64,000 bases of DNA from IMG/VR virus record IMGVR_UViG_2974697560_000001. One strand, given 5' to 3'. Of the stretch, positions 1-64,000 are shown piece after piece. Below the pieces are notes generated by a model, which saw nothing but the letters and a program-made list of their open reading frames with translations, had not been told where the DNA came from and searched no databases. The translations under genes were made by a program, and so were the position numbers. The first letter of the stretch is position 1, and each line of letters opens with the position of its first letter. Origin of the DNA: a virus (lineage: Duplodnaviria > Heunggongvirae > Uroviricota > Caudoviricetes).

Positions 1-360
1 AGCCTTGGCTCATCTTTCTTCGAGAAGCTTATTACGATGCATGACCTTCTCGACAGCATCACTGAGCACAACTTCAAGGTGACTCGAACCGGTACCTCAA
101 AGGACACCAAGTGGGACCTCCAGCTTCTTAAGGGAGACACCCCACTGGACGACAGTGAGGCTGTAGTTCACGACATCGACAATGAGGCCAACGGCATCAT
201 CCGTCGATACCCTTACGAGGCAACCTCTGAGAAGGCTTCCCAGGAGCAGTATTTCGCTGGTGAAACCTACAAGCAGAAGGATGACACTGCCGATTCTGGC
301 AATGCATCTGGTGGTGCCTCCAAGGCTACTTCCGGCTACAACATGGACGAGTCCTGGTAA
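1..360 (+). CDS. hypothetical protein; reading frame is open from window edge, so probably 5' partial
   Basis: ORF track 37..360; frame 1 has no stop back to nt 1. Confidence 0.4.
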   Translation, partial: SLGSSFFEKLITMHDLLDSITEHNFKVTRTGTSKDTKWDLQLLKGDTPLDDSEAVVHDIDNEANGIIRRYPYEATSEKASQEQYFAGETYKQKDDTADSGNASGGASKATSGYNMDESW

Positions 361-362
361 CA

Positions 363-388
363 AGATTGCCCCTCTTCGGAGGGGCTTC
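363..388 (+). terminator. hairpin GCCCCTC-TTCG-GAGGGGC followed by a T-rich tail
   Basis: stem-loop read directly after the stop at 360. Confidence 0.5.
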
Positions 389-444
389 TTGCGTATATGA
401 GGCCGGTCTGATAGAGTAGACCTACAACAACAAGGAAGGTAGCA

Positions 445-3400
445 ATGACTCAGACTGTCGAACTACACCTTCATGACCATTACTCCTCCATGGACGGAAC
501 CAATACTGCTGCTGAGTATATGGTTCGTGCCAAGGAATTGGGAATGACGCACCTTGCCCAGACGAATCACGGTACCCTTGGTGGTCACCGCGAGTTTCAG
601 CAAGCTGCGAAGGATGCAGGTATTGTTCCAATTCTCGGTGTAGAGGCTTATATCTCACCGACTGACCGTTTTGACAAGCGCTCCAAGGCGTCTCGTTCAG
701 ACGGCACAAACGCATACAACCACCTTATCATTCTGGCTCAGAATGAGACTGGTCTACAGACTCTCAACCGAATCAACCGTGTCGGATGGACTGAGGGCTT
801 TTACTCAAAGCCTCGTATCGACATGGAGGTTCTGGAAAACGACAATGAGGGTCTGATTGTTCTTTCTGGGTGCCTTAACGGACTCATCTGTAAGGCAATC
901 GAGCGAGGTGAGCTTGATGAGGCTATGGCTATTGCCGACCGATTCAAGAGCATTCTTGGCGACCGATTCTTCATTGAGGTTCAGGGTCACAATCCTGTCG
1001 ATATGAATGCGGCATTGTTCCACATTGCTGACGCTAAGGGAATTAAGCCTGTCGTCACAAGTGACTGCCACTACGCTCGTAAGGAAGACCTGTGGATTCA
1101 GGAAGCCATGCTCATCCTGTCCACGAATCCTAAGAAGAACAAGGACGCTGAGTTCTCCAAGTCTCAGAAGATGGAGATGCTGGAGCGGTTTAATTACCTG
1201 TACCCTGACCGCAAGATGACGTTCGAGAAGATTGAGATTTACCTTCACGACGCTGAGGAGCACCGTCAGGCATTTAAGGCGCAGGGGTTTGACCGTGAGG
1301 ACATCATCACCAATACCCATGTCGTCGCTGACATGATTGGTGACTATCCGTTCCACCAGGGTCTTGACCTTCTGCCTCGTCCAAAGGATGGAAATCCTGA
1401 CGACCTGCTTGAGGAAATGTCTCGAAAGGGCCTGGAGGACAAGGGCCTCTCTGGCGATAAGAAGTACGTAGAGCGACTTGAGGAAGAACTTGAAATCATC
1501 AAGTCAAAGGACTTCTCTACCTACTTCCTCATTGTTGAGGACATGATTTCATGGGCTAAGTCTCAGGGAATTATGGTTGGTCCTGGTCGTGGTTCTGGTG
1601 CTGGTTCACTCGTGAACTATGTACTTGGCATCACTGACATTGACCCAATCGCTGAGAACCTGCTGTTCTTCCGATTCATTAACCCTGAGCGAAATGACTT
1701 CCCTGACATTGACACCGACTTCGAGGATGCTCGTCGTGGTGAGGTCAAGGAATACCTTCGCAAGAAGTACAAGAACGTAGCGTCTATTGCCACCTTCACC
1801 TTCTTTGGTGACAAGGCGGTAGTAAAGGATGCTGCTCGTGTATTCTGTGTTCCTGTTGGTGAGGTAAACCGAGCACTCAAGTTCGTTGATAAGTGGGAGC
1901 AGTTCCTTAGCTCTCCAACGACTGAGGAGTTTCGTAAGAAGTATCCAGAAGTCATCACCCTGGCAGAGCGTCTTCGTGGTCGTATCCGTCAGACTGGTAT
2001 GCACGCGGCTGGTGTAGTAATTGCAAATCAGCCTCTGGCCAACTTCGCGCCCATCGAAACCGCAAAGGACCCGAACGACCCCAACGGTCCTCGTATCCCT
2101 CTTGTGGCGATGGACATGGACCAGGCAGCAGACCTTGGACTGGTGAAGCTTGACGCCCTTGGGCTTAAGGCTCTCAGTATCATCAAGGACACCATCAAGA
2201 TGATTGAGGACCGTCACAACAAGAAGATTGTGCTGAATGACATTCCTCTGACTGACAGCCGTGTATATGGAATGCTTTCTGAGGGATACACCAAGGGTGT
2301 GTTCCAGTGTGAGGCGACCGCATACACCAAGCTGATTATCAAGATGGGTGGCGTTCAGAACTTTGATGAGCTTGCTGCGTCTAACGCTCTTGTTCGTCCT
2401 GGTGCAATGAACACCATTGGTGCTGAGTACATCGCTCGTAAGAACGGAAAGTCTCCTGTAAAGTATCACCACTTTGAGATGAAGCCATTCACCTCTGAGA
2501 CCTATGGTGAGATTCTGTACCAGGAGCAGGTCATGCAGACCATGACAGAATTGGCCGGTATGAAGATGGCCACTGCTGACAAGGTTCGTAAGATTATTGG
2601 TAAGAAGAAGGACGCACGTGAATTTGACCAGTACCGAGAGGAATTCCTTGAGGGAGCTTCTAAGAAGGTTCACCCTGCCGTTGCTGAAAAGCTCTGGCAC
2701 GACTTCGAGGCTCACGCTGGATACTCATTCAACAAGTCTCACGCTGTAGCGTATTCTCGCCTCAGCTATTGGACTGCGTGGCTCAAGAAGCATTACCCAC
2801 TTGAGTTCATGTGTGCTACCCTTCGCAATGAGGGAGACAAGGATGCTCTGACCGAGTACCTGATTGAGACGAAGCGCATGGGCATCAAGATGCTTCTGCC
2901 TCACGTCAATGTATCAGGAGTCAACTTCGAAATTGAGGGTGACGCCATTCGGTTCGGCCTGACGAACATCAAGTTCATTCGTGAGCCTGGTGCTTTGCAG
3001 CTCATTGAGTATCGTCCCTTCACTTCTTACTCTGACCTGTACGCCAAGGTCAACGAAAAGGGCAATGGACTGAGCGCTAGGACCCTCACAGGTCTTAATG
3101 CAATCGGTGCGTCTGCCTTCGAGGACCATCCTCGCACAGGGGAGGAGCGAGAGAACTACTACGAGTACCTTCGCATTCCTGCCTTCGAATTGAAGTTCAT
3201 TCCTCCAAAGGTCAGGGCACAAATGACTGACCTGGAAGACTACAAAGACAAGGGAGCGTTCTGCGTCCTTGCAATGGTTCGAGGAATCAAGCGAGGAGAA
3301 GGATGGGCACGTTTGGACTTGATTGATGAGACTGGCACTGCTGGTGTCTTCACGAATCCAGAGACGCCTATTGAGTCTGGCCAGATGTATGCTATCCTGG

Positions 3401-3729
3401 TATCTGACAACAGGGTTGCGAGGTTTGCGACCATGGACGAGCTGATTCACAGGATTCCTAACGGCTTCGTGGACTATCTGTATGCGAGTGAATACGGTGA
3501 CATTCCGGAAGGCATGTACAAGGTGCTTGCTTTCCAGCGGTACGTTACGAAGGCGAAGAAGACAATGGCGTATACGACAGTATGCGATTCTGACAAGAAT
3601 CTGTATCCTGTGATGGCCTTTCCTACCATGTTCCACAAGGCATATGGTAAGTGCAAGGATGGTGCGGTAATCGACGCTATTCTCAAGCAGACTCAGGAAG
3701 GTAGCTGGTTCTACGACAATATCCTGTGA
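445..3729 (+). CDS. dnaE: DNA polymerase III alpha subunit (DnaE-type, PHP N-terminus)
   Basis: 1094 aa; HLHDHYSSMDGT PHP motif, GPGRGSGAGSLVNYVLGITDIDPI, FFRFINPER, PDIDTDF; RBS aaggaagg upstream. Confidence 0.9.
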   Translation: MTQTVELHLHDHYSSMDGTNTAAEYMVRAKELGMTHLAQTNHGTLGGHREFQQAAKDAGIVPILGVEAYISPTDRFDKRSKASRSDGTNAYNHLIILAQNETGLQTLNRINRVGWTEGFYSKPRIDMEVLENDNEGLIVLSGCLNGLICKAIERGELDEAMAIADRFKSILGDRFFIEVQGHNPVDMNAALFHIADAKGIKPVVTSDCHYARKEDLWIQEAMLILSTNPKKNKDAEFSKSQKMEMLERFNYLYPDRKMTFEKIEIYLHDAEEHRQAFKAQGFDREDIITNTHVVADMIGDYPFHQGLDLLPRPKDGNPDDLLEEMSRKGLEDKGLSGDKKYVERLEEELEIIKSKDFSTYFLIVEDMISWAKSQGIMVGPGRGSGAGSLVNYVLGITDIDPIAENLLFFRFINPERNDFPDIDTDFEDARRGEVKEYLRKKYKNVASIATFTFFGDKAVVKDAARVFCVPVGEVNRALKFVDKWEQFLSSPTTEEFRKKYPEVITLAERLRGRIRQTGMHAAGVVIANQPLANFAPIETAKDPNDPNGPRIPLVAMDMDQAADLGLVKLDALGLKALSIIKDTIKMIEDRHNKKIVLNDIPLTDSRVYGMLSEGYTKGVFQCEATAYTKLIIKMGGVQNFDELAASNALVRPGAMNTIGAEYIARKNGKSPVKYHHFEMKPFTSETYGEILYQEQVMQTMTELAGMKMATADKVRKIIGKKKDAREFDQYREEFLEGASKKVHPAVAEKLWHDFEAHAGYSFNKSHAVAYSRLSYWTAWLKKHYPLEFMCATLRNEGDKDALTEYLIETKRMGIKMLLPHVNVSGVNFEIEGDAIRFGLTNIKFIREPGALQLIEYRPFTSYSDLYAKVNEKGNGLSARTLTGLNAIGASAFEDHPRTGEERENYYEYLRIPAFELKFIPPKVRAQMTDLEDYKDKGAFCVLAMVRGIKRGEGWARLDLIDETGTAGVFTNPETPIESGQMYAILVSDNRVARFATMDELIHRIPNGFVDYLYASEYGDIPEGMYKVLAFQRYVTKAKKTMAYTTVCDSDKNLYPVMAFPTMFHKAYGKCKDGAVIDAILKQTQEGSWFYDNIL

Positions 3730-3737
3730 GGAGGATA

Positions 3738-3917
3738 ATGGACGAGGCAATCAGGCCAGAAGACATTCTGCGCCTGTTGCTTATCGCTAACGGCCCTGTC
3801 ACTATCTCTGCTGAGGAGATGGACAGGGCTCTTGGCGATGCAACACACTATCAAGTAGCGGTAAGCTACGAACCATTCAAAGAAGAATTCACAATACACC
3901 TGGAGAACGATGATTAG
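3738..3917 (+). CDS. hypothetical small protein
   Basis: ORF 3726..3917; first ATG at 3738 after gaggagg RBS. Confidence 0.4.
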   Translation: MDEAIRPEDILRLLLIANGPVTISAEEMDRALGDATHYQVAVSYEPFKEEFTIHLENDD

Positions 3918-4284
3918 CGGATTTGAAAACCTGGGCAACGACCTGAGCATTAACGACTATCAGCTAACTGCCAACGAGACTGCGATTTACCCTGAGAATG
4001 GTGAGGCCAGTACAGCAGCTATCAATTACTGCATTCTTGGCCTGGTTGGTGAGGCTGGCGAAATCGCAAACAGCTTCAAGAAGACCATTCGAGACGACAA
4101 TGGCATTGTCACAGGAGAAAAGGCGAAGGCCCTCGCAGCAGAGCTTGGTGACGTTCTCTGGTATGCCGCTAATCTGGCGAGTGAGCTTGGCTATCCGCTT
4201 GAGCTAATTGCGAAGCAGAATCTACAGAAGCTCAAGTCACGTCAGGCACGAGGAGTGATTCAGGGCAGTGGCGACAACCGCTGA
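3910..4284 (+). CDS. mazG: MazG-like nucleoside triphosphate pyrophosphohydrolase
   Basis: 124 aa; LGLVGEAGEIANSFKK and ELGDVLWY MazG-type motifs. Confidence 0.7.
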   Translation: MISGFENLGNDLSINDYQLTANETAIYPENGEASTAAINYCILGLVGEAGEIANSFKKTIRDDNGIVTGEKAKALAAELGDVLWYAANLASELGYPLELIAKQNLQKLKSRQARGVIQGSGDNR

Positions 4285-4303
4285 CGCCTGATATACTGAG
4301 CCT

Positions 4304-4504
4304 ATGGCAACAGAAGCATATTTCCTCCGGGGAGTCGAAGACGAACATCTATTGGTGTTTCGTGGAAACTCTTCGGAGGAAATTTTGTTTATCATTAAGC
4401 GGTTGGCCGCCTGCCGCGACAAAGAAATAAAGGCAATGGCAAGAAAACTTGAAGAGGAATGGAACCAGAGAGAATATGGAAATAGAAGAGGAGATTCTAG
4501 CTAA
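4304..4504 (+). CDS. hypothetical protein
   Basis: ORF track, 66 aa. Confidence 0.35.
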   Translation: MATEAYFLRGVEDEHLLVFRGNSSEEILFIIKRLAACRDKEIKAMARKLEEEWNQREYGNRRGDSS

Positions 4505-5480
4505 GCTAAGCCCAAAGGTATTGGCAAGAGCTAAGATGGCCTCAGAGGTGCAATTGATGAGGCAGCCCACTCCAAGCACAGGGCTGAATTCTGCATTGCG
4601 TGGAGGCATCGGCTATGGACGCCAGACCCTAATCTGGGGTAGCAAGTCAGCAGGAAAATCAACATTCTGTCTAGGGATGCTGGGAATTGCACAGGCGGCC
4701 GGTAAGAAGACGGCCTTTATTGACTCTGAGCAGTCCTTTGACCCCTCTTGGGCAGAGCGTCTAGGAGTAGATACAAGAAAGCTCATCTACACTGACGTAA
4801 AGACAATCGAAGATATGGTAAGCGCAGGAGTCGAGTTCATGAAGGCTGGCATTGATATTGTCACTGTGGACTCCATCTCAGCACTTCTTTCATCAGCCTA
4901 CTTTGAGAAAGATAAGAAGGGTGATGAACTAAAGGAACTATCTGGCACAAAGCAGATTGGTTCAGAGGCAAGAGAGTTGGCTAATGGCGTAAAGATGCTT
5001 AACTACGCCAACAAGAAGACTGCTCTGGTTCTCATTTCCCAGGTACGTAACAAGATTACTACCTATGGAGCTATGCATCAGGCGACCGGTGGTCACGCAG
5101 TGGACTTCTTTAGTTCTACAGTCGTAAAGCTATGGAGTTCTGCTCGTGAGGCAGACCAGATTATGGGTGAGGTCCACAATGGTGACCTTCTGCTAAAGGA
5201 GCCAATTGGTCGTGAAGTAAACTGGACCATTGACAAGAACAAGCTTGGTCCTCCAAACAAGACTGGCAAGTACAATCTCTTCTACGATGGCGACTTCGTA
5301 GGAATCGACAATATTGGTGAAGCAGCCGTTTTGGGTGTTGCGCTTGGCATTGTCGAGAAGAAGGGCGCTTGGCATTACTACGGAGACCTCAAGGTTCAGG
5401 GTGGAGACAATTTCGCCATTGAGCTACGAGCTAATCCTGAATTGGCTGAAAAGCTGGTGAAGGAGGTAGAGGGCGCGTGA
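4476..5480 (+). CDS. RecA-family recombinase/ATPase (phage Sak4/UvsX-like)
   Basis: GSKSAGKST Walker A, AFIDSEQSFDPSWAERLGVD, VDSISALL RecA-like core. Listed start 4449 is TTG; first ATG is 4476. Start uncertain. Confidence 0.65.
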   Translation: MEIEEEILAKLSPKVLARAKMASEVQLMRQPTPSTGLNSALRGGIGYGRQTLIWGSKSAGKSTFCLGMLGIAQAAGKKTAFIDSEQSFDPSWAERLGVDTRKLIYTDVKTIEDMVSAGVEFMKAGIDIVTVDSISALLSSAYFEKDKKGDELKELSGTKQIGSEARELANGVKMLNYANKKTALVLISQVRNKITTYGAMHQATGGHAVDFFSSTVVKLWSSAREADQIMGEVHNGDLLLKEPIGREVNWTIDKNKLGPPNKTGKYNLFYDGDFVGIDNIGEAAVLGVALGIVEKKGAWHYYGDLKVQGGDNFAIELRANPELAEKLVKEVEGA

Positions 5481-5677
5481 TTAATCCATTCGCTGAGCAG
5501 CCGAAGAAGCCTGTCGATGAACTTCCTATGGGAATCGTCATCGACGGCTCTTTCGTCTGTATGACTTGTGGCCACGTTTGTGACGAAGCAGAGTATTTTC
5601 CAGTGGACAAGATTCTTGTATGGATTTGTGTCGAGGAGCACAAGTCTGCCATTGAGAATTTCAATCTAGGAGTATAA
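5477..5677 (+). CDS. hypothetical Cys-containing small protein
   Basis: ORF track, GTG start, CMTCGHVC motif. Confidence 0.4.
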   Translation: MINPFAEQPKKPVDELPMGIVIDGSFVCMTCGHVCDEAEYFPVDKILVWICVEEHKSAIENFNLGV

Positions 5678-5997
5678 TGACTGAGCTAAACGAAATCAAG
5701 AGAGATGGTGCCAAGGCACAGAAGAATTCTGGGCGTGGTCAATTCCAAAAGGGTGACGCCACGCTGGGGCCCTTCTGCTACGACATCAAAGAGTATGCCA
5801 AGTCTTTCAGTGTTTCCCAGGCTGTGTGGGGCAAGATTTGCACAGACGCCTTTCGGTCTGGTAACATGATTCCTGCGCTCAAGCTCGTCCTAGGCGCAGC
5901 AGACAAGAAGACTCGTGTCTGGGTAATTGGGGACGATATGTTCAAGGAAATGCTAGAAGCATGGGAGGAGAAGTATGGCGAAGCTAACGAGGGTTGA
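5677..5997 (+). CDS. hypothetical protein
   Basis: ORF track 106 aa. Confidence 0.45.
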   Translation: MTELNEIKRDGAKAQKNSGRGQFQKGDATLGPFCYDIKEYAKSFSVSQAVWGKICTDAFRSGNMIPALKLVLGAADKKTRVWVIGDDMFKEMLEAWEEKYGEANEG

Positions 5998-6184
5998 GTA
6001 TATTCGTCGTGACAATGGCGGATGGCTGGCGTACAAGAAGTATGACGACGGCAGCGAATATGGAGGCCCGGTAAGTAAGCAGGAGGTCGAAAACATGATT
6101 CTTGAAATGTTTGATGACCTAGGTGGCGTAATGATGCCAACCGACCTTGTGAAGGATGATGATGAGCGACCTGACGCCTCTTGA
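5975..6184 (+). CDS. hypothetical protein
   Basis: ORF track 69 aa; overlaps its neighbours at both ends. Confidence 0.35.
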   Translation: MAKLTRVEYIRRDNGGWLAYKKYDDGSEYGGPVSKQEVENMILEMFDDLGGVMMPTDLVKDDDERPDAS

Positions 6185-6497
6185 GCACATTTCAAAGATT
6201 GGTGAATTTCAGGAGCTTCATGAGTTCATGGAAGACCCGGAACTGGATGAGGCAATGGCTGTCATGGTACAGCTCATGATGAACCCAAACCTCAAGCCGG
6301 AAACCAATCAGCGACTCATTGTCCAGCTACAGGCGTATGCGGCCAAGTTCAGCATGCTTGCCTCTATCTATAGCACAATCAAAAAGGCACCTGCTGGTAG
6401 TCCAAACAATTTCAAAAAGAATATCTACTACACGACGGCTGAGTCAATCGACAAGCTAGTTCAGGCATTGAAGTACACTTTCAAGTTGCCCTACTGA
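6156..6497 (+). CDS. hypothetical protein
   Basis: ORF track 113 aa. Confidence 0.45.
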   Translation: MMMSDLTPLEHISKIGEFQELHEFMEDPELDEAMAVMVQLMMNPNLKPETNQRLIVQLQAYAAKFSMLASIYSTIKKAPAGSPNNFKKNIYYTTAESIDKLVQALKYTFKLPY

Positions 6498-6541
6498 TGT
6501 GTTACAATAGTAATCACTAAGAGAAACGGAAACTAACAACA

Positions 6542-7315
6542 ATGTCTAACGGACTACTTAAGATTGCTCGTCTGGGAAAGAAGGCGGACTTCGATATCAA
6601 GAAGCTGGTATCAGTTCTCGAAGACGCTTATGTAAATTCCCGGCCGAAGGAAAGATATTCCAAGAAGGTCTCATTTAGTCCGTCCTCTCTTGGCTATGGT
6701 GCCGGTACCTGTCCTAGGTACTGGTATCTGGCTTTTGAGGGCGGAACTTTTGTCGATACCTTTGATGGACTGAGTGTCGCCAACATGGCAAACGGAACAG
6801 CCGCACATACTCGCATCGAAAAACTATTCGGTGATGCTGGTGTGCTTGATGAAGCAGAGCGAGAGATTACCTATGCAGACCCTCCAATTCGAGGGTTCGT
6901 GGACGTAATCGTAGATTTCGAAGGACGAAAGATTGTTGGTGAGTTTAAGACGACTCGTCAGGAATCATATATCCATCGTGAAACAAATGGAACAGCAATT
7001 GACTATCATAAGGTTCAGGTTCTCGTGTACATGCGAGTGCTTGGTCTAGACGATGGCTTCGTTCTCTACGAAAACAAGAACACGCAGGAACTATTCCTTG
7101 TCCCCATTACAATGGATGAGGCGAACAGTGAATATACCGACTATCTGTTCGATTGGATGCGTGACACACGAAAGACATGGGAAGACAAGACTCTGCCTAC
7201 CCGACCATTTACCCAAAAGAGTAAGGCGTGCAAGTCCTGCGCGCTATTCAATGTGTGTTGGAACGAATCTCCAGAAGGCGACATTACTAAGGCACCACTG
7301 GAGGTGAAGAAGTAA
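6542..7315 (+). CDS. Cas4/RecB-like PD-(D/E)XK exonuclease with C-terminal Cys cluster
   Basis: SPSSLGYGAGTCPRYWYLAFEG N-terminus, DVIVDFEGRKIVGEFKT core, CKSCALFNVC Fe-S-type cysteines. Confidence 0.8.
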   Translation: MSNGLLKIARLGKKADFDIKKLVSVLEDAYVNSRPKERYSKKVSFSPSSLGYGAGTCPRYWYLAFEGGTFVDTFDGLSVANMANGTAAHTRIEKLFGDAGVLDEAEREITYADPPIRGFVDVIVDFEGRKIVGEFKTTRQESYIHRETNGTAIDYHKVQVLVYMRVLGLDDGFVLYENKNTQELFLVPITMDEANSEYTDYLFDWMRDTRKTWEDKTLPTRPFTQKSKACKSCALFNVCWNESPEGDITKAPLEVKK

Positions 7316-7597
7316 TTGATTTGCGCCTACGGAGAATGCGGTAACATGTTTGAGCCCAAGACTCATAATCAGAAGTTTTGCAGCTCAGCATGTTGCCGTA
7401 AGGCGACCAACGCAAGAATCATGGAGAAGTATTACGCTCGGCGTGCACGTCAAAAGGGAATCCTAAGAACGTGCTCTGAGTGCCCCACTGTGCTCTCCAG
7501 ATATAACAGCTCAGACAAATGCGAGGGCTGTAAAGCGGAGCAGCGCCGAAAGGAACGAGTGGAACTATTGGAGTTGATTGGTAGTGCCTCTGTCTGA
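7316..7597 (+). CDS. hypothetical zinc-ribbon protein
   Basis: 93 aa with several CxxC pairs. Confidence 0.45.
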   Translation: MICAYGECGNMFEPKTHNQKFCSSACCRKATNARIMEKYYARRARQKGILRTCSECPTVLSRYNSSDKCEGCKAEQRRKERVELLELIGSASV

Positions 7598-8153
7598 TAT
7601 ACACAAGACAAAGGCTCGAAGGGTCATGGGAATTGACTGCTCTACCAAATCCATAGCATTCACTATCTTTGACGGAGAAGACTTCTTGAAGTGTGGAGAG
7701 GTCTTCTTCAATGGAGCGACAGTATTCGAAAGAGTGCATGATGCGAACGTAAAGACCCTCGCACTCTTCGAACACTTCTCTCCTGATTTTGTTGCAATTG
7801 AAGCAGCCATTATGGTTCGAAGTACATCAGTCGCTATTAAGATGGCTTATGTGTTTGGTGCCGTGATTGCTGCTCTCTTGAAAAAGGGAGCAACTGTAAT
7901 TGAAGTCCCACCGATTTCATGGCAATCATTCATTGGCAATAAGAATCTGACGAAGGCAGAGAAGGATGCTATAAAGGCAGAATTTCCTGGTAAGTCTGCA
8001 AGTTGGTATCAGAATAAGGGCAGACTGATGAGGAAGCAGCGCACCATTGACTTTGCTAAACGAGAGTTTGGCGTCGAGCTAGAAAGCGATAACGTAGCTG
8101 ATTCACTAGGCATTGCCTGGTGGGCAGTGAAGAATAAGACACGAAGGAGTTAG
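7578..8153 (+). CDS. RuvC-like Holliday junction resolvase
   Basis: MGIDCSTKSIAFTIF catalytic N-terminus; true start may be the ATG at 7626. Confidence 0.65.
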   Translation: MVVPLSDIHKTKARRVMGIDCSTKSIAFTIFDGEDFLKCGEVFFNGATVFERVHDANVKTLALFEHFSPDFVAIEAAIMVRSTSVAIKMAYVFGAVIAALLKKGATVIEVPPISWQSFIGNKNLTKAEKDAIKAEFPGKSASWYQNKGRLMRKQRTIDFAKREFGVELESDNVADSLGIAWWAVKNKTRRS

Positions 8154-8154
8154 C

Positions 8155-8613
8155 ATGATTGTTGCGGGAACAGGTCATAGAGATTTGAGGGACCGTGACT
8201 GGATTGCTGCCCAAACTGAGAAGGCCCTCATTGATATGGGGGCCTCTTTGGTTTATGTAGGCATGGCATCTGGTTTCGACCTCCTATTGGCAAAAACGGC
8301 ATGGGGGCTCAAGATTCCCTTCATTGCTGCAAAGCCATGGAGAGGCCACAAGCCACGTAGAGCAGACGAGTACGACTATCACAGGGCTCTACAACTGGCT
8401 GATGAGGTCATCAACGTATTACCAAATGACGACTACCCTGGAGCATGGGCTTACCAAAAGCGCAATGAGTACATGGTAGACCACGCAGAAGGCGTCCTTG
8501 GAATGCTTGAGGCTGGTAAGACTGGGGGCACGTATAATTGCATTAAGTACGCCTCTGGCAAGATGCCAATCAAGATTATTGACCCTCTGATGAAGGAGGT
8601 GTGGGATGTCTAA
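8155..8613 (+). CDS. SLOG/DUF2493-like Rossmann-fold protein
   Basis: MIVAGTGHRDL N-terminus typical of YspA/DprA-like SLOG domains. Confidence 0.45.
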   Translation: MIVAGTGHRDLRDRDWIAAQTEKALIDMGASLVYVGMASGFDLLLAKTAWGLKIPFIAAKPWRGHKPRRADEYDYHRALQLADEVINVLPNDDYPGAWAYQKRNEYMVDHAEGVLGMLEAGKTGGTYNCIKYASGKMPIKIIDPLMKEVWDV

Positions 8614-8770
8614 GAAGAAAAAGAAAGAGTATTACAAGAGTGAGAAGTGGCTGAGAGCGCGTTACCGACAAAAGACTGCTCTCCAGATTGCCGAAGAGTG
8701 TGGCGTGTCAGAGATGACAATCACTCGTTATCTTGAGACGTTTAACATCACACGTAGACGTAGCCGTTGA
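8606..8770 (+). CDS. small HTH DNA-binding protein
   Basis: 54 aa not in ORF track (<60 aa); ALQIAEECGVSEMTITRYL helix-turn-helix; start overlaps the upstream stop. Confidence 0.4.
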   Translation: MSKKKKKEYYKSEKWLRARYRQKTALQIAEECGVSEMTITRYLETFNITRRRSR

Positions 8771-9408
8771 CCTGTGCTATGCTGACCTCTATGATGAAGA
8801 TTGGCATGATGGGCGCACATGGGACAGGGAAGACTTCCATGGCAGAAGCCATGGTTGAAGGACCATTCAAATTGTTTTCCCTGGTCCCATCAACGGCCCG
8901 ACAGATAAAAGCATATGGCTATCCCATTAACAGAGAAGCCACAGAGCTAAGTCAGATTCTCGTTCCCCTTCTACGAATGATTGATGAGGCAGAGGCTACA
9001 GTCAATCCACACAACAAAATGTACAAGCAAGGGCTCATCTCAGACAGAACGCTGGTTGACTCTCTTGCTTACACGATGTATCAGTGTGCTAACGTATGGG
9101 AGAGTGGAGAATTCATTGAGCATGTCACATATCGTCTGACTCAGATGTATATGAAGACGTACTCTCTTCTCCTTTACTTCCCAATTTACTGGGGGAATGT
9201 GGACGATGGAGTCCGAGACCCTGACGAGAAGTACCGCAGAGAAATCGACAATAACGTAAAGACAGTCCTGGATATGTTGGATGTTCCCTATTTCACGGTT
9301 CCTGATGTGTCTCCTCAAATGCGTGTGAACTGGCTTGTTGACAAGCTTGACATTCAGCGTGAGGAAGATGCCCGGAAGTGGATGGAAATCTTTCAGGGCA
9401 TGATATAA
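8767..9408 (+). CDS. P-loop NTPase/kinase (AAA_28/NadR-kinase-like)
   Basis: MMGAHGTGKTS Walker A at N-terminus, 213 aa. Confidence 0.55.
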   Translation: MTCAMLTSMMKIGMMGAHGTGKTSMAEAMVEGPFKLFSLVPSTARQIKAYGYPINREATELSQILVPLLRMIDEAEATVNPHNKMYKQGLISDRTLVDSLAYTMYQCANVWESGEFIEHVTYRLTQMYMKTYSLLLYFPIYWGNVDDGVRDPDEKYRREIDNNVKTVLDMLDVPYFTVPDVSPQMRVNWLVDKLDIQREEDARKWMEIFQGMI

Positions 9409-9432
9409 TTATCTTGAAAGTGAGGAGATACT

Positions 9433-9753
9433 ATGGGAACACCGACTAGAAGGCGCTCAAGGGAGAGGAATCCTGATGCCTGGTGGCAGGGAGCGTACAG
9501 CGGAATCCCACACATCATCGCTTCATATGAATTCGAAATTGATGGAGACACGGTTCTGCCAAAGGCTCTCATCAAGTTCAAAAATACGCGAGGCTCATTC
9601 AAGTTCCGATGTGTGGCAACCAATACTCAGACTGGCAAAACCTGGATTGACTGCATCAATGCAGATACAGGTGAATGGAAGTCTTTCTATGTGGAAAAGC
9701 TCAAGGGACTCGTAAAGCCAAGGCGTCCACGTAGAAGGAGAAAGGTTGCCTAA
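9433..9753 (+). CDS. hypothetical protein with basic C-terminal tail
   Basis: ORF track; ends KPRRPRRRRKVA. Confidence 0.45.
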   Translation: MGTPTRRRSRERNPDAWWQGAYSGIPHIIASYEFEIDGDTVLPKALIKFKNTRGSFKFRCVATNTQTGKTWIDCINADTGEWKSFYVEKLKGLVKPRRPRRRRKVA

Positions 9754-10273
9754 AGAACTAGACACGCTTGACCGAATTGAGCAGATGAATACGGTCGTAG
9801 CGGCTCATCTTAAGGGCGACAATGCCACTGCAATTGCTCGTAGTACGGGCATGAAGCGTGCTCAAGTCATTGAGTATATTGACGAGTGGAAGCTCATCGC
9901 TCAGAATAATAAGGCAATCCAGGCGCGAGCCACGGAAGCCTTGACTGGCATGGATGAGCATTACAACATGATTATCAGAGAACTCTGGGAAGTCCTAGAG
10001 GAAGCTGATATGAACAATGACCTCAAGACAAAGACTACTGTCCTGAAAAACCTGGCAGATGTTGAGGGCAAGCGAGTAGACCTTTTGCAGAAGGCTGGTC
10101 TCATTGACAGTCAGCATGCAGGAGATGAAGTAATTGAGATGGAGCGAAAGCACGAAATTCTCATTAGCATTCTCCGAGAAGTGACATCTGATTGTCCGCA
10201 TTGCAAGGTCGAAGTTGCTCGAAGGCTGAGCAGGGTCACTGACAAGACAGAGACCATTGTCGTCCCGAATTGA
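9746..10273 (+). CDS. HTH-containing protein; terminase small subunit is possible
   Basis: ATAIARSTGMKRAQVIEYIDEW HTH; lies directly upstream of the terminase large subunit. Confidence 0.4.
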   Translation: MPKELDTLDRIEQMNTVVAAHLKGDNATAIARSTGMKRAQVIEYIDEWKLIAQNNKAIQARATEALTGMDEHYNMIIRELWEVLEEADMNNDLKTKTTVLKNLADVEGKRVDLLQKAGLIDSQHAGDEVIEMERKHEILISILREVTSDCPHCKVEVARRLSRVTDKTETIVVPN

Positions 10274-10274
10274 T

Positions 10275-10316
10275 TAAATCCCTTCATGATATACTTTATA
10301 TCAATGAAGGGATTTA
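10275..10316 (+). repeat. near-perfect 19-bp inverted repeat (AAATCCCTTCATGATATAC-TTTA-TATCAATGAAGGGATTT, one interior mismatch) before the terminase start
   Basis: read directly; hairpin or symmetric protein-binding site. Confidence 0.7.
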
Positions 10317-10319
10317 GTT

Positions 10320-12140
10320 TTGTCTACTGATTTTGCTGAGTTCTTCAATGCGTTGTCAGACGACGACTTTGAAGAAATTCCAGTTGATATCGAAGTCTTC
10401 GTGCAAAGCGAAGACTACCTAGGCATGCCTCATTTGTCCGAATATCAGTACCAGCTCATTCGTGCTAGCAGTCAGATTTACAAGCAAAGCACGCTGTACA
10501 ACCTCTACGAGGCAGAAAAGGCAGAACGACGCTGGAAAGAAACGTGCAACGAGGTAATCGCCTGTTTGGGCAAGGGTAGTGGTAAGGACTTTACGTCAAC
10601 CATTGCCTGTGCCTACATTGTTTATTTGCTGCTGTGTCTACGTAATCCAGCGAAGTATTTTGGAAAGCCTGCTGGCGACTCCATTGACATCCTGAACATT
10701 GCTATTAACGCAGCGCAGGCTAACAACGTATTCTTCAAGGGATTCAAGAGCCGCATTGAGGGCTCCCCCTGGTTTGAAGGAAAGTACACGACCAAGGCTG
10801 GTCACATCGCTTTCGAGAAAAACATCAACGTCTACTCAGGGCACTCTGAGCGTGAAGCCTGGGAGGGCTACAACCTCATCTATTGCGTCCTTGATGAGAT
10901 TTCCGGTTTTGCTCTCGACTCTACCTCTGGTAATGAGCAGGCAAAGACGGCTGATGCTGTCTACAAGATGTATCGAGCATCTGTTGACTCCCGATTCCCG
11001 GCAGAAGGAAAGGTAGTTCTTCTATCATTCCCTCGCTTCAAGAACGACTTTATCTCTCAGAGATATGAGGCGGTAGTTGCAGAAAAGGAAGTAGTCGAGC
11101 GTAGCCATGTATTCAAGCTTGACCCTGAACTACCAGACGAGATTGAGGAAAACAAGTTCAGCATTAAGTGGGAGGAAGACCATATCATTTCCTACCACGT
11201 TCCTCGCGTCTATGCCTTGAAGCGTCCTACCTGGGAAGTCAATCCAACTCGTCAGATTGAAGACTTTACAACTGCATTCTTCACTGACCCAATTGATGCA
11301 CTGTCTCGATTTGCTTGTATGCCACCTGACGCTATTGACGCATTCTTTAAGGACAAGGAGAAGGTGGAAGCCTCTTTCGTTCGACCCAATGGAGTTGATG
11401 AGGACGGGTCATACAGGGCAGACTTTACACCGAAGGAGGGTGTACGCTACTATGTACACGTAGACCTTGCGCAGAAGCATGACCACTGTGCTGTAGCTCT
11501 TGCTCACGTTGAGAAGTTCGTACAGAAGAAGATTGGTGGTCAGCTTAACGAAGTGCTTCCTTATGTTGTGGTTGATGCTGTCCGATGGTGGACACCAAAG
11601 CCCGGTAAGGATGTTGACTTTGCTGACGTAAGAGACTACATTACAGGATTGAAGCGCAGAGGTTTTGACCTCCGCCTAGTGACCTTTGACCGCTGGAACT
11701 CTAATGACCAGATGAAGTATCTGCGAGGAGTCGGTATTAATTCCGAGGTTCTTTCAGTGGCAAAGAAGCACTATGAAGACTTGAGCTGGGTCATCTACGA
11801 CCAAAGACTTATGGGTCCAGATGTATCATTGCTTAAGAGAGAATTGCTGGCACTGCGTATCATGCCAAATGACAAGATTGACCACCCTAGAACGGGGTCA
11901 AAGGACTTGGCTGACGCAACGTGTGGAGCAGTTCACAATGCAATTACATACACGCCACGAGACGAGTTTGCTACCATTGAGGTACAAACGTACGAGTCAA
12001 TCAGGCGGGCAGAAATTGAGGCCAAGCGTGAGGAGCTTGACATGGCTCGTGAACGTGATAATGTAATTGAAGTGCCTCGTGAGCAAAGGAAGATGCCAGA
12101 TGAACTGGCTGATTATCTCACGAAGCTAGAAATTATCTGA
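10320..12140 (+). CDS. terminase large subunit
   Basis: 606 aa; LGKGSGKDF Walker A-like, YCVLDEISGF Walker B, C-terminal VHVDLAQKHDH nuclease-like; TTG start. Confidence 0.7.
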   Translation: MSTDFAEFFNALSDDDFEEIPVDIEVFVQSEDYLGMPHLSEYQYQLIRASSQIYKQSTLYNLYEAEKAERRWKETCNEVIACLGKGSGKDFTSTIACAYIVYLLLCLRNPAKYFGKPAGDSIDILNIAINAAQANNVFFKGFKSRIEGSPWFEGKYTTKAGHIAFEKNINVYSGHSEREAWEGYNLIYCVLDEISGFALDSTSGNEQAKTADAVYKMYRASVDSRFPAEGKVVLLSFPRFKNDFISQRYEAVVAEKEVVERSHVFKLDPELPDEIEENKFSIKWEEDHIISYHVPRVYALKRPTWEVNPTRQIEDFTTAFFTDPIDALSRFACMPPDAIDAFFKDKEKVEASFVRPNGVDEDGSYRADFTPKEGVRYYVHVDLAQKHDHCAVALAHVEKFVQKKIGGQLNEVLPYVVVDAVRWWTPKPGKDVDFADVRDYITGLKRRGFDLRLVTFDRWNSNDQMKYLRGVGINSEVLSVAKKHYEDLSWVIYDQRLMGPDVSLLKRELLALRIMPNDKIDHPRTGSKDLADATCGAVHNAITYTPRDEFATIEVQTYESIRRAEIEAKREELDMARERDNVIEVPREQRKMPDELADYLTKLEII

Positions 12141-12154
12141 CCGGAAGGTATGCC

Positions 12155-12676
12155 ATGCCGAGTTTAAAGTTCAATCGTAAGGAGATTGTCAAGGCATTGA
12201 CTCTTCGTGATGGACTCATATGTCGATACCCTGGCTGTGAGACTCCATTCACAAAGGATAATGGCCCTACTATTGACCACTGGTTTCCATTGAGTGCTGG
12301 TGGTACGTGGGACCTTGACAACCTCAAGTTGATGCACAAGAAGTGCAACTCTGCCAAGGGTGACAAGATACCTCTTGACGACGGTACCTTGCCTGTGGTA
12401 GAAAAGAAGCAGCGGGTCAGCCGAGCTGTGAAGCGAAGCGAACGCCCAGTAGTTTGTGAGCAGTGTCAGTCTGGTAGACTGCTTGGTCCAGACGAAGAGT
12501 GTGACCAGTGCGGTAGTGGTCCTATGCCACCTTCTTATCCTCAATGGAGTAAGATGCGTGCAAACGAATGTACCCATGAGGGTATCTGGTGGTGTTGGGC
12601 CTGCATCTCTGGCGTAGTTGACAGGGTGCCTGCTTCTAAGATAGTGTTTGATGGAGGAGAGCCGGGGATAGATTAG
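12155..12676 (+). CDS. HNH endonuclease
   Basis: IDHWFPLSAGGTWDLDNLKLMHKKCNSAKGDK HNH motif; extra Cys pairs downstream. Confidence 0.8.
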   Translation: MPSLKFNRKEIVKALTLRDGLICRYPGCETPFTKDNGPTIDHWFPLSAGGTWDLDNLKLMHKKCNSAKGDKIPLDDGTLPVVEKKQRVSRAVKRSERPVVCEQCQSGRLLGPDEECDQCGSGPMPPSYPQWSKMRANECTHEGIWWCWACISGVVDRVPASKIVFDGGEPGID

Positions 12677-12703
12677 TCCCCGGCACCTCTAAAAAGGAGA
12701 GTA

Positions 12704-13309
12704 ATGACTGACGTAGATATTGTTCTTATCGTAGACCGCTCTGGTAGCATGTCTAGGATTAAGGACGAGGCAGAAGGTGCCCTCAACAGGTTCCTTGATG
12801 AACAGCAGAATGTTGAGGGTGATGTTTTTGTCACCTACGTGCAGTTTGATGATGTATACGAAACCAAGTTTGAGAAGGTTGGTCTTGCCAATGCGGTTGG
12901 TACAGTAAGTATTCAGCCTCGTGGCATGACTGCCCTTCTTGACGCAATCGGTAAGACCGTAGTAAACTATGTACCACAGACCAAGAAGACAATCTACGTC
13001 ATCATGACTGATGGCCTGGAGAACGCTTCTCAGGAGTGGACAGTAGAAACGGTCAACCAGCTCGTTACGGAATCAAAGCAGCACGGTGACGAATTCGTAT
13101 ACCTCGGTGCCAATCAGGACGCCATCGCAGTAGGCTCAAAGCTGGGAATCCCTGTGGCTTCCAGCCTAACGTTCGCTGCGGACAAGGCAGGACTTGACGC
13201 GGTATCAAGGAGTATGACAAGCTATGTAACAGCGACTCGCTCTGGACTCGCCTACGAGTTCACTGATGAGGACCGTAAGAACGCTACAGGCTTGACAGAC
13301 AGCGAGTGA
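12704..13309 (+). CDS. von Willebrand factor A domain protein
   Basis: DIVLIVDRSGSM MIDAS motif. Confidence 0.7.
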   Translation: MTDVDIVLIVDRSGSMSRIKDEAEGALNRFLDEQQNVEGDVFVTYVQFDDVYETKFEKVGLANAVGTVSIQPRGMTALLDAIGKTVVNYVPQTKKTIYVIMTDGLENASQEWTVETVNQLVTESKQHGDEFVYLGANQDAIAVGSKLGIPVASSLTFAADKAGLDAVSRSMTSYVTATRSGLAYEFTDEDRKNATGLTDSE

Positions 13310-13416
13310 GCTGTTAAAGTAGTAAATGTGGGTCGAACGAAAGTTGGTTATCTTTCAATAATGGTGAATACGCTCCGATAGGGGCTCTCCGACTTTCAAA
13401 CACTTATCCACACAAT

Positions 13417-13487
13417 GCATCGGTAGTTTAATGGTAGAACGAGTGACTTCCAATCATTCAGCGCGGGTTCGATTCCCGCTCGGTGCT
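13417..13487 (+). tRNA. tRNA-Gly (TCC)
   Basis: hand-folded cloverleaf; acceptor GCATCGG/TCGGTGC, D GTTT-AATGGTA-GAAC, anticodon loop CTTCCAA, T-arm GCGGG-TTCGATT-CCCGC. Confidence 0.75.
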
Positions 13488-13619
13488 CCGAAGACCTGGA
13501 TTCGCCTCTGTTGACTTTCGCCAACATGCTACCAGCAAAATGTAGTCTAGAATACATTTTGGCCTCTGGCCCGGAGGCGTTATGAGAGTGACAGACTCTT
13601 TAACTGTCAGGGCATTCAT

Positions 13620-13693
13620 TCCCCCGTGGTCCGTGTGGCTGGCCACTGAGACTCTGAATCTCAGGTACGTAGGTTCGACTCCTGCCGGGGGAG
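13620..13693 (+). tRNA. tRNA-like element, non-canonical D arm; possible anticodon CTG (Gln)
   Basis: acceptor TCCCCCG/CGGGGGA, loop CTCTGAA, T-arm GTAGG-TTCGACT-CCTGC; D stem does not fold normally. Confidence 0.3.
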
Positions 13694-13821
13694 CTGGTCC
13701 GACTTCGTGATATCGGTGACAATAACTGATTCGGAACGCATAATAACCATGGTAAAAGTGCGGAAAGAGGATGTAACGATAATCGGAAGCGATGGGTAAA
13801 ACCTCCTCGGACCGACAACAT

Positions 13822-13892
13822 ATGCCCTAAGTGTTACGGTAGCACGTTGGTCTCCAAAACCAAAAGCGTAGGTTCGACTCCTACAGGGCGTG
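13822..13892 (+). tRNA. tRNA-Trp (CCA)
   Basis: acceptor ATGCCCT/AGGGCGT, D GTGT-TACGGTA-GCAC, loop CTCCAAA, T-arm GTAGG-TTCGACT-CCTAC. Confidence 0.65.
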
Positions 13893-14098
13893 CTTTGACG
13901 AAACTCGCCTTAGAAGGCATGAACGATGGTGGTCAGCATAAACCATTTAGTAAGCCCGAGAGTAGTATTGAAAGGACATCGGCCATGCTGAGGTCGTCCG
14001 AGTAGAGAAGTAGGGGATAAGGTCCCGAATGGCGTCAAAACCATTTAACAAACGCCCGGTATCGAAAGGTACCGGGCACAATCATATCCGGAGGAAAC

Positions 14099-14551
14099 AT
14101 GGGATATTACACTGACTTCACACTGAGTGCTGAGGGTCGTGGCCCAGTATATGATAAGATGATGAACCAGAAGGACAAGATTATCTTCTCCAGTGGAGAC
14201 TATGATTTCGTCCTCGGAGAGTGGCTTGATAGAAACTACTCCCAGAACCTAAAGTGGTATGACTGGGAGAAGGACATGAAGCAGCTCTCACGTGAGTGGC
14301 CAAACGTCCTGTTCATCCTTGAGGGTGACGGTGAAGAGGCTGGTGACCTCTGGAAGGCATGGTTCCGAAATGGAGAAATGCACAAGCTAGAGGCTAAGAT
14401 TATCTTTGAGACAATCAAGCCAGACCTGGACAAACATCTTCCATACGACCACAGCCTTGACAAGCGTCTTGGTGAGCAGTACAAGAAGGAGCTTGAGGCA
14501 GAGATTGCCAAGCTACAGGGTCAGCTTGACGAACTGAACCAGAAGGAGTAA
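14099..14551 (+). CDS. hypothetical protein
   Basis: ORF track 150 aa; ggagg RBS. Confidence 0.5.
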   Translation: MGYYTDFTLSAEGRGPVYDKMMNQKDKIIFSSGDYDFVLGEWLDRNYSQNLKWYDWEKDMKQLSREWPNVLFILEGDGEEAGDLWKAWFRNGEMHKLEAKIIFETIKPDLDKHLPYDHSLDKRLGEQYKKELEAEIAKLQGQLDELNQKE

Positions 14552-14768
14552 AGTGGCTCTTACAGGCAGCAAGGGGCAGTGTTGGTTCCAACGCTGTTCA
14601 AGAAAAGCCACTACCACGATTAGGTACCACAACAAATCTGTGGTAGTCTGTGAAGGACACAAGAACCTGGACGGCAAGGGCTGTCCACCAAGTAGGCGAA
14701 AGCCGAAGAGTTGACACTCACCAGAGCGTCTGCTAAGATTAAGTACAACGGCAGGGAAACCTGCTTAT

Positions 14769-14840
14769 CAGGTGCGGGGAAGATGGTAATCCGTTGGTTT
14801 TGGAAACCTAAGACACCCGGTTCGATTCCGGGGCACCTGA
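14769..14840 (+). tRNA. tRNA-like; degenerate Pro(TGG)-like copy
   Basis: acceptor CAGGTGC/GCACCTG, loop TTTGGAA, T-arm CCCGG-TTCGATT-CCGGG; anticodon and D stems carry mismatches. Confidence 0.35.
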
Positions 14841-14844
14841 CTTC

Positions 14845-14919
14845 CGGGATATAGCTCAGCTTGGTCAGAGCGCTGCATTTGGGATGCAGAAGTCGCTGGT
14901 TCGAATCCAGTTATCCCGA
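14845..14919 (+). tRNA. tRNA-Pro (TGG)
   Basis: CGGGATA-TA-GCTC-AGCTTGGTCA-GAGC, loop TTTGGGA, T-arm GCTGG-TTCGAAT-CCAGT. Confidence 0.85.
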
Positions 14920-14920
14920 C

Positions 14921-15000
14921 TGGTTCCATAGGATAATGACTAATCCGCCTGTACGTGGAGTACAGGTAATACCGGTTAAATTCCGGACTAGGAACCACCA
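14921..15000 (+). tRNA. tRNA-like with unusual arms (anticodon-loop CGTGGAG, T-loop TTAAATT)
   Basis: acceptor TGGTTCC/GGAACCA, D GGAT/ATCC; an extra nucleotide and G33 depart from the canonical form. Confidence 0.25.
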
Positions 15001-15167
15001 ACTTTTGGGTCGATTGAGACACGGTTATCTTACACAATGGATACTAGGTTCGATTCCTAGGGGTGCTATAAAAGGCGCTCTGTAAAGTCATCTCAGATGT
15101 GTGTGGTAGGATGACATAAGGTACTACACTCTCTCCGTTCTCGCCACTTACCTAAAGGACTTACATT

Positions 15168-15689
15168 ATGACGGTACTCCTAAGAACAATTCATGGTTCG
15201 CATCTGTACGGTCTCGCTCACGCAGGTTCGGATAAAGACATCTACGAAGTAGTTGCTACGAAGCGGACCAAGCGGAAGCGCAATATTAAGCAAACCATCG
15301 TGAATGGAATTGACAAGACGGTCGTTGACCTCTCGACATTCATGCACATGGTTGACGAATGCGTACCTCAAGCACTTGAAGCGCTATGGACGCCGGTACC
15401 AGATGTGGATGAAATCCACCAGTTCCGGACACAATATCGAGTGAATCGCGCCAAGATGAAGGAAGTATACATTCGTACTGCTCTGAACTTCGCCAAGCAT
15501 GAAGACGTAAAACGAAAGCGACATGCTATTCGTCTCCTTCTAAACCTTGGTGAGGCCCTGGAATACGGTAAGTTTAATCCAAGGCTGTCCACTATGGACA
15601 AGTTCATTCTCCGCTCATCACTCGGAGAATCTGGAGCATATGAGGATGTCTTTCTGGGCGTTCTCGATGAAGTGCAAAAGTGGGTCTGA
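15168..15689 (+). CDS. minimal nucleotidyltransferase (Pol-beta/MNT-like fold)
   Basis: HGSHLYGLAHAGSDKDIY matches the GS...SDxD NTase signature. Confidence 0.55.
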   Translation: MTVLLRTIHGSHLYGLAHAGSDKDIYEVVATKRTKRKRNIKQTIVNGIDKTVVDLSTFMHMVDECVPQALEALWTPVPDVDEIHQFRTQYRVNRAKMKEVYIRTALNFAKHEDVKRKRHAIRLLLNLGEALEYGKFNPRLSTMDKFILRSSLGESGAYEDVFLGVLDEVQKWV

Positions 15690-15702
15690 CGGCTCACGCC
15701 AA

Positions 15703-15779
15703 TGGGGCGTATACCCTCACTCTGATAAAGTGTAGAAAGGTTAATCGGTTACATGTGGGTTCAATTCCCACCGTCCCAA
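15703..15779 (+). tRNA. tRNA-like element; T-arm and acceptor are clear, D/anticodon fold unresolved (possible GAT loop)
   Basis: acceptor TGGGGCG/CGTCCCA, T-arm GTGGG-TTCAATT-CCCAC, CACT-CTGATAA-AGTG hairpin. Confidence 0.3.
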
Positions 15780-15821
15780 CTGGTCTTCATTGGAGGACCC
15801 GAATAGAAACCCCTTAAAACA

Positions 15822-17636
15822 ATGGTAGATTTCGACAAGAGACATTCCAAAGAGCTTGTGAAACACCCTGACACAGACCTGGTTGATACCAGGTCTTTTC
15901 GGTCTTCCGGTCAGGGTGCATTTTCGCATGTCCGAAAGGGAATGAAAGTAACTACGAAGGCCGTTCTGGATTGGGTCTACCTGAACGACTATAAGGAAGA
16001 GATTGCCAAGGCTAAGATGGATGGCAATCTGGAAAAGGCCCGGAAGTTGAAGATAGAGCAAGAGAAGCGTAGTGAGCCAAGACGTAAGAGATTCTACTCA
16101 GTCCTTGCTGTACTGATTGCGCTTCTTGGTTGGGCCTATGTCACATGGGCGATTGTTCCAATCGTTGTGGTGTTCGCTGTGAGCCTTCTTGCCATGTGGT
16201 TCGTAGGTAGTGGCGTCAAGCCTAAGCAGCTTGTGTCAGCAATAACAGGAAAGGAAGAGGAGCTTGACCCTATGGAACCTTTCCCAATTGCAGATGCTCG
16301 TACCAGAGACGAGGCACAGGAATGCTTGAGACGTGCGCTACTTGCTGAGGGAATCACTCCCAGGGTTATCTTGGAACCAACTCGTTACAATTGGGGTTGG
16401 GAAATCCCGGTAGTCCTGAGAAAGGGAACTCCTGATGATGTAATGTCTAAGGCTAAGAAGATGGAGACACTACTAAGACTTCCTACTGATGGAATGCTAG
16501 TAGCTGCTACTCGATTCCGGGCCGAAGTTGTCATCAGACTTATGCAGACAGACCCGTTTGCAGATATGACCCCAGAGCACAGAGCAGAGCCTCTTTCTCG
16601 TTCAATCAAGAAGAAGTACAAAATTGCTCAGCGAATGGATGGTCAGTTCCTTGAACTCAGCTTGCTTCGAAACCACGCAGTAATCATTGCTGCACCTGGT
16701 GGTGGTAAGTCAATGTTCATGCGTAAGCTGGCAGACATCACCACTAGCTGTAGAGACTGTGTAACTTGGGACATTGACCCTGGTGGTAATGGACTCGAAG
16801 TCTTCGGAAGGGCTATCGCAAGACGCGGTAGAACGGAAGACGAAATTGAAGAAATGCTAACCGAGGCTCTGGAGTACACCAAGATTCGTGCAAAGAAGCT
16901 GACGAAGCTAGGGATGGGTGACAACTGGCAGCCAACCAAGGAGCACCCTGCTCTCATCATCTTCATTGACGAGTTTATTCAGCTTAACAAGAAGTGCAAG
17001 GATTTGGCTGTACAGATTATCCGCAATGGACGTAAGTCAGCTATTACTGTCGTTATGGCAGCACAGCAGGCTACGAAGGACACTCTTGGTGCCGCCATTG
17101 CAGATGCAGTCAGCATCAAGGTAATGTTTGCTTCTCGTCATGCTGACGTACCTCTCGTGTTCGGAGAGGGCATGTTGTCACAGGGTTGGAGACCTGATAA
17201 GCTACATCCAGCATCAGGTGAGGACGTGGAAGACGCTGGTAAGTGCTACATCTTGGGCGGTGGCTCAAGAGAGCCATACCTGTACAAGGTCTTCCCAATC
17301 GAACCAGATGAGGCAATTGAAATGGGTGACGAGCGTGAAGCAGAGGGCATGCCCGAGCTTGACAAGGACACCTACCTAGATGTTACAGTTACAGACACAA
17401 CCGACAAGCGCATGCTTGAGGACGTGCTTGACATCTTTGAGAACTTCGACGAGAATGATTGGCTACCAGCCAGCATCTTGGTCAAGGAACTCAAGGGCTA
17501 CGGTCACACCTTGACAGCTCGTCAGTTGCATGAGATTCTAGGGGATACCGGCCGAGAGAGCCGTATTTGGGAAGGGTCCAAGTACAAGGTGGCTGGTTAT
17601 TTCAGGAAGAACATCGAGAAGCAATTGGAGAAGTGA
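15822..17636 (+). CDS. FtsK/SpoIIIE-family ATPase with N-terminal transmembrane segments
   Basis: 604 aa; two hydrophobic helices near residues 95-135; IIAAPGGGKSMFMRKL Walker A; IIFIDEF Walker B. Confidence 0.7.
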   Translation: MVDFDKRHSKELVKHPDTDLVDTRSFRSSGQGAFSHVRKGMKVTTKAVLDWVYLNDYKEEIAKAKMDGNLEKARKLKIEQEKRSEPRRKRFYSVLAVLIALLGWAYVTWAIVPIVVVFAVSLLAMWFVGSGVKPKQLVSAITGKEEELDPMEPFPIADARTRDEAQECLRRALLAEGITPRVILEPTRYNWGWEIPVVLRKGTPDDVMSKAKKMETLLRLPTDGMLVAATRFRAEVVIRLMQTDPFADMTPEHRAEPLSRSIKKKYKIAQRMDGQFLELSLLRNHAVIIAAPGGGKSMFMRKLADITTSCRDCVTWDIDPGGNGLEVFGRAIARRGRTEDEIEEMLTEALEYTKIRAKKLTKLGMGDNWQPTKEHPALIIFIDEFIQLNKKCKDLAVQIIRNGRKSAITVVMAAQQATKDTLGAAIADAVSIKVMFASRHADVPLVFGEGMLSQGWRPDKLHPASGEDVEDAGKCYILGGGSREPYLYKVFPIEPDEAIEMGDEREAEGMPELDKDTYLDVTVTDTTDKRMLEDVLDIFENFDENDWLPASILVKELKGYGHTLTARQLHEILGDTGRESRIWEGSKYKVAGYFRKNIEKQLEK

Positions 17637-17860
17637 TGGAAGCCGTACTCGTCGGCCCTGTCATCCTCTGGGTTCTAATCTCACTCTACCTTGTCAAGAA
17701 GAAGGGTAAGCAGTGGCCGGAACTCATGTGGGGCATCGTCGGAGGTCTCATCCTTGCCACCATCTTTACCGGTCTTCCTAAGACCGTGTATAACATGGCT
17801 GACACTGGATGGAACGGTATCGTCAGCGTGGCACAAAACATCACCAACTCTCAGGGTTGA
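17636..17860 (+). CDS. small membrane protein
   Basis: ATG overlaps the upstream TGA; two hydrophobic helices; holin-like size. Confidence 0.45.
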   Translation: MEAVLVGPVILWVLISLYLVKKKGKQWPELMWGIVGGLILATIFTGLPKTVYNMADTGWNGIVSVAQNITNSQG

Positions 17861-17885
17861 CAGGTGCTCGTGCTCGCTGTAAGAT
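17857..17885 (+). promoter_or_regulatory. sigma70-like promoter TTGACA-N17-TAAGAT ahead of a tRNA group
   Basis: sequence motif read directly. Confidence 0.5.
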
Positions 17886-17917
17886 ATAACTAAACCTAGT
17901 CCTTCCGGGCTAGCGGA

Positions 17918-17991
17918 GCGCCAGTAGCATAACGGTTCAATGCAGTAGGCTTATATCCTACCGAGAGAAGGTTCAATTCCTTCCTGGCGTA
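17918..17991 (+). tRNA. tRNA-Ile (TAT), AUA decoder
   Basis: GCGCCAG-TA-GCAT-AACGGTTCA-ATGC, anticodon arm GTAGG-CTTATAT-CCTAC, T-arm GAAGG-TTCAATT-CCTTC. Confidence 0.7.
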
Positions 17992-18168
17992 CTTGTGGGT
18001 CGAAGATGATTGTTTATCTTCAAATCAGCGTGTTGGGGGTTCGAATCCTCCCTGGGGACTTCATTGTCCTCGGTAACTCAATGGCAGAGTAGCTGACATT
18101 GCCCGAATGGGCTAGACGATTGTCACACCTTATCCACATTACAAACAACTACTAACTAAGGAATAACC

Positions 18169-18336
18169 GTGGCTGCTCTTTCACATGCAGTGGGTACCAG
18201 AGTTAAAGTTACAAATGGGTCTTACAAAAACACGACTGGAACTGTTCAGGTAAGGGATGGCCACAAGGTCATCGTTTCTGACAAGGACAACGCTGTTCTG
18301 TTTGGTGCCCATGACCGTATGGTCGAAGTTCTCTAA
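18169..18336 (+). CDS. small hypothetical protein (GTG start, KOW-like)
   Basis: 55 aa, below the ORF-track cutoff; aggaa RBS. Confidence 0.35.
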   Translation: MAALSHAVGTRVKVTNGSYKNTTGTVQVRDGHKVIVSDKDNAVLFGAHDRMVEVL

Positions 18337-18345
18337 GGAGGCACA

Positions 18346-18504
18346 ATGGCTTATTTCGAGGGCCAGAAGATTTGGGTCGGAAACGAACCTGGTATTTACT
18401 GGGGAGATTCTGAGAACCCAACCTTGGCAAAGGTAGAGGTTCCCGAGGGTTCTGGGAACGTCGTGCTCTGCGTAAAGAAGCAAATCAACGTTCGGAATGA
18501 CTGA
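18346..18504 (+). CDS. small hypothetical protein
   Basis: 52 aa; ggagg RBS. Confidence 0.35.
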   Translation: MAYFEGQKIWVGNEPGIYWGDSENPTLAKVEVPEGSGNVVLCVKKQINVRND

Positions 18505-18511
18505 ACGTTTT

Positions 18512-18596
18512 GGAAGGTAAGCGATTGGTTAGCAGGAGTCTTGGAAAGGCTCTAAGGGTGTTACAGCCCGGCAGGGTTCAATTCCCTGGCCTTCCG
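18512..18596 (+). tRNA. tRNA-Ser (GGA), long variable arm
   Basis: acceptor GGAAGGT/GCCTTCC, anticodon arm GAGTC-TTGGAAA-GGCTC, variable GGGT-GTTACA-GCCC, T-arm CAGGG-TTCAATT-CCCTG. Confidence 0.7.
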
Positions 18597-18609
18597 CAGG
18601 AGGTGCAAT

Positions 18610-18828
18610 ATGATAATCTGTGGTGACACAGTTGAAGTAAAGCACGACCGTCCTAATGTTGACCCTGATTACTACGGTAAGCGTGGCAGGATTCACAAAA
18701 GGACTCGCATTCTCGGTGCTCTTGGTGCTGGGCAATACGAAATCATGTTCTTCGAGAGAGGACTCAATCATCCCATCATGGGTGTAATGGGTGGCTTTAA
18801 CGAAGATGACCTGGAAGTCATTCGCTGA
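18610..18828 (+). CDS. hypothetical protein
   Basis: ORF track 72 aa; gcaggagg RBS. Confidence 0.45.
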   Translation: MIICGDTVEVKHDRPNVDPDYYGKRGRIHKRTRILGALGAGQYEIMFFERGLNHPIMGVMGGFNEDDLEVIR

Positions 18829-18837
18829 CTTCCCTAT

Positions 18838-18923
18838 GGAGGCACGCATTGGAGTGCTTATAGGTCTTGAAAACCTTGAAGGTGTAGTGATATGCCGTGG
18901 GGGTTCGACTCCCTCTGTCTCCG
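18838..18923 (+). tRNA. tRNA-Ser (TGA), long variable arm
   Basis: acceptor GGAGGCA/TGTCTCC, loop CTTGAAA, T-arm GGGGG-TTCGACT-CCCTC. Confidence 0.65.
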
Positions 18924-18969
18924 CTCCCGCCCGGTACTAATTGTGCCGGGCATTTTCTATAGGAGAGAT

Positions 18970-19182
18970 ATGAATCCCGAAGAAGAACTTCGCTTCTATG
19001 AGAATCTTAAGCGTGACCTTCCTGGCAAGGAGAGGGAGCTTAAGTCAATGGAGCAAACTATGCGTGGCAAGAAGGGTGCCGAGCTTGATGCAATTAAGCG
19101 CAAGGCTGGTACCCTGGCAATGGAAATTGGTGGAATGAAGAATACCATCAAGGCCATTAAGCATAAGCGTGGTCTTAAGTGA
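18970..19182 (+). CDS. hypothetical coiled-coil protein
   Basis: ORF 18892.. overlaps the tRNA; ATG at 18970 after aggagag. Confidence 0.45.
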   Translation: MNPEEELRFYENLKRDLPGKERELKSMEQTMRGKKGAELDAIKRKAGTLAMEIGGMKNTIKAIKHKRGLK

Positions 19183-19571
19183 CAGCAGCTCTTATCGGAG
19201 TTTTGCTCCACTTCGTAGGTGATTACATCATTCAGACAGATTGGATGGCACAGCTCAAAACAAAGCGATGGGCACCAGCAATTGTCCACGGTGTCACATA
19301 CGGTGTCCCATTCCTGTTTGTCACTATGTCACCGATAGCTTTGGCTGTCATCATTGTCACTCACATTGTCATCGACCATTATCGCCTGGCGAGACATGTG
19401 GTCTGGGCGAAGAACCAACTTGCTCCAAAGGAATGGCGATATTCCTGGAGCGAAGGTAATCTAACCGGTTATCGAAATGACGGGCCTCCTTGGCTCAATA
19501 CCTGGCTGATGATTATCGCAGATAACACTATCCACGTAATCATCAACACTCTAGCCATCCTCTATCTATGA
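19179..19571 (+). CDS. integral membrane protein (DUF3307-like)
   Basis: 130 aa with several hydrophobic helices. Confidence 0.5.
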   Translation: MTAALIGVLLHFVGDYIIQTDWMAQLKTKRWAPAIVHGVTYGVPFLFVTMSPIALAVIIVTHIVIDHYRLARHVVWAKNQLAPKEWRYSWSEGNLTGYRNDGPPWLNTWLMIIADNTIHVIINTLAILYL

Positions 19572-19608
19572 GGATGGCTTTTAGTGTTTTTGGTGATAAA
19601 ATGAATGC

Positions 19609-21564
19609 ATGGCTAATTCAACACCCTTGCTTGGAGCAGGAAACGTCACCACAGCAAGCAATGCAAATGCGACATCAGTAACCGTTGCCAAGCCAGCTAA
19701 TCTGGCAAATGGGCATTACATGTTCGCAGCTATCCTACAAAGGAATGCAGCCGGTACGTGGACTGTTCCTTCCGGCTGGACCGAAGTTGGCGTAACTCAG
19801 CAAGATTACGTTGACTGCAAGGTGTATTACAAATATGTTGCTACAGCCTCAGCAGAGAGTGCGTCTAACTATACATGGACGACCAACAAGACTGCCGAGC
19901 GAATTGTAGCTATTCTTTGGCTTCAAACCAATACCGACACCACAACTGCAATTGATGCACTAGGCTCTGGTACGGCTACAGCACCCAACAGAACAAGCAT
20001 GAACTTCGCGTCTGTCAATGCAGTAAGCGACCATGCGACTCTGTTCACCATTGGCTATTCCACAATTGCAGGAGGAAGCTCAGCACCAGTTGGAAGCACT
20101 CCAAGCGGTATGACTGAGATTGCTAACGTCAACATCGCTAACAGCGTACCTAACGCTCTTGACCTCAAGGTATCTTATCAGGTTCTATCTGTCTCTGGAG
20201 CTACAGGAACAAGGACGACTACTTATTCACCGGCCGCATCTGGTTCTGGTGGATTCACATTCACAGTAAAGCCTCTTGGAACAGCACCACCAACTGTCAT
20301 CGCATTGAGACAAGGTCTTGCGGACAAGGACAAAATCCGTGTCCTCAGCAGGACAAACAGTGCGACATCTGTCCGCCTAGCAGTGTCACTGTCAAGTGAC
20401 ATGTCCTCACCTGTATATTCCTCAGCAGTGACACCGGACAGCGATGGATACTCTAAACTGACTGTCACTGGTTTGTCCCAGGACACACAGTATTACTTCG
20501 CTCTGGAAATGAACGGTGTCCTGGATGTCACAATCGTGGGACAGACGAGGACATTCCCTGTCACCGGCTCTTTTAGCTTTCTTGCTGCGTCATGCTCCTT
20601 CACTGCATCAAATCATGCAGTCTTCGATGCTATGCGCACACGAGTAGGACCAGATGGATTGCCTGCAAGGTTCTTCGCCCATCTTGGAGACGTGCACTAT
20701 GAGCATGCGAGCTACACGTCTAACCCGATAGCTCCGAATGACCCTGTGGAGCACCGTACGAATTATGAGAATTCTCTGATGACCGCCAGACAGTCTGCTC
20801 TTTGGCGCAATATTCCAGTGAGCCATACGTACTCAGACAACGACTTCTGTGGAAGCAACTCTGATAGCACGTATGCCGGTCGTCCAGCAATCATCAGTGT
20901 TCGTCATCAGATTATGATTGACCCGCCTCTTCCTGATACTCAAGGAAACGGACTCTGGAGAACCTGGGTAATCGGAAGGGTGAGATTCATTCAGACTGAC
21001 AGCCGTACTTATATGAGTGCAAGGGGGTCTACAGATAATTCATCAAAGACCATGCTGGGAGCAGAACAGAAAGCTTGGCTTAAGAGTCAACTTCTACAGC
21101 CAGAGCTTCTGAAAGTCTGGCTACATGACCAAGCATGGGGAGGAATAGCAACAAACCCCGGTACAAATGATACTTGGCAAGCCTTCAATACTGAGAGAGT
21201 AGAGATAGGAAACTTCATCTCTTCCAATCAAATCAAGGTAGTCTATGTACATGGCGATAGCCATCGCCTTTCTGCTGATGATGGAACTCTTAACACAAGA
21301 GGGGGATTCCCAACAATCTCCTGTGCCCCTATGGACCAATCAGCTCAAGGAGGAGATTCATCAGGAGAAGCAAATTCAGCAGGAGTCTATCCTGCTTATG
21401 GAGTTACACAACAAGGAAATCACTACGGATGGTTTGATGTTGATGACGATGGCTATGAACTCTCCTTGATATTCAAGGGGTACGACTCAGGAGGAACACA
21501 GAGAGTAACAATGACAGTCACAGTCAGTCCTGATGTAGCCATTGGATGGGGATATCCTCTCTGA
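19609..21564 (+). CDS. large protein with a Ser/Thr/Asn-rich N-terminus and a calcineurin/PhoD-like metallophosphatase domain
   Basis: 651 aa; FFAHLGDVHYEH, HTYSDNDF, VVYVHGDSH motifs. Confidence 0.5.
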   Translation: MANSTPLLGAGNVTTASNANATSVTVAKPANLANGHYMFAAILQRNAAGTWTVPSGWTEVGVTQQDYVDCKVYYKYVATASAESASNYTWTTNKTAERIVAILWLQTNTDTTTAIDALGSGTATAPNRTSMNFASVNAVSDHATLFTIGYSTIAGGSSAPVGSTPSGMTEIANVNIANSVPNALDLKVSYQVLSVSGATGTRTTTYSPAASGSGGFTFTVKPLGTAPPTVIALRQGLADKDKIRVLSRTNSATSVRLAVSLSSDMSSPVYSSAVTPDSDGYSKLTVTGLSQDTQYYFALEMNGVLDVTIVGQTRTFPVTGSFSFLAASCSFTASNHAVFDAMRTRVGPDGLPARFFAHLGDVHYEHASYTSNPIAPNDPVEHRTNYENSLMTARQSALWRNIPVSHTYSDNDFCGSNSDSTYAGRPAIISVRHQIMIDPPLPDTQGNGLWRTWVIGRVRFIQTDSRTYMSARGSTDNSSKTMLGAEQKAWLKSQLLQPELLKVWLHDQAWGGIATNPGTNDTWQAFNTERVEIGNFISSNQIKVVYVHGDSHRLSADDGTLNTRGGFPTISCAPMDQSAQGGDSSGEANSAGVYPAYGVTQQGNHYGWFDVDDDGYELSLIFKGYDSGGTQRVTMTVTVSPDVAIGWGYPL

Positions 21565-21666
21565 GTTGACACCACCTTGAGGCCATGCTAGGGTAGTATT
21601 ACACTAGAGAAAATAAAGAAAAAGATGTTTAGATATTCTCTAGAATCTAGATAGAATATAGGGAAA

Positions 21667-21951
21667 ATGAGACTGTTTGAACTTCATAGAGACGTAGATT
21701 CATCTGGCGTCTCTGGAACAGGAGTGGTTGCACAGGGAGTCCAGTTTGACAATGGGCAGTGTTGTATGACATGGTTGACCTCTTGGAACTCAGTTGCTGT
21801 GTATCCAAACATTGAGACTCTTGAGAACATCCATGGGCACAACGGTAACACTCGTGTAGTCTTTGTTGAAGGCCCGGTAGAGAAGACTGTCAGAGTTGCT
21901 GGCAAGGACGTTCCAGTCCAGTCAGTTGACAGGTTCTCCGAGAACCGGTAG
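21667..21951 (+). CDS. hypothetical protein
   Basis: ORF track 94 aa. Confidence 0.45.
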   Translation: MRLFELHRDVDSSGVSGTGVVAQGVQFDNGQCCMTWLTSWNSVAVYPNIETLENIHGHNGNTRVVFVEGPVEKTVRVAGKDVPVQSVDRFSENR

Positions 21952-22028
21952 AGTAGAACGTAGATGGTCGGCAAGCAGGTAAGAGAGGAACACAGGAGCT
22001 TGAGCCACAACCCCTCCGCCATCACCTT

Positions 22029-22104
22029 GCGTCTGTAGTATAGTCTGGTCTAATGCACCTGATTGTCAATCAGGAAATCGCGGGTTCGAATCCCGTCAGG
22101 CGCG
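22029..22104 (+). tRNA. tRNA-Asp (GTC)
   Basis: acceptor GCGTCTG/CAGGCGC, anticodon arm CCTGA-TTGTCAA-TCAGG, T-arm GCGGG-TTCGAAT-CCCGT. Confidence 0.75.
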
Positions 22105-22105
22105 C

Positions 22106-22270
22106 ATGGCTATCAGATTCTGTCCATCCTGTATGCAAAATGTCGTAACCATCGTGCAAAAGTCAAACTGCAAGCACTGTGGTACAGTTACTAAGCCGGT
22201 AGATGAGAAGCTTCCTCTACCAGACGAAGGCGAAGTTAACGACTTGACAGGTAAGCATCGTAAGGAGTAA
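22106..22270 (+). CDS. small zinc-ribbon protein
   Basis: 54 aa; CPSC...CKHC. Confidence 0.4.
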   Translation: MAIRFCPSCMQNVVTIVQKSNCKHCGTVTKPVDEKLPLPDEGEVNDLTGKHRKE

Positions 22271-22271
22271 T

Positions 22272-22460
22272 ATGCCTAAGTACGAAATCAAGGGAACAAT
22301 TCCCTTCGGCAAGGATACTGAAATTGTCGATGATGTGTACGAAGCAAAGAACGAACTGGAAGCAAATCGGAAGTTCAATGCACGAGTGCAGGAGATTTCC
22401 AGGCAGACTGGTCGTAAGACGACAGGTAAGCCAAACGTAACAATCACCCTTAAGCGGTAG
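22272..22460 (+). CDS. hypothetical protein
   Basis: ORF track 62 aa; aaggag RBS. Confidence 0.45.
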   Translation: MPKYEIKGTIPFGKDTEIVDDVYEAKNELEANRKFNARVQEISRQTGRKTTGKPNVTITLKR

Positions 22461-22468
22461 GGTGTTAT

Positions 22469-22539
22469 CCCGGCGTGGTGTAATGGAAACACACTTCGTT
22501 GTCAGCGAAATGTCGAGGGTTCGATTCCCTTCGTCGGGA
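22469..22539 (+). tRNA. tRNA-Asp (GTC), second copy with a slightly irregular anticodon stem
   Basis: acceptor CCCGGCG/CGTCGGG, D GTGT-AATGGAAAC-ACAC, loop TTGTCAG, T-arm GAGGG-TTCGATT-CCCTT. Confidence 0.55.
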
Positions 22540-22557
22540 CTTAAGGAGGCAAGACCA

Positions 22558-22728
22558 TGATGTTCCACTTGAACCTCAAGGTGCTCAAGCCATCAAAGAA
22601 TAAGATGCAGCTACAATCAACTGTGGATGCACGTAATATGGCTGAGGCACTAAGGGAACTAGCAAAGAGTCTAGAAAATCTTGACCTTGAGCATGTGGAA
22701 AATATTGAGGTCAAGCTGTACCGTTAAT
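22558..22728 (+). CDS. small hypothetical protein
   Basis: 56 aa; aaggagg RBS. Confidence 0.4.
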
Positions 22729-22734
22729 AAGCTT

Positions 22735-22806
22735 GCGGGTCGAAAGAGTAAGTCGGTTATCTTCCTTTGAATAAGAAACAGGTAGGTTCGAATCCTACGT
22801 AGCCCA
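22735..22806 (+). tRNA. tRNA-like; T-arm GTAGG-TTCGAAT-CCTAC plus a 9-nt-loop hairpin; acceptor unresolved
   Basis: canonical T-arm, other arms degenerate. Confidence 0.25.
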
Positions 22807-22849
22807 AGGCACGGGTGACTCCGACTCTCACCTATATATCCGCACTAGT

Positions 22850-23179
22850 ATGAACACTGAGCAAAGAATTGAAAAGCTGAAAGAACTCTGGAATGATGGC
22901 TGGTACCTTGAGGATGCCATCGATGAAATTGGTGACCTAGTAGAAGACGGTGAATTCAAGCCGGTACTAGTGGATACCATTGAGGAGCATGAGTCTCGTT
23001 GGATGATTCATACTCTTGACATTGCTGAGCTTGACAAGGGCGTATACGTAGGTGTACGTTGGGAGCGAGGCAAGACGGAGATGCAAGAGAATATCTTCGA
23101 TGACAAGAACGTTTACCTTCTCGAAAGAGTCGAGAAGATTGTTACTACAGTCGATTGGAATGACAAGAAGAAGCTATGA
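22850..23179 (+). CDS. hypothetical protein
   Basis: ORF track 109 aa. Confidence 0.45.
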   Translation: MNTEQRIEKLKELWNDGWYLEDAIDEIGDLVEDGEFKPVLVDTIEEHESRWMIHTLDIAELDKGVYVGVRWERGKTEMQENIFDDKNVYLLERVEKIVTTVDWNDKKKL

Positions 23180-23592
23180 AGAACTGGCTCGGTCATGAAA
23201 TCGAGGTTGGCGCAGTAGTCTTTCGCGGCGGAAAGCAGGGCACATCGTCCTCTTTCCGCGTCGGCGTTGTAGATGACATTAACGAAGAAAAGCGAACGGC
23301 ACGTGTAGAATGGCATTGGGTTCCTAGTAACAGAACTATCTGGGACAAGGACACCTATCAGTATTCTCACATGGATGACAATCGCTACTACGTTTCTGGT
23401 CCTGCAAAAGCCAGCACTCAGAGAACTCGCTACCACATCAACGACCTTGCGCGACTTGATGACGGTATGCTAGAGTACCTAGAACGACGATACAGGCTCA
23501 TTGAAGCCGCAATCCATTACAAGATTCGTGAAGACGACTTTGCTCAGTTTGAGCATGACTTCGAGATGGGTCTTGTTCCTGAATACAACTAA
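23176..23592 (+). CDS. hypothetical protein
   Basis: ORF track 138 aa. Confidence 0.45.
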   Translation: MKNWLGHEIEVGAVVFRGGKQGTSSSFRVGVVDDINEEKRTARVEWHWVPSNRTIWDKDTYQYSHMDDNRYYVSGPAKASTQRTRYHINDLARLDDGMLEYLERRYRLIEAAIHYKIREDDFAQFEHDFEMGLVPEYN

Positions 23593-23617
23593 TTATCCTT
23601 AGAAAGGGTCGAAAGAA

Positions 23618-25270
23618 ATGTCAAACGCACTTAACACTGCTGCCAAGGGTCTGAACAAGACTCCTCAGTCTCAGAAGGCTAAGGCAGGTCAGGTAAAGAA
23701 CAACGCTGGTGGATTCGTCTTCCAGGTTTCTGACCAGGCTCGCCTAGAGCGATTCCTGATTCTGGGTGTTGATGGTGGCACATATTACGTCAAGGAGAGC
23801 ACTCACGCTCGTTCCAACGTACAATTCCTCAACGAGATGATTGAGCGAGACGAAGCCTCTGTACTGAACACCATTGTGGACGTGTCCGTCAATGGTCGTG
23901 CATACAAGCAGTCTCCTGCCCTGTTCGCTCTAGCCTCTGTCATTGCCAATGGTAAGGACAAGCAGGCGGTCAAGGCGGTATTCAATCGTGTCGTTCGTAC
24001 AGGCACTCACCTGTATGAGCTTCTGAACTACCTTACTTCAATGAACGTTGGATGGGGTCGTTCAAAGCGAGAGATTGTTGCTTCTTGGTTCGACCGAGAT
24101 GCTGACAAGCTGGCTTACCAGGCGGTCAAGTACCGTTCTCGTAAGTTTGGTGAGCAGACTTGGACGCTCCGAGACGTAATGCGTCTTTCCCACCCACGAG
24201 ATGTGAACACATCTGTTGCAGATTTCGTTCTCGGCAAGCCTCACGATGCTACCGATGACCTTCGGGTTATCGAGGGCTTCAAGAAGATGCAGAGGGCTCA
24301 GTCTGTCGAGGACGTTCACAGCGTTCTCCGTGAGTACGAGATACTTTCATGGGAGACAATCCCAACTCAGTTCCTCAAGGACGTGAGTGTATGGAAGCGA
24401 ATCTTCGCTAACGGACAGCTCCGTGGCCAGGCTCTTGTTCGAAACATCACTCGCCTTGCGCGAATTGGTGCTTTCCAGGACATGCGCTTTGCTGCTGCGT
24501 ATGCAGGACAGCTCACAAATCAGGAGATGATTGTACAGACTCGTCTGCACCCAATCAACTTCCTGAATGCGTCTGTCGTGTACAACGAAGGCCAGATGAA
24601 GACCGTAAGGGACCGCTGGGGCTTCGAGCGCGAGGAGCGTGTAAAGGACTGGACAACTGAGAGTGTTATTGCGGATGCCCTCAATGAGGGATTCCACAAG
24701 GCATTCAAGGCTGTCGAGCCTGCCGGTAAGCGAACGATGCTGGCTCTGGATGTATCAGGCTCCATGAGTGCAAAGGCTAACGGTCTCGACCTTAGCTGTG
24801 CTCAGGTTTCTGCTGCAATGTCTATGGCCATTGCTCGTACCGAGCCTGCTCACATCATCCGTGGATTCACGTCCAATGGATATGGCTGGTCTGGTCGCAA
24901 CAGTGACCTCACCGACCTTGGTATCAGCGCTAAGACAGACCTTGCTACGGCAATGCGTAATGTCCAGCGTCATAACTGGGGCGGTACGGACTGTAGCCTT
25001 CCAATGCGTTGGGCTCTGGACCGTGGAATTGAAGTAGACACGTTCATCATTATCACCGATAATGACACGTGGGCTGGTGAAATCCACCCATTCCAGGCGC
25101 TCAAGGAGTACCGTAAGAAGACTGGCATTCCAGCTCGTCTGGCAGTTCTGGGAGTTCAGGCAACTGAATTCACCATCGCTGACCCAAGCGATGCAGGAAT
25201 GATGGACTTCGTAGGGTTTGACAGCAATGCACCTCGCGTGCTGGCTGACTTCTCCGCAGGTCGCATCTGA
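23618..25270 (+). CDS. rsr: Ro60-related protein (TROVE domain) with C-terminal vWA/MIDAS domain
   Basis: GGFVFQVSDQARLERFLILGVDGGTYYVKE TROVE N-terminus; LALDVSGSM MIDAS; 550 aa. Confidence 0.85.
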   Translation: MSNALNTAAKGLNKTPQSQKAKAGQVKNNAGGFVFQVSDQARLERFLILGVDGGTYYVKESTHARSNVQFLNEMIERDEASVLNTIVDVSVNGRAYKQSPALFALASVIANGKDKQAVKAVFNRVVRTGTHLYELLNYLTSMNVGWGRSKREIVASWFDRDADKLAYQAVKYRSRKFGEQTWTLRDVMRLSHPRDVNTSVADFVLGKPHDATDDLRVIEGFKKMQRAQSVEDVHSVLREYEILSWETIPTQFLKDVSVWKRIFANGQLRGQALVRNITRLARIGAFQDMRFAAAYAGQLTNQEMIVQTRLHPINFLNASVVYNEGQMKTVRDRWGFEREERVKDWTTESVIADALNEGFHKAFKAVEPAGKRTMLALDVSGSMSAKANGLDLSCAQVSAAMSMAIARTEPAHIIRGFTSNGYGWSGRNSDLTDLGISAKTDLATAMRNVQRHNWGGTDCSLPMRWALDRGIEVDTFIIITDNDTWAGEIHPFQALKEYRKKTGIPARLAVLGVQATEFTIADPSDAGMMDFVGFDSNAPRVLADFSAGRI

Positions 25271-25272
25271 GC

Positions 25273-25300
25273 AAATCCCCTCTTCGGAGGGGATTTTTGC
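25273..25300 (+). terminator. intrinsic terminator AAATCCCCTC-TTCG-GAGGGGATTT+TTTT
   Basis: read directly after the rsr stop. Confidence 0.75.
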
Positions 25301-25312
25301 TATACTGAATAG

Positions 25313-25453
25313 ATGATTAGCAAAGAAGAACGCAAACAACTCAAACTCGCAAGGTCTAAAGCAGAACTAGTAAGAACTGTGGCATCACTCTGTCAGATGG
25401 CTATGGCAGCAGCTACACTATGCATCCTAGTCTATGTGAACTTCATGCGTTGA
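25313..25453 (+). CDS. possible small membrane peptide (uncertain)
   Basis: 46-codon ORF with no clear RBS; the region could instead be non-coding RNA. Confidence 0.2.
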   Translation: MISKEERKQLKLARSKAELVRTVASLCQMAMAAATLCILVYVNFMR

Positions 25454-25469
25454 CACAGCTCCTACGAAG

Positions 25470-25667
25470 GTGTACTCTCGATACATGAAGGAAGACGAGC
25501 CTGGCGTTTCAATCCTCAGTCTATTGAGGATGTTCAGGCGTGCAAAGAAGGTTCGGCCGGTAGTCGAAATGTCTACCTGTGGCCATTGTAAGACCAAGTA
25601 CGATATCCATAAGGGCCATATGTGTCCTTATATCAGAGACCTCTATGCAAAGATGGAGAAACCATGA
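25470..25667 (+). CDS. hypothetical Cys/His-rich small protein
   Basis: ORF track 65 aa; CGHCKTKYDIHKGHMCPY. Confidence 0.4.
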   Translation: MYSRYMKEDEPGVSILSLLRMFRRAKKVRPVVEMSTCGHCKTKYDIHKGHMCPYIRDLYAKMEKP

Positions 25668-25876
25668 GTTACGATACTCGTCGCTACACTTTCAATGGCT
25701 CAAATGCTCTGGCCGATGAGGTAGCATATCTTGCAGTGAAGAATCACTGCCGTGTTTCAAACCGTGTGACGACTGGCATTTTCAAGAAAGAGCATATCTT
25801 TGTGGTTTTCGGACCTAACTCAAATCTTGACCGCTTTGAGTCCGAGATGAAGACTGCCAAGAGGAACATCAAGTGA
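25664..25876 (+). CDS. hypothetical protein
   Basis: ATGA start/stop overlap with the upstream gene. Confidence 0.4.
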   Translation: MSYDTRRYTFNGSNALADEVAYLAVKNHCRVSNRVTTGIFKKEHIFVVFGPNSNLDRFESEMKTAKRNIK

Positions 25877-26253
25877 GCAATAGCTTTTACCATGCCCGTA
25901 GCTCGGCCCGGAAGTGGGGAGGTGAGCCAGAAGATTACATTGCCATTCACGAGTGGCTTGATGCATCCAAGGCTCACTTCGGAGACGCCCGGCACAGAGC
26001 ATTGCGTCATCACACAGAAGGATGCTGGGAAGCCGAACGAGTCTTTGGCCTCACCATCACAGTAAAGAAGAAAAGAACAGGTGTAGAAGTACGTGTGCCT
26101 GTTCGTGAAATTGCTGAGCAGCATGTCTTTGAGGATTTGGGGTACATTCCTAGCCTTGCTGACTGGTTGAAGAACATGGAACTCAAGGCATGGATGGGCG
26201 GTAAGGTTAAGAAGACCGTTTCTCGTGCTGATATTCTAGGAGAAAATAAGTGA
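25873..26253 (+). CDS. hypothetical protein
   Basis: ORF track 126 aa. Confidence 0.45.
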   Translation: MSNSFYHARSSARKWGGEPEDYIAIHEWLDASKAHFGDARHRALRHHTEGCWEAERVFGLTITVKKKRTGVEVRVPVREIAEQHVFEDLGYIPSLADWLKNMELKAWMGGKVKKTVSRADILGENK

Positions 26254-26777
26254 CAGACAATCTATTTGGACGTACTCTTAAGGGAGAAGTTCAGGCAGAG
26301 GACTCATGGCCTCATCAGGATGACACAAAGATTCTGATTGACAAGCTTGACGAACTGCTTGCCATGGAGCATGTCTCTGCTGTACGATGGGACCAGTACA
26401 CACCGAGCTTCAATGATGGCGAGCCCTGCCGATTTGGTACTCACGCTGCTTATGTCCGTCTTGATGGACTAACGGCCGGTGAGGAAGGGTTTGAGACCAA
26501 TGAAGAAGAGTGGTACGATGAGGACGAAGAAATCTTCCTCAGCTCTTACGACCTGTATACCTATCCCACAAGGGAAGATGGTACCGTAGATTACGGAGAG
26601 CACGTCTACGAGATTCAGGGTATTCCTACCAAGGAAATCAAGACAAAGCTCGAAGAGTTTGAGTCTCTTTTGGACAACAAGGCTCATTATGTATGGCTGA
26701 TGAAGACCTTTGGAGACCCTGCCCGAGTCACCGCAACTGACGGTGAGTTTGAGGTTGAGTTCTGCGAGCACGAATAA
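26250..26777 (+). CDS. hypothetical acidic protein
   Basis: ORF track 175 aa. Confidence 0.5.
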   Translation: MTDNLFGRTLKGEVQAEDSWPHQDDTKILIDKLDELLAMEHVSAVRWDQYTPSFNDGEPCRFGTHAAYVRLDGLTAGEEGFETNEEEWYDEDEEIFLSSYDLYTYPTREDGTVDYGEHVYEIQGIPTKEIKTKLEEFESLLDNKAHYVWLMKTFGDPARVTATDGEFEVEFCEHE

Positions 26778-26785
26778 GGAGCTAC

Positions 26786-26971
26786 ATGTCTTTGGAACAC
26801 ATTGACGCTGAACGTATCCTTGACCTCATTTCCGGAACCATTGATGGTGGATGGAATGATGGCATTGAGGCATTCGTTGGTGCGTCTAACGATGGAGAGT
26901 TTCTAAAGGTCGAAGTTGAAGATGACGACGGCACGAAGAAGCGCTTCACTCTGACTATAGAAGAACTATAG
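26786..26971 (+). CDS. hypothetical protein
   Basis: ORF track 61 aa; ggag RBS. Confidence 0.4.
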   Translation: MSLEHIDAERILDLISGTIDGGWNDGIEAFVGASNDGEFLKVEVEDDDGTKKRFTLTIEEL

Positions 26972-27026
26972 CCAAAGCTTCTCATAATCATTCGTCAGAT
27001 ATAATGATTGTGAGAGGAGGGTAAAG

Positions 27027-27308
27027 ATGGCTTATTACCCAATTAACCAGTTCTTCTACGACTCAGAGACTAACAACATCATCGTTCAGTTCGCTGTATA
27101 TACTGAAAAGACTTACGAAACGGCGCAGATGGACGACCCATATGATGTAGTTGAGGCAGAACTCTTCCTGGATGCAGGTAAGTTCAAGATTGGTGAGTAC
27201 CGTCCAGCAGCACTTGATGGTAGTGTAACTCAGGAGTTCATCGGTCGTGACCTAGGTCAGGCACCTAATATAACTCCACCCAATCCAGTTCCAGAAGAAC
27301 CAGCTTGA
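27027..27308 (+). CDS. hypothetical protein
   Basis: ORF track 93 aa; gaggagg RBS. Confidence 0.5.
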   Translation: MAYYPINQFFYDSETNNIIVQFAVYTEKTYETAQMDDPYDVVEAELFLDAGKFKIGEYRPAALDGSVTQEFIGRDLGQAPNITPPNPVPEEPA

Positions 27309-27333
27309 CAGACTAGTCTAGTCACGCTAGACT
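27305..27333 (+). promoter_or_regulatory. promoter-like TTGACA-N17-TAGACT overlapping an 8-bp inverted repeat (TAGTCTAG-TCACG-CTAGACTA)
   Basis: motif read directly. Confidence 0.4.
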
Positions 27334-27375
27334 AACTTATACAGCGCAGGACGGGGCGCTCACAAATCCGTTCAC

Positions 27376-27446
27376 GCCCCTATAGTCTAAGGGTAGGATA
27401 CAAGATTCTCAATCTTGTGGTCGGAGTTCAATTCTCCGTAGGGGTA
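27376..27446 (+). tRNA. tRNA-Glu (CTC)
   Basis: acceptor GCCCCTA/TAGGGGT, D GTCT-AAGGGTA-GGAT, anticodon arm CAAGA-TTCTCAA-TCTTG, T-arm CGGAG-TTCAATT-CTCCG. Confidence 0.75.
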
Positions 27447-27447
27447 C

Positions 27448-27699
27448 GTGCCAGCTAAGATACCAACTCAAATAGAAGCAAGAATAGTAGTAGCCATCCT
27501 TACCGGAATCATTGGCTGCATCTTTGCCAGCTTCTTGATGGTTGGATGTATAACTGAAAGCAATGAAACAAGCAAGATGAAGGCTTGTGTAGCTAAAAGT
27601 ATGGAGTGGGTAAACGCGCCCGGTGGTCCTGAGTGCAGGAAGCCGCTTGACAGACTCCCACAGCCAAGCTACAGTAGTAGTAACGAAGACAAGCAGTGA
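27448..27699 (+). CDS. putative lipoprotein/membrane protein
   Basis: hydrophobic N-terminus with LMVGC lipobox-like motif. Confidence 0.45.
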   Translation: MPAKIPTQIEARIVVAILTGIIGCIFASFLMVGCITESNETSKMKACVAKSMEWVNAPGGPECRKPLDRLPQPSYSSSNEDKQ

Positions 27700-27703
27700 A
27701 CAT

Positions 27704-27777
27704 GCCCCGTTGGTCTAGCGGTTAGGATACCGGACTTTCAATCCGTGTGAACGTCGGTTCGAATCCGACACGGGGTA
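27704..27777 (+). tRNA. tRNA-Glu (TTC)
   Basis: acceptor GCCCCGT/ACGGGGT, D GTCT-AGCGGTTA-GGAT, loop CTTTCAA, T-arm GTCGG-TTCGAAT-CCGAC. Confidence 0.7.
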
Positions 27778-27789
27778 CGTAAGATTTAG

Positions 27790-27860
27790 GCCCGGTTAGC
27801 TCAATGGGAGAGCGGCGCGTTTACACCGCGTATACGGGGGTTCGATTCCCTCACTGGGTA
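27790..27860 (+). tRNA. tRNA-Val (TAC)
   Basis: acceptor GCCCGGT/ACTGGGT, D GCTC-AATGGGA-GAGC, anticodon arm GCGCG-TTTACAC-CGCGT, T-arm GGGGG-TTCGATT-CCCTC. Confidence 0.75.
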
Positions 27861-27865
27861 CGTAT

Positions 27866-27942
27866 GGGTTTGATTGGTATGACGTTACGGAAAGCCGACA
27901 ATGGACCCGTAGCCGCAGAGGGTTCGAATCCCTCCAAATCCA
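27866..27942 (+). tRNA. tRNA-like, 77 nt; no canonical anticodon arm; a TACGG...CCGTA stem encloses 16 nt
   Basis: acceptor GGGTTTG/CAAATCC, T-arm GAGGG-TTCGAAT-CCCTC. Confidence 0.3.
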
Positions 27943-28014
27943 CTTGGTGATAAAGCTCCCCAAGCTGATAGTCCATATCAGCCGGACACTTGGCGGTGAC
28001 GCCCTTCACCTTAT

Positions 28015-28089
28015 GCGCCGTTGACGGGAACTGGCATACCTAGTTGACTTAGAATCAACTGCTTGGGAGTTCGACTCTCCCACGGCGTA
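28015..28089 (+). tRNA. tRNA with anticodon TAG (Leu by anticodon) but a class-I short variable arm
   Basis: acceptor GCGCCGT/ACGGCGT, anticodon arm GTTGA-CTTAGAA-TCAAC, variable TGCTT, T-arm GGGAG-TTCGACT-CTCCC. Confidence 0.55.
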
Positions 28090-28228
28090 CTCCATAACTA
28101 CAAAGACAAGGATGCACATGGCAGCCTGCCCAAAGGGTGGTAAGCACGAATGGAAGATGTGGTCTGGAAAGTATCGTTGTCGCAAGTGTGGTGAAACAAG
28201 TAAGATACAGCCTACATAGGTTGTTTAT

Positions 28229-28302
28229 GCGTCGGTAGCCCAATGGCAGGAGGCACCAGTCTTAGGAACTGGACAGTGTGAGTTCGAGTCTCACCCGGCG
28301 TA
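28229..28302 (+). tRNA. tRNA with anticodon TAG (Leu by anticodon), class-I architecture, second copy
   Basis: acceptor GCGTCGG/CCGGCGT, D GCC-CAATGGCAGGA-GGC, anticodon arm CCAGT-CTTAGGA-ACTGG, T-arm GTGAG-TTCGAGT-CTCAC. Confidence 0.6.
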
Positions 28303-28356
28303 CTTTGATGGTAAACGCGATGCCATCGAATGCACACAGGGTCGCTCCCAGTGTGA

Positions 28357-28477
28357 GGAACGTAGTTTAATGGTAAAACCGTGAAATGCGCTGTCGAACG
28401 AGAAGTGCTGCCGAGCTAAAGGCGGGTCTTCTGCTAGTAGATAACAGAGTAGCAGTTGTCGGTTCGATTCCGACCGT
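28357..28477 (+). tRNA. interrupted tRNA-like gene: 5' half (acceptor + Gly-like D arm) and 3' half (T-arm + acceptor) separated by an insert of about 80 nt
   Basis: AGGAACG-TA-GTTT-AATGGTA-AAAC ... GTCGG-TTCGATT-CCGAC-CGTTCCG; acceptor complementarity 6 of 7. Confidence 0.3.
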
Positions 28478-28624
28478 TCCGCTAGCCTGCGCTAGATGCA
28501 GGAATGTAAGTCGGCAAGGGAGTGTACAATCCCAAACCGCATTTCTCAACGGCCTTGCAAGGGGCATCAAAGCAACAGGGTGAGAGTGTCTTGGCTGTTC
28601 CGACTCATAACTGGAACCTCCACA

Positions 28625-28695
28625 ATCCGTAGTGGTGAAATGGTATCACATGGCCTTGCCAAGGCTAAAGCGCGAGTTCGATTCTCGTCTACGGG
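28625..28695 (+). tRNA. tRNA-Gly (GCC)
   Basis: acceptor TCCGTAG/CTACGGG, D GTGA-AATGGTA-TCAC, anticodon arm TGGCC-TTGCCAA-GGCTA, T-arm GCGAG-TTCGATT-CTCGT. Confidence 0.75.
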
Positions 28696-28710
28696 ACTTG
28701 GGAACTGACA

Positions 28711-28797
28711 TGGAACTGGCTGAGTCATGACCAGCACGCAATGGTGCGATAGCGGCCGATAAACCGTCAATTCTGGGTTCGAATCCCGGCAGTTCCC
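28711..28797 (+). tRNA. tRNA-like, 87 nt, class-II length; anticodon unresolved
   Basis: acceptor GGAACTG/CAGTTCC (exact), D-like GCTG-AGTCATGAC-CAGC, T-arm CTGGG-TTCGAAT-CCCGG. Confidence 0.3.
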
Positions 28798-28803
28798 CCT
28801 AAT

Positions 28804-28876
28804 GCCCTGGTAGCGTAGTGGATAACGCGGCTGTCTTCTAAACAGTTACAGGCAGGTTCGATTCCTGTCCAGGGTA
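28804..28876 (+). tRNA. tRNA-Arg (TCT)
   Basis: acceptor GCCCTGG/CCAGGGT, D GCGT-AGTGGATA-ACGC, anticodon arm GCTGT-CTTCTAA-ACAGT, T-arm GCAGG-TTCGATT-CCTGT. Confidence 0.75.
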
Positions 28877-28959
28877 CGTTATGAAAATGCTCGGTAGGAA
28901 AGTCTGGAGAGGCCAGACGTTCGAAGACTCTCCAGTCAAAAATAAAATTTGGAGGCGTC

Positions 28960-29151
28960 GTGAACGAAGAGAATGGCACCGAGAATGGAATAATGACAGA
29001 GCTGATTCTACGAGGGATTCTTCAAGTTGAAGAAGTTGAAGAGAATGGCGACATTCTTCTCTCACTAGATTGGGATGCTCTGTACGAGTACAATCCAGAT
29101 ATCTACCTGTATCTCAGGACTGCGGAACTTAACGGTCAGATGATACAATGA
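28960..29151 (+). CDS. hypothetical acidic protein
   Basis: ORF track 63 aa; ggagg RBS. Confidence 0.45.
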   Translation: MNEENGTENGIMTELILRGILQVEEVEENGDILLSLDWDALYEYNPDIYLYLRTAELNGQMIQ

Positions 29152-29155
29152 GTTC

Positions 29156-29308
29156 ATGAAGACATACACCATTGCAGTTAGCCTTCTGTTGGCGGTGGAA
29201 GCTCCCGACCAATCAGACGCCCTTGAAGCAGTTAAGGATACGTTTGGTGAAGGCGAAATCTGCGGAATAGATATCAAAGACGTTGAGGTTGAAGTAATTG
29301 ACGAACTT
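29156..29308 (+). CDS. small hypothetical protein
   Basis: 50 aa, below the ORF-track cutoff. Confidence 0.35.
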
Positions 29309-29489
29309 TGATATGCTGGCTAACATACCTGATGTTGAGTTCTTCCTTAAGTGCACATTTTGCCCGGAAGAAGCTGACGGTGACTTGACAGTAGAGCTTG
29401 AACCTGGTATGTTTGTACCAATGCCAATCTGTGAAGATTGTCTGGTAGAACAAGCCAAGAACTTCAATATGATTGACAGTCCTCAATGA
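29298..29489 (+). CDS. hypothetical Cys-containing protein
   Basis: ORF track 63 aa. Confidence 0.4.
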   Translation: MTNFDMLANIPDVEFFLKCTFCPEEADGDLTVELEPGMFVPMPICEDCLVEQAKNFNMIDSPQ

Positions 29490-29496
29490 GGACTAT

Positions 29497-29568
29497 GGGC
29501 GATTAGTGTTAATGGTAGCACGTCTGTTTTGCAAGCAGATAGAGGGGGTTCGAGTCCCCCATTGTCCA
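29497..29568 (+). tRNA. tRNA-Ala (TGC) with G3:U70
   Basis: acceptor GGGCGAT/ATTGTCC with G3-T70 wobble, D GTGT-TAATGGTA-GCAC, anticodon arm TCTGT-TTTGCAA-GCAGA, T-arm GGGGG-TTCGAGT-CCCCC. Confidence 0.75.
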
Positions 29569-29595
29569 CAACTCCTGCGCAGGGAGGTGTTAAAT

Positions 29596-29670
29596 ATGAG
29601 AGGCGATAGTGTAATTTGGACTATCGTAGGAATCCTGCTCATCGTAGCGCTTGTGCTTTGGATTCTTTGA
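29596..29670 (+). CDS. 24-aa hydrophobic peptide
   Basis: ggagg RBS; listed ORF 29473.. runs through the tRNA, so the upstream part is spurious. Confidence 0.3.
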   Translation: MRGDSVIWTIVGILLIVALVLWIL

Positions 29671-29734
29671 TAACAAACTGGCTGGCCGATACGAACCCCA
29701 TCGTATCCTCGCCCGAGGGTTAGGGACCAGCACT

Positions 29735-29808
29735 AGATTCAGTCGCAGAATTGGTACTGCAAAAGACTCTTAATCTTTGAGGATGTGGGTTCGAGTCCCA
29801 CCTGAATC
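29735..29808 (+). tRNA. tRNA-Lys (CTT)
   Basis: acceptor GATTCAG/CTGAATC exact, D GCAG-AATTGGTA-CTGC, anticodon arm AAAGA-CTCTTAA-TCTTT, T-arm GTGGG-TTCGAGT-CCCAC. Confidence 0.8.
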
Positions 29809-29862
29809 ACGTTGGGTTAGGGAACGCACACCTGGCGAGGTGCCCGCCCAGCTCCACTTAAA

Positions 29863-29896
29863 ACCCACCCTATCCCTCGTGGATAGGGTTTTTTCA
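29863..29896 (+). terminator. rho-independent terminator CCTATCC-CTCGT-GGATAGG-TTTTTT
   Basis: read directly; closes the tRNA transcription unit. Confidence 0.8.
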
Positions 29897-29912
29897 TGCT
29901 ACAATAGTTTGT

Positions 29913-30464
29913 ATGACTACACCAAAGAAATACACACCAAGGCCAGGCGACATCGGACTCACCAGAATTGGTGGTCTGACAGGCGTTCTAGTGGGTCTAG
30001 GGCAATTCATCATGCGAGATGCGAGTAGATACACTCACGTCTTTGTTGTTTTGGATAACCAGGAAGTCATAGAGGCTATGCCAGGTGGAGCAATCATCAG
30101 CCCACTGGACAAGTATGCTGGAACCACTAAGTACGGCAGTCCACTGGCAGTTTATCTAGACATCAAGTTGACGCAGGAGCAGCGAGACGCTATCGTAGAA
30201 GTAGCCCGGCAGCTAGAGGGAACGCCATACAGCTTCCTTGACTATGTGGCCTTGGCTATAGAAAGATTCGGTATCCATTGGAAGTGGGTAGAGAACAGAG
30301 TAACCTCTTCCAAGCATCTAATCTGTTCCCAGTTGGCTGACGAAGCCTATAAGCGTGCAGGTGTTCACCTGTTCGAAGATGGTAGACTGTCCCAGAAGGT
30401 AACCCCAGGAGATTTGACTTATGTCGGGTTCGACCAGCGGTACGATGAAGTGTCTGGGCTGTAA
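29913..30464 (+). CDS. hypothetical protein (possible Cys/His hydrolase fold)
   Basis: 183 aa; TACAAT -10-like element 7 nt upstream and no Shine-Dalgarno. Confidence 0.5.
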   Translation: MTTPKKYTPRPGDIGLTRIGGLTGVLVGLGQFIMRDASRYTHVFVVLDNQEVIEAMPGGAIISPLDKYAGTTKYGSPLAVYLDIKLTQEQRDAIVEVARQLEGTPYSFLDYVALAIERFGIHWKWVENRVTSSKHLICSQLADEAYKRAGVHLFEDGRLSQKVTPGDLTYVGFDQRYDEVSGL

Positions 30465-30645
30465 GAAAGACAAGCCCAAGACTGACTTTGGAACGACAGG
30501 CAACGCAAGGGCCTTGTGCTCACGCTGTAGGTCTGGTAGAGTAATAAGCACAAGCCGAGGGAGTGCCCGGAAGTCAAGTAATGGCAACTGGGTTGGAGAC
30601 CTCTTCGAGGATATTGCTGACGCAATCAGCAGTATGTTCGACTAA
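30445..30645 (+). CDS. hypothetical zinc-ribbon protein
   Basis: MKCLGCKKDKPK...CSRCRSG; listed ORF begins at 30421. Confidence 0.4.
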   Translation: MKCLGCKKDKPKTDFGTTGNARALCSRCRSGRVISTSRGSARKSSNGNWVGDLFEDIADAISSMFD

Positions 30646-30666
30646 GCAAGACGCCCGAAAGGGCTA

Positions 30667-30742
30667 TTCCGGTGGGGCTACTATTGGCAGTAGCGACGAG
30701 CTGTTAACTCGTTTCCCTGTAGGTTCGATTCCTGCCTCCGGA
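30667..30742 (+). tRNA. tRNA-Asn (GTT)
   Basis: acceptor TCCGGTG/CTCCGGA (one mismatch), D GCTA-CTATTGGCAG-TAGC, anticodon arm ACGAG-CTGTTAA-CTCGT, T-arm GTAGG-TTCGATT-CCTGC. Confidence 0.7.
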
Positions 30743-30899
30743 GCTGGAACGCCAAAGCTCGTATACAGGGCACGGATAAAGTCAAAGGGTAGCGTACGTA
30801 TTCTAGATACTATGTGCGTGAGAGTATGATACTAATCCCGGATTAACCGGCAACGTTCCACCAACTTGACACTCCAACTACATCTGCTAGGATGAACAC

Positions 30900-31070
30900 A
30901 TGACAGAGAACGAAGGCTACCTGGTTACCGCAGATGGGCTCTTGAAGGGTCTGTACAAGGATGAAGTGGTAATTCGACAGGGTCGTCTGTGGGTTTGGTT
31001 CAAGTACGAGAAGGCCAAGGAATGGTCTCTCCAATGTCCTAACCAGATTGTAGTTGACGAGGAGCAGTAA
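30900..31070 (+). CDS. small hypothetical protein
   Basis: 56 aa + ORF; stop/start coupling TAAATG with the next gene. Confidence 0.35.
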   Translation: MTENEGYLVTADGLLKGLYKDEVVIRQGRLWVWFKYEKAKEWSLQCPNQIVVDEEQ

Positions 31071-31289
31071 ATGCCCTACGATGAAGACCTCGGATGCGTT
31101 CGAGAGACAAAGAAATTTCAGGTGACACTCAAGGAAGCTGCTTGGGACAATGAGGAACACATTGGTCCTCAGCCCGGTATTAAGGGTGAGTGTTTCGAGC
31201 AAAGGTTCATTGATGGAGACTGGTTTTACTACATCAAGTTCCCAGGATGGCCTGGCTTCCATATTGCATACAAGCACCAAGTAGAGTAA
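31071..31289 (+). CDS. hypothetical protein
   Basis: ORF track 72 aa. Confidence 0.45.
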   Translation: MPYDEDLGCVRETKKFQVTLKEAAWDNEEHIGPQPGIKGECFEQRFIDGDWFYYIKFPGWPGFHIAYKHQVE

Positions 31290-31495
31290 GCTTTACTCAC
31301 AGCATGTAGATTCACTCGCTTGATGGGGTTTTACGTCTTTCCCAGCCCCGGCGGCGGTGATGAAGAAGGGTTTAGCGGCCCTACTTGTACAAGAGGAAGA
31401 CGTTGAGTACAATCATGCTAGAGTAAATAAGCGGATGTTGGGACCGCTTCAAGCAAGAGACACCGCTCAAAGGTGGAATGCTGCATCCCTTCCTA

Positions 31496-31567
31496 TGGCC
31501 TATAGCTTAACGGCAGAGCGATTGACTGTTAATCAATTAGGTGCTGGTTCGAATCCAGCTAGGTCAG
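31496..31567 (+). tRNA. tRNA-Asn (GTT), second copy
   Basis: acceptor TGGCCTA/TAGGTCA, D GCTT-AACGGCA-GAGC, anticodon arm ATTGA-CTGTTAA-TCAAT, T-arm GCTGG-TTCGAAT-CCAGC. Confidence 0.75.
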
Positions 31568-31594
31568 CTCCAACACAACAACGCAAGGATAAAA

Positions 31595-32464
31595 ATGGTA
31601 TACATTGGTTTCGCTGTTCTGCTTCTTCTCGTCACTGTGATTGCGGTCGCAGTTGGGGTGGTGACGAAGAATTCAGTCAGCTACCTTGTTGCTGTTGGTG
31701 CCTTTGTCGTACTGCTCATCGTAACTGGCTTCAACTCAGTAACTTCTGTTGGCGCTCGTAATGTGGGTATTCAGACGGCATTTGGTCGTTACCAGGGAAA
31801 TCTTGACAACGGTTTGCAAATCATTGCTCCGTGGTCTGAGCACGAAGACTTTTCTACTCAGGTTCAGTTCCTTGACCTTGATGGAGATAAGTGGGAGGAT
31901 GGTGCTCCTGTCACCTTTGAGGGTGGCGGCCGTGGTGCAATCTTTGCAACTCCTCGTTGGAGGATTAACGAGGACTCTGCTGGTGACCTTTGGAAGAAGT
32001 ACAAGAACTTCGACAATGTTCGAGACCAGCTTGTTCTTTCTTCTGCAAAGGACTCCTTCCGTGCCGTAGTCAAGGACTACACCCCCAATGAGGCTCTTAC
32101 TATGACTCGTGAAATTGCGAGCAAGGTAAAGGCTGACCTGGCTACTAACCTTGCAGATGATGGAATTCTCATCGATTCTGTAAGCATCCGTGACGTAAAG
32201 CTGGATGACCGTAGTCAGGCTTCTCTCGACAAGATTGTTCAGGCCAACAACGACATTGAGCGTGCGAAGGCTGAGCAGCAGCGAGCGAAGATTGATTCTG
32301 AGACTGCCAAGCTTCGTGAGAAGACTGGCTCCCTCAAGCCCGAGGCTCTACAGCGTTACTGCCTCGATGTGGTCAACAACTGGGACGTAAAGAAGAACGG
32401 AAGCCTGCCTGCTGGCTTCAACTGCAATGGCGGTAATGTTCCGTTCACTGTCACCAACAAGTAA
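31595..32464 (+). CDS. SPFH/band-7 (prohibitin/HflK-like) membrane protein
   Basis: N-terminal TM helix then NVGIQTAFGRYQGNLDNGLQIIAPW SPFH core; coiled-coil C-terminus. Listed ORF starts inside the tRNA, so start trimmed to the ATG at 31595. Confidence 0.6.
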   Translation: MVYIGFAVLLLLVTVIAVAVGVVTKNSVSYLVAVGAFVVLLIVTGFNSVTSVGARNVGIQTAFGRYQGNLDNGLQIIAPWSEHEDFSTQVQFLDLDGDKWEDGAPVTFEGGGRGAIFATPRWRINEDSAGDLWKKYKNFDNVRDQLVLSSAKDSFRAVVKDYTPNEALTMTREIASKVKADLATNLADDGILIDSVSIRDVKLDDRSQASLDKIVQANNDIERAKAEQQRAKIDSETAKLREKTGSLKPEALQRYCLDVVNNWDVKKNGSLPAGFNCNGGNVPFTVTNK

Positions 32465-32506
32465 AAGCACAATCGCAGTGAGATGATTTCAATCTGCTCT
32501 CGCCTG

Positions 32507-32530
32507 CCCCTGACTTCGGTCGGGGGTTTT
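32507..32530 (+). terminator. rho-independent terminator CCCCTGAC-TTCG-GTCGGGGG-TTTT
   Basis: read directly. Confidence 0.8.
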
Positions 32531-32558
32531 CGGCGTTGTAAGGCCCGGTAGCGAGGGG

Positions 32559-32587
32559 TTGACACCCCTCCTTGCTTCCAGTAGAGT
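32559..32587 (+). promoter_or_regulatory. promoter TTGACA-N17-TAGAGT(AGT)
   Basis: one of the recurring motif copies. Confidence 0.6.
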
Positions 32588-32646
32588 AGTAACAAGCGAA
32601 CAGCACAAAAGTATGCTATCCTATTGAAACAAATAGGAGGCAAACA

Positions 32647-32811
32647 GTGAGGTTCGCTTTTGGACTTAGGCCAGGGCATGTTACCAAGCATGGTACAGTA
32701 GTCGCAGCACAGAAGACCTTTGATGGTAAGCACGTGCAGTTGACACTGTCTGGCAGGTCAGATAATGTAGTCATAAGCAAGTACACACTTCTACGAACAC
32801 GGAGAAAATAA
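32647..32811 (+). CDS. small hypothetical protein (GTG start)
   Basis: 54 aa; aataggagg RBS. Confidence 0.4.
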   Translation: MRFAFGLRPGHVTKHGTVVAAQKTFDGKHVQLTLSGRSDNVVISKYTLLRTRRK

Positions 32812-33207
32812 GTGTCTGTAAACATTGGCGATGGCGAAGAGACTGCGGCTGAGACTGAGGTAACTCAGGATGACCGTCCGATTAAGGAAATCATCAAGGA
32901 CTCTGCCAAGGCTTACGCTCGTGCCAAGGGTCGTCAGGCTTTCTTCTGGGCAGTCAAGAACATGAAGGCTCAGGCGAAGGAGAAGGGTAAGGACCCCAAG
33001 TCTGTCAAGGTTCCTACGAAGAAGGCTTCTGCCCTTCGTGTTGGTGACCTTACTGCAAAGGGTGAGTTGAGGAACAGTCAGGTATCTCCCATCGACAAGA
33101 AGAAGATGGAACTGACATTCATCGGTGACTCTGGGGTCGTCTACGAGACGGTTGACAAGAACACCTCCTACAAGGTAGTATCTCGTAGGGAAGTCAAGGA
33201 ACGCTAA
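32812..33207 (+). CDS. hypothetical Lys-rich protein
   Basis: ORF track 131 aa, GTG start. Confidence 0.5.
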   Translation: MSVNIGDGEETAAETEVTQDDRPIKEIIKDSAKAYARAKGRQAFFWAVKNMKAQAKEKGKDPKSVKVPTKKASALRVGDLTAKGELRNSQVSPIDKKKMELTFIGDSGVVYETVDKNTSYKVVSRREVKER

Positions 33208-33226
33208 GCAAGGGCCTTCGGGCCAA

Positions 33227-33298
33227 GTCCCTATAGTTCAAGGGAAAGAACAAGACTCTCCTAAAGTCTAGATGCAGGTTCGAATCCTGCTGGGGATA
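33227..33298 (+). tRNA. tRNA-Arg (CCT)
   Basis: acceptor GTCCCTA/TGGGGAT, D GTTC-AAGGGAAA-GAAC, anticodon arm AGACT-CTCCTAA-AGTCT, T-arm GCAGG-TTCGAAT-CCTGC. Confidence 0.8.
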
Positions 33299-33301
33299 CG
33301 G

Positions 33302-33330
33302 TTGACGCCCGGCACCGAAGGGTGTAGAGT
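33302..33330 (+). promoter_or_regulatory. promoter TTGACG-N17-TAGAGT(AGT)
   Basis: recurring motif copy. Confidence 0.6.
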
Positions 33331-33384
33331 AGTCAACAGATGGACACCTCCTAAGTGTCTTGGGTACACAAACTAGGAGGAAAA

Positions 33385-33531
33385 ATGATTTACATAGTAA
33401 CTGACGGAGTCTGCTGCTGCGGCATCGAGATTCTGGGAGTCTTTACCACCAAGGAAAAGGCTCAGAAGTTTGTTGACAGCGACGAGAAGTACAAGTACGC
33501 TGAGATTGAAGAACACGAAGCAGAATGAGCC
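33385..33531 (+). CDS. small hypothetical protein
   Basis: 48 aa; ctaggagg RBS. Confidence 0.4.
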
Positions 33532-33550
33532 CGAAAGGGTTTTGGGAGCG
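33531..33550 (+). terminator. small terminator CCC-GAAA-GGG-TTTT
   Basis: read directly. Confidence 0.5.
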
Positions 33551-33618
33551 TAGCTCAGTCTGGTCGGAGCAATGCACTGATAATGCATCGGTCGCTGGTT
33601 CAAATCCAGCCGTTCCTA
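33544..33618 (+). tRNA. tRNA-Ile (GAT)
   Basis: acceptor GGGAGCG/CGTTCCT, D GCTC-AGTCTGGTCG-GAGC, anticodon arm ATGCA-CTGATAA-TGCAT, T-arm GCTGG-TTCAAAT-CCAGC. Confidence 0.8.
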
Positions 33619-33622
33619 CTTC

Positions 33623-33694
33623 GGGGTTGTAGCATAACGGTAATGCACTTGCATGGCATGCAAGCGATTGTGGGTTCAAATCCCATCGACTCCA
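33623..33694 (+). tRNA. tRNA-Ala (GGC) with G3:U70
   Basis: acceptor GGGGTTG/CGACTCC, D GCAT-AACGGTA-ATGC, anticodon arm CTTGC-ATGGCAT-GCAAG, T-arm GTGGG-TTCAAAT-CCCAT. Confidence 0.7.
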
Positions 33695-33913
33695 CGGCAG
33701 TTTTATCAGTTTCTCGCCCCGGCATGAAACTGAACGAGGCAGGTTCTAGCAGACCTTATTGGGTGCAAGGTATAGCCCGTATACCCCTTGCAGCGTACAG
33801 ACCACATGTGCTAGCATGGTACGTAATTGAGGGAGTGAGAGGTTGGTCGCCTCAATCTCCCACCTATAATATAAATAATAAAATAAAGCCCTATGATATC
33901 GTAGGGCAACCAA

Positions 33914-33986
33914 GCTCCGGTAGCTCAGTTGGTAGAGCAGGTGACTCTTAATCATCAGGTCCACAGTTCAAGTCTGTGTCGGAGTA
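33914..33986 (+). tRNA. tRNA-Lys (CTT), second copy
   Basis: acceptor GCTCCGG/TCGGAGT, D GCTC-AGTTGGTA-GAGC, anticodon arm GGTGA-CTCTTAA-TCATC, T-arm CACAG-TTCAAGT-CTGTG. Confidence 0.7.
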
Positions 33987-34050
33987 CAAAGCATCATTGC
34001 AAGGGTGCTTAATCACATTGGGGTTCGATTCCCTCTGGTGAAATAATGTG
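33987..34050 (+). tRNA. tRNA-like remnant: T-arm GGGG-TTCGATT-CCCT without a pairing 5' acceptor
   Basis: orphan T-arm between two tRNAs. Confidence 0.2.
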
Positions 34051-34105
34051 GTGTAATCGAGAAGCACAACGATGGGATTCCCATGCGGTTTAACTTCTCC
34101 CTTAT

Positions 34106-34180
34106 GGTCCAGTCGCACAGTCTGGTAGTGCAATTGACTTTTAATCTTTGTGGACGTGGGTTCGAATCCCACCTGGACCA
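34106..34180 (+). tRNA. tRNA-Lys (TTT)
   Basis: acceptor GGTCCAG/CTGGACC exact, D GCAC-AGTCTGGTA-GTGC, loop CTTTTAA (stem has two U-U), T-arm GTGGG-TTCGAAT-CCCAC. Confidence 0.6.
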
Positions 34181-34184
34181 CTTT

Positions 34185-34257
34185 GCCCTTTTAGCTCATT
34201 GGATAGAGCGTTGGTCTTCGAAGCCAAGCGTAGGGAGTTCGATTCTCTCAAGGGGCG
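34185..34257 (+). tRNA. tRNA-Arg (TCG)
   Basis: acceptor GCCCTTT/AAGGGGC, D GCTC-ATTGGATA-GAGC, anticodon arm TTGGT-CTTCGAA-GCCAA, T-arm GGGAG-TTCGATT-CTCTC. Confidence 0.8.
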
Positions 34258-34483
34258 CTTGACATAGCCAAGATGGCATGTCACACTGTTAACAGGACAC
34301 AGCGGACAAGGCTTAGGCGGATGAGTCGGCCCCAGGGTAGACAACAAGCCGGTGGGATGCGAGTGGCTGACCAGTCCTGTTGACACAAGCGGGGAACGTT
34401 GAGTATGCTAACCTCTAAGAGGAACGACGACTAACAAGTTCCCCGCTTTCTAATAAACAACTATAGTAACTAGGAGTTACACA

Positions 34484-35272
34484 ATGGGTTTTCTGCGTAA
34501 GATGAAGAACTTCACGCCTGCTGCTAACCTGTCTGCGAAGAAGACGGTTACGCTGACTCGAATCAATTCTGGTCAGCCTGCTGCAAACGTGAGCCTCATC
34601 AAGCAGAACGGCGTTTCCTTCGAGAAGAAGGTTCAGAGCGCTGTTAAGCTCCAGAAGAACCTGGGTGTCGATAACCGATTCGACGTTATTGCTCTAATTG
34701 ACGAGTCTTACTCCATGGATGGCCTCTTCGCTGATGGCACCGTTCAGGCAATTGCTGAGCGAGCCCTTGCGTGGACTGCTGGTGTGGATGCGGACGGCAT
34801 GGCCCCTGTCGGTGGCTTTGCGAACGGATTCAAGTGGCATGGTGAGATTGACCTCACCAACGTCATGGGATGCGCGTCAAGTTGGGGAACCTGGGGTGGA
34901 ACTGACCTGGCTGCTGGTCTTAAGGCTGCATTTGAGGTTGCGAAGGGTGCTGACAATCCTGTCTATCTCTTCGTTGTCACCGATGGTGCTCCTAACGACC
35001 GACAGGCAGTAGTGAAGCTGGTCAAGGAGATGTCTCAGTATCCTATCTTCATCAAGTTCCTGCTCGTTGGCAATGACCGCAGCGGTAAGCAGTTCCTTGA
35101 GTACCTGGATGACCTTGAGACTCATGAGGGTGCCTCTCGTCTCTTCGACAACGTGGACACGCAGCACATCCAGAACGTCTCTCGTGTGAGCGATGACGAT
35201 TTCAACAAGGCCATGACTGAGGAAGTTCCTTCCGCCATTCAGGCAATGCGTGGAGTCGGCCTGGTTCGCTGA
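34484..35272 (+). CDS. von Willebrand factor A domain protein
   Basis: VIALIDESYSMDG MIDAS; VVTDGAPND; aactaggag RBS. Confidence 0.65.
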   Translation: MGFLRKMKNFTPAANLSAKKTVTLTRINSGQPAANVSLIKQNGVSFEKKVQSAVKLQKNLGVDNRFDVIALIDESYSMDGLFADGTVQAIAERALAWTAGVDADGMAPVGGFANGFKWHGEIDLTNVMGCASSWGTWGGTDLAAGLKAAFEVAKGADNPVYLFVVTDGAPNDRQAVVKLVKEMSQYPIFIKFLLVGNDRSGKQFLEYLDDLETHEGASRLFDNVDTQHIQNVSRVSDDDFNKAMTEEVPSAIQAMRGVGLVR

Positions 35273-35273
35273 G

Positions 35274-35302
35274 TTGACACACTGGCTCAGATGATGTAGA
35301 GT
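35274..35302 (+). promoter_or_regulatory. promoter TTGACA-N17-TAGAGT(AGT)
   Basis: recurring motif copy. Confidence 0.6.
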
Positions 35303-35515
35303 AGTTCTTATCAGGGATGCAAAACCCTCTCAAGCTTCCAGGTAACAGCGGCGGCGGCGTTCAGGGAAGAGGGGATGTGTGGTAGAGTGAACGTACCCAC
35401 ACAACAGCAAAGACAAAAATCTCCGTCTGAGGCTGATAATGTGGAGTAGTGCTAAAGGTAAAGAGGTGGAGGCGAAAGCCAGAGAAGCTTAAGACTTACC
35501 CCAAAGCACTATAAT

Positions 35516-35587
35516 GGCAGTGTGGTGAAACGGCTATCACGTTCCCCTCATAAGGGAAAATCGAAGGTTCGATTCCTTCCATTGCTA
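35516..35587 (+). tRNA. tRNA-Met (CAT)
   Basis: acceptor GGCAGTG/CATTGCT, D GTGA-AACGGCTA-TCAC, anticodon arm TTCCC-CTCATAA-GGGAA, T-arm GAAGG-TTCGATT-CCTTC; TATAAT 4 nt upstream. Confidence 0.75.
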
Positions 35588-35589
35588 CT

Positions 35590-35658
35590 TGCAGATTAGT
35601 GAAACGGTATCACGCTGGGCTCATAATCCAGAATTCCTGTTCGAATCAGGGTCTGCCC
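35590..35658 (+). tRNA. tRNA with CAT anticodon (Met or Ile2-type), unpaired position 1-72 and 4-bp T stem
   Basis: acceptor TGCAGAT/GTCTGCC (T1.C72 mismatch), D GTGA-AACGGTA-TCAC, anticodon arm CTGGG-CTCATAA-TCCAG, T CCTG-TTCGAAT-CAGG. Confidence 0.5.
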
Positions 35659-35703
35659 CCACGTAACAACAAAACAATCAATGTAAGACAACAAGGAGAT
35701 AAA

Positions 35704-35835
35704 ATGCCTGGTCCTCTTTCTACCCCTGGTGCCATCAAGCGTCCGACTGTCGCTGAGCAGATGAAGCGTGTTGCGGACCTGATGAAGGGTAAGGCTCCGC
35801 GTACTGGCAAGACCGCAAAGAAGCACGGTCGCTGA
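35704..35835 (+). CDS. small basic protein
   Basis: 43 aa; aaggag RBS. Confidence 0.4.
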   Translation: MPGPLSTPGAIKRPTVAEQMKRVADLMKGKAPRTGKTAKKHGR

Positions 35836-35850
35836 CCTCTCGGAGGTTAA

Positions 35851-36024
35851 ATGGCAAAGCGAGAGCAGGTTGGAACGGCCTTCTCTGTAGCTGAGAAAGA
35901 CAGGGTAAAGAAGAGTCTAGAAGACCTTCTAAAAGCCCGGAAGGCGAAGGGAAGGCTAGAAGTAAAGCACTTCACCAAAGGAAAGAATCAGCACCGCTGG
36001 GAATTCTGGTACGTGGAGGATTAA
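35851..36024 (+). CDS. small hypothetical protein
   Basis: 57 aa; ggagg RBS. Confidence 0.4.
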   Translation: MAKREQVGTAFSVAEKDRVKKSLEDLLKARKAKGRLEVKHFTKGKNQHRWEFWYVED

Positions 36025-36266
36025 TGGATTACACAATGGAAGATGTCCTGGCTGCTGTTGAAACTCTCGATGGCGTTCAGCCAAGCTACTACCGAGACAT
36101 CCTGGAACTTGGTCCCGATGGGACTGAGGCATACACAATCTACGGTGACGACCTTGGAAGCATGATTCATGCGATTCATGTTCTCAAGACTCACTTCGGA
36201 ATCGTGGGCAATGCTCCACGGTCAACAGGTCCGGTTGCTTCTCCCAATCGAACTGTGGTAGAGTAG
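36024..36266 (+). CDS. hypothetical protein
   Basis: ORF track 80 aa; TAATG coupling. Confidence 0.45.
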   Translation: MDYTMEDVLAAVETLDGVQPSYYRDILELGPDGTEAYTIYGDDLGSMIHAIHVLKTHFGIVGNAPRSTGPVASPNRTVVE

Positions 36267-36287
36267 GAGAAAGCCCTTCGGGGCAAT

Positions 36288-36369
36288 GCATGAGCGGCGA
36301 AGTTGGAGAGACGCGGTGGTCTGTAAAACCATTCCTTCGGGTGAGTCAGTTCGAATCTGACCTCATGCA
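36288..36369 (+). tRNA. tRNA-Tyr (GTA), class II
   Basis: acceptor GCATGAG/CTCATGC exact, D GCG-AAGTTGGAGAGA-CGC, anticodon arm GTGGT-CTGTAAA-ACCAT, long variable arm, T-arm GTCAG-TTCGAAT-CTGAC. Confidence 0.75.
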
Positions 36370-36425
36370 CGTACAGTATAATAGAAAGAAGAGGTTGTAG
36401 CAGCTCCTCTGGAAAAGCTGCCTAT

Positions 36426-36497
36426 GCATGTAAGCCAGGGATAAGCTAGGCGGGCCTGTAAAGCCCTACCTCGATGGTTCGAATCCGTCTACATGCA
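36426..36497 (+). tRNA. second GTA-anticodon tRNA with a class-I 5-nt variable arm
   Basis: acceptor GCATGTA/TACATGC exact, loop CTGTAAA, T-arm GATGG-TTCGAAT-CCGTC; D and anticodon stems each have a mismatch. Confidence 0.5.
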
Positions 36498-36499
36498 CG

Positions 36500-36571
36500 G
36501 TGACGTTGTTGTAATGGTGGCATAGAAGATTGTGACTCTTCCAGAGGCGGGTTCGATTCCCCCACGTCACA
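36500..36571 (+). tRNA. tRNA-His (GTG)
   Basis: acceptor GTGACGT/ACGTCAC exact with G at -1, anticodon arm GAAGA-TTGTGAC-TCTTC. Confidence 0.7.
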
Positions 36572-36639
36572 CTGGGTGGCTGTACGGCAAAAGGTCCGTA
36601 CGGTGTTATCTCTCCAAACTCCCATAAGGTTTGGCGCAA

Positions 36640-36711
36640 GGGCATGTAGCTCAGTTGGTAGAGCGTCGGTGTGAAGTACCGAGTGCGAGGGTTCGATTCC
36701 CTACTTGCCCA
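36640..36711 (+). tRNA. tRNA-Phe (GAA)
   Basis: acceptor GGGCATG/CTTGCCC (one mismatch), D GCTC-AGTTGGTA-GAGC, anticodon arm TCGGT-GTGAAGT-ACCGA. Confidence 0.7.
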
Positions 36712-36712
36712 C

Positions 36713-37042
36713 ATGAAAAGAATGAGAGTAGCAGCCAGTCTAGCTACTCTTCTCATTCTTGTTGGATGTGGTTCTAATCAAGACGAAGACAAGCTGACAA
36801 CAAAGGATAAGGCTTATGTGAAAGTCGTAAGAGAAGAGATTACTGGCGTCAAAGACATGAGTGACGAGAAGCTAGTAGCTTTGGCAATCACTGCTTGCGA
36901 AGTTTCCAGCAGTGGAGAGAATTTCTTCGAGACTGTCAGGAAGATTAGCAACTACAATCTAACCGAAAGTGATGCTTCTTATCTGACAGGAGCAGCGTTC
37001 GCAGCATATTGTCCAGAGAATGTTCAGAAAATAGGCCAGTGA
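36713..37042 (+). CDS. lipoprotein
   Basis: MKRMRVAASLATLLILVGCGSNQ signal peptide with lipobox. Confidence 0.55.
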   Translation: MKRMRVAASLATLLILVGCGSNQDEDKLTTKDKAYVKVVREEITGVKDMSDEKLVALAITACEVSSSGENFFETVRKISNYNLTESDASYLTGAAFAAYCPENVQKIGQ

Positions 37043-37043
37043 A

Positions 37044-37283
37044 ATGATGCAGATTGAGATACATTACTCCTTTGGAGAAGGTCCCTACGTAGTAGGTGGA
37101 GAGATTGATGAAATCCCCTTCGAGTTGAAGTATTACGAAGGAGAAGCGTATCTCGTAGTTCTGACAAAGGACTTTGTTCTGCGTACAGGTTGCGCTTACA
37201 GTCCATTTCTTGGTAAGCTTGACCATCTAATGACAGGCCAACTGATATTCAATCTGGCCAGGCAGATGAACGACAATCTGTGA
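37044..37283 (+). CDS. hypothetical protein
   Basis: ORF track 79 aa. Confidence 0.45.
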   Translation: MMQIEIHYSFGEGPYVVGGEIDEIPFELKYYEGEAYLVVLTKDFVLRTGCAYSPFLGKLDHLMTGQLIFNLARQMNDNL

Positions 37284-37419
37284 TATAATGTACTTGAGGT
37301 AGAAGCAGCGGGTGCTGCCGACAGTCTGCAAAACTGTTTGTATTTGGAGTTCAACTCTCCTCTATCTCTCTCCGAAAGGTAGGAGCCCTTTACCGAGGCC
37401 AATGACAATATCGGTTCTT

Positions 37420-37494
37420 GCCACCTTAGCTCATTTGGTGTAGAGCGACGCTCTTGTAAAGCGTAGGCGGTCGGTTCGAAACCGACAGGTGGCT
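37420..37494 (+). tRNA. tRNA-Thr (TGT)
   Basis: acceptor GCCACCT/AGGTGGC exact, D GCTC-ATTTGGTGTA-GAGC, anticodon arm ACGCT-CTTGTAA-AGCGT, T-arm GTCGG-TTCGAAA-CCGAC. Confidence 0.85.
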
Positions 37495-37586
37495 CAATGG
37501 GAAGATGTGCTGGGGAGAATGCAACCGAACCAGCCTCCATCAACTCAGGACGGTCTAGTACCTAGTTGCAGGGGAACGGCCTTTAT

Positions 37587-37659
37587 GCCTCGTTAGTGCT
37601 AATGGTTAACACATATCCTTGGTACGGATATAAAGAGAGTTCGATTCTCTCACGAGGCT
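37587..37659 (+). tRNA. tRNA-Thr (GGT)
   Basis: acceptor GCCTCGT/ACGAGGC exact, anticodon arm TATCC-TTGGTAC-GGATA, T-arm GAGAG-TTCGATT-CTCTC. Confidence 0.8.
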
Positions 37660-37818
37660 CGCTATGAATACACTAACTCTAAGGCTCAAGACCCTGTTCC
37701 TTAAGGCTAAGCCATACATTCCACTAGCTCTTGCTTGGTGGAAGTCACGCAAGAACAAGAAGTAAGGGGATTTCGACGGAGGCGACGAAATCTTAAACGA
37801 CCGTCCACCTCGGTGCCC

Positions 37819-37891
37819 AAACTTCTATCTCTCCATAGGCTAACTGGATAAACCAGAGTGCTACGAACGCTCAATTGTGGGTTCGAATCCC
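37819..37891 (+). tRNA. tRNA-Arg (ACG)
   Basis: acceptor CTCTCCA/TGGAGAG exact, anticodon arm GAGTG-CTACGAA-CGCTC, T-arm GTGGG-TTCGAAT-CCCGC. Confidence 0.75.
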
Positions 37892-37892
37892 G

Positions 37893-37918
37893 CTGGAGAG
37901 ACTGGCCCAAGTCAATAA
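37893..37918 (+). terminator. 10-bp stem hairpin GGCCCAAGTC-AATAA-GACTTGGGCC
   Basis: read directly after tRNA-Arg. Confidence 0.65.
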
Positions 37919-37954
37919 GACTTGGGCCTTAATTCATGTTGAAGGTGATTTAAC

Positions 37955-38188
37955 ATGCACGAAATTGACCGGTGGGAAGGAGAGGGTGGTCACTTGCATT
38001 ACGACCTAACTCATAGAGAACGATTGATGAAGATTCTCAAAGAGGCCGGTATTCGTTTCGAAGAAGATACATTTGGAGAGGAAGGAACAGACCAAGATAT
38101 AACTGTCTATCCGAACAACGATGAGAGAGTCTATTTCTCCTTTCATCCAGACGGATTCCTCAGCGATATCAACGTCTTTTATTCATGA
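37955..38188 (+). CDS. hypothetical protein
   Basis: ORF track 77 aa. Confidence 0.45.
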   Translation: MHEIDRWEGEGGHLHYDLTHRERLMKILKEAGIRFEEDTFGEEGTDQDITVYPNNDERVYFSFHPDGFLSDINVFYS

Positions 38189-38742
38189 AAACATTCTATG
38201 ACACAGAATTTTTGGAGACTGGGCCAGAGGAGCCTACTAGGTTCATCAGTCTAGGGGCTGTGCGTGAGGATGGTGAGGAGCTGTATCTCATCACTAACAA
38301 CCTCTACGTGCTCAACAGAGCAAATGAGAATGAGTGGATGAGGGAGAACGTCATCTCTCAGTTGCCAGTAAAGCAGGCGGCCTCTGGTGGCCTTGCTTGG
38401 GACACTCAGCATCCTGACTACGCAAGGGTACTTCCCAACGAAGCGATTGCTGGACTATGGAGAGATTTTGTTCTCGACTATGAGCCTCGCTACGAGTTTG
38501 ACACGCCAGAGCTATGGGCCTACTATGGAGCCTATGACCACTACGTGGCCAGCCAGCTCTTTGGTTGCATGAGGTTCTTGCCAGATGGCATGCCGATGTA
38601 TACTATGGACATCAAGCAGCGCTGGCACAATGAAGGTAAGCCTAGTCTGCCTCCACAAGAGGGCACGGAGCACAACGCTCTTGACGACGCCCGGTGGAAT
38701 AAGGTAGCATATGAGTACCTTGATGAGTACGCCAATCGGTGA
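38185..38742 (+). CDS. DnaQ-like (DEDDh) 3'-5' exonuclease
   Basis: FYDTEF Exo I-like motif; HNALDDARWNKVAYEYL Exo III-like motif. Confidence 0.6.
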   Translation: MKTFYDTEFLETGPEEPTRFISLGAVREDGEELYLITNNLYVLNRANENEWMRENVISQLPVKQAASGGLAWDTQHPDYARVLPNEAIAGLWRDFVLDYEPRYEFDTPELWAYYGAYDHYVASQLFGCMRFLPDGMPMYTMDIKQRWHNEGKPSLPPQEGTEHNALDDARWNKVAYEYLDEYANR

Positions 38743-38944
38743 CTCATCACCTGGGGATGCCTTGGTTTCGACTGGGGTGGATGACTTTAGTTTGCAGCCT
38801 GACATTGAGGAGATGTCATTAAAAAGCCTCAACCCTATAAATGCCAACTCTAAGTTCGCATTCGCTCTTGCTGCCTGACGGTAGCTGAGCGGGGCTAGTG
38901 GGCGGCCTGGCAACAGAATAGCCCACCACAAACTTTCTTGTAAC

Positions 38945-39018
38945 ACCCCTTGACACATGGCTGTGTATAGACTACTGTTTGAAGCATCAGGACGCGGGTT
39001 CGACTCCCGCCATCTCCA
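38945..39018 (+). tRNA. tRNA-like: T-arm GCGGG-TTCGACT-CCCGC plus a 3' tail, 5' acceptor unresolved
   Basis: orphan T-arm upstream of the next CDS. Confidence 0.2.
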
Positions 39019-39039
39019 CTTCCTATTAAGGAGTAAAAA

Positions 39040-39261
39040 ATGCCCAACTGGGCACGTCTCCCGAGTACACGTAAAGACGTTTCACTCGGATATCGCATGG
39101 GCTCAGCATTTGAGAATGGCTATGGAGACGAAGGCCCTCTGGCCAAGTTCCTTGCCATCGGTGGATGCTTTGGTGTAATCATCTTTGCCTTCCTGCTCGT
39201 GCTTGCAATTTTGGGCGGAGCAGGGTGGGGACTCTGGTACCTTGGAACCTTGGTGTTCTAA
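39040..39261 (+). CDS. small membrane protein
   Basis: C-terminal hydrophobic helix; taaggag RBS. Confidence 0.45.
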   Translation: MPNWARLPSTRKDVSLGYRMGSAFENGYGDEGPLAKFLAIGGCFGVIIFAFLLVLAILGGAGWGLWYLGTLVF

Positions 39262-39331
39262 TGGACTATGACACCCTTATGCAAAAATGGATGAAGGCAA
39301 TTCGAGACAAGAAAGGTTCTGTTACAGAATC

Positions 39332-39360
39332 TTGACACTTAACCTTCCATGCAGTACAGT
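39332..39360 (+). promoter_or_regulatory. promoter TTGACA-N17-TACAGT
   Basis: motif in a 240-nt intergenic region ahead of the NlpC/P60 gene. Confidence 0.45.
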
Positions 39361-39499
39361 TGAATGCACGTGAGCCTACCGACCTATTAAGGGGATTTAT
39401 CTCCCCAACAGAAAGAAAGCTCAAGCACAACTCAATAGGACAAAATTAGGATTCCCGATGAATACCTAGTTGCGTAGGCTCCACTAACATTGGAGTTAT

Positions 39500-39958
39500 A
39501 TGTATAAGTCAGCGATAGCTGCGATATTGGTCGCCTCAGCAATGGTTGTGGCAACACCATCACATGCCGAGGCAGCAACATTGAAGTCTAAGGCCCTGAG
39601 TGTCGCAAAGGCACAGAAGGGAGATAGGTACCAATATGGTGCAACAGGACCAAACGCTTTCGATTGCTCTGGTCTGACGTATTACTCATACAAAAAGTCC
39701 GGTAAGACAATCAAGCGCGTAGCTAATGACCAGTACAACGCTTCTAAGCACATCAGTGCAAGCGCTGCACAGCCAGGAGACCTTGTATTTTTCAAGTACA
39801 AGTCTGGTGGTAAGGTCTTTCACATGGGCATCGTGTCCAAGAAGGGGTACATGGTCCATGCAAACGCTGGTGGATACTATGGCAAAAAGGTAATTGAGGA
39901 GAAGATTGCTCCGTATTGGGGTAAGAACTATAGAGTCTACTACGGCTCTGTCAAGTAG
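39500..39958 (+). CDS. secreted NlpC/P60 peptidoglycan endopeptidase (candidate lysin)
   Basis: signal peptide MYKSAIAAILVASAMVVATPSHAEAA; YGATGPNAFDCSGLTYYSY catalytic motif. Confidence 0.75.
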   Translation: MYKSAIAAILVASAMVVATPSHAEAATLKSKALSVAKAQKGDRYQYGATGPNAFDCSGLTYYSYKKSGKTIKRVANDQYNASKHISASAAQPGDLVFFKYKSGGKVFHMGIVSKKGYMVHANAGGYYGKKVIEEKIAPYWGKNYRVYYGSVK

Positions 39959-39960
39959 GA

Positions 39961-40290
39961 GTGAAAATGGCTCGTGAGTACAAGATTTGGGTTGACGATG
40001 AGCGACCCGCACCAGACGAAACATGGACGAGGATGAAGAACAGCGTTGTTACTGTTCTCCTACTCAAGGCATTGAAGCGTCGTGGTCTTGTGCCACGGGC
40101 CATTTCTCTTGACCATGACCTTGGTTTGTCCAGGTCAACAGGGCTTGAGGACACGACTCGTCCTGTGGTACTGTGGATGTGTGAGCAGGAATTCTGGCCT
40201 GAGAAGGTCTACGTGCATACAGCAAACCCGGTAGGCCGTGAGTGGCTTGAGGGTATGGTAAATCACTACGGACCAGGAGTGTCCCGATGA
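39961..40290 (+). CDS. hypothetical protein
   Basis: ORF track 109 aa. Confidence 0.45.
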   Translation: MKMAREYKIWVDDERPAPDETWTRMKNSVVTVLLLKALKRRGLVPRAISLDHDLGLSRSTGLEDTTRPVVLWMCEQEFWPEKVYVHTANPVGREWLEGMVNHYGPGVSR

Positions 40291-40461
40291 GAACCTACGA
40301 AGCAGACGAGTGGACCCTTGAGATGGCTCTGTCACGAGCCATGGAGCACGATGGCTTGACGTACGGTGAGGTTGTTGCTATCCTGTTCCTTACACAGGGA
40401 TGGCCGGTAGACAACAACAATCCGGGCGTCTTCAAAAGTCTGATGCCAATCAAGGAGTAAG
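40288..40461 (+). CDS. small hypothetical protein
   Basis: 57 aa; ATGA overlap coupling. Confidence 0.35.
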
Positions 40462-40869
40462 ATGCGTACCAAAACAGCTATTAAGCTGGTGCGTAATCTC
40501 ACCCCGGAAGAATATCGCAAATGCCGTAGCCTGAACCTACGCTGGGGAGGCTACATGCAGGAGGAGCTGATGTTCGCCCGGCGTGGTGAGAGAGGTGATG
40601 CAAAGGCCGTGTTGATTACGGAGTCTGGAACTGATAGACTCATCGCATGGTCACTGCTTCTCCCCAAGGATGAGCAGATGATTGCTCATTACTACACTCG
40701 AAGGTCTTGCAGACGGCAGGGCTTCGGTGATAGACTGATGAAGTCAGTACAGAAAGTTGCGCCAAAGCCCATCGTGGTTCCTGGCGAAGACATCATGAGT
40801 CAGCGTTTCTTTGGTAAGCACAAGGAAAACCTGACCATCACAAACGTTTACTCACTCTACGAAAGTTGA
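40462..40869 (+). CDS. GNAT-family N-acetyltransferase
   Basis: RRSCRRQGFGDRLM matches the R/Q-x-x-G-x-G/A CoA-binding motif. Confidence 0.55.
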   Translation: MRTKTAIKLVRNLTPEEYRKCRSLNLRWGGYMQEELMFARRGERGDAKAVLITESGTDRLIAWSLLLPKDEQMIAHYYTRRSCRRQGFGDRLMKSVQKVAPKPIVVPGEDIMSQRFFGKHKENLTITNVYSLYES

Positions 40870-41093
40870 TAATCATGGCTGCTAAGACCAAGGCGTTCGA
40901 GCTTCGCAAGACCGACAAGGACAACACCTTCAACCTGTTCGTTCAGGGTCGATGGGTTGGTCTGGTCGAGACCAGCAAGGCTGCGAACCGAAAGACCAAC
41001 TTCCGCCTGCACGGTGGTCGTGGTAACTGGGAGGACGTTGTTGGTACTAAGAAGGACTTCGAGACCTTCGCCAAGGACAAGTTCACCAAGTGA
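40866..41093 (+). CDS. hypothetical protein
   Basis: ORF track 75 aa. Confidence 0.45.
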   Translation: MIIMAAKTKAFELRKTDKDNTFNLFVQGRWVGLVETSKAANRKTNFRLHGGRGNWEDVVGTKKDFETFAKDKFTK

Positions 41094-41114
41094 GGCCCGG
41101 CCCGAAAGGGTCAT

Positions 41115-41189
41115 TGTCACGTAATTCAATCAGGCAGAATCAATGCTCTTGGCCAGGGTAGGTTAGAGGTTCAAATCCTCTCGTGACAG
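41115..41189 (+). tRNA. tRNA-like, 75 nt, with a 3-nt spacer before the anticodon stem; possible anticodon GGC
   Basis: acceptor TGTCACG/CGTGACA exact, D ATTC-AATCAGGCA-GAAT, TGCTC-TTGGCCA-GGGTA, T-arm AGAGG-TTCAAAT-CCTCT. Confidence 0.35.
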
Positions 41190-41267
41190 CAAGTTAATTA
41201 GACTTCATAATCTCCTTCCTGCTATACTGATAGCGCCTAATCCATCAGAGGCAGGAGGATTGATTAA

Positions 41268-41699
41268 ATGGATTTTGTAGAACATCTGGGCTACCAATAC
41301 CTTACTGACCTTCTGACGGAAATCCGCGTAGGCCAGCAGGGATTGGAGGAACAAATGGCAGACCTAACAACTGAGGTTGCAAACCTCCGTGAGGCAGTAA
41401 GCGGTGTCAGCGCACGTGTTGATGCACTTGTTGGACCACTTACGGATGCCGTTAGAGAGGCACAGGATGCCCTTGCAGCAGAGCGTGAAGCAGCAGCAAA
41501 TCTAGCAGCAGCAGAAGATGCTGAGGACGTTGAGCAGAACCGTCAGCTAGACGAAGCAAAGGCAGCTACAGACGCAGCTCTAGCAAACGCTCAGAGCGCA
41601 GCAGATGAAATCAGCAATGAGACTGCACGTCTAAACTCTATTGCAAAGCCAGCCGAGGAGCCAACTCCAGAGCCAACAGAGCCACCAGTCGAAGGCTAA
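41268..41699 (+). CDS. Ala-rich coiled-coil protein
   Basis: ORF track 143 aa; ggagg RBS. Confidence 0.45.
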   Translation: MDFVEHLGYQYLTDLLTEIRVGQQGLEEQMADLTTEVANLREAVSGVSARVDALVGPLTDAVREAQDALAAEREAAANLAAAEDAEDVEQNRQLDEAKAATDAALANAQSAADEISNETARLNSIAKPAEEPTPEPTEPPVEG

Positions 41700-41750
41700 T
41701 ATTCGACTATTGACAACCAGCTTAGCTCCACGTTAGGCTGGTTGTCGCAT

Positions 41751-41884
41751 GCCGGGGAAGTTCTTTGGTAAGAACAGTCTCTCTATAGTGTTCATTTGAC
41801 TGTGCACGGTCTCTTGACACCTCCTAGTAGCGCTGCTAGGATGACAGAGTAGAAAGGTTGGAGGTTCGATTCCTCCCTCTGGCA
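41751..41884 (+). tRNA. interrupted tRNA-like gene: canonical 5' acceptor + D arm, an insert of about 80 nt containing a promoter-like motif, then T-arm + 3' acceptor
   Basis: GCCGGGG-AA-GTTC-TTTGGTAA-GAAC ... GGAGG-TTCGATT-CCTCC-CTCTGGC; acceptor pairs 7 of 7 with two G-U. Confidence 0.3.
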
Positions 41885-41941
41885 CTTAAGACTTGGCCCC
41901 AAGAGGCAACCGATGGTCACCGGGATGCATACCGCCCATTG

Positions 41942-42023
41942 GACCTTATCTAGGTACCACGTCTATGCAATCGACGGATTGAGCACATAGACAATGGGGT
42001 AGGTTCAAATCCTACTGGGGTCC
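41942..42023 (+). tRNA. tRNA-like, 82 nt: paired acceptor and T-arm, with an internal 7-bp hairpin instead of canonical D/anticodon arms
   Basis: acceptor GACCTTA/TGGGGTC, T-arm GTAGG-TTCAAAT-CCTAC. Confidence 0.25.
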
Positions 42024-42120
42024 ACTATGTTGGAAACTATTCATTCGAAGAGTGGAAGGAGCGTAATGATTTACGACCCTGGTTAGTGTAACTACACTAA
42101 CTTTGAAGGAGTGAATTATT

Positions 42121-42408
42121 ATGGCAACTGGCAAGGAGCGCGGCTACAAGGACTGGAAGCTTTCCAAGAACTTCAAGCGCAGCGCTCGCAACTACACTGA
42201 GTCCGACACCATCAACCGTGGTCGCAAGAAGAAGAACACGCGCAAGTGGTGCAAGGGCGTTGAGGGGCGTAAGCACACTCTCGCGCTTTACAACAAGTAT
42301 TCCTGGAGTCACAGCCACAAGTGTGTTAAGTGTGGCAAGGAAATCTGGGGACCTGTAAACCGCGATGAGTTCGACTTCGTTCCCATGCGTTGGGAAGACT
42401 TTCACTGA
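42121..42408 (+). CDS. hypothetical Cys/His-containing protein
   Basis: ORF track 95 aa; ggag RBS. Confidence 0.45.
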   Translation: MATGKERGYKDWKLSKNFKRSARNYTESDTINRGRKKKNTRKWCKGVEGRKHTLALYNKYSWSHSHKCVKCGKEIWGPVNRDEFDFVPMRWEDFH

Positions 42409-42593
42409 TGCAACTCAAGATGTACGCGATTGCCTGTGACCAAGCAGAAGCTATTAAAAACTGCTACACAGGCAAATACACAAATCAACCATTCTGGCCA
42501 GAGCATAAGACTCTGGTACCATATCTAGAAAAGGCCAAGGAAGAGAATCCTGGCCTTCCACTAAAAATCTTTGTGATTAAGGTGAGTGGATAA
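42390..42593 (+). CDS. hypothetical protein
   Basis: ORF track 67 aa. Confidence 0.4.
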   Translation: MGRLSLMQLKMYAIACDQAEAIKNCYTGKYTNQPFWPEHKTLVPYLEKAKEENPGLPLKIFVIKVSG

Positions 42594-42855
42594 ATTGGCC
42601 GGAAACAAGAACAGCCGTAAGAAGTGGCTTTGCCTTGACTGTGGTGTTGACACTGGCAGGATTGGCGAACACTTCTTTCTCGACATGAGCGTCTGGTCCT
42701 TGACAGGACTTGGACACGAAGGTATGCTCTGTGTAGAGCACGTTGAGAAGAGAATCGGCAGGCGTCTTGTTCCGGCCGATTTTACGTCCGCCTACATCAA
42801 CCGCTTGAACTTCGGGTTCAAGTCTGATAGGCTCATCGAGAGGATGAAGGGATGA
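42586..42855 (+). CDS. hypothetical Cys/His-rich protein
   Basis: ORF track 89 aa. Confidence 0.4.
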   Translation: MDKLAGNKNSRKKWLCLDCGVDTGRIGEHFFLDMSVWSLTGLGHEGMLCVEHVEKRIGRRLVPADFTSAYINRLNFGFKSDRLIERMKG

Positions 42856-43025
42856 GACACAGTCCACACTGCACCTTCCCAGGTTGCAAGGGTGACTGTC
42901 TAATCACCATCACGATTGACCCACGCTGTCTGAAAGCTCTGCTAGACTTGAACAGAAGCAGAATCAAGACCGGTACAGTGGGAGAAGCATACGCACTTCG
43001 TACTCTGCGAGATGCGGTAAAGTAA
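42852..43025 (+). CDS. small hypothetical protein
   Basis: 57 aa; ATGA overlap coupling. Confidence 0.35.
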   Translation: MRHSPHCTFPGCKGDCLITITIDPRCLKALLDLNRSRIKTGTVGEAYALRTLRDAVK

Positions 43026-43041
43026 CTAACAAGGAGGACCG

Positions 43042-44142
43042 ATGAAGTTCACCAAGATTTTCTCTCAGGACTTGCTTGACCAGATGGTCAACGAGGGCTT
43101 TGTTCGGGTGCAGACTCATCCGGTTCTCCCTCTGCGAATCCTGAACTACTCCGAGAAGGCGCAGTTCGCTGGCAAGTGGAACGCATGTACGCTTGCTTGT
43201 CGTGGCCTTATCATTGACGAGTTTGACAACGTCATTGCTCGTCCGTTTGAGAAGTTCTTCAACATGGGGGACTCTCATGCTGCTGACATTGACTGGAACG
43301 CTCCGGTTGAGGTTACGGACAAGAAGGACGGCTCTATGGGCATCCTTTACTCCGTAATGCCTTACAGTGACGCGATTCCGCCTTACGGATTCCAGTACGG
43401 AATTGCTACGCGAGGCTCTTTCCAGTCTGACCAGGCAATCCACGCCACGAAGCTGTGGCTGGAGCGCTACAAGAACACTGCCGTCCCTCACGACTGGACG
43501 TTCATTTTCGAGATTGTCTACCCTGACAACCGAATCGTCCTGGACTACGGGGACATGGATGACCTTATCCTTCTGGGTGCGGTAAACAAGGAGCACGGCT
43601 ACGTGTATGGTCCTCGTGAGGCTTCGGTTTTGCTGGATTGGCAGGGGCCGGTGACCGAGGTGTTTGATTACAAGAACATTCACGAGGCTGTTGGTGCGGA
43701 CTACCGTCCCAACGCTGAGGGTCTTGTAATCCGCTCTGGCTCTAAGATGGTCAAGCTAAAGCAGGCTGACTATGTTGAGCTGCACCGACTGATTTCAATG
43801 CTTTCAGAGCGCTCTGTATGGAGTCAGCTCACTGAGGGCAAGACGATTCTGGAGATTTGTGAGGCTCTGCCTGACGAGTTCCACCAGTTCGTCAAGGATG
43901 TCGGTGGCAAGCTGCTCAGCGACTACGAGGAGATTGAAATTAAGGTGCGTGGAATCTTCCACAACCTTCTTTCCTCAATGGATGAGGGCTTCACACGACG
44001 TGACTTCGCAATGAAGGCCAACGGTGTGGACCTCTACCGTAGCCACATGTTCAACCTGCTTGACGGCAAGAGCATCGATGAGCTAATCTGGAAGCAGCTC
44101 AAGCCCGCTGCAAAGACGGAGGATGGCTACCCTGTTGGGTAG
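43042..44142 (+). CDS. RNA ligase, T4 Rnl1 (RnlA)-like
   Basis: CRGLIIDEFDNVIARPFEKFFNMGD aligns to the Rnl1 N-terminal signature; TDKKDGSMG is a KxDG adenylation motif; 366 aa. Confidence 0.8.
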   Translation: MKFTKIFSQDLLDQMVNEGFVRVQTHPVLPLRILNYSEKAQFAGKWNACTLACRGLIIDEFDNVIARPFEKFFNMGDSHAADIDWNAPVEVTDKKDGSMGILYSVMPYSDAIPPYGFQYGIATRGSFQSDQAIHATKLWLERYKNTAVPHDWTFIFEIVYPDNRIVLDYGDMDDLILLGAVNKEHGYVYGPREASVLLDWQGPVTEVFDYKNIHEAVGADYRPNAEGLVIRSGSKMVKLKQADYVELHRLISMLSERSVWSQLTEGKTILEICEALPDEFHQFVKDVGGKLLSDYEEIEIKVRGIFHNLLSSMDEGFTRRDFAMKANGVDLYRSHMFNLLDGKSIDELIWKQLKPAAKTEDGYPVG

Positions 44143-44305
44143 CCTCCCATAACAAGGAGAATAAATTGTCTGACGCCACTCGCACTGCCGATGAGGCTGT
44201 TTCAAATGCTAAGCTCATTGGCATGGCTGTTTGGTCTTGGCTGAGTTCCCATCCTGCGGTTCTCGCCATTCTGTTCTTCGTACTTGGCTTCATGATTGGC
44301 TAAGC

Positions 44306-44485
44306 ATGAGGAATGTATTTAGGGCGGCAGCCCAAAAGGCTGTACGCGAAGGTATATGTACCCCAGTCATAGGCTGTGGTCAGCCTATTCGAGATGAGGA
44401 TTTCAATGACGAAGAGTCTTTGCGAGAGTCCCGTATCTCAGGTCTCTGTCAGTCCTGTCAAGATAGGATTTACGGAGACCTCTGA
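44306..44485 (+). CDS. small Cys-containing hypothetical protein
   Basis: ATG-initiated C-terminal part of listed ORF 44231..44485. Confidence 0.35.
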   Translation: MRNVFRAAAQKAVREGICTPVIGCGQPIRDEDFNDEESLRESRISGLCQSCQDRIYGDL

Positions 44486-44589
44486 GGTCAGGATGGGCGA
44501 AGAGGCATTTCGATGCTCATCCTGTCAATATCAGTTTCCGTACCATTCGGATGACTGTCCGTACAACATGAACAACCAGAAGTAGCAAA

Positions 44590-44612
44590 AGGGCCCTTCG
44601 GGGCCCTTTTTG
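44590..44612 (+). terminator. rho-independent terminator AAGGGCCC-TTCG-GGGCCCTT-TTT
   Basis: read directly. Confidence 0.8.
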
Positions 44613-44620
44613 CGTAGGGG

Positions 44621-44649
44621 TTGACGCGGCCTGTCTGTTCGACTAGAGT
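44621..44649 (+). promoter_or_regulatory. promoter TTGACG-N17-TAGAGT(AGAG)
   Basis: recurring motif copy, directly upstream of the kinase/phosphatase gene. Confidence 0.6.
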
Positions 44650-44676
44650 AGAGCTAACAACAACGAAGGGAAAGAC

Positions 44677-45582
44677 ATGGCAACGCTTCTCATTCTCCGG
44701 GGTGTCCCTGGATGTGGTAAGAGCACTTTCGCCCATCAGTGGCTCATGGAGGGCGAGCGACGTGCCCGTGTAAACCGTGATGACATCCGTATGCAGTTCT
44801 TCGGCAAGGAGACTGGTGTGGATGAGAACATGGTTACACAAATTGAGCATATGCAGGTTGACAGTCTGCTTAAGGCTGGATACTCTGTGGTGGTCGATGA
44901 CACGAACATCCGCCACGCTTACATCAAGGCTTTCGTCAAGATTGCCAGTAAGCATGGTGTGCCTGTTGCGGTAAAGCAGTTCGATGTGGACCTCAAGGTT
45001 GCCATTGAGCGCAATGCTGGCCGGGCGGCACAGGGTGGTCGTGACGTTCCTACTCCTGTCATTGAGAAGATGCACAAGTCTCTCAAGTCAAGTGGACAGT
45101 TCACGCGCAAGCTGATTGAGGAAAGCTACTGTAGCTCTCCTGTTGGCAAGCCTTACGTTCGGCCGGTAGGCAAGCGGAAGATTTACCTCTTTGACATTGA
45201 TGGTACTCTTGCCAGCATGTCTGACAGGTCTCCGTTTGACTGGTCTCGCGTAGGAGAGGATGACCCTCGTAGGCAGGTCGTACTAACTGCTCAGGCACTC
45301 GCAGAGGCAGGTTACGACATTGTAGTTATGAGTGGTCGTGACTCTAGCTGCCGTGAAGAAACAATCGCTTGGCTGGAGTTCTACGATGTTCCTTTCTGTG
45401 ACCTCTTCATGAGGGCAGAGGGTGACATGCGTAAGGACAACATCGTCAAGCAGGAATTGTTTGACCAGCACATCCGTGACTTCTACGATGTTGTGGCCGT
45501 CTTTGACGACCGCCAGCAAGTAGTTGACATGTGGCGTGACATGGGCGTAGACTGCTTCCAGGTTGCGCCTGGAGATTTCTGA
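44677..45582 (+). CDS. polynucleotide 5'-kinase/3'-phosphatase (T4 Pnk-like)
   Basis: N-terminal GVPGCGKST P-loop kinase; C-terminal IYLFDIDGTL HAD DxDGT phosphatase. Confidence 0.8.
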   Translation: MATLLILRGVPGCGKSTFAHQWLMEGERRARVNRDDIRMQFFGKETGVDENMVTQIEHMQVDSLLKAGYSVVVDDTNIRHAYIKAFVKIASKHGVPVAVKQFDVDLKVAIERNAGRAAQGGRDVPTPVIEKMHKSLKSSGQFTRKLIEESYCSSPVGKPYVRPVGKRKIYLFDIDGTLASMSDRSPFDWSRVGEDDPRRQVVLTAQALAEAGYDIVVMSGRDSSCREETIAWLEFYDVPFCDLFMRAEGDMRKDNIVKQELFDQHIRDFYDVVAVFDDRQQVVDMWRDMGVDCFQVAPGDF

Positions 45583-45584
45583 CA

Positions 45585-45606
45585 GAAGGGGCCTTCGGGC
45601 CCCTCT
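45585..45606 (+). terminator. hairpin GGGGCC-TTCG-GGCCCC
   Basis: read directly. Confidence 0.6.
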
Positions 45607-45640
45607 TGTCGTTTGGCCCGGTGTGGTGTAGGCTGTAGGC

Positions 45641-45946
45641 ATGACTTACAAAAACCCCGAGAACTATTTCAAAATCCTGGTTCGTCCCTATGGTCCCCTT
45701 CCTCAAACTGGGGAAGAGGATGTCAGGACATGGGCTGTTGCTGGTGTAACCCACTATGAAACTGGTGGAATGTACAACAAGCCTATCGGTGTGGTGGAGT
45801 ATATCCAGTTTGGCTTCAAGAACGAACAGGTTGCCAAAGCCTGGATGGACGAGTATCTTAGGATGTACGTCAAGGACGCACACTTCGACCAGTATATTGA
45901 AGGCTGGTTGTTCGAGCCACTTGACGAGAGCAAGACCACACGCTAA
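45641..45946 (+). CDS. hypothetical protein
   Basis: ORF track 101 aa. Confidence 0.45.
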   Translation: MTYKNPENYFKILVRPYGPLPQTGEEDVRTWAVAGVTHYETGGMYNKPIGVVEYIQFGFKNEQVAKAWMDEYLRMYVKDAHFDQYIEGWLFEPLDESKTTR

Positions 45947-45979
45947 GCTAGTACCAACAACAACGACGAAGGGTCGAAA

Positions 45980-46456
45980 ATGAACAAGCGAGTTGCTACC
46001 ACTGCCGTATCCGCTGCCGTTGCTGCTGGGATGGTCTTCGGACTCTCCGCATGTGGCTCCGAAGCCAGTGATGGGTTCAAGAAGAACTGCAAGGCGGCTG
46101 GTGGCCACATCGAACGAGAGAATGATTTCGAGTCTCTGGGAATGGCTCCCATGGCATTCACTGCTCCGAAGCCTCCTGCCCCTAAGCCTGCCGCGCCTGC
46201 GGTAAAGGCTCCTTCTGTTCCGAAGGCTCCCAAGCCTGCGGCTCCGAAGGTGGAGATTCCCAAGACACCGAAGCTTCCGAAGAACGACGCTCCGAAGTCA
46301 AACAAGACTCGGACTCCTTCTGTCACGGCTACGCCTAACAGCAATGGTCTGGCCTTCGGAACTTCCAAGAGCAAGAAGCGCAAGTCGAAGAAGGCTGATG
46401 ACAATGACTTCCTCTGCGTGAAGGACGGCAACGTCCTCTTCGAAGAGGATGAGTGA
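45980..46456 (+). CDS. lipoprotein with Ala/Pro/Lys-rich repeats
   Basis: VFGLSACGS lipobox; repeated APKPAAPK. Confidence 0.5.
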   Translation: MNKRVATTAVSAAVAAGMVFGLSACGSEASDGFKKNCKAAGGHIERENDFESLGMAPMAFTAPKPPAPKPAAPAVKAPSVPKAPKPAAPKVEIPKTPKLPKNDAPKSNKTRTPSVTATPNSNGLAFGTSKSKKRKSKKADDNDFLCVKDGNVLFEEDE

Positions 46457-46486
46457 TTGACACAAAGAGTGCCTTGGTGATACACT
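46457..46486 (+). promoter_or_regulatory. promoter TTGACA-N18-TACACT ahead of tRNA-Leu
   Basis: motif read directly. Confidence 0.4.
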
Positions 46487-46496
46487 AAGTGCACGA

Positions 46497-46578
46497 GCGC
46501 CCATGGTGGAATGGTAGACACACTAGACTGAGACTCTAGGCTCGAATGAGCGTCCGGGTTCGACTCCCGGTGGGCGTA
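46497..46578 (+). tRNA. tRNA-Leu (GAG), class II
   Basis: acceptor GCGCCCA/TGGGCGT, anticodon arm CTAGA-CTGAGAC-TCTAG, variable GCTC-GAAT-GAGC, T-arm CCGGG-TTCGACT-CCCGG. Confidence 0.75.
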
Positions 46579-46579
46579 C

Positions 46580-46777
46580 ATGAGAATGGGAAGCAGAGTT
46601 GAGGTCAAGTATTTCGTTGACACGAAGACGATGACTGACTATTCTGGTAAAAAGGGCCAAGCTCTCACAAGGGAGCGCGGTGGTAAGTGGGGTGTAAGGA
46701 TTGATGGTCGTGAAGGCCCCAATCTCATCATCCCAGAAAAGCAGCTAAAGGAAATTCCCTGGACCGAAGGAGAATAA
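46580..46777 (+). CDS. hypothetical protein
   Basis: ORF track 65 aa. Confidence 0.45.
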   Translation: MRMGSRVEVKYFVDTKTMTDYSGKKGQALTRERGGKWGVRIDGREGPNLIIPEKQLKEIPWTEGE

Positions 46778-47008
46778 ATGCCTGACATGCCTTACATGGA
46801 ACGAGTCGGACGACAGTTCGTTTCTGACATGAATGAGGTTCTGACTGGTATCGACCGAATCAATGCACTTCGGGCGGTGGCACGACCAGCAAACCGTGAC
46901 AAGGCTGACAAGTATCTCAAGCTGTACACTGAGCAGAACCTTCCGCCAAAGACCATGGCAGAATGGCGAGTGCTCCGAGATGGAATGATTAAAAGGCTTC
47001 GAGGCTGA
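46778..47008 (+). CDS. hypothetical protein
   Basis: ORF track 76 aa; ggag RBS. Confidence 0.45.
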   Translation: MPDMPYMERVGRQFVSDMNEVLTGIDRINALRAVARPANRDKADKYLKLYTEQNLPPKTMAEWRVLRDGMIKRLRG

Positions 47009-47015
47009 GGCCCCA

Positions 47016-47086
47016 ACCCGCTTAGCTCAATGGTAGAGCGCCTGCTCGACACGCAGGAGACATGAGTTCAATTCTCTTAGTGGGTA
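47016..47086 (+). tRNA. tRNA-Val (GAC) with C at position 33
   Basis: acceptor ACCCGCT/AGTGGGT, D GCTC-AATGGTA-GAGC, anticodon arm CCTGC-TCGACAC-GCAGG, T-arm ATGAG-TTCAATT-CTCTT. Confidence 0.65.
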
Positions 47087-47103
47087 CTCCCGAACAAAGG
47101 AAC

Positions 47104-47301
47104 ATGATGGAAAGCGCAGTGAATTTGGTAATGGCGAGCTACCAGCTTGTCTATCCTGATGCTCCATATGAGTGGCTTGAGAAGGCTGCTAACGAGACTC
47201 TTCATTGGAGTGCTCGTGTCACTGACCCTACGCTAGAGCAGATGAATGCTCACCAGGCTCGAATTGACACAATGTGTCGGACAGGACAGTGGAATGTTTG
47301 A
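47104..47301 (+). CDS. hypothetical protein
   Basis: listed ORF 47062.. overlaps the tRNA; internal ATG chosen. Confidence 0.4.
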   Translation: MMESAVNLVMASYQLVYPDAPYEWLEKAANETLHWSARVTDPTLEQMNAHQARIDTMCRTGQWNV

Positions 47302-47497
47302 TAGCAATAGCGTCAAGGTTGGGATTCTGGTTCTGCTGGGATTCCTTGGTTTCGTCTTCGCCATCTCTGGTGGAATCGTTGCCAACACTTACCTTGAGAA
47401 TCAGAAGGTAAGTAAGTGCATCTCTGCAAATAAGATTTGGGCAGAGGGTGCATGTGTGAACAACATCAACGAACTTCGGTACGTTGACAACGACTGA
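47246..47497 (+). CDS. small membrane protein
   Basis: ORF track 83 aa with a hydrophobic helix. Confidence 0.4.
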   Translation: MLTRLELTQCVGQDSGMFDSNSVKVGILVLLGFLGFVFAISGGIVANTYLENQKVSKCISANKIWAEGACVNNINELRYVDND

Positions 47498-47511
47498 TTC
47501 GTCAGTCTCAT

Positions 47512-47587
47512 GGCTCTGTAGCAGAATCAGGTATATGCGCCGGTCTCAAACACCGGGTCAATGTGGGTTCGAGTCCCATCAGGGCTA
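47512..47587 (+). tRNA. tRNA with anticodon CAA (Leu by anticodon) but class-I architecture
   Basis: acceptor GGCTCTG/CAGGGCT, anticodon arm CCGGT-CTCAAAC-ACCGG perfect, variable GTCAAT, T-arm GTGGG-TTCGAGT-CCCAT. Confidence 0.55.
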
Positions 47588-47588
47588 C

Positions 47589-47813
47589 ATGGAATATACA
47601 CTATCAGAAGCTCCAGAGGGTTATACCTGGGAGCTGGGAGTCGAAGAAGGCTCCTTCATGGGGACAGAAGGAACGACGTATGAGATACGTCTAATGAAGG
47701 ATGGCAAGACCGTAGACACCAGGGGCGTGTTTGTTTCAAAGGCACGTGAGGCTGATACTGCTTCTTACATTTCTGCAATGGAGCAGAGCATCAGAATGAG
47801 CCTCGGTAACTGA
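47589..47813 (+). CDS. hypothetical protein
   Basis: ATG just after the tRNA; listed ORF 47484.. is an upstream read-through. Confidence 0.45.
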   Translation: MEYTLSEAPEGYTWELGVEEGSFMGTEGTTYEIRLMKDGKTVDTRGVFVSKAREADTASYISAMEQSIRMSLGN

Positions 47814-47821
47814 GGCTTTAT

Positions 47822-47904
47822 GGAAGGTGAGCGAGAGGTCTCGCAGGTAGTTTGCTAAACTGCTGGGTTGTAAAAGGCTCGGGGTTCGAATCCTCCTCCT
47901 TCCG
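47822..47904 (+). tRNA. tRNA-Ser (GCT), class II
   Basis: acceptor GGAAGGT/TCCTTCC (6 of 7), D GCG-AGAGGTCT-CGC, anticodon arm GTAGT-TTGCTAA-ACTGC, long variable arm, T-loop TTCGAAT. Confidence 0.6.
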
Positions 47905-47921
47905 CATAGTATAATAGGTCT

Positions 47922-48230
47922 ATGGAAATTAATAGACACCGCAAGAAGGGGAGCTTCGTTAGGCGTCACAGTCTATCGCTTGCTCTCCTTTTTGTGTTTT
48001 TGATTCAGTGTGTCATTGTGTGGTTCACAGGCTATTCAGACTGGAGAGGTGACCAGCTTCTACAGCATGCATCTGTTGCCATCTGGCCTGACTACCTGAT
48101 ACACTGGGTCTACGAGATGGCAGTCAGTCTGGTAGCAGACACCTACGGTGCTCTGCTTCTGGTGCTGTTTGCAAAATGGTTTTATGAAAAGGGTAGCCCA
48201 GAGAGTGGAGATGAAAATGACTCTAATTAA
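47922..48230 (+). CDS. membrane protein
   Basis: ORF track 102 aa with two hydrophobic helices; TATAAT upstream. Confidence 0.45.
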   Translation: MEINRHRKKGSFVRRHSLSLALLFVFLIQCVIVWFTGYSDWRGDQLLQHASVAIWPDYLIHWVYEMAVSLVADTYGALLLVLFAKWFYEKGSPESGDENDSN

Positions 48231-48420
48231 TTGCTCTCAGTGTGGCTTTCGGTTGGCAGAGGACGACTACATGGAAAATGGTGTATGCGGCCTCTGCCTT
48301 CTTGTTGCCCTGACTGAGGAACTGGGACTTTATGATACGAATATGGGAGGTGTAAATGAAGAAGAAGTGGATTTCGCCCGGCACGAGAGTGATGGACCGA
48401 GCGTACATGAGGGACCGTAG
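48211..48420 (+). CDS. small zinc-ribbon protein
   Basis: internal ATG of listed ORF 48148..48420; CSQCG...CGLC. Confidence 0.35.
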   Translation: MKMTLINCSQCGFRLAEDDYMENGVCGLCLLVALTEELGLYDTNMGGVNEEEVDFARHESDGPSVHEGP

Positions 48421-48557
48421 TGGTAATGTACATACGGGAGAAGCCCTCCTGCTAGCTCTGCTATTGCATGCAAAGGGCAAGACCAAGCGAGGTCAGGAAG
48501 AAATGACTGAGGTTGGTAAGATTATGAAGGACCGCAATCTACCAAAGGAAAAGAAGA

Positions 48558-48917
48558 GTGGCGACAGGCGAAGGGCCCAAAGAGGTAACAAGGCTTGAGT
48601 GGCATTATCTTGACATCCAAGAGTTCGTGAAGAACAATTGGGGTGTTGAATGGGAAGGCGGAGCTGCAATGGGCTTCCCTGCTCAAGACACCTATCATGA
48701 TGTTGAGGTAAACTATGGCGTCGAAGAGGGTGATGAACTCAATCTTTGGATTGATGACTACACCTTTGAAGAGGCCAAGACTGCCATTGAGAAGTTCAAG
48801 GCTGAGGGCATGCCTCGTGAAGAGTATGCTGAGCCTGGTGAGGGATTGCTTCTTAACTGGCTGGCATACGAGGGCCTGATTCCAAAGGGCGATTATCGTA
48901 TTTTGGTGTGGTGGTAA
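48558..48917 (+). CDS. hypothetical acidic protein
   Basis: ORF track 119 aa. Confidence 0.45.
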   Translation: MATGEGPKEVTRLEWHYLDIQEFVKNNWGVEWEGGAAMGFPAQDTYHDVEVNYGVEEGDELNLWIDDYTFEEAKTAIEKFKAEGMPREEYAEPGEGLLLNWLAYEGLIPKGDYRILVWW

Positions 48918-49177
48918 TGGGCTGGGGTTCAGGTACCAGGTACTTTGACTTCCCTCTAGACCTCATGCTAGAGTATGTCCCAGAAGACAAGCGCAAGGAA
49001 GTCATCGAGGCCCTGTATAGAGAGATTCGAGATGGCGACTGGGATACAGTCGATGAGTCTGCTTACTTCAACCTACTTGTCAAGTATGATATTGATGGGT
49101 ATGGTGAGTTGAAGAACGACCCTGACTATCTTGAGGAGCTTGATGAGGACGAGGCAGCGGAACTTCAAGAGATGTAA
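48908..49177 (+). CDS. hypothetical acidic protein
   Basis: ORF track 89 aa. Confidence 0.45.
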   Translation: MVVMGWGSGTRYFDFPLDLMLEYVPEDKRKEVIEALYREIRDGDWDTVDESAYFNLLVKYDIDGYGELKNDPDYLEELDEDEAAELQEM

Positions 49178-49337
49178 GTGTGGTCGGCCAATCTTGACCG
49201 GCCACCTTCGTCAATACAATGGTGATGACACCAAAGTTTGCCCAGCATGCAATGCTGAGCGTCAGATTGAGGAGATTAGGAATCGTGTCCGGCCCGAAGG
49301 TCTTGACAGCACTGATTCTGACGGGTACGATACTTAA
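49131..49337 (+). CDS. small zinc-ribbon protein
   Basis: CKCGRP...CPAC; overlaps neighbours. Confidence 0.35.
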   Translation: MRSLMRTRQRNFKRCKCGRPILTGHLRQYNGDDTKVCPACNAERQIEEIRNRVRPEGLDSTDSDGYDT

Positions 49338-49563
49338 CATAGTGTTCCTCACCATCGCTGCAAGCGAAATCAACAGAGCGATAGAGGAAATCAGCATTGA
49401 CATACAGCGAAATGCGTGTAGACATGCGAATCCGGAACTTGAAGACTGGTCTCAAAGCAACTATTGCGACTAAGGAGAGCGGTCGGTTTCGGATTATGGA
49501 TGAGAACGGTCATGTAGAAGATTTCGACCGGCATGATGCCGGAGAATGGGAACCGATTAAGTA

Positions 49564-49920
49564 ATGGGATTCTTTAAGGATTTTCGGAACATCGTAGCTT
49601 TTGAGAATTCACCTCACAAGGTGGATATTCAGGAGTGGGATTGTTTCGATGACCTGGTTCAGGAGTGGAAGAGCTACTTCGAAAAGAAGGCTCGTGCGGC
49701 AAAGATTAAGCCGTCTGACCTCCAGTTCGGAGGAAGCGTCTTCGATTCAGCAATGAATCTGGATGGCTCTACTCCTCCTGCCAAGCGCAGTGGTGGTAAC
49801 TGTACTGCTCGCGCTGTCCACCTTTTCAATAAGTATGGTCGAGGCAGTGGCCCTACATATGGTGCTGCAATGGCTGAGGGTCTTCACCTCGCCAAGGGTG
49901 GCCGCTCAAACTACAGGTGA
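49564..49920 (+). CDS. hypothetical protein
   Basis: ORF track 118 aa. Confidence 0.45.
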   Translation: MGFFKDFRNIVAFENSPHKVDIQEWDCFDDLVQEWKSYFEKKARAAKIKPSDLQFGGSVFDSAMNLDGSTPPAKRSGGNCTARAVHLFNKYGRGSGPTYGAAMAEGLHLAKGGRSNYR

Positions 49921-49926
49921 GTTGAC

Positions 49927-50166
49927 GTGGCCGAGCAGAAGCAGTACGATGTAATGGTCCAAGTGCAGTTCACCTGGGAGAACGAGTATGGTGATGAGCG
50001 TAAAACTTGGGCCACTAACATCGGCACCTACGGCTCAAATGACCCTGATTCGCTTCCTGAATGGATAGCTGCGAATCACGTCACCTGTGAGCCACCAGGA
50101 CCAGAAAAGGTCAAGAGGGTTCTGTTTTCAGAAATCTCTTGCTACACTATCACTGAGGTGAAGTAA
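49927..50166 (+). CDS. hypothetical protein
   Basis: ORF track 79 aa. Confidence 0.45.
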   Translation: MAEQKQYDVMVQVQFTWENEYGDERKTWATNIGTYGSNDPDSLPEWIAANHVTCEPPGPEKVKRVLFSEISCYTITEVK

Positions 50167-50226
50167 TGTTCAAAGGAGAAGGTAACCGGTCTTTCTAATA
50201 GAGACCGGTCTTTTCTGTCTCTGGCA

Positions 50227-50541
50227 ATGGAACTCAGTTTGAAGAGTAACATGAAGCAGAGGCATGGCGCAGTCATTGTCAAGGGTGGTAGAGTTCTCTC
50301 ACGAGGCTGGAACCTATTGAAGAATGACCCCAACAACGTAAGCGACGAGCACATTGAGCGCTTTTGCTCTGTGCATGCTGAGGCAATGGCAATCGCCCGA
50401 TGCAAGAAGGCCATAGGTGCAACTATTTATATTGCACGAAACAAGTCAGGCAACGCACGACACTCTAAGCCTTGTGATGCATGTCATGCTGCCATCGATG
50501 CGGCTGGCATCGCAAGGGTTGTGTACACGACTGACCTCTGA
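50227..50541 (+). CDS. cytidine/dCMP deaminase-family zinc enzyme
   Basis: VHAEAMAI (H-A-E) and PCDACHAAI (PCxxC) zinc-binding motifs. Confidence 0.7.
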   Translation: MELSLKSNMKQRHGAVIVKGGRVLSRGWNLLKNDPNNVSDEHIERFCSVHAEAMAIARCKKAIGATIYIARNKSGNARHSKPCDACHAAIDAAGIARVVYTTDL

Positions 50542-50586
50542 TAGACTCAACTACGTAACCGGCTCACAACTACCAAGGAGAGAATC

Positions 50587-52497
50587 ATGGAGCCTACTGC
50601 TATTTATGCCGAGCGCAAGGGAAACCTTGCCGGTGAGACTGTTGCAATGAGCGTGGATGCTGCGAGCATGGCGCACGTCATGTCCATCCTGACCGACCTC
50701 TACTCAGACCCCGTTCTGGCTGTCATTCGGGAATACAGCACCAACGCCTTTGACTCTCACATCGAGGCCGGTGTCAGTAAGCCCATTGAGGTCTCCCTTC
50801 CCAATGCTATGTCTCCCTTCTTCAAGGTTCGAGACTATGGTGTTGGCCTGTCTGTGGAAGACATTCGCAATGTCTACTCCAAGTATGGTGCGTCAACCAA
50901 GCGTTCTACCAATGAGCAGGTCGGTATGCTTGGACTTGGCTGCAAGTCTGCACTGACTTACACTCAACAGTTCACTGTTCGTTCTGTCAAGGACGGCCAG
51001 ATGGCTCACGTTGCTATCTCTCGTACCGAGGATGGCTCTGGTGTGATGCAGGTTGTTCACACTCAGGAAGTCGATGAGCCGAATGGCGTGGAGATTGCTG
51101 TTCCTGTCCACCGTCAGAATGATTTTGAATGGAAGGCTCGTGAGTTCTTCAAGTTCTGGGAGCCTGGCACTGTTCTGATTGACGGACAGGAGCCTGCTCG
51201 ATTTGACGGACTCAAGCTGAGCGACGACATTACCCTTGTTGAGGGTAGCAACACAGACTATGTTGTCATGGGTAACGTTGGTTACCGTGTCAGCAATGAG
51301 AACACTCTGTACCGTCCTCAGAATGGCTATTACCACAGCCGCAACTTCGGCATCATTGCCAAGGTTGCCATTGGTTCTGTCAACTTCACGCCTTCTCGTG
51401 AAGACCTGCATTACACTGAGCACACTCTGAGCACGCTTGAGAAGTTGCGTGAGGAAATCAGGAATGCGTTCGTCAACACGATTCAGGCTGCCGTTGATGC
51501 AAAGCCTGACCACCCTTCTGCTCGTGCTGAGTGGGAGAAGTGGCGTCAGCTTTCTGGTCTTGGCACGAATGCAATCACCTACAAGGGTGAGCAGATTCCT
51601 ACTGAGATTTCTCAGCCGCACCTGCGATACCGTCAGGACTATGGTCGAAACTCTGTGAATTTCCATCACAGCATTCGATTCAACGAGATTAACCGTTTTG
51701 TGCTCATCAGTGGCTACGAGAATGGTGAGATTTCTACGTCTCACCGTGCTAAGATGCGTCTGTGGGCAGAACAGAATGGCGTTCCTGCTCGTAGCTTCAT
51801 CGTTACCAAGGGTGTCATTGAGCAGAAGTGGTTCACGGCTGACAAGGCTGTGACGTGGGAAGAGGTCTTTGCTACAAAGAAGCCTCGTGTTCCTCGTACC
51901 GATTCTGTTGAGACATTCTCTGTCATGTCTCCTGGCCAGCGCTATGCACAGATGCAGCGAATTGCTGACCTTGACAAGACCAAGACTCTCATCGTATGGT
52001 CTACTGGTGACGAGAAGTACGAAGACCTGATTGGCCAGATTGTCAGGCTTCATGGCAATGCCTATTCAGTTCGTCTTCCTAAGAACCGTTGGGACAAGTT
52101 CCTGCGTGAGAACGCAAATGCGGTAAAGGTTCAGGACGTTCTGTCTGCTATGGTTAAGAAGGCTTTCGACGCGCTCTCTGACGACGAGAAGCTGAGCATG
52201 AGCATCGACTACTACGACCGTGGTACGCTGATGCGACTCGATGCGAAGCGTATTGACGACCCTGAGTTGGCGCGGTACACTAAGGTGGTACAGAGCATCC
52301 GCAAGAGTGACGCTATCGACCACTACAATGAGGTTGCGAACGTCTGCTCTCGACTCTTCATCGACCGACCTACGGTTGACAAGGTGGAGAGTCCCAAGGT
52401 AAAGTATCCACTACTGGCTGCGGTTGACAGCGCGTTCGGTCTCGCGGTCGAACACTTCTACATCTACGCAAACACTGTTTACTCCGAGGAGAAGTAA
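50587..52497 (+). CDS. GHKL-superfamily ATPase-domain protein (Hsp90/MORC/GyrB-like Bergerat fold)
   Basis: REYSTNAFDS (N box E-x-x-x-N-A-x-D), VRDYGVGLS (G1), GMLGLGCKSAL (G2); 636 aa; aaggag RBS. Confidence 0.55.
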   Translation: MEPTAIYAERKGNLAGETVAMSVDAASMAHVMSILTDLYSDPVLAVIREYSTNAFDSHIEAGVSKPIEVSLPNAMSPFFKVRDYGVGLSVEDIRNVYSKYGASTKRSTNEQVGMLGLGCKSALTYTQQFTVRSVKDGQMAHVAISRTEDGSGVMQVVHTQEVDEPNGVEIAVPVHRQNDFEWKAREFFKFWEPGTVLIDGQEPARFDGLKLSDDITLVEGSNTDYVVMGNVGYRVSNENTLYRPQNGYYHSRNFGIIAKVAIGSVNFTPSREDLHYTEHTLSTLEKLREEIRNAFVNTIQAAVDAKPDHPSARAEWEKWRQLSGLGTNAITYKGEQIPTEISQPHLRYRQDYGRNSVNFHHSIRFNEINRFVLISGYENGEISTSHRAKMRLWAEQNGVPARSFIVTKGVIEQKWFTADKAVTWEEVFATKKPRVPRTDSVETFSVMSPGQRYAQMQRIADLDKTKTLIVWSTGDEKYEDLIGQIVRLHGNAYSVRLPKNRWDKFLRENANAVKVQDVLSAMVKKAFDALSDDEKLSMSIDYYDRGTLMRLDAKRIDDPELARYTKVVQSIRKSDAIDHYNEVANVCSRLFIDRPTVDKVESPKVKYPLLAAVDSAFGLAVEHFYIYANTVYSEEK

Positions 52498-53463
52498 ATG
52501 ACCAACATTCAGTACAGCCTGATTCGGAACTCTGGTGGAGAGGTCATTACCGTTTTCGCAAACGGTGAGATGTTCTCTGCACTGGACACCCACCCGAACT
52601 GGGCCGGTATTAAGGCTGGTGCTGAGGCTGATGACCCGAATGTCATTGACCTCTTTGACATCGGTCGTACTGCTCAGATTCGCTTCGAGCGTCTTTCTGA
52701 GCGTGTCACTGTTCGCAACGGCAAGGTGCACTGGGACAATGTTCCTGTCCACTCTGCTCTGACCGAGCAGGTTGTTCGCTTCATCGAGAATGGTCAGGAA
52801 GACTTCGGTCCTCTTGTTGAGTTCTTCGAGAAGGTTCAGACCAACGAGAACGAGCACAGTCGAGAGCAGCTTTTCGATTGGCTCAAGGTTCACGACTTCA
52901 CGATTCTGCCCAACGGTAACTTCATTGGTTACAAGGGTGTCCGTGTAAATGGTGACTCTTACGAGAGCATCAGTCACGGAAATGCCATCTCCAATGGCAT
53001 TGAGTACACTGGTGCCATTCCTAACCCGATTGGCGCTGTGGTCGAGATGCCTCGTGACCAGGTTCAGCATGACCCTTCTGTGGGTTGCCACACGGGTCTG
53101 CACGTTGGCACTTGGGAATACGCTTCTGGGTTCGCTCAGGGTGCTGTTCTCAAGGTTGAGGTAAACCCTCGTGACGTTGTTTCTGTTCCTACCGATTGCG
53201 GTTGGCAGAAGCTCCGTACTTGTCGCTACACCGTTCTTGAGGTCATTGACGCCCCTGTTGATGGTCCTCTGGACATGGACCCTGCTGTTGCTGATGATGG
53301 CGGACAGGCTCTCTGGGCTGAGGCTGAGGAGCACTACGCCGACATGGCTGCGCAGAGCACCAATCCTATCGTAAAGACGATGGCTGGTGTGGTGGACACT
53401 CGTTTCAATCACCTTCGTCAGAAGCGTGATGCGAACGGACGATTCATTCCCAAGAGCAAGTGA
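52498..53463 (+). CDS. hypothetical protein, start abuts the GHKL gene stop
   Basis: ORF track 321 aa; TAAATG junction. Confidence 0.5.
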   Translation: MTNIQYSLIRNSGGEVITVFANGEMFSALDTHPNWAGIKAGAEADDPNVIDLFDIGRTAQIRFERLSERVTVRNGKVHWDNVPVHSALTEQVVRFIENGQEDFGPLVEFFEKVQTNENEHSREQLFDWLKVHDFTILPNGNFIGYKGVRVNGDSYESISHGNAISNGIEYTGAIPNPIGAVVEMPRDQVQHDPSVGCHTGLHVGTWEYASGFAQGAVLKVEVNPRDVVSVPTDCGWQKLRTCRYTVLEVIDAPVDGPLDMDPAVADDGGQALWAEAEEHYADMAAQSTNPIVKTMAGVVDTRFNHLRQKRDANGRFIPKSK

Positions 53464-53467
53464 TGTC

Positions 53468-53486
53468 AGGCCCCTTCGGGGGCCTT
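53468..53486 (+). terminator. hairpin AGGCCCC-TTCG-GGGGCCT
   Basis: read directly. Confidence 0.6.
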
Positions 53487-53496
53487 TCGTCATCTC

Positions 53497-53526
53497 TTGA
53501 CACAGACATCTACAAGATGTTAGAGT
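53497..53526 (+). promoter_or_regulatory. promoter TTGACA-N18-TAGAGT(TAGT)
   Basis: recurring motif copy. Confidence 0.5.
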
Positions 53527-53557
53527 TAGTACAACGACGAACGAAAGGAAGGGCGTC

Positions 53558-54325
53558 ATGAAGATTGTCATCGCAGGCGACTGGCATGGTGACACGAATC
53601 ACGCTCGAAAGGTTGTCCGTCTCGCTGCCGAGAATGGCGTAAAGGTCATCATGCAGGTTGGTGACTTTGGCTATTGGGAGCACGAGGTTGACGGATTCAA
53701 CTACCTTGACGCTCTGAATGATGAGTGTCGCAAGCATGGTGTCAAGGTCTACTTTGTGGCCGGTAACCATGAGAACTGGGACAGGCTTGACTGGATGGAG
53801 AAGAATAACCCAAAGACCTACGCAGGTCTGACGGTAATCCGTTCTCACATTCGCTACACTGGCCGTGTGAAGCGCTGGAGCGTGGATGGCAAGTGGTTCC
53901 AGGCTGTTGGTGGCGCAGTCTCTATCGACAAGGCTCACCGTACACCTGGTAAGTCTTGGTGGTCTCAGGAGAAGGTTCCTGAGAATGTGGTAAAGGGTCT
54001 GGAGAATGCTAGTCGTCAGTCTGACTACCTTCTTACTCATGACGCTCCCACGTGCGCACCATTCAGGTTCCGGCTCAAGAATGACCCTGACTCTCAGATG
54101 CATCGAGAGCTGATGAATCGGATTGGTCGAGTCGTGAAGCCAAAGATTTGGTTCCACGGACACTACCACACATGGATGGAGAACTACAGTTTCATGCACC
54201 AGAGCGGCTACAGCAGCGTGTACGGTCTTGAAATGAATGGTGACTTCTACCACTGTGTTGTCCTTGACACTGAGAACGATTCAGTGCAGACTAGGACTGG
54301 TAAGGTCATCGAGCTTGAGCAGTAA
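53558..54325 (+). CDS. calcineurin-like metallophosphoesterase (Mre11/SbcD-like fold)
   Basis: IAGDWHGD, GDFGYWEH, VAGNHENW, HGHYHTW metal-ligand motifs. Confidence 0.7.
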   Translation: MKIVIAGDWHGDTNHARKVVRLAAENGVKVIMQVGDFGYWEHEVDGFNYLDALNDECRKHGVKVYFVAGNHENWDRLDWMEKNNPKTYAGLTVIRSHIRYTGRVKRWSVDGKWFQAVGGAVSIDKAHRTPGKSWWSQEKVPENVVKGLENASRQSDYLLTHDAPTCAPFRFRLKNDPDSQMHRELMNRIGRVVKPKIWFHGHYHTWMENYSFMHQSGYSSVYGLEMNGDFYHCVVLDTENDSVQTRTGKVIELEQ

Positions 54326-54376
54326 CCTCCGCTTCATAATCAAGTCTGTGTTACTCTTTTAGAGAATTCTTCAAGA

Positions 54377-54772
54377 ATGCGCAGACTTGAGGAGAAGGAG
54401 GTGAAATCAAAAATGGCAGAATACAAGTACGAGCCAAAGACTTCTCAGGACGTTGTTGCTCCACACCTTGACCCACTAGCGGACGAGGATGCAAAGCGTG
54501 CTGAGGATGCAGGCGTAAAGGACTCAGCTTTCGTTGACTACGAGGCCGCTCTAGAGAATTACCAGAGCCGTCCAGACGTAGAGACTCTAGCTGCCCGTCG
54601 TGCCCGTGAGGGTGGATGGAAGTTCGAAGACGCTGCATTCCGTCGTTCTGCAAAGGACGATGAGCTAACCGGTGGTGGTGTTGTCACCTCTGACCAGGCA
54701 ACTGAAAAGCAGCCTGAGCAGCAGAAGGAAGTAAAGGACACTACGCCAGTAGCTCGCAAGGCAACTAAGTAA
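54377..54772 (+). CDS. hypothetical acidic protein
   Basis: ORF track 131 aa; ggagg RBS. Confidence 0.45.
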   Translation: MRRLEEKEVKSKMAEYKYEPKTSQDVVAPHLDPLADEDAKRAEDAGVKDSAFVDYEAALENYQSRPDVETLAARRAREGGWKFEDAAFRRSAKDDELTGGGVVTSDQATEKQPEQQKEVKDTTPVARKATK

Positions 54773-54852
54773 GCGAAGACTTAATAATTGAACAGGGAGG
54801 TTAATAGCCTCCCTGTTCTGTCATCAGTAAAACAAGAAAAGAGAAAGCGATT

Positions 54853-55092
54853 ATGTCTGTTGTTCTAGACCACAACTCCGTTGAGAAGTTCGTTACCGCC
54901 CAGAAGGAAAAGGGCAATGACGTTCGCTGGGAGGGTTGGGACCTGGTTTTCTTCCGCAAGAGCAAGAATCATTCTGGTTGGTCAAAGCGTGACGGTGCCT
55001 ACCGTGACGGCAACTGGGGATTCCAGACTCGCATTGCGGTTGGTGCCGATGGAATGTGGAGGGTTCCTAACCGTAATGTCAAGCATTCTTGA
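54853..55092 (+). CDS. hypothetical protein
   Basis: ORF track 79 aa. Confidence 0.4.
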   Translation: MSVVLDHNSVEKFVTAQKEKGNDVRWEGWDLVFFRKSKNHSGWSKRDGAYRDGNWGFQTRIAVGADGMWRVPNRNVKHS

Positions 55093-55384
55093 GCAAAGGG
55101 GCATAAGTCCAGAGGAAGTAGAGTGGGAAGACCTGGCCCTGTGTCGTGGTCTTCCCACTTCTTTCTTCTTTGAAACTTATGAGCAGGACAAGGTTTCTGC
55201 CCGGTATGTAGATGAGATGTGCCTTCGCTGTCCAGTCATGAAGCAATGTGCTATGGCAGCCAAGGATAACAATGGCTTTGGAGTTTGGGGAGGCGTCTAT
55301 TGGAATGGCGCTAAGGTTGATACCTATCGCAATGCCCACAAGACTCCAGAGGTGTGGAAGAGAATCAAGGAGAGGTTGTCGTGA
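55078..55384 (+). CDS. WhiB-like (Wbl) Fe-S transcription regulator
   Basis: ALCRG...CLRCPVMKQC...GFGVWGGVYW, four Cys plus the G[VI]WGG motif; internal ATG of listed ORF 54881..55384. Confidence 0.65.
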
Positions 55385-55689
55385 GTGCAGAGAACGCATA
55401 CGCTCTGCTACAGATAGAGAACGTCAGGAAGGTGTTCAGGGAATTCACTTTTGAACCAGGTACAGGATTCATCTGCGACCTTGTGCAATACCCTGCAACA
55501 CAGCATGACGTTCCTAACTTCGCATTGTGGGCGTACAAGAACACCTTCGACAATCTTACTGAGCACCAAAAGCTGCTCATCACTGAACAGATAAGTCGTC
55601 TGATTCAGTTGATTCGTTCCCTTGGTGTAAACTGTATATTGGAGGTCCACGATGCACCGGGAAAGTCAGGTAGTAAGGGTAGAAACTGA
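55354..55689 (+). CDS. hypothetical protein
   Basis: ORF track 111 aa. Confidence 0.4.
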   Translation: MEENQGEVVVSAENAYALLQIENVRKVFREFTFEPGTGFICDLVQYPATQHDVPNFALWAYKNTFDNLTEHQKLLITEQISRLIQLIRSLGVNCILEVHDAPGKSGSKGRN

Positions 55690-55837
55690 CGAAGGCGATG
55701 CCTTCGGAATAATCATGAAGGTCTTGGCGTTTCATTGTTTGGTGAAGTATTGGGACAGTGATGGCGAATGGCAGCTTGATTATTTCGAGCATGATGAAGT
55801 CGAAGTCATTGGCGAAATAGGATACGAGGAAGAGTGA
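55652..55837 (+). CDS. hypothetical protein
   Basis: ORF track 61 aa. Confidence 0.4.
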   Translation: MHRESQVVRVETDEGDAFGIIMKVLAFHCLVKYWDSDGEWQLDYFEHDEVEVIGEIGYEEE

Positions 55838-56064
55838 GAGAACTAGTTTGCGATAGCTGTGGGGGTCAGAGATTCAGCCTTGTCTCTGCGCAGTCAAAAC
55901 TACTCAAGAGCATGACTTTCAATCTGTGCAACGATTGTAAGGAAAGTGGCAAAGAGCCACGATGGCTCATTGTATTGGCGGCACGGGACGGTCAGGATGT
56001 TTCTCACTGGCTCTCAAACCAGCTCTACGATGGAGAGGCAATAAAGCAGGAGGATTTGAATTAA
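55834..56064 (+). CDS. hypothetical Cys-containing protein
   Basis: ORF track 76 aa. Confidence 0.4.
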   Translation: MRELVCDSCGGQRFSLVSAQSKLLKSMTFNLCNDCKESGKEPRWLIVLAARDGQDVSHWLSNQLYDGEAIKQEDLN

Positions 56065-56070
56065 GCCTCC

Positions 56071-56128
56071 AGGCCGGGTATACTAGGCACATCTAGGGAA
56101 CTATGGGGTTCGAATCCCTACCGGCCGC
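56071..56128 (+). tRNA. mini tRNA-like element (58 nt): T-arm TGGGG-TTCGAAT-CCCTA with a 6 of 7 paired acceptor but too short for D + anticodon arms
   Basis: AGGCCGG...CCGGCCG. Confidence 0.2.
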
Positions 56129-56154
56129 AATACAATCCCCTTGAGGGGAGGAAC

Positions 56155-56403
56155 GTGTACGTTGAAAGCGATGAAGATGTATCTCAGTGTATAGAGGATT
56201 TGACGAAGGAGATATGGAGCACCATTAAGATGGTGCTAAAGTCTCAAGCAACATCAGAGGAAATTTCTGATGCAGCTTCCAGGGCTAAATTTCTTCGTCT
56301 GTACATTGAACGGTATCGCTTCAAGAGGTTTGACTCACTTACTGAGACCGAGCTTTGGTTGGCTCAGGAAGTCGCAGATGCAGTAGAAGACTTGATTGAT
56401 TGA
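56155..56403 (+). CDS. hypothetical protein (GTG start)
   Basis: ORF track 82 aa; gaggggagg RBS. Confidence 0.4.
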   Translation: MYVESDEDVSQCIEDLTKEIWSTIKMVLKSQATSEEISDAASRAKFLRLYIERYRFKRFDSLTETELWLAQEVADAVEDLID

Positions 56404-56434
56404 CTTTTAACTCATCTGTGATTACAATTCAGGT

Positions 56435-56836
56435 ATGTCCAGGATATCAACAGCACTAGTGAAGATTTTCAAGCATCCTCTAGTTTTCATAGAGGTAATC
56501 ATGGCTGTAGGTTTGCTGGTCTCAGGATTGTACGCAGTGGGTCCTTGGTATGTTGCCAGTGCAACAACACCAATTGGTCAGGCAATTGATTCCGTATTCG
56601 TAAGAATGGGAATCGGTGCCTTCTATACCATAAGTGCGAGTGTATCTCTATGGGGAGCATTCAAAAACGACGGTGTGGACAGGACAGCAGGTTTGTTTCT
56701 GATGTTCCTCTCCTATTCTTTCATGACCATCCTAAGATGGTTGGCAATCGGCTTTACACCGCTAACTTGGGTATTCAGTCTTACCTTGGCGCTCATCGTG
56801 GCATTCCTATACTTTAGGATAAGGTTGCTGAAATAA
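56435..56836 (+). CDS. multi-pass membrane protein (holin-like size)
   Basis: 133 aa with about four hydrophobic helices. Confidence 0.5.
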   Translation: MSRISTALVKIFKHPLVFIEVIMAVGLLVSGLYAVGPWYVASATTPIGQAIDSVFVRMGIGAFYTISASVSLWGAFKNDGVDRTAGLFLMFLSYSFMTILRWLAIGFTPLTWVFSLTLALIVAFLYFRIRLLK

Positions 56837-57145
56837 ATGCCCGAGATTACTACGGCTTGGATAGCCTTGATTGGTACAGTGCTGGGGGGTGTTGGACTCA
56901 AGTTTGTCGAACACTGGCTCAGTCGTAGCAAGGTTCGGGACGACACAGCCTCTCAGCTCAGAAATGAATTGAGAACTGAAATTCAGGGACTCAAAACTGA
57001 GCTGAACAATGTCGAATCCGACCTAGACAAGTGGCGTGGAAAGTATTACGAATTGATGGACAACTTTATCAAAGTCAAGAGTGAACTTGAGACGGCCATG
57101 CGGCAGCTACAAGCACAGAACAACAACACGCAACCCCCTGGCTGA
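56837..57145 (+). CDS. membrane-anchored coiled-coil protein
   Basis: N-terminal TM helix then coiled coil; gene adjacent to the holin-like protein. Confidence 0.5.
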   Translation: MPEITTAWIALIGTVLGGVGLKFVEHWLSRSKVRDDTASQLRNELRTEIQGLKTELNNVESDLDKWRGKYYELMDNFIKVKSELETAMRQLQAQNNNTQPPG

Positions 57146-57175
57146 TGCCAGGGGCGTTGTGCTATCGTAAGGAGC

Positions 57176-57373
57176 ATGATGATGGAAGCAGTGATGGAAC
57201 GTCCTCTTCGCAGGACCGAGGACAGATGTGATAAGTGCAACGCTCAGGCGTTCATGATTGCAGAGAAGGGCGCGCTGGCGTTGCTGTTCTGTGGTCATCA
57301 TGGCAAGCAGTACAGTCAGTCACTTGAGCAGCAAGGATGGCAACTGCTTGACTTCACCGACGAGATTGGCTAG
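57176..57373 (+). CDS. small zinc-finger protein
   Basis: CDKC...CGHH. Confidence 0.4.
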   Translation: MMMEAVMERPLRRTEDRCDKCNAQAFMIAEKGALALLFCGHHGKQYSQSLEQQGWQLLDFTDEIG

Positions 57374-57382
57374 AGTGGAGAC

Positions 57383-57613
57383 ATGGACACAGAGAAGCGG
57401 TTCCTCGTAGGAGATGTCGTTCGTATCTCGGGCTCGCAGAACGGCAACGACAATTGGATTGGTTTTCTGGCTATGGTTGAGCCGTGGCCAATTGATGAGG
57501 AGCAGTTCGTGGATGGACTTCTTCACAACTGGCTCCTTCCCATCTGTGAGCGTCCTGACGGATTCGAGTACAGTCCGTTCATGTGGCCCACACGAAACCT
57601 CGAAAAGATGTAA
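57383..57613 (+). CDS. hypothetical protein
   Basis: ORF track 76 aa. Confidence 0.45.
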   Translation: MDTEKRFLVGDVVRISGSQNGNDNWIGFLAMVEPWPIDEEQFVDGLLHNWLLPICERPDGFEYSPFMWPTRNLEKM

Positions 57614-57625
57614 TGCTCTAGGGCC

Positions 57626-57705
57626 TTCGGGCCATTCCCCAGTTGCTCTGTTTGGTAGGGGCCGCCTGACTTTGAATCAGGACTAGCGACGTAGGTTCGA
57701 ATCCT
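57626..57705 (+). tRNA. tRNA-Gln (TTG) with a 9-nt variable region
   Basis: acceptor TCCCCAG/CTGGGGA exact, D GCTC-TGTTTGGTAG-GGGC, anticodon arm CCTGA-CTTTGAA-TCAGG, T-arm GTAGG-TTCGAAT-CCTGC. Confidence 0.6.
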
Positions 57706-57716
57706 GCCTGGGGAGC

Positions 57717-57953
57717 ATGGCAAATGAATATAGTTTCACTGACCATAAAGGAAGGCGAGTCAATAAGGGAGACCGAGTAAAGGTCTTTCGTGCCCCAAAG
57801 GGACAGGAAGCATGGATTGGTTGCACGGCAACAGTAACAAGCATTGCTTTGCCGTATGAGCAGTTGGTTCAGCTTATGGACCTGAGAGGGCAGCCGTCAG
57901 ATTACACTGACAGGTTCGTCTATCATCCTCACGAATATTTGGAGAAGGCATAG
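57717..57953 (+). CDS. hypothetical protein
   Basis: ORF track 78 aa. Confidence 0.45.
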   Translation: MANEYSFTDHKGRRVNKGDRVKVFRAPKGQEAWIGCTATVTSIALPYEQLVQLMDLRGQPSDYTDRFVYHPHEYLEKA

Positions 57954-57993
57954 CCAGGATTAAGTTCCTGGCTTTTGCCATGTTAGGAGAGCA

Positions 57994-58599
57994 ATGAAGT
58001 TTGAAGAACTGAATAATCGTATTCCATACGTGACTGGAGGAATGAAACATATTCTTTCTACCAGTCCTTATGACGGAGTAACGCTTCGAATGCCTGGCAG
58101 GCACGAGAATGATACTGAGACTCCAGGTGGTGACTTTGTAGTCGAGATTACAGATGACACTACAAGTTGGGAGTCTAAGCAGTTCACACATCAGCACATC
58201 TTCGATGACTTCCAAGACAAAACTGACTTGGATGAGGATGCCGCCAAGAAGCTCATGAGCCTTTACGCAAAGGTTGTGATGGGCGAAGACCCGGACGATA
58301 TGTTCAAATACGGGTACCCCAAGTCAGAGGCTTGGGAAGGCACTGTGAAGGTGGACACCCTACTAGCTGCGTTGCAGTGTCTTGCAGTCGCGGAGCACAG
58401 GCGCTATGCTAGGTACGAAGCCAAGATGGGTGGCAGGTTCCTTCCAGCACGCTTCACGGCTGGCATCGTCTATGGACTTTGGACAGCAGATGATGCTAAG
58501 ATGGTTGTACGTAAGGGAAGGCCCGGTGTTGAGATGCTTGAACGTCTCAATGGTAAGCCACCTACCCTGCAAGAGCTAGCAGAACTAAACAACGACTGA
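57994..58599 (+). CDS. hypothetical protein
   Basis: ORF track 201 aa; taggagag RBS. Confidence 0.5.
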   Translation: MKFEELNNRIPYVTGGMKHILSTSPYDGVTLRMPGRHENDTETPGGDFVVEITDDTTSWESKQFTHQHIFDDFQDKTDLDEDAAKKLMSLYAKVVMGEDPDDMFKYGYPKSEAWEGTVKVDTLLAALQCLAVAEHRRYARYEAKMGGRFLPARFTAGIVYGLWTADDAKMVVRKGRPGVEMLERLNGKPPTLQELAELNND

Positions 58600-58612
58600 A
58601 TAGGAGGAGACG

Positions 58613-58801
58613 GTGGCCGAGCCTAAGAGGCCCAGAATCGACTTCACTGCACAAGAGAGGCGTACTGAGATTAACCTTCTCAAAGACCTCAAGAATGCAA
58701 AGAAGTTCGCGGCTGTAAACCCCGAAGCGGTAGCTGTAGCAGAAGCGCATCTCGCGGAACTGTACGCTATCGTTGAGGACCGGTACCGCAACGAAAAGTA
58801 A
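58613..58801 (+). CDS. hypothetical protein
   Basis: ORF track 62 aa; aggagga RBS. Confidence 0.45.
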   Translation: MAEPKRPRIDFTAQERRTEINLLKDLKNAKKFAAVNPEAVAVAEAHLAELYAIVEDRYRNEK

Positions 58802-59043
58802 TGGATGAAAGAGAATCATTTGTATTGACGACTGACTCTGCAATCATAGATTCTGTAGAGGAAGCAGTGAGGAATCTGAACATCTCAGTCTCACTTCTAT
58901 CAGCGATTCTTCAAGAGGCTTTGGCTAAGGCAAAGGTTCCTGTTGACGATGACACGATAGATGCTTTTGGAATCGTTGAACAGAGCACTGCGTCAATCAA
59001 CATGTTCCTTGAGAGGCTGGGTCTGTGGAATTCCAAGGACTAG
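58801..59043 (+). CDS. hypothetical protein
   Basis: ORF track 80 aa; TAATG coupling. Confidence 0.45.
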   Translation: MDERESFVLTTDSAIIDSVEEAVRNLNISVSLLSAILQEALAKAKVPVDDDTIDAFGIVEQSTASINMFLERLGLWNSKD

Positions 59044-59300
59044 CCAAAAGATTCAAGGAAGTCTTTGATGAAAAGCAGTATCACTGGATGATTGATGGTG
59101 CCTTGACAGTGCCGTCAGAACAGGATATCCTTGATACGTTGAATCAGATGGCCGACCGTCTTGATGAGTATCCTGACGGAACTCAAATGGAGCTGGGTCA
59201 TCTGATTTTCATTAAGACTGGGCGTCTCATTGATGTGTACCTGCATCATGGGACAATAGAGAGGCAAGATGAACAACCCCCTACGGAGCCTGTACTTTAG
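59025..59300 (+). CDS. hypothetical protein
   Basis: ORF track 91 aa. Confidence 0.4.
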   Translation: MEFQGLAKRFKEVFDEKQYHWMIDGALTVPSEQDILDTLNQMADRLDEYPDGTQMELGHLIFIKTGRLIDVYLHHGTIERQDEQPPTEPVL

Positions 59301-59327
59301 GCTCCGTAAAGCAATTTACAACTATCT

Positions 59328-59756
59328 GTGAGGAAAATCGTGGACTTCATTTACACCAATGCAATTGGCACCAACAGCAGCGCTCTCCAGGGTGTCTACT
59401 GGAACAAGAACTCTGAGGAGCTGGTTGTTCAGTTCTGGGGTGGCAGTGTCATTAAGTACACTGGCTTCAATGAGGACGACTACCGTGCCTTTGCCAGTGC
59501 TCTGAGCAAGGGTCGCTTCTACTCTCAGTACGTGAAGGGCAACTTCCGTGGTGAGAAGATGGACAATGAGACCAACTTCGTTCACGAGCAGGACGTAGTT
59601 ACTCCTTTCTCTGAGGTCAAGGAGCTTGAGGCTGAGGTCGGTCCTTCAATTCAGGTAACCGTCAACATCTACGTCAACGGAGACCCTGACTCAATTGCTA
59701 AGGCGGTTGAGCGTCTTGCCCCCAGCATTCGTGCAGTACAGAATTGGAGGGGATGA
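59328..59756 (+). CDS. hypothetical protein
   Basis: ORF track 142 aa; gtgagga RBS. Confidence 0.5.
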   Translation: MRKIVDFIYTNAIGTNSSALQGVYWNKNSEELVVQFWGGSVIKYTGFNEDDYRAFASALSKGRFYSQYVKGNFRGEKMDNETNFVHEQDVVTPFSEVKELEAEVGPSIQVTVNIYVNGDPDSIAKAVERLAPSIRAVQNWRG

Positions 59757-60061
59757 GAATCCTAGTAAAGGTAGATGACCTCAAAGATTTTGAGTCATAC
59801 ACCAGCCGCAAGGCAATCGTTGTTTTCTCTGCACCTGATTGGTGTGTACCTTGTCAGAGACTACAGCCACACATCGAGAAGCTAGCTGAGAAGCTAGACT
59901 ATCCTGTCGTGTATGTAGATATCGACAAGGCAGAGGAAATCAAGAATACGCAGCAGGTCATGTCAGTACCACAGGTTTACGAATTTGTGGACGGCAAGCC
60001 TGGGCGTGCTCTTAAGGGACGCACTGTCCTTGCAATGGAACGGGAACTAGCCGCTGAGTAA
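59744..60061 (+). CDS. trx: thioredoxin
   Basis: VVFSAPDWCVPCQRL; WCxPC active site in the usual position of a 105-aa thioredoxin fold. Confidence 0.7.
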   Translation: MEGMRILVKVDDLKDFESYTSRKAIVVFSAPDWCVPCQRLQPHIEKLAEKLDYPVVYVDIDKAEEIKNTQQVMSVPQVYEFVDGKPGRALKGRTVLAMERELAAE

Positions 60062-60170
60062 TCAGCGGCTTTTGCCGTATCACTTGACTTTGACAAGTGA
60101 TGAGCGTAACATAGCCCTATGGAAACGGTGCTGATGTACGCTATAGGCTTGCTGCTAGGTCTAATAGGTA

Positions 60171-60377
60171 TTGGACTGGCAGAGTTGTCTTATGTTTTCA
60201 TCAAGCGCTACGACATTCCGGGCTTTTATTGGCCAGACGTGGAAGAAGATGAGGATAGTGTCGTGTGAACAATGTGGTTCCACGTGCGATGACAGCGTAA
60301 GCTTCGATACTCTGAGACGACGAGTATTCTTTTGCTGCCTATCACACAGGGCAGCCTGGTTCTTTGGATGGCTGTGA
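60171..60377 (+). CDS. hypothetical Cys-containing protein
   Basis: ORF track 68 aa. Confidence 0.3.
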   Translation: MDWQSCLMFSSSATTFRAFIGQTWKKMRIVSCEQCGSTCDDSVSFDTLRRRVFFCCLSHRAAWFFGWL

Positions 60378-60391
60378 AATGTGGTTTTTGA

Positions 60392-60946
60392 TTGGAGGGC
60401 TCCTATGGGTCCTCCTCATTCTTTTTATTTGTCGATGGTTCTACGTCATCAGCGAAAGGCGAGAAGGTGACTCCAGTACAACCAATCGTGAGGTTTGATG
60501 GTCAGTATGATTGGCTATCTAACTTCTATGTCAGACCAGTCAAAGTAGGTAATCTGACATTCAGCAACAACGAGGCGGCCTTTCAGGGAGCTAAGTACAA
60601 AGCAGCTCTCTGTGACCAGGCTGAGCAATACCGTTATCTTGAGAAGATGGTTCAGGCCGACCCACAAACTGCAAAGAACATGGGCAGGCGTATCCCTCTA
60701 GACCTTGACAAGTGGGAGTCCATCAAGGTAACGTGTATGAGAGAGGTAGTCAAGGCGAAGTTCGACCAGCATGCCGACCTACACACAAAGCTTATTGAAA
60801 CTGGTGCTGCTCTGCTAGTAGAGGGCAATCATTGGGGAGATAAGTTTTGGGGCCGGTGCGATGGCAAGGGTTTGAATGTCCTTGGCTCTATTCTCATGGA
60901 ACTAAGAGGCTACTACTTCTGGAAGGAATACCAGAGTATATGGTGA
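60392..60946 (+). CDS. NADAR (YbiA/DUF1768) domain protein
   Basis: DWLSNFY, NNEAAFQGAKY, KFDQHADLHTKLIETG, GNHWGDKFWG, LNVLGSILMELR match the NADAR fold signature. Start is non-ATG (TTG at 60392 or GTG at 60479), so the 5' end is uncertain. Confidence 0.65.
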   Translation: MEGSYGSSSFFLFVDGSTSSAKGEKVTPVQPIVRFDGQYDWLSNFYVRPVKVGNLTFSNNEAAFQGAKYKAALCDQAEQYRYLEKMVQADPQTAKNMGRRIPLDLDKWESIKVTCMREVVKAKFDQHADLHTKLIETGAALLVEGNHWGDKFWGRCDGKGLNVLGSILMELRGYYFWKEYQSIW

Positions 60947-61440
60947 ACGTACTCAATGACATCAGGAAAATGCGTGACCTGCCTGATGCAGAGGTGTCAT
61001 CCAAGTTCAAGGGACTTGTCGATGGCTACGTAAGAGACTTGACCAAGAGCAAGTCAAAGGGCAATCCAGGCTCAGGCTCTATCCCTTCTGTGCGTGTCGG
61101 TAAGATTCGCAGAAAGAAGGGGCAGCTCATTCCCTCAGAGATTCTTTTCGCAATGCGTAAGAGCCTTTGGGAGATGGGTTGGACACAGGGTGTGCTAAAG
61201 AACGCAGAAGGACACATGTGTCTGCGTGGTGCCATGGTGTATATCAATCTTAAGGGTCATGCTCACAACGATGACTTGCAGATTGCAGCCCAATACCTAC
61301 ACGATGAGGTAAGGCGAAAGAATGGCGACGCTCGCCAGTACAATTTCATTTACTGGAACAATGATGAGCGTCGAACCCTTGCTGAAATCCTCAAGATTCT
61401 AGAGGATTGTGGTAATCGTGCCAGACTCGCAGGGGAATGA
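60940..61440 (+). CDS. hypothetical protein
   Basis: in-frame ATG of listed ORF 60847..61440; ATGGTGA overlap with the NADAR stop. Confidence 0.45.
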   Translation: MVNVLNDIRKMRDLPDAEVSSKFKGLVDGYVRDLTKSKSKGNPGSGSIPSVRVGKIRRKKGQLIPSEILFAMRKSLWEMGWTQGVLKNAEGHMCLRGAMVYINLKGHAHNDDLQIAAQYLHDEVRRKNGDARQYNFIYWNNDERRTLAEILKILEDCGNRARLAGE

Positions 61441-61882
61441 GTGGCAGCATCTTGGATTCACTTCTGAGCCTGAGTTTATCAGGAGTAATGAAGAGTGGGA
61501 CGAGATTGTTGAGCACTTTCAAAGGGCAGTGGATTCGTATAGACGAATCGGGCCGGTAGTCGTTGAGGCGAGTGAATCTCTAAGTAGATTCTCTCACTAC
61601 AACGAAGAGGCTGATGCTGCCCAAGAAGAAAGAATTAGGGAGACACAAGCAATGGCAGTAGACATCAGGCATGGTGAATATCCAGGCCGAGACAGTTATG
61701 GGACGTACTGGTATGACCCTTCTGGATTTCATTCTGATGACCCTCACGTATGCTTCATCTGTGGCAGACCAACTGGCCGCATCGATATCGATTATCATGG
61801 AGCGTTCTGCAATTCGGAAGAGTGCAACGAGGTCATCCGGCAGGACCTTGAAAGGCTGAATGGCGGTCCAGAGAATGAATAA
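61409..61882 (+). CDS. hypothetical Cys-containing protein
   Basis: ORF track 157 aa. Confidence 0.45.
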   Translation: MVIVPDSQGNEWQHLGFTSEPEFIRSNEEWDEIVEHFQRAVDSYRRIGPVVVEASESLSRFSHYNEEADAAQEERIRETQAMAVDIRHGEYPGRDSYGTYWYDPSGFHSDDPHVCFICGRPTGRIDIDYHGAFCNSEECNEVIRQDLERLNGGPENE

Positions 61883-62096
61883 GTATCGAATTCATCTAGG
61901 ACTCAGGTCAGGGAAGCTGGTCTATTCTGACCCCATGGATGTGGGTGAGATGAGTCATGAAGAGGTCACAGACACCCTTGAGAAAATGGTAGAAATCGTA
62001 GGCGATGGTGGACACATCAGTCTTTTGGTCAATGGTCAGAAGAAGACGTATCTCCATCACGCTATCGAATCTATCTGGTGGACTGACGGCAGTTGA
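61860..62096 (+). CDS. hypothetical protein
   Basis: ORF track 78 aa. Confidence 0.4.
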   Translation: MAVQRMNKYRIHLGLRSGKLVYSDPMDVGEMSHEEVTDTLEKMVEIVGDGGHISLLVNGQKKTYLHHAIESIWWTDGS

Positions 62097-62131
62097 CAAT
62101 TTCGTAATCAATGCTCTAGCATGAGAGCATT

Positions 62132-62368
62132 ATGAGATATACAATTGTGAAAGAGCCTCTTAAACGAGGCCGGACTGTGGAGGGCTACAACTGGGCAATT
62201 ACTGATACCAAGGTAGGCAAGGTTGTAGTCCGCTATGGAAATGAATTCAAGGCTGAGTTCGTCAAGGACTCCTTCAATGAAGCAAACGTAAGCAGCAGAT
62301 TCGAATTCGAAATCCCTGGCGACGAGACCATTGAAGACCTCGATGAGTCAGCATTCAAAGGGGAATGA
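62132..62368 (+). CDS. hypothetical protein
   Basis: ORF track 78 aa. Confidence 0.45.
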   Translation: MRYTIVKEPLKRGRTVEGYNWAITDTKVGKVVVRYGNEFKAEFVKDSFNEANVSSRFEFEIPGDETIEDLDESAFKGE

Positions 62369-62647
62369 GTGCTAGAGAAATGGGCATGGTGGATTCTGGC
62401 CCGGCAGATGAGAAGGTACCGTGATACCAGACAACACCACCAAGCAGACCACATAAGGGCAGCACTAGCCACAAGAGAACAGAAGATTTGTAGTCTCTGC
62501 TGTATCCTTGAGAATACAGACTGGCTAGCATGGGCAACACGCTTTGACCCGACTGCTAATGAGTGCAAGGACAACGAGCTATATGCAAGTATTGTTGAAG
62601 ATGAATCCCGGTTTGGAGATGTGGTTCGGAGAACAGGTCTGGATTGA
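62369..62647 (+). CDS. hypothetical protein
   Basis: ORF track 92 aa. Confidence 0.4.
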   Translation: MLEKWAWWILARQMRRYRDTRQHHQADHIRAALATREQKICSLCCILENTDWLAWATRFDPTANECKDNELYASIVEDESRFGDVVRRTGLD

Positions 62648-63055
62648 CGAAGACTGGGAAGATTGGGACGACGACGAGGACTGGCCAGATGATGGCTGGT
62701 CCTTTTCGTTTTTATAGGGGTGGCATCGGATGTCGGATTTCTTAGTCGCAATTCGAATCCATGATTTTTTTAGTCATAGATTTTTAGTCGCGTAGCGACT
62801 GCGCCTGCGGCTCAAAGAGGGCCCGGTAGTGAAGGGTCCCAGTACCCCTATATACATTACTCCTTATCCCCTATAAGAGAACACCCAACCACTATATACC
62901 CAAAGGCATATGAGGCATACAGAGCATGTCGATGAGCATGCAGTGAGGCATGACAACGTGTGCTTGAATCAATCAGTCCGTATGCATGATGAGTCTGTCT
63001 TGCATACCGTCCTTGAATACATGAAGTACACCCATCTTGTCAACCAATGTTGCAA

Positions 63056-63122
63056 GTTATCCACAGGTTTAGGCTAGGTTGTGGATAACTATTGTGGATA
63101 AAGAAATATAGGTTGTGCACAA
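63056..63122 (+). promoter_or_regulatory. cluster of DnaA-box-like 9-mers (TTATCCACA, then two inverted TTGTGGATAA) plus the palindrome TTGTGCACAA
   Basis: exact matches to the bacterial DnaA box consensus TTATCCACA, read directly inside a non-coding region of more than 1.3 kb. Confidence 0.5.
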
Positions 63123-63699
63123 TATAGTAGTGTGAAGGGTATGTGTAATAGTCCGGGATATCTCGCAGGCTTAACAAGCATTTGGAGGCACATTCTAAGC
63201 CCTAGCAAACATTCTGCCCACGAATCCAAGGCAAATAAGGCTGTCAAGCACCGAAATATATGCTCCAAAAGTGTCCCAAAATGAGCAAAAACATGCTAAT
63301 TTCAAGGGGAATGCTGCCATTTTGCCCGAAATCGTGCCAGAATCCAGCAATTTTAACAGTCATTCGTAAAGCAGCCCCAATCTAGCCCACATGCAGCCCC
63401 AAATCAGCCCATCTTCCTGGAAAATTAGGCAGTCATCGTAAATGGACCCACCATTCGAAGGCCAATGAGCCTGATAGACCTTAGATTCATAGATGAGGTG
63501 TCGATTCTCCCTATATACATGCCAGACTTGAGTCTGATGTGAGAAAAGCCCGGCAGTTTGAAGAGGCTTTCGTAAATGGACTAGATAGATACACACGCAT
63601 TATAGGGAAGGGTAGATAGTATATGTATATAGGGGACAAGGACACCTATCACTACCGGCCTTGAATCTCAGCATGTCTTGTCTCTCATGTATATAGCAG

Positions 63700-63727
63700 A
63701 AAAGCCACCCCGAAGGGTGGCTATTTT
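63700..63727 (+). terminator. rho-independent terminator AGCCACCC-CGAA-GGGTGGCT-ATTTTTGT
   Basis: read directly; there is no annotated ORF upstream, so it may end a non-coding transcript. Confidence 0.75.
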
Positions 63728-64000
63728 TGTACTCAAAAAAGTTTCTGAAAATGTGCTGACTCCGGGGATTTTGAGCCCTGACTTAAAGGGCCAAATCCTG
63801 GGAAAAATAAGGAGCCTTCGTAAAGGGGATTCAATTCGGACATCGGGGACAAATCGATGTGAATCTTGACAGACATGAAGTTAGTTAGGCTAGCTAAGAT
63901 GTCCGCCCCGGACATTGAAAGGTCCCTGGGGAGAGGCCGACCTTCCTCTAATTAAGCCCTCGCCAGATTGACTGATAGGGCCCCCAGGGACACACTTTGT

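What the first reader, a model, noticed from the sequence alone, without database searches (positions are those of the whole stretch)
43042..45606. T4-type tRNA repair module: Rnl1-family RNA ligase plus polynucleotide kinase/phosphatase
The 366-aa protein shows the T4 RnlA N-terminal signature (CRGLIIDEF...ARPFEKFFNMGD) and a KxDG adenylation motif. Two small genes downstream sits a bifunctional P-loop kinase / HAD phosphatase, which carries the TTGACG-N17-TAGAGT promoter and is flanked by strong terminators. In T4 this pair heals anticodon-nuclease (PrrC) cuts in tRNA-Lys. Together with the large tRNA complement, this points to pressure from host tRNA-targeting defences (PrrC, RloC, VapC-like, HEPN RNases).
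Basis: partly seen in the sequence, partly recalled or inferred. Interest (0 to 1): 0.7.

Follow-up and report, generated by a model that had tools for sequence, protein, structure and literature searches.

The report
Phage RNA ligase plus end-healing kinase-phosphatase
This is a phage-encoded pair of enzymes of the kind phage T4 uses to mend tRNAs cut by bacterial defence nucleases; it is real and intact, but already annotated in this Streptomyces phage and common in phages, so it is ordinary.

Summary
The window is 100% identical to Streptomyces phage Samisti12 (MF347639, cluster BE1). There, 43042-44142 is already annotated "RNA ligase" and 44677-45582 "polynucleotide kinase".

- **Ligase (366 aa).** It is homologous to T4 Rnl1 over both domains. 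All catalytic residues are kept: R54, K71, F73, K94-x-D96-G97, E157, E226/G227 and K238/K240.
- **Kinase-phosphatase (301 aa).** It is collinear with T4 Pnkp. All essential kinase residues (K15, S16, D35, R38, D75, R116) and phosphatase residues (D173, D175, R184, R221, D254, D278) are kept.
- **Signals.** The TTGACG-N17-TAGAGT promoter and the two flanking GC-rich hairpins are there. The promoter is one copy of a recurrent phage motif.
- **Linkage.** A Pnkp gene lies within 10 kb of a ligase homologue in 42 of 81 related loci, usually directly downstream.

[quoted passage not shown] It is inferred from homology, not shown here. The host nuclease is unknown.

This is a divergent actinophage clade of a known system, so nothing is new in kind. 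Side observations: an RlaP nucleotidyltransferase, a Ro60 homologue, an unannotated YrlA-like RNA, and a probably mis-called small gene.

The parts
43042..44142 (+). Rnl1-family ATP-dependent RNA ligase, 366 aa (Samisti12 gp197). Adenylyltransferase domain about residues 1-242, helical C-domain about 243-355.
   Evidence: - Family matches: Pfam PF09511 1.5e-14; phrog_562 1e-83 over residues 2-360.
- Solved structures: T4 Rnl1 1.9e-9 with the single sequence and 1.1e-25 with the family profile, aligned to T4 32-339.
- Model: AF2 pLDDT 90.3; Foldseek top hits are T4 Rnl1, then fungal Trl1-LIG.
- Residues: R54, K71, F73, K94, D96, G97, E157, E226, G227, K238 and K240 are invariant in 29 homologues and map to T4 R54, K75, F77, K99, D101, G102, E159, E227, G228, K240 and K242.
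44166..44303 (+). Small ORF, 45 aa, hydrophobic C-terminal half (annotated gp198). Function unknown.
   Evidence: phrog_12781 1e-33. It is 74-82% identical in related BE1-type contigs at the same position.
44306..44485 (+). Small Cys-rich ORF, 59 aa (C-x5-C ... C-x2-C). Not annotated in the Samisti12 record. Function unknown.
   Evidence: phrog_19722 1.6e-40. It is 83% identical in L006/L007 and 54-55% in L008/L009 over almost its full length.
44493..44585 (+). Short Cys-rich ORF, 30 aa (MGEEAFRCSSCQYQFPYHSDDCPYNMNNQK). It is the 3' part of annotated gp199 (44406-44585) and is preceded by GAGG.
   Evidence: The sequence is. In the more distant relative L008 only residues 35-58 of gp199 are conserved. 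The 5' part of gp199 overlaps the better-conserved ORF 44306-44485 in another frame.
44585..44613 (+). Intrinsic-terminator-like hairpin followed by UUUUU. It closes the ligase/small-gene unit.
   Evidence: Sequence. Fold of -20.8 kcal/mol, z-score -2.6.
44621..44649 (+). Sigma-70-like promoter TTGACG-N17-TAGAGT, 28 nt upstream of the Pnkp start codon.
   Evidence: Found. It belongs to a recurrent motif: 13 matches against 1.56 expected, 12 on the + strand.
44677..45582 (+). Bifunctional polynucleotide 5'-kinase / 3'-phosphatase, 301 aa (Samisti12 gp200). P-loop kinase residues 1-140, HAD phosphatase residues 168-301.
   Evidence: - Family matches: PF25109 1e-53 and PF13671 2.5e-25; phrog_505 7e-105.
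- Solved structures: 4xrp Pnkp1 6e-45 and T4 Pnkp 1ltq 1.2e-43, residues 4-301 to 4-301.
- Residues: T4 K15, S16, D35, R38, E57, D85, R126, D165, D167, R176, R213, D254 and D278 all have identical counterparts.
45580..45611 (+). GC-rich hairpin downstream of Pnkp (terminator-like, with an interrupted T-run).
   Evidence: Found. Fold of -22.1 kcal/mol, z-score -3.0.

Best explanation
The two genes encode a T4-type RNA break-repair pathway carried by Streptomyces phage Samisti12.

**Proposed mechanism.**
1. A metal-independent host ribonuclease, such as an anticodon nuclease of the PrrC/RloC/HEPN kind or another ribotoxin, cuts a tRNA. This leaves a 2',3'-cyclic phosphate and a 5'-OH.
2. The HAD domain of Pnkp, acting through the D173 acyl-phosphate nucleophile, removes the cyclic/3' phosphate.
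3. The P-loop domain of Pnkp (K15/S16, with D35 as general base) phosphorylates the 5'-OH.
4. The Rnl1-type ligase self-adenylylates on K94, transfers AMP to the 5'-phosphate and seals the nick. Its T4-like helical C-domain probably directs it to broken anticodon loops.

**Transcription.** The ligase, with three tiny ORFs, and Pnkp are separate units. Pnkp has its own copy of the phage's recurrent TTGAC-N18-TAGAGT promoter and sits between hairpin terminators.

**Shown here.** Homology, intact active sites, domain architecture and conserved gene linkage.

**Inferred.** The enzymatic activities, tRNA as the substrate and the existence of a host nuclease.
For: - **Identity of the window.** It is 100% identical to MF347639, where the genes are annotated RNA ligase and polynucleotide kinase.
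- **Ligase.** Pfam, PHROG, PDB and Foldseek all place it with T4 Rnl1. The profile alignment runs through the C-domain to T4 residue 339. TIGR02308 covers 31-341 of 373 model positions. The catalytic residues are invariant in 29 homologues.
- **Pnkp.** It is collinear with T4 Pnkp, and every residue listed as essential for the kinase in PMC2831316 is conserved. The phosphatase DxDGT motif and partner residues are conserved too.
- **Linkage.** 42 of 81 loci with a ligase homologue carry a Pnkp homologue within 10 kb. It is on the same strand in 41, and downstream, often within 50 nt, in 39. In a Nonomuraea prophage the two ORFs overlap by 4 nt.
- **Context.** The pair lies inside an array of 42 tRNA genes plus a tmRNA. 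The same phage encodes an RlaP RNA-repair nucleotidyltransferase and a Ro60 homologue.
- **Literature.** The same inference has been made for mycobacteriophage clusters J/E/L (PMC3706429) and for jumbo phages (PMC7824862).
Against: - No activity data exist for this clade of ligase.
- The ligase scores far below the NCBIfam equivalog cutoff for T4 RnlA (63 against 242 bits) and is only about 21% identical to T4 Rnl1. Substrate specificity may therefore differ.
- The whole-chain TM-score to T4 Rnl1 is only 0.54, so the geometry of the C-domain is not confirmed.
- No tRNA-cleaving defence is known for the hosts, and none was searched for here.
- The surrounding tRNA set can be explained by codon usage alone, since phage G+C is about 20% below that of its hosts (PMC5764925).
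- About half of the ligase-bearing loci show no Pnkp within 10 kb.
Confidence: 0.7

Rival explanations
1. The pair is a general RNA-damage repair or quality-control system rather than a tRNA-specific one. It would reseal any RNA (mRNA, rRNA, tmRNA, Y-like RNA) broken by ribotoxins or stress, working alongside the phage's Ro60, RlaP and exoribonuclease.
For: - The same phage encodes Ro60 (TROVE 6.5e-31 plus vWA_Ro60 4.6e-59), RlaP (8e-6) and an Rv2179c-like 3'-5' exoribonuclease (3e-6).
- It also has a YrlA-like RNA candidate.
- The ligase is a divergent clade, below the T4 RnlA equivalog cutoff.
Against: - The C-domain is homologous to that of T4 Rnl1. In T4 this domain confers specificity for broken anticodon loops (PMC6379707, conclusions).
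- The genes are embedded in the tRNA array.
Confidence: 0.2
2. Pnkp, possibly with the ligase, heals DNA ends. It would restore 5'-phosphate and 3'-OH at DNA nicks during phage replication, recombination or repair of restriction damage.
For: - T4 Pnkp acts on DNA as well as RNA (established knowledge; the kinase structures in PMC2831316 were solved with DNA oligonucleotides).
- The window also encodes many DNA-transaction proteins, including DnaE, RecA, resolvases and a Cas4-like nuclease.
Against: - Pnkp's conserved partner gene is an Rnl1-type RNA ligase, not a DNA ligase.
- The pair lies in the tRNA/RNA-gene region, more than 30 kb from the DNA-metabolism block.
Confidence: 0.05
3. The enzymes mature or recycle the phage's own RNAs, for example by joining split or permuted tRNA, tmRNA or Y-like transcripts. 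On this view they do not counter a host nuclease.
For: - The genes sit among 42 phage tRNA genes, a tmRNA and tRNA-like elements.
Against: - ARAGORN and Rfam call the tRNAs and the tmRNA as contiguous, standard genes without introns or permutation.
- The same gene pair occurs in phages and prophages with few or no nearby tRNA genes, such as the Nonomuraea prophage.
Confidence: 0.04
4. The ligase homologue serves as a tail-fibre attachment factor, the second activity of T4 gp63, as the RefSeq product name suggests.
For: RefSeq and PHROG carry the name 'RNA ligase and tail fiber protein attachment catalyst'.
Against: - The name is inherited from T4.
- Samisti12 is a siphovirus (PMC5764925) without T4-type long tail fibres.
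- The gene is not in a structural module, and its adenylyltransferase active site is strictly conserved.
Confidence: 0.01

Closest known systems
Bacteriophage T4 Rnl1 (gp63, RnlA) plus T4 Pnkp (PseT): the tRNA-Lys restriction-repair pathway against PrrC
   Same: - The two-enzyme composition is the same.
- The ligase has the same N-subdomain, nucleotidyltransferase motifs I, III, IV and V, and a homologous helical C-domain.
- Pnkp has the same 301-aa kinase-then-HAD architecture, with every essential residue conserved and about 40% identity.
   Different: - The ligase is only about 21% identical and falls below the NCBIfam equivalog cutoff.
- In Samisti12 the genes are 0.5 kb apart on one strand. 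My recollection, not checked here, is that they are unlinked in T4.
- The host is a high-G+C actinobacterium and no cognate anticodon nuclease is known.
- The phage also brings a full tRNA set.
Mycobacteriophage Omega/Cjw1-type Pnkp plus RNA ligase (clusters J, E, L)
   Same: - These are actinobacteriophages carrying a bifunctional Pnk, an RNA ligase and phage tRNAs. The combination has been proposed to repair RNA against host defence and to have co-evolved (PMC3706429, citing Zhu, Yin and Shuman 2004).
   Different: - In cluster J the two genes are not closely linked (Omega gp136 and gp162; PMC3706429). Here they are near neighbours.
- I did not compare the sequences directly, so it is untested whether the mycobacteriophage ligase belongs to the same Rnl1 clade.
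Jumbo-phage RNA-repair kits (tRNAs + ATP-dependent RNA ligase + PNK-HAD + RlaP + TROVE/Ro), Iyer et al. 2021, PMC7824862
   Same: - The inventory is the same. Samisti12 has the tRNA array, an Rnl1 ligase, a PNK-HAD Pnkp, RlaP and Ro60 with a tRNA-like Y RNA candidate.
   Different: - Samisti12 is a 134-kb siphovirus, below the jumbo size class.
- Its components are scattered through the tRNA array rather than forming one operon.
Capnocytophaga gingivalis Pnkp1 of the bacterial Pnkp1-Rnl-Hen1 repair complex (PDB 4xrp)
   Same: - It is the best solved-structure match to the Samisti12 Pnkp (6e-45, residues 3-301 to 12-312) and has the same kinase-HAD architecture.
   Different: - No Hen1 methyltransferase is annotated in the window.
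- The partner ligase here is of the Rnl1 type.

Membership tests
Rnl1 (T4 RnlA) RNA ligase family | Covalent nucleotidyltransferase motifs: I (KxDG lysine nucleophile), III, IV (EG) and V (KxK) | tested here: met
   K94-K-D96-G97, E157, E226-G227 and K238-x-K240 align with T4 K99, E159, E227/G228 and K240/K242. They are invariant in 29 homologues.
Rnl1 (T4 RnlA) RNA ligase family | Rnl1-type N-terminal subdomain that supplies ATP gamma-phosphate and adenine contacts (T4 Arg54, Lys75, Phe76/77; PMC6379707) | tested here: met
   R54, K71, F72 and F73 lie in CRGLII...RPFEKFFN. They are aligned to the T4 residues and invariant.
Rnl1 (T4 RnlA) RNA ligase family | The family-specific all-helical C-terminal domain. 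Ligase clades are defined by their appended domains (PMC6379707). | tested here: met
   - The profile-to-T4 Rnl1 alignment continues to T4 residue 339, including the conserved R-x2-[FY]A-x-[EK]A stretch.
- TIGR02308 covers 31-341/373 and phrog_562 covers 2-367/377.
- The AF2 model is all-helical from residue 242 to 352.
- Caveat: the whole-chain TM-score is only 0.54, so three-dimensional equivalence of the C-domain alone was not measured.
Rnl1 (T4 RnlA) RNA ligase family | Score above the curated NCBIfam equivalog threshold for T4 RnlA (TIGR02308) | tested here: not met
   63.4 bits against a cutoff of 242. The protein is homologous but a divergent clade, so functional equivalence is not guaranteed by this criterion. 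It passes the Pfam PF09511 cutoff (54.9 against 28.3).
Rnl1 (T4 RnlA) RNA ligase family | ATP-dependent sealing of 3'-OH/5'-PO4 breaks in the tRNA anticodon loop | not testable with these tools
   This needs biochemistry.
T4-type bifunctional Pnkp | N-terminal P-loop 5'-kinase with GxxGxGKS and the essential residues Lys15, Ser16, Asp35, Arg38, Asp85, Arg126 (PMC2831316) | tested here: met
   G9-V-P-G-C-G-K15-S16, D35, R38, D75 and R116, plus E50 (= T4 E57), are identical at the aligned positions. AAA_33 2.5e-25.
T4-type bifunctional Pnkp | C-terminal HAD 3'-phosphatase with DxDGT and partner Arg/Asp residues. The T4 residues D165, D167, R176, R213, D254 and D278 are listed from my knowledge of Wang and Shuman 2002, which could not be opened. 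| tested here: met
   D173-I-D175-G-T177, R184, S219, R221, D254, K258 and D277-D278 are identical to the aligned T4 residues. PF25109 HAD_PNKP 1e-53 covers 2-143/143.
T4-type bifunctional Pnkp | 5'-kinase and 2',3'-cyclic/3'-phosphatase activities on RNA ends | not testable with these tools
   This needs biochemistry.
Phage tRNA restriction-repair system (T4 versus PrrC) | Ligase and end-healing enzyme are co-encoded and evolutionarily linked | tested here: met
   A Pnkp homologue lies within 10 kb in 42 of 81 loci. It is on the same strand in 41. The ORFs overlap in a Nonomuraea prophage.
Phage tRNA restriction-repair system (T4 versus PrrC) | A host anticodon nuclease whose lesion the pair reverses | not tested
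The genome announcement mentions tRNA-degrading defences only as a possibility (PMC5764925).

The most novel reading that the evidence does not exclude
The Rnl1-Pnkp pair may be only the sealing step of a larger phage 'tRNA maintenance island'.

- **Proposed members.** The island would be scattered through the tRNA array. It would also use RlaP (15168-15689) to re-add nucleotides removed by RloC-type wobble excision, Ro60 (23618-25270) with an unannotated YrlA-like RNA (18009-18123), and perhaps a D-arm-less tRNA-like element (15703-15779) as scaffold or decoy.
- **Consequence.** A non-jumbo actinophage would then combine replacement, repair and quality control of tRNAs against several classes of tRNase.
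- **Status.** The co-occurrence is shown here. Functional cooperation is not.
Probability: 0.2. Interest if true: 0.5.

Novelty: already known. Interest (0 to 1): 0.15.

Why it matters
It adds little new knowledge.
- Both genes are already annotated in GenBank and RefSeq.
- Homologues of the ligase occur in about 1,400 phage records.
- The repair-versus-tRNase rationale has been published for T4, mycobacteriophages and jumbo phages.

Its modest value is as a clean, fully intact actinophage example. All catalytic residues are conserved, Pnkp has its own promoter and terminators, and the gene linkage is conserved. It sits next to a complete tRNA set, RlaP and Ro60/Y-like RNA.

That makes BE-cluster Streptomyces phages a convenient system for two questions:
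- Do replacement and repair of tRNAs act together?
- Which Streptomyces defences cut tRNA?

Tried and rejected
- **DNA-ligase or capping-enzyme placement of the first protein.** Rejected. DNA ligases appear only far down the Foldseek list (E >= 1e-4, nucleotidyltransferase core only), whereas T4 Rnl1 aligns full length.
- **Rnl2, Rnl3, Rnl5 or Rnl6 membership.** Rejected as the closest family. Trl1-LIG (Rnl6), the archaeal Rnl3 ligases and NgrRnl (Rnl5) all rank below T4 Rnl1. The profile search of the PDB finds only T4 Rnl1.
- **NCBIfam equivalog test.** The ligase fails the TIGR02308 cutoff. I keep it as a divergent Rnl1-family member, not an equivalog.
- **A Hen1 or RtcB partner.** None is annotated in the record stretches examined.
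- **The phosphatase mutagenesis paper (PMC100346).** It is not held in the library, so the phosphatase residue list rests on my knowledge plus the alignment.
- **Rfam gathering-threshold scan.** It gave only tRNAs and the tmRNA near the module. No structured RNA was found between the two genes apart from the terminator hairpin.
- **Host anticodon nucleases.** I did not search for them because no reliable PrrC/RloC query sequence was available.
- **Second structure job.** I did not use it to model the C-domain alone.
Full report
**Source and observation**

The stretch 42500-46000 of the window is 100% identical to Streptomyces phage Samisti12 (MF347639 / NC_042012). This is a 133.7-kb cluster BE1 siphovirus of the Stanwilliamsviridae. 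Window position equals record position minus 59,894. In that record, 43042-44142 is gp197 'RNA ligase' (RefSeq: 'RNA ligase and tail fiber protein attachment catalyst') and 44677-45582 is gp200 'polynucleotide kinase'.

- the 366-aa ORF with CRGLIIDEF...ARPFEKFFNMGD and KKDG;
- the 301-aa ORF with GVPGCGKS and FDIDGT;
- the promoter-like TTGACG-N17-TAGAGT at 44621-44649;
- GC-rich hairpins on both sides of the second gene, folding at -20.8 and -22.1 kcal/mol.

The promoter is not a chance match. TTGAC-N18-TAGAGT with at most one mismatch occurs 13 times in the window against 1.56 expected, and 12 of these are on the coding strand. Pnkp therefore has its own copy of a recurrent phage promoter.

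**The ligase**

- Pfam gives RNA_lig_T4_1 at 1.5e-14, 54.9 bits against a cutoff of 28.3.
- PHROG 562, the T4 gp63 family, matches at 1e-83 over residues 2-360.
- The single sequence finds only T4 Rnl1 among solved structures, at 1.9e-9.
- A profile of 29 homologues (A1) finds T4 Rnl1 at 1.1e-25. The alignment runs from T4 residue 32 to 339, well into the helical C-domain.
- An AlphaFold model built on A1 is confident (pLDDT 90.3, pTM 0.80) and all-helical from residue 242 to 352.
- Foldseek ranks T4 Rnl1 first at 6e-18, aligned over the whole chain. Fungal Trl1-LIG, archaeal Rnl3, NgrRnl and DNA ligases follow, the last group far behind.

The residues that define the chemistry are all present and invariant in the 29 homologues:

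| Samisti12 ligase | T4 Rnl1 | Role or motif |
|---|---|---|
| R54 | R54 | ATP contact, N-subdomain |
| K71 | K75 | ATP contact, N-subdomain |
| F72/F73 | F76/F77 | adenine contact, N-subdomain |
| K94-x-D96-G97 | K99-x-D101-G102 | motif I, lysine nucleophile |
| E157 | E159 | motif III |
| E226-G227 | E227-G228 | motif IV |
| K238-x-K240 | K240-x-K242 | motif V |

The roles of R54, K75 and F76 in T4 Rnl1, and the rule that ligase clades are defined by their appended domains, are taken from PMC6379707. That paper also states that the T4 C-domain confers specificity for broken anticodon loops.

There are two caveats:
- The protein is only about 21% identical to T4 Rnl1. It scores 63 bits against the NCBIfam T4-RnlA equivalog cutoff of 242.
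- The whole-chain TM-score is 0.54.

It is therefore a divergent actinophage clade of the Rnl1 family. Equivalent substrate specificity is inferred, not shown.

**The kinase-phosphatase**

- Pfam gives HAD_PNKP at 1e-53 (residues 168-301) and AAA_33 at 2.5e-25 (residues 4-136).
- PHROG 505 'polynucleotide kinase' matches at 7e-105.
- The best solved relatives are Capnocytophaga Pnkp1 (4xrp, 6e-45) and T4 Pnkp (1ltq, 1.2e-43). T4 Pnkp aligns 4-301 to 4-301.

A global alignment with T4 Pnkp shows about 40% identity (114 identical of 283 aligned positions). Every residue reported as essential for the kinase (Lys15, Ser16, Asp35, Arg38, Asp85, Arg126, plus Glu57; PMC2831316) is identical in the Samisti12 protein:

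| Domain | T4 Pnkp | Samisti12 Pnkp |
|---|---|---|
| kinase | K15, S16, D35, R38 | K15, S16, D35, R38 |
| kinase | E57, D85, R126 | E50, D75, R116 |
| phosphatase | D165, D167, T169, R176 | D173, D175, T177, R184 |
| phosphatase | S211, R213 | S219, R221 |
| phosphatase | D254, K258, D277, D278 | D254, K258, D277, D278 |

The phosphatase residues include the DxDGT nucleophile motif. The phosphatase residue list rests on my knowledge, because the primary paper could not be opened.

**Linkage**

The ligase family is large. 2,528 protein clusters match at E <= 1e-5, and 1,401 phage records match by tblastn, mostly T4-like phages plus 133 Streptomyces phages.

I examined 80 viral contigs carrying a relative of the ligase and one bacterial locus, 81 loci in all:
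- 42 have a Pnkp homologue within 10 kb.
- It is on the same strand in 41.
- It is downstream in 39, often within 50 nt.
- In five of the 42, only the kinase domain matches.

The bacterial case is a Nonomuraea prophage, flanked by an integrase and Bro-N/ANT genes. There the ligase and a 301-aa Pnkp overlap by 4 nt. The pairing is therefore evolutionarily conserved and not an accident of this genome.

**Mechanism**

The best-supported reading is the T4 pathway:
1. Pnkp's HAD domain removes the 2',3'-cyclic or 3' phosphate.
2. Its P-loop domain phosphorylates the 5'-OH left by a metal-independent ribonuclease.
3. The ligase seals the nick through ligase-AMP and AppRNA intermediates.

Homology, intact active sites and gene linkage are shown here. 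The activities, tRNA as the substrate and the existence of a host nuclease are inferred.

The same inference has already been published three times:
- for mycobacteriophage clusters J, E and L, which carry a Pnk, an RNA ligase and tRNAs (PMC3706429);
- for jumbo phages, which carry tRNAs, RNA ligases, PNK-HAD, RlaP and TROVE proteins (PMC7824862);
- for the tRNA set of these very BE1 phages (PMC5764925).

The BE1 paper also gives the rival explanation for the tRNA set, which is codon usage. Phage G+C is 50%, about 20% below that of its hosts.

I rate the rivals for the enzyme pair as follows:
- General RNA repair, not tRNA-specific: plausible, about 0.2.
- DNA-end healing: unlikely, because the conserved partner is an RNA ligase.
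- Maturation of phage RNAs: unlikely, because the tRNA and tmRNA genes are contiguous and standard.
- Tail-fibre attachment: very unlikely; the name is inherited from T4.

**Context noticed**

The pair lies inside an array of 42 tRNA genes, covering all 20 amino acids, plus a tmRNA. The same window encodes several other RNA-related features:
- an RlaP nucleotidyltransferase, PF10127, 8e-6 and above the curated cutoff. This family adds one or two nucleotides to damaged RNA 3' ends and restores the function of over-trimmed tRNA (preprint PMC12776372);
- a Ro60/Rsr homologue and an Rv2179c-like 3'-5' exoribonuclease;
- an unannotated YrlA-like RNA candidate directly after tRNA-Ile at 18009-18123, 33 bits against a gathering score of 69. 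It recurs at the syntenic position in divergent Loccivirinae phages at 34-38 bits. Compensatory changes are seen in the T-arm-like, middle and D-arm-like stems;
- a D-arm-less tRNA-like element directly after the RlaP gene.

Y RNAs near Ro60 genes in phages have been reported (PMC4201824), so this too is a member of a known kind.

**Small genes**

Between the two enzymes the record annotates gp198 (44166-44303) and gp199 (44406-44585). An unannotated 59-aa Cys-rich ORF at 44306-44485 is better conserved in relatives than the overlapping 5' part of gp199: 83% and 54-55% over its full length. In a distant relative, gp199 is conserved only after residue 35. This suggests that the true third gene is a 30-aa ORF starting at ATG 44493, which is preceded by GAGG.

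**Verdict**

However, the feature is already annotated, belongs to a well-known system and is widespread. It is of low interest as a discovery. It has modest value as an intact actinophage example embedded in an unusually complete tRNA and RNA-repair gene set.

Noticed in passing
window 18009-18123 (+): Unannotated YrlA-like (bacterial Y RNA) candidate directly 3' of tRNA-Ile(tat). Rfam RF02553 scores 33.1 bits against a gathering score of 69, matching the full model with T-arm-like and D-arm-like modules. The same element recurs after tRNA-Ile(gat) in the divergent phages Faust, Annadreamy and Blueeyedbeauty (34-38 bits), with compensatory base changes in three stems. The phage also encodes Ro60 (23618-25270)..
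   Followed up: partly
window 15168-15689 (+): The gene annotated only as 'nucleotidyltransferase' (gp106) matches PF10127 RlaP, the RNA-ligase-associated Pol-beta nucleotidyltransferase, at 8.4e-6 (26.1 bits against a cutoff of 23). RlaP is reported to add 1-2 nucleotides to damaged RNA 3' ends (PMC12776372). It is a likely accessory to the Rnl1/Pnkp repair pair..
   Followed up: partly
window 15703-15779 (+): tRNA-like element in the gap between the RlaP and FtsK-like genes. Rfam tRNA scores 30.8 bits, just above the gathering score. It was not called by ARAGORN and is not annotated. It has acceptor, anticodon (loop CUGAUAA) and T arms, but only 4 nt where the D-arm should be, and a long variable region..
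   Followed up: partly
window 23618-25270 (+): Ro60/Rsr homologue: TROVE 6.5e-31, vWA_Ro60 4.6e-59, and NCBIfam Rsr at 449 bits, below the equivalog cutoff of 900. Nearby are three vWA-domain proteins (12704-13309, 34484-35272) and an Rv2179c-like 3'-5' exoribonuclease (38185-38742) next to the tmRNA gene..
   Followed up: partly
window 44306-44585 (+): Probable annotation error. A conserved 59-aa Cys-rich ORF at 44306-44485 (phrog_19722, 1.6e-40) is not annotated. The annotated gp199 (44406-44585) overlaps it in another frame. Conservation in relatives favours the unannotated ORF plus a 30-aa ORF starting at 44493..
   Followed up: partly
window 36426-36497 (+): The GenBank record annotates a second tRNA-Tyr(gta) here (gp171). 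Neither ARAGORN nor the Rfam gathering-threshold scan reported it..
   Followed up: no
L085 947-1102, L086 997-1154, L087 991-1148: In the related Loccivirinae phages, a sub-threshold manA RNA motif match (RF01745, 45-46 bits against a gathering score of 55.2, E about 1e-9) lies directly after tRNA-Gln(ctg). No counterpart was reported in the Samisti12 window..
   Followed up: no
L011-L013, L015, L036 (about 0.3-1.2 kb downstream of the ligase homologue): In some related phage contigs, the gene downstream of the ligase matches only the kinase domain of Pnkp (query residues 1-139). The HAD phosphatase may be absent, replaced or encoded separately in those lineages..
   Followed up: no

Follow-up and report, generated by a model that had tools for sequence, protein, structure and literature searches.

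A conserved DnaA-box module beside the terminal-repeat boundary of cluster-BE Streptomyces phages

Results

The junction between unique DNA and the terminal repeat

The stretch of DNA analysed here (the window, 64,000 nt) is 100% identical to Streptomyces phage Samisti12 (cluster BE1, 133,710 bp), and annotations were taken from GenBank MF347639.1, for which the window position equals the record position minus 59894. Samisti12 carries a direct terminal repeat (DTR) of 10,666 bp, or 8% of its genome, which holds small early genes transcribed inward from the right end. Read pile-ups served to define the ends of its genome (PMC5764925). From 63151 onward, where the right DTR copy starts, the window repeats exactly the sequence found at record position 1 (GTCCGGGATATC...), which places the left DTR boundary, and with it the physical left end of virion DNA, at 63150|63151. 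This boundary occupies one alignment column in seven BE1 genomes (direct sequence match) and three BE2 genomes (calculated), with all deposited ends stemming from one sequencing and annotation pipeline. In the last part of the window, unique DNA passes, across an untranslated junction, into the right DTR copy of a cluster-BE Streptomyces phage; in replicating concatemers, genome ends are made here. An earlier reading of the letters without database searches (the sequence-only reading) had rightly proposed a non-coding, cis-acting region here, and its suggestion of a packaging region or genome ends came close, in that the left genome end falls inside the region.

The rightward gene array ends with gp251 (62583..62717, +), the last small ORF annotated in GenBank, which overlaps gp250 (62369-62647), previously taken to be the last ORF. 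A terminator-like hairpin with a T-run (62676..62714, +) closes the array, and the block at 62674-62698 is 84% invariant across seven diverged phages. Nine local ORFs past gp251 (44-78 aa) were considered as genes and rejected on account of in-frame stops or lost alignment in diverged relatives. Since none of the nine stays open, the region is free of protein genes, though not gene-free. The sequence-only reading, which had seen no gene after 62647 and had named small genes found by comparative alignment as evidence against itself, was thus correct for proteins, but gp251 runs to 62717, and comparison brought out a conserved, predicted RNA gene at 63922-63991 (-). Among the other products of the genome are a DnaB-like helicase, a DnaG-like primase, DnaE and DnaQ, with no initiator annotated, and a Ro-like protein (gp126); a large terminase (gp96) is annotated without a small subunit. 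A Pfam scan of the neighbouring proteins for a small terminase or an initiator returned nothing informative.

Between gp251 and the first DnaA box lies a variable spacer of unique DNA (62718..63054), which contains TTAGTCGC repeats (TT[CT]TTAGTCGC at 62739 and 62781) and one copy of CCCTATATACAT (62846-62857). Neither the spacer (conservation 0.00 at 62924-63048) nor, more generally, the unique DNA upstream of box 1 can be aligned between subgroups, and homology in distant relatives begins only at about 63036-63058. In TomSawyer and Enygma, the corresponding spacer has taken up a gene for an HNH endonuclease.

A cluster of DnaA boxes next to the genome end

The three exact DnaA boxes noted before are present far above chance, with the first starting at 63057 instead of 63056. 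Box 1 (TTATCCACA, 63057-63065, +) is followed by the inverted box 2 (63080-63088, -; TGTGGATAA on the + strand) and by the lineage-specific box 3 (63093-63101, -), all exact matches; the copies of TTGTGGATAA at 63079-63088 and 63092-63101 correspond to TTATCCACA on the minus strand at 63080 and 63093. Together, boxes 1 and 2 make an 11-bp perfect inverted repeat, AGTTATCCACA / TGTGGATAACT. Exact TTATCCACA occurs five times in the window and eight times in the 123-kb non-redundant genome, where about one copy is expected, and three of these copies lie within 45 bp. When two one-mismatch boxes are included, five boxes fall in 67 bp and form the sole DnaA-like cluster of the genome, whose other 300-bp windows never hold more than two DnaA-like boxes (≤1 mismatch). 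The DTR boundary lies 50 bp past the third box. DnaA boxes are absent from the divergent gene switch (18.6-19.1 kb; one isolated box lies at record 19389) and from the right DTR boundary (record 10666|10667), which is conserved yet lacks boxes, so that a symmetric mechanism is not evident.

The box pair is present in 16 phages of the genera Samistivirus and Karimacvirus, at 70% background identity. At box 1, TATCCACA is invariant throughout, save that the first T is C in two phages; at box 2, TGTGGATAACT is retained in 15 of the 16, the exception being Bmoc, which has TGTGGATAG followed by a 19-bp insertion. The flanks of box 2 outside the 9-mer are likewise conserved (CTGTGGATAACT). Start-to-start spacing between boxes 1 and 2 is 22-24 bp, with a variable sequence between them. 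Box 3 is exact in Samisti12, Lululemon and EGole, and reads TTATACACA in the Braelyn group; Anedea, Daubenski and BE2 have a degenerate version or none, and LilMartin has, in its place, two additional boxes upstream. The number of boxes ranges from two to four per phage, and the cluster persists throughout. What is conserved has the footprint of the 9-mer DnaA box, with variation at positions 1 and 5 that the DnaA consensus tolerates.

The high-affinity DnaA box of Streptomyces is TTGTCCACA (PMC4285127), from which the phage boxes differ only at position 3, where their A is invariant. Within the literature library searched, no paper linked DnaA boxes to a Streptomyces phage genome, the sole co-occurrence match concerning S. 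coelicolor SSB proteins. Inverted TTATCCACA pairs were found in at least 120 unrelated IMG/VR stretches, so the arrangement is common there, at a frequency that we estimate to be well above chance.

The palindrome described beside the boxes is TTGTGCACAA at 63114-63123, which equals two overlapping TTGTNCACA boxes and occurs once in the genome. It is part of a conserved BE1 block, TTGTGCACAATATAGTAGTG (TTGTGCGCAA in three BE1 phages), and is replaced by unrelated AT-rich sequence in BE2. A partition site, which had also been suggested at this locus, finds no support: no parS-like palindrome was found in the window, the 16-bp TGTTTCACGTGAAACA having no match in it at up to three mismatches.

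From the boxes to the genome end runs an AT-rich tract (63090..63150), whose GC content of 0.32 (60-bp window) is within the lowest 0.24% of the Samisti12 genome. In 15 related phages, the 50-52 bp past box 2 (71 bp in Bmoc) have a GC content of 0.28-0.37; the sequence of the tract differs between genera and its AT-richness is kept. The tract ends in an invariant TGTAAT, found within TGTGTAAT in 15 of 16 phages and TATGTAAT in Daubenski, and followed by A, G or T; in 10 genomes, (G/A)TGTAAT and then A or G directly precede the genome end. Box 2 and the end are 71 bp apart in BE1 and 69 bp apart in BE2, and their distance is 69-71 bp in 15 of the 16 phages. In Bmoc, the 19-bp insertion extends it to 90 bp, and since this is tolerated, the spacing constraint is not absolute. 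The resulting core module of about 95 bp (63055-63150) comprises two inverted perfect boxes, an optional third, an AT-rich tract of about 50 bp and TGTAAT, and this layout, finishing at the DTR boundary, is shared by 16 related phages from two genera.

Directional motifs and a bidirectional terminator in the repeat leader

The DTR leader, as we call the opening 850 bp of the repeat (63151-64000), contains TCGTAAA and TATATACAT motifs, a bidirectional terminator and a predicted non-coding RNA gene. The one-directional motif (T)TCGTAAA(G/T)G (63364..63826, +) has copies starting at 63364, 63436, 63570 and 63818; three of the four previously reported copies (63436, 63570 and 63818) match TCGTAAA[GT]G exactly, and the fourth, at 63364, is TCGTAAAGC. 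In each of 10 phages, the first ~700 nt of the DTR carry three to six TCGTAAA copies on the plus strand and none on the minus strand, at a background of 0.26 per 950 nt per strand. We considered these copies as UACG-tetraloop hairpins of a minus-strand RNA, but the idea is not supported: by inspection, only the copy at 63818 forms such a hairpin, and three copies lie beyond the terminator.

The second motif, CC(C)TATATACAT, is present in three copies within 63497..63699, at 63509-63520 (+), 63623-63634 (-) and 63687-63696 (-, partial), and is absent from the rest of the genome; the best-conserved block of this interval is GGTGTCGATTCTCCCTATATACA. An RNA stem formed by its inverted repeat was rejected, since the arms show no co-variation outside the TATATACAT core, and we treat it as a repeated DNA motif. 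The other short repeats noted earlier are likewise real: CCCTATATACAT occurs at 62846 and 63509, with a third exact copy, inverted, at 63623, every genomic copy of CTATATACA falls in the junction region, and GCAGCCCCAA... is found at 63371 and 63393, the GCAGCCCCAA and TTAGTCGC repeats being lineage-specific. The TCGTAAA and TATATACAT families were not retained as general phage promoters because they are essentially confined to the junction region of the genome.

The strong terminator predicted at 63700 was located as the hairpin GCCACCCCGAAGGGTGGC at 63703..63722, flanked by A-runs and T-runs, which scores as an intrinsic terminator on both strands. Its stem is preserved via compensatory changes in Braelyn and LilMartin.

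A predicted structured RNA on the minus strand

A non-coding RNA of ~300 nt is predicted on the minus strand (63697..64000), with its promoter and start just past the window end, running leftward to the terminator; the transcript would be expected to begin near window-equivalent 64005 and to stop near 63700. The promoter is found in 18 of 18 sequences, where TTGACA is followed, after 17 nt of variable sequence, by TGn and TAnnnT (window-equivalent 64040-64012), and no conserved ORF was found in this interval among the ORFs tested. The 5' domain of the RNA (63922..63991, -) is predicted to fold into a Y shape in which a single three-way junction joins four helices with 23 base pairs in all. In the alignment, 99.7% of cells are paired, compensatory changes occur at eight pairs, and the covariation score was matched by 0 of 500 shuffles. 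The consensus folding energy is -36.2 kcal/mol on the minus strand versus -26.5 kcal/mol on the plus strand, and U-G pairs are valid only on the minus strand.

No gathering-score match to Rfam 15, including Y RNA and tRNA-like families, was obtained in the region, and in a permissive scan nothing with E up to 10 overlapped 63922-63991; the six weak matches all fall at 63626-63799, around the terminator, and resemble terminator-like noise. In IMG/VR, the structured RNA was found only in BE-like contigs: of 20 non-isolate contigs searched, two matches were real, both BE-like by sequence, and the others were chance pattern matches. The RNA has one copy per DTR, and thus two per virion genome. We regard the locus as a previously undescribed gene for a small structured RNA, situated just inside the DTR and absent from Rfam; the host polymerase probably transcribes it early.

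Discussion

We propose, with a probability of about 0.5, that the module is an end-defining element resembling an origin, which would serve to process concatemers or to duplicate the repeat. A sequence-specific protein would bind the box pair, most likely host DnaA and otherwise a phage protein of the same specificity; the boxes are invariably TTATCCACA and not the host TTGTCCACA, so the ligand may not be DnaA. Binding would mark or open the AT-rich tract at a fixed distance of ~70 bp, and the cut or nick creating the left end would be made there. Strand-displacement copying of the DTR would start from this point, possibly with the phage DnaB-like helicase. Of this scheme, the end position, the conserved boxes, their fixed spacing and the AT-richness are observed, while the identity of the binding protein, the steering of cleavage from the module and a connection with DTR duplication are inferred. 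A more specific version, in which the module generates the long DTR, with hijacked host DnaA opening the left boundary and the DnaB-like helicase and polymerase copying the 10.7-kb repeat from a TGTAAT nick, is in our estimate improbable.

One feature of the geometry counts against an end-defining element: the genome copy that starts at the cut does not include the module, whereas the cosB site of lambda is on the packaged side of its cut. The insertion tolerated in Bmoc and the box-free right DTR boundary weigh on the same side.

The module could alternatively be a conventional DnaA-dependent origin, at which DnaA would melt the tract and load the phage DnaB-like helicase while the repeat boundary would be incidental. 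Such a reading has in its favour an oriC-like layout, the only DnaA-box cluster in the genome, a bacterial-type replisome that lacks an annotated initiator, and the abundance of inverted box pairs in IMG/VR; oriC and P1 oriR likewise have DnaA boxes in both orientations beside an unwindable AT-rich tract (PMC4285127). The BE module departs from this type in having only two or three strong boxes, which are not of the host's optimal kind, and in lying at a gene convergence and a GC-skew maximum, tied to the genome end. Contrary to the skew minimum that had been expected at this locus, cumulative GC skew reaches its maximum here (record 123-124 kb) and its minimum at 18-19 kb, which disfavours a bidirectional origin; genes also converge on the junction and diverge at 18-19 kb. 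As phage skew also follows transcription, the skew weighs against an origin without settling the matter. A conventional origin further fails to account for the module's constant spacing of ~70 bp from the physical end, seen in two genera, and its boxes differ at position 3 from those preferred by the host. The origin proposed by the sequence-only reading thus keeps the boxes, the AT-rich tract and the bacterial-type replisome on its side, with the skew and the box type against it, and in this conventional form we regard it as unlikely.

It is similarly doubtful that the module is purely a packaging site, comparable to lambda cosB or T7 pacB, at which boxes that resemble DnaA boxes only fortuitously bind a phage protein, for instance a small terminase or some other factor that recognises the end, while DnaA plays no part. 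The position and spacing of the boxes relative to the end would fit end recognition, the A at position 3 is invariant where the host prefers G, the conservation of box 2 extends beyond the 9-mer, and no small terminase is annotated, so that an unassigned DNA-binding partner may exist. Against this, a near-universal 9-mer is matched exactly two to four times per phage, which is unlikely by chance, the third box (TTATACACA) and position 1 vary in line with the degeneracy of the DnaA consensus, and the 2-bp flex in box spacing suits independent monomers over a rigid dimer. Chance or relic motifs in a non-functional intergenic gap would agree with the poor conservation of the spacer at 62718-63054 and with the lineage-specific TTAGTCGC and GCAGCCCCAA repeats. 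By our sequence comparison, however, this reading is effectively refuted already by the conservation data: three exact 9-mers fall in 45 bp where about one is expected per 123 kb, the boxes are conserved over two genera at 70% background identity, and the RNA shows covariation.

The closest known analogue is found in phage T5, in the part of the terminal repeat that is untranslated and carries DnaA boxes; its function is likewise unproven. The terminal repeat of T5 measures 10.1 kb, and across its inner boundary runs an untranslated stretch of 1.2 kb that is rich in repeats (Heusterspreute 1987; Wang 2005; Davison, bioRxiv 10.1101/866236); conserved DnaA boxes sit about 8% away from the end, and HNH insertions occur in some relatives (bioRxiv 10.1101/866236). 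Like T5, the BE phages are large siphoviruses whose terminal repeat spans ~10 kb and is packed with small early genes. Shared too are a stretch of >1 kb, rich in repeats and untranslated, that crosses a repeat boundary, TTATCCACA boxes better conserved across relatives than the adjacent ORFs, and HNH endonuclease insertions in some relatives. The arrangement of the boxes is different. T5 has about eight, in pairs 3 bp apart and 680-800 bp from the boundary; they lie within the IRD'/IRC' inverted repeats, which are separated by a 52-bp spacer (bioRxiv 10.1101/866236), and, being inside the repeat, are present as two sets per genome. The BE phages instead have two (up to four) boxes, with an inverted pair 22-24 bp apart; these are single-copy, lie just outside the repeat and keep a constant distance of ~70 bp to the physical end. 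The host of the BE phages is an actinobacterium with TTGTCCACA as its preferred box.

For T5, Repeat Region 3 has been described as an injection stop signal, with a DnaA-mediated pause proposed (Davison, bioRxiv 10.1101/866236). A comparable stepwise entry of BE phage DNA, in which the right end would enter first and the 10.7-kb DTR would be transferred before a pause imposed by membrane-bound DnaA, would suit the T5-like geometry, namely an untranslated region of 1.3 kb whose boxes are 10.7 kb away from the right end, DTR genes transcribed inward from that end, and the parallels in boundary position and HNH insertions. We nevertheless consider it very improbable: the T5 DnaA model is itself a hypothesis in a preprint, the two single-copy boxes outside the BE repeat contrast with the eight closely paired ones inside that of T5, and a pause site would need no fixed 70-bp distance to the boundary.

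The end-defining element that we favour also has a counterpart of sorts in T7, whose concatemer junction reportedly combines pacB, the phiOR promoter and secondary origin, an inverted-repeat hairpin intermediate and short repeat arrays. Both systems place cis signals in unique DNA directly left of the terminal repeat, have an origin-type element and an inverted repeat beside the repeat, implicated in T7 in its duplication and packaging, and show short one-directional repeat arrays flanking or within the repeat. They differ in the length of the repeat (160 bp in T7 versus 10.7 kb here) and in the element itself, which in T7 is a phage-RNA-polymerase promoter and origin without DnaA boxes; we know of no sequence similarity between the two junctions.

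For the question of how phages with very long DTRs (T5, SPO1 and the BE cluster) define their ends and duplicate ~10 kb, the BE module offers a concrete target for mutation, in the form of two 9-mers, the spacer and the cut motif, and a testable link to the host initiator DnaA: it is small, conserved and origin-like, and in two genera its distance from a precisely mapped end is fixed. It also sets an independent actinobacterial case beside the DnaA boxes of the T5 terminal repeat, which have long been a puzzle. The promoter-driven, covariation-supported RNA is in turn a candidate for a new family of phage non-coding RNAs. If repeat generation is driven by DnaA, the host initiator would be coupled to the making of genome ends, which would give a first mechanistic handle on the duplication of ~10-kb repeats in T5-, SPO1- and BE-type phages and might account for the unexplained DnaA boxes in the T5 repeat.

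Identity of the region and position of the genome end

The region at 62650-64000 (1,351 bp) shows 100% identity to Streptomyces phage Samisti12 (MF347639.1; window position = record position - 59894), a cluster BE1 siphovirus of 133,710 bp in the family Stanwilliamsviridae, genus Samistivirus. Homologues with 72-96% identity are found in 82 other Streptomyces phage records, in two copies per record. Gene 1 of the Samisti12 record (903-1079, minus strand) recurs as gene 252 (123947-124123), and the genome therefore has a direct terminal repeat (DTR); its published length is 10,666 bp, the ends having been assigned via read pile-ups and two-fold coverage (PMC5764925). From 63151 onward, the window is identical to the record from position 1 (GTCCGGGATATCTCGCAGG). 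The region thus comprises the final ~430 bp of unique DNA before the right repeat copy (62718-63150) and the opening 850 bp of that copy (63151-64000). Because genes 41-251 run rightward into the region and the repeat genes run leftward toward it, it is a point of gene convergence. GC content is 51-60% in 1-kb windows over record 1001-11000, which covers most of the DTR, versus ~45-53% in the rest of the genome, and 47% in the record's first 1 kb.

The rightward array is closed by a terminator-like hairpin at 62676-62704 (+). The sequence-only reading had described the region as gene-free, which holds for protein genes once one additional small ORF in the GenBank annotation, ending at 62717, is taken into account: none of nine ORFs of 44-78 aa tested beyond this point was conserved in diverged relatives. 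All of the motifs it listed are present, with one-base coordinate corrections, and its observation of the sequence features is confirmed.

A DnaA-box module at a fixed distance from the genome end

The 123-kb non-redundant genome contains 8 exact copies of the DnaA box TTATCCACA, where ~1 would be expected, and 3 of them lie within 45 bp at the junction (63057, +; 63080 and 63093, both -). A one-mismatch scan identified the junction as the sole DnaA-box cluster in the genome, with 5 boxes compared to at most 2 in any other 300-bp window. Isolated exact copies lie at 13404-13412 and 18130-18138 (both + strand), one of them 5 nt upstream of tRNA-Gly.

We compared the Samisti12 junction with those of 15 other phages from two genera, Samistivirus (BE1; Lululemon, EGole, Braelyn, NootNoot, Evy, Paradiddles, Anedea, LilMartin, Daubenski and Bmoc) and Karimacvirus (BE2; Karimac, StarPlatinum, Genie2, TomSawyer and Enygma). 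Sequence 5' of box 1 is unalignable between the subgroups (conservation 0.00 over 62924-63048) and BLAST homology to distant relatives begins at ~63036-63058, while the architecture from box 1 onward is common to all 16 phages. It consists of box 1, (T/C)TATCCACA; a spacer of 12-15 nt and varying sequence; box 2, TGTGGATAACT; 50-52 bp of AT-rich sequence; and, closing the module, an invariant TGTAAT motif with A, G or T after it. The third box is exact in the Samisti12 group only, reads TTATACACA in the Braelyn group; elsewhere it is degenerate or absent, LilMartin carrying two additional boxes upstream in its place. The palindrome TTGTGCACAA is a BE1 feature that BE2 does not share. TomSawyer (L023 826-1368) and Enygma (L025 1443-1682) each have an HNH endonuclease gene inserted in the variable spacer that separates the module from the last rightward gene.

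Deposited genome starts share one alignment column, directly after (G/A)TGTAAT + A/G, in ten genomes: seven of BE1, where the sequence was matched directly, and three of BE2, where the position was calculated via a conserved-marker offset. The distance from box 2 to the genome end is 71 bp in BE1, 69 bp in BE2 and 70 bp in Daubenski; a 19-bp insertion in Bmoc lengthens it to 90 bp. The sequence across this interval differs between the genera, with GC held at 0.28-0.37, and in Samisti12 the final 60 bp before the end (GC 0.32) are in the lowest 0.24% of the genome.

The right repeat boundary (record 10666|10667) is also conserved (...TATGCGAAGCATGTAT | CRTACA...AAAAATTACTAACATTT), and its sequence ends in TGTAT, resembling the left-end TGTAAT motif. 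Just inside it lies the repeat's sole plus-strand gene, the HNH endonuclease gp21 (record 10017-10478), which occupies the same place in 6/6 other BE1 genomes checked and is a possible end-processing nuclease.

Repeat leader motifs and a candidate non-coding RNA

In 10/10 phages, the opening ~700 nt of the repeat contain 3-6 plus-strand copies of (T)TCGTAAA(G/T)G and no minus-strand copies, against a background rate of 0.26 per 950 nt. The motif's offsets from the genome end are alike in both genera (~+214, +287, +420-450 and +660-710; window 63151-63830, +). An end-binding or packaging protein may recognize these copies, or they may act as Chi-like, orientation-dependent nuclease-control sites. 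CC(C)TATATACAT has three copies in the leader (63151-64000), one in the unique spacer before box 1 (62718-63054) and none elsewhere in the genome; 84% of the block GGTGTCGATTCTCCCTATATACA is invariant, and BE2 phages carry TATATAAGACAT at equivalent places. The GCAGCCCCAA and TTAGTCGC repeats listed in the sequence-only reading are lineage-specific. A bidirectional terminator hairpin at 63703-63722 (both strands) has a stem maintained by compensatory changes.

Conservation of the block at 63918-63992 exceeds that of neighbouring gene 1, and it is the sole piece present in all 83 records. It contains a Y-shaped structured RNA domain (63922-63991, -) of 23 base pairs, in which 99.7% of alignment cells are paired, with compensatory changes at 8 pairs; its covariation score was matched by 0/500 shuffles, and shifted-register controls gave 37-61% pairing. 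The minus strand is preferred because its consensus folding energy is lower (-36.2 versus -26.5 kcal/mol for the plus strand) and the U-G pairs turn into mismatches on the plus strand. Just past the window end, TTGACA followed by a variable 17-nt spacer and TGn + TAnnnT is present in all 18 sequences and forms a predicted near-consensus host-type promoter (window-equivalent 64040-64012, -; record 123906-123934 and 862-890). As the next minus-strand terminator (63722-63703) lies about 200 nt beyond the domain, an RNA of ~300 nt lacking a conserved ORF is predicted. The structured RNA is single-copy per repeat, and thus in both DTR copies; in IMG/VR it was found in BE-like contigs only, and an Rfam search gave no match. 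An Rfam search for Y RNA likewise found none anywhere in the 64-kb window. The phage also has genes for a Ro-like RNA-binding protein (a possible partner of this structured RNA), tmRNA, RNA ligase and polynucleotide kinase (window 23618-25270, 38753-39019, 43042-45582), and 42 tRNA genes lie within the window.

Possible roles of the module

The conserved footprint corresponds to the 9-mer that defines a DnaA box, box variation falls at positions 1 and 5, both tolerated by the consensus, box-to-box spacing flexes by 2 bp, and the cluster persists as box number varies. Together, this pattern fits independently bound DnaA monomers. The boxes are very probably functional binding sites, and their ligand is somewhat more probably DnaA than another protein; a packaging site bound by a phage protein only is an unlikely reading. 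Proteins of the phage include a DnaB-like helicase, a DnaG-like primase, DnaE and DnaQ; no initiator is annotated.

The sequence-only reading proposed a replication origin and/or a pac or partition site. A pure origin seems improbable: the cumulative GC-skew curve peaks exactly at this region and is lowest at record 18-19 kb, a site of gene divergence. A skew minimum elsewhere was among the refuting conditions that the sequence-only reading had itself set, although phage skew also follows transcription direction, making this counter-evidence rather than proof. Moreover, A at position 3 is kept in 16/16 phages, whereas Streptomyces has TTGTCCACA as its high-affinity box (PMC4285127), and an origin alone leaves unexplained an end distance fixed across two genera with diverged intervening sequence. 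Because skew, host box type and fixed end distance count against a conventional origin, we favor an end-defining element, at a probability of about 0.5. The box pair would serve as the recognition element and the AT-rich tract as the stretch opened or distorted, with a cut or nick after the TGTAAT motif. The analogous T7 concatemer junction leads us to infer that this element may be linked to strand-displacement copying of the repeat.

The closest known system is Repeat Region 3 of phage T5, an untranslated 1.2-kb region that extends 270 bp past the inner boundary of the 10,139-bp terminal repeat, with conserved DnaA boxes, many repeats and, in some relatives, HNH insertions nearby; it was proposed, unproven, as an injection stop signal via membrane-bound DnaA (bioRxiv 10.1101/866236), a mechanism still called poorly understood in a 2026 paper (PMC13250531). 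The overall geometry is strikingly similar, and the T5 HNH insertions are mirrored by those in the TomSawyer and Enygma spacers. However, T5 has eight boxes, 3 bp apart in pairs, inside the repeat, whereas the two boxes conserved here lie immediately outside the repeat and are tied to the end; a T5-like DNA-entry pause is a very improbable role here. Our literature search for DnaA boxes in Streptomyces phage genomes returned no paper making this link.

The earlier interpretation is therefore partly supported: the region is protein-gene-free and cis-acting, and contains the genome end, while the origin reading is weakened and a partition site is without support. It is a DnaA-box-bearing terminal-repeat junction whose architecture is unusually clean and linked to the genome end, and a new candidate RNA adjoins it.
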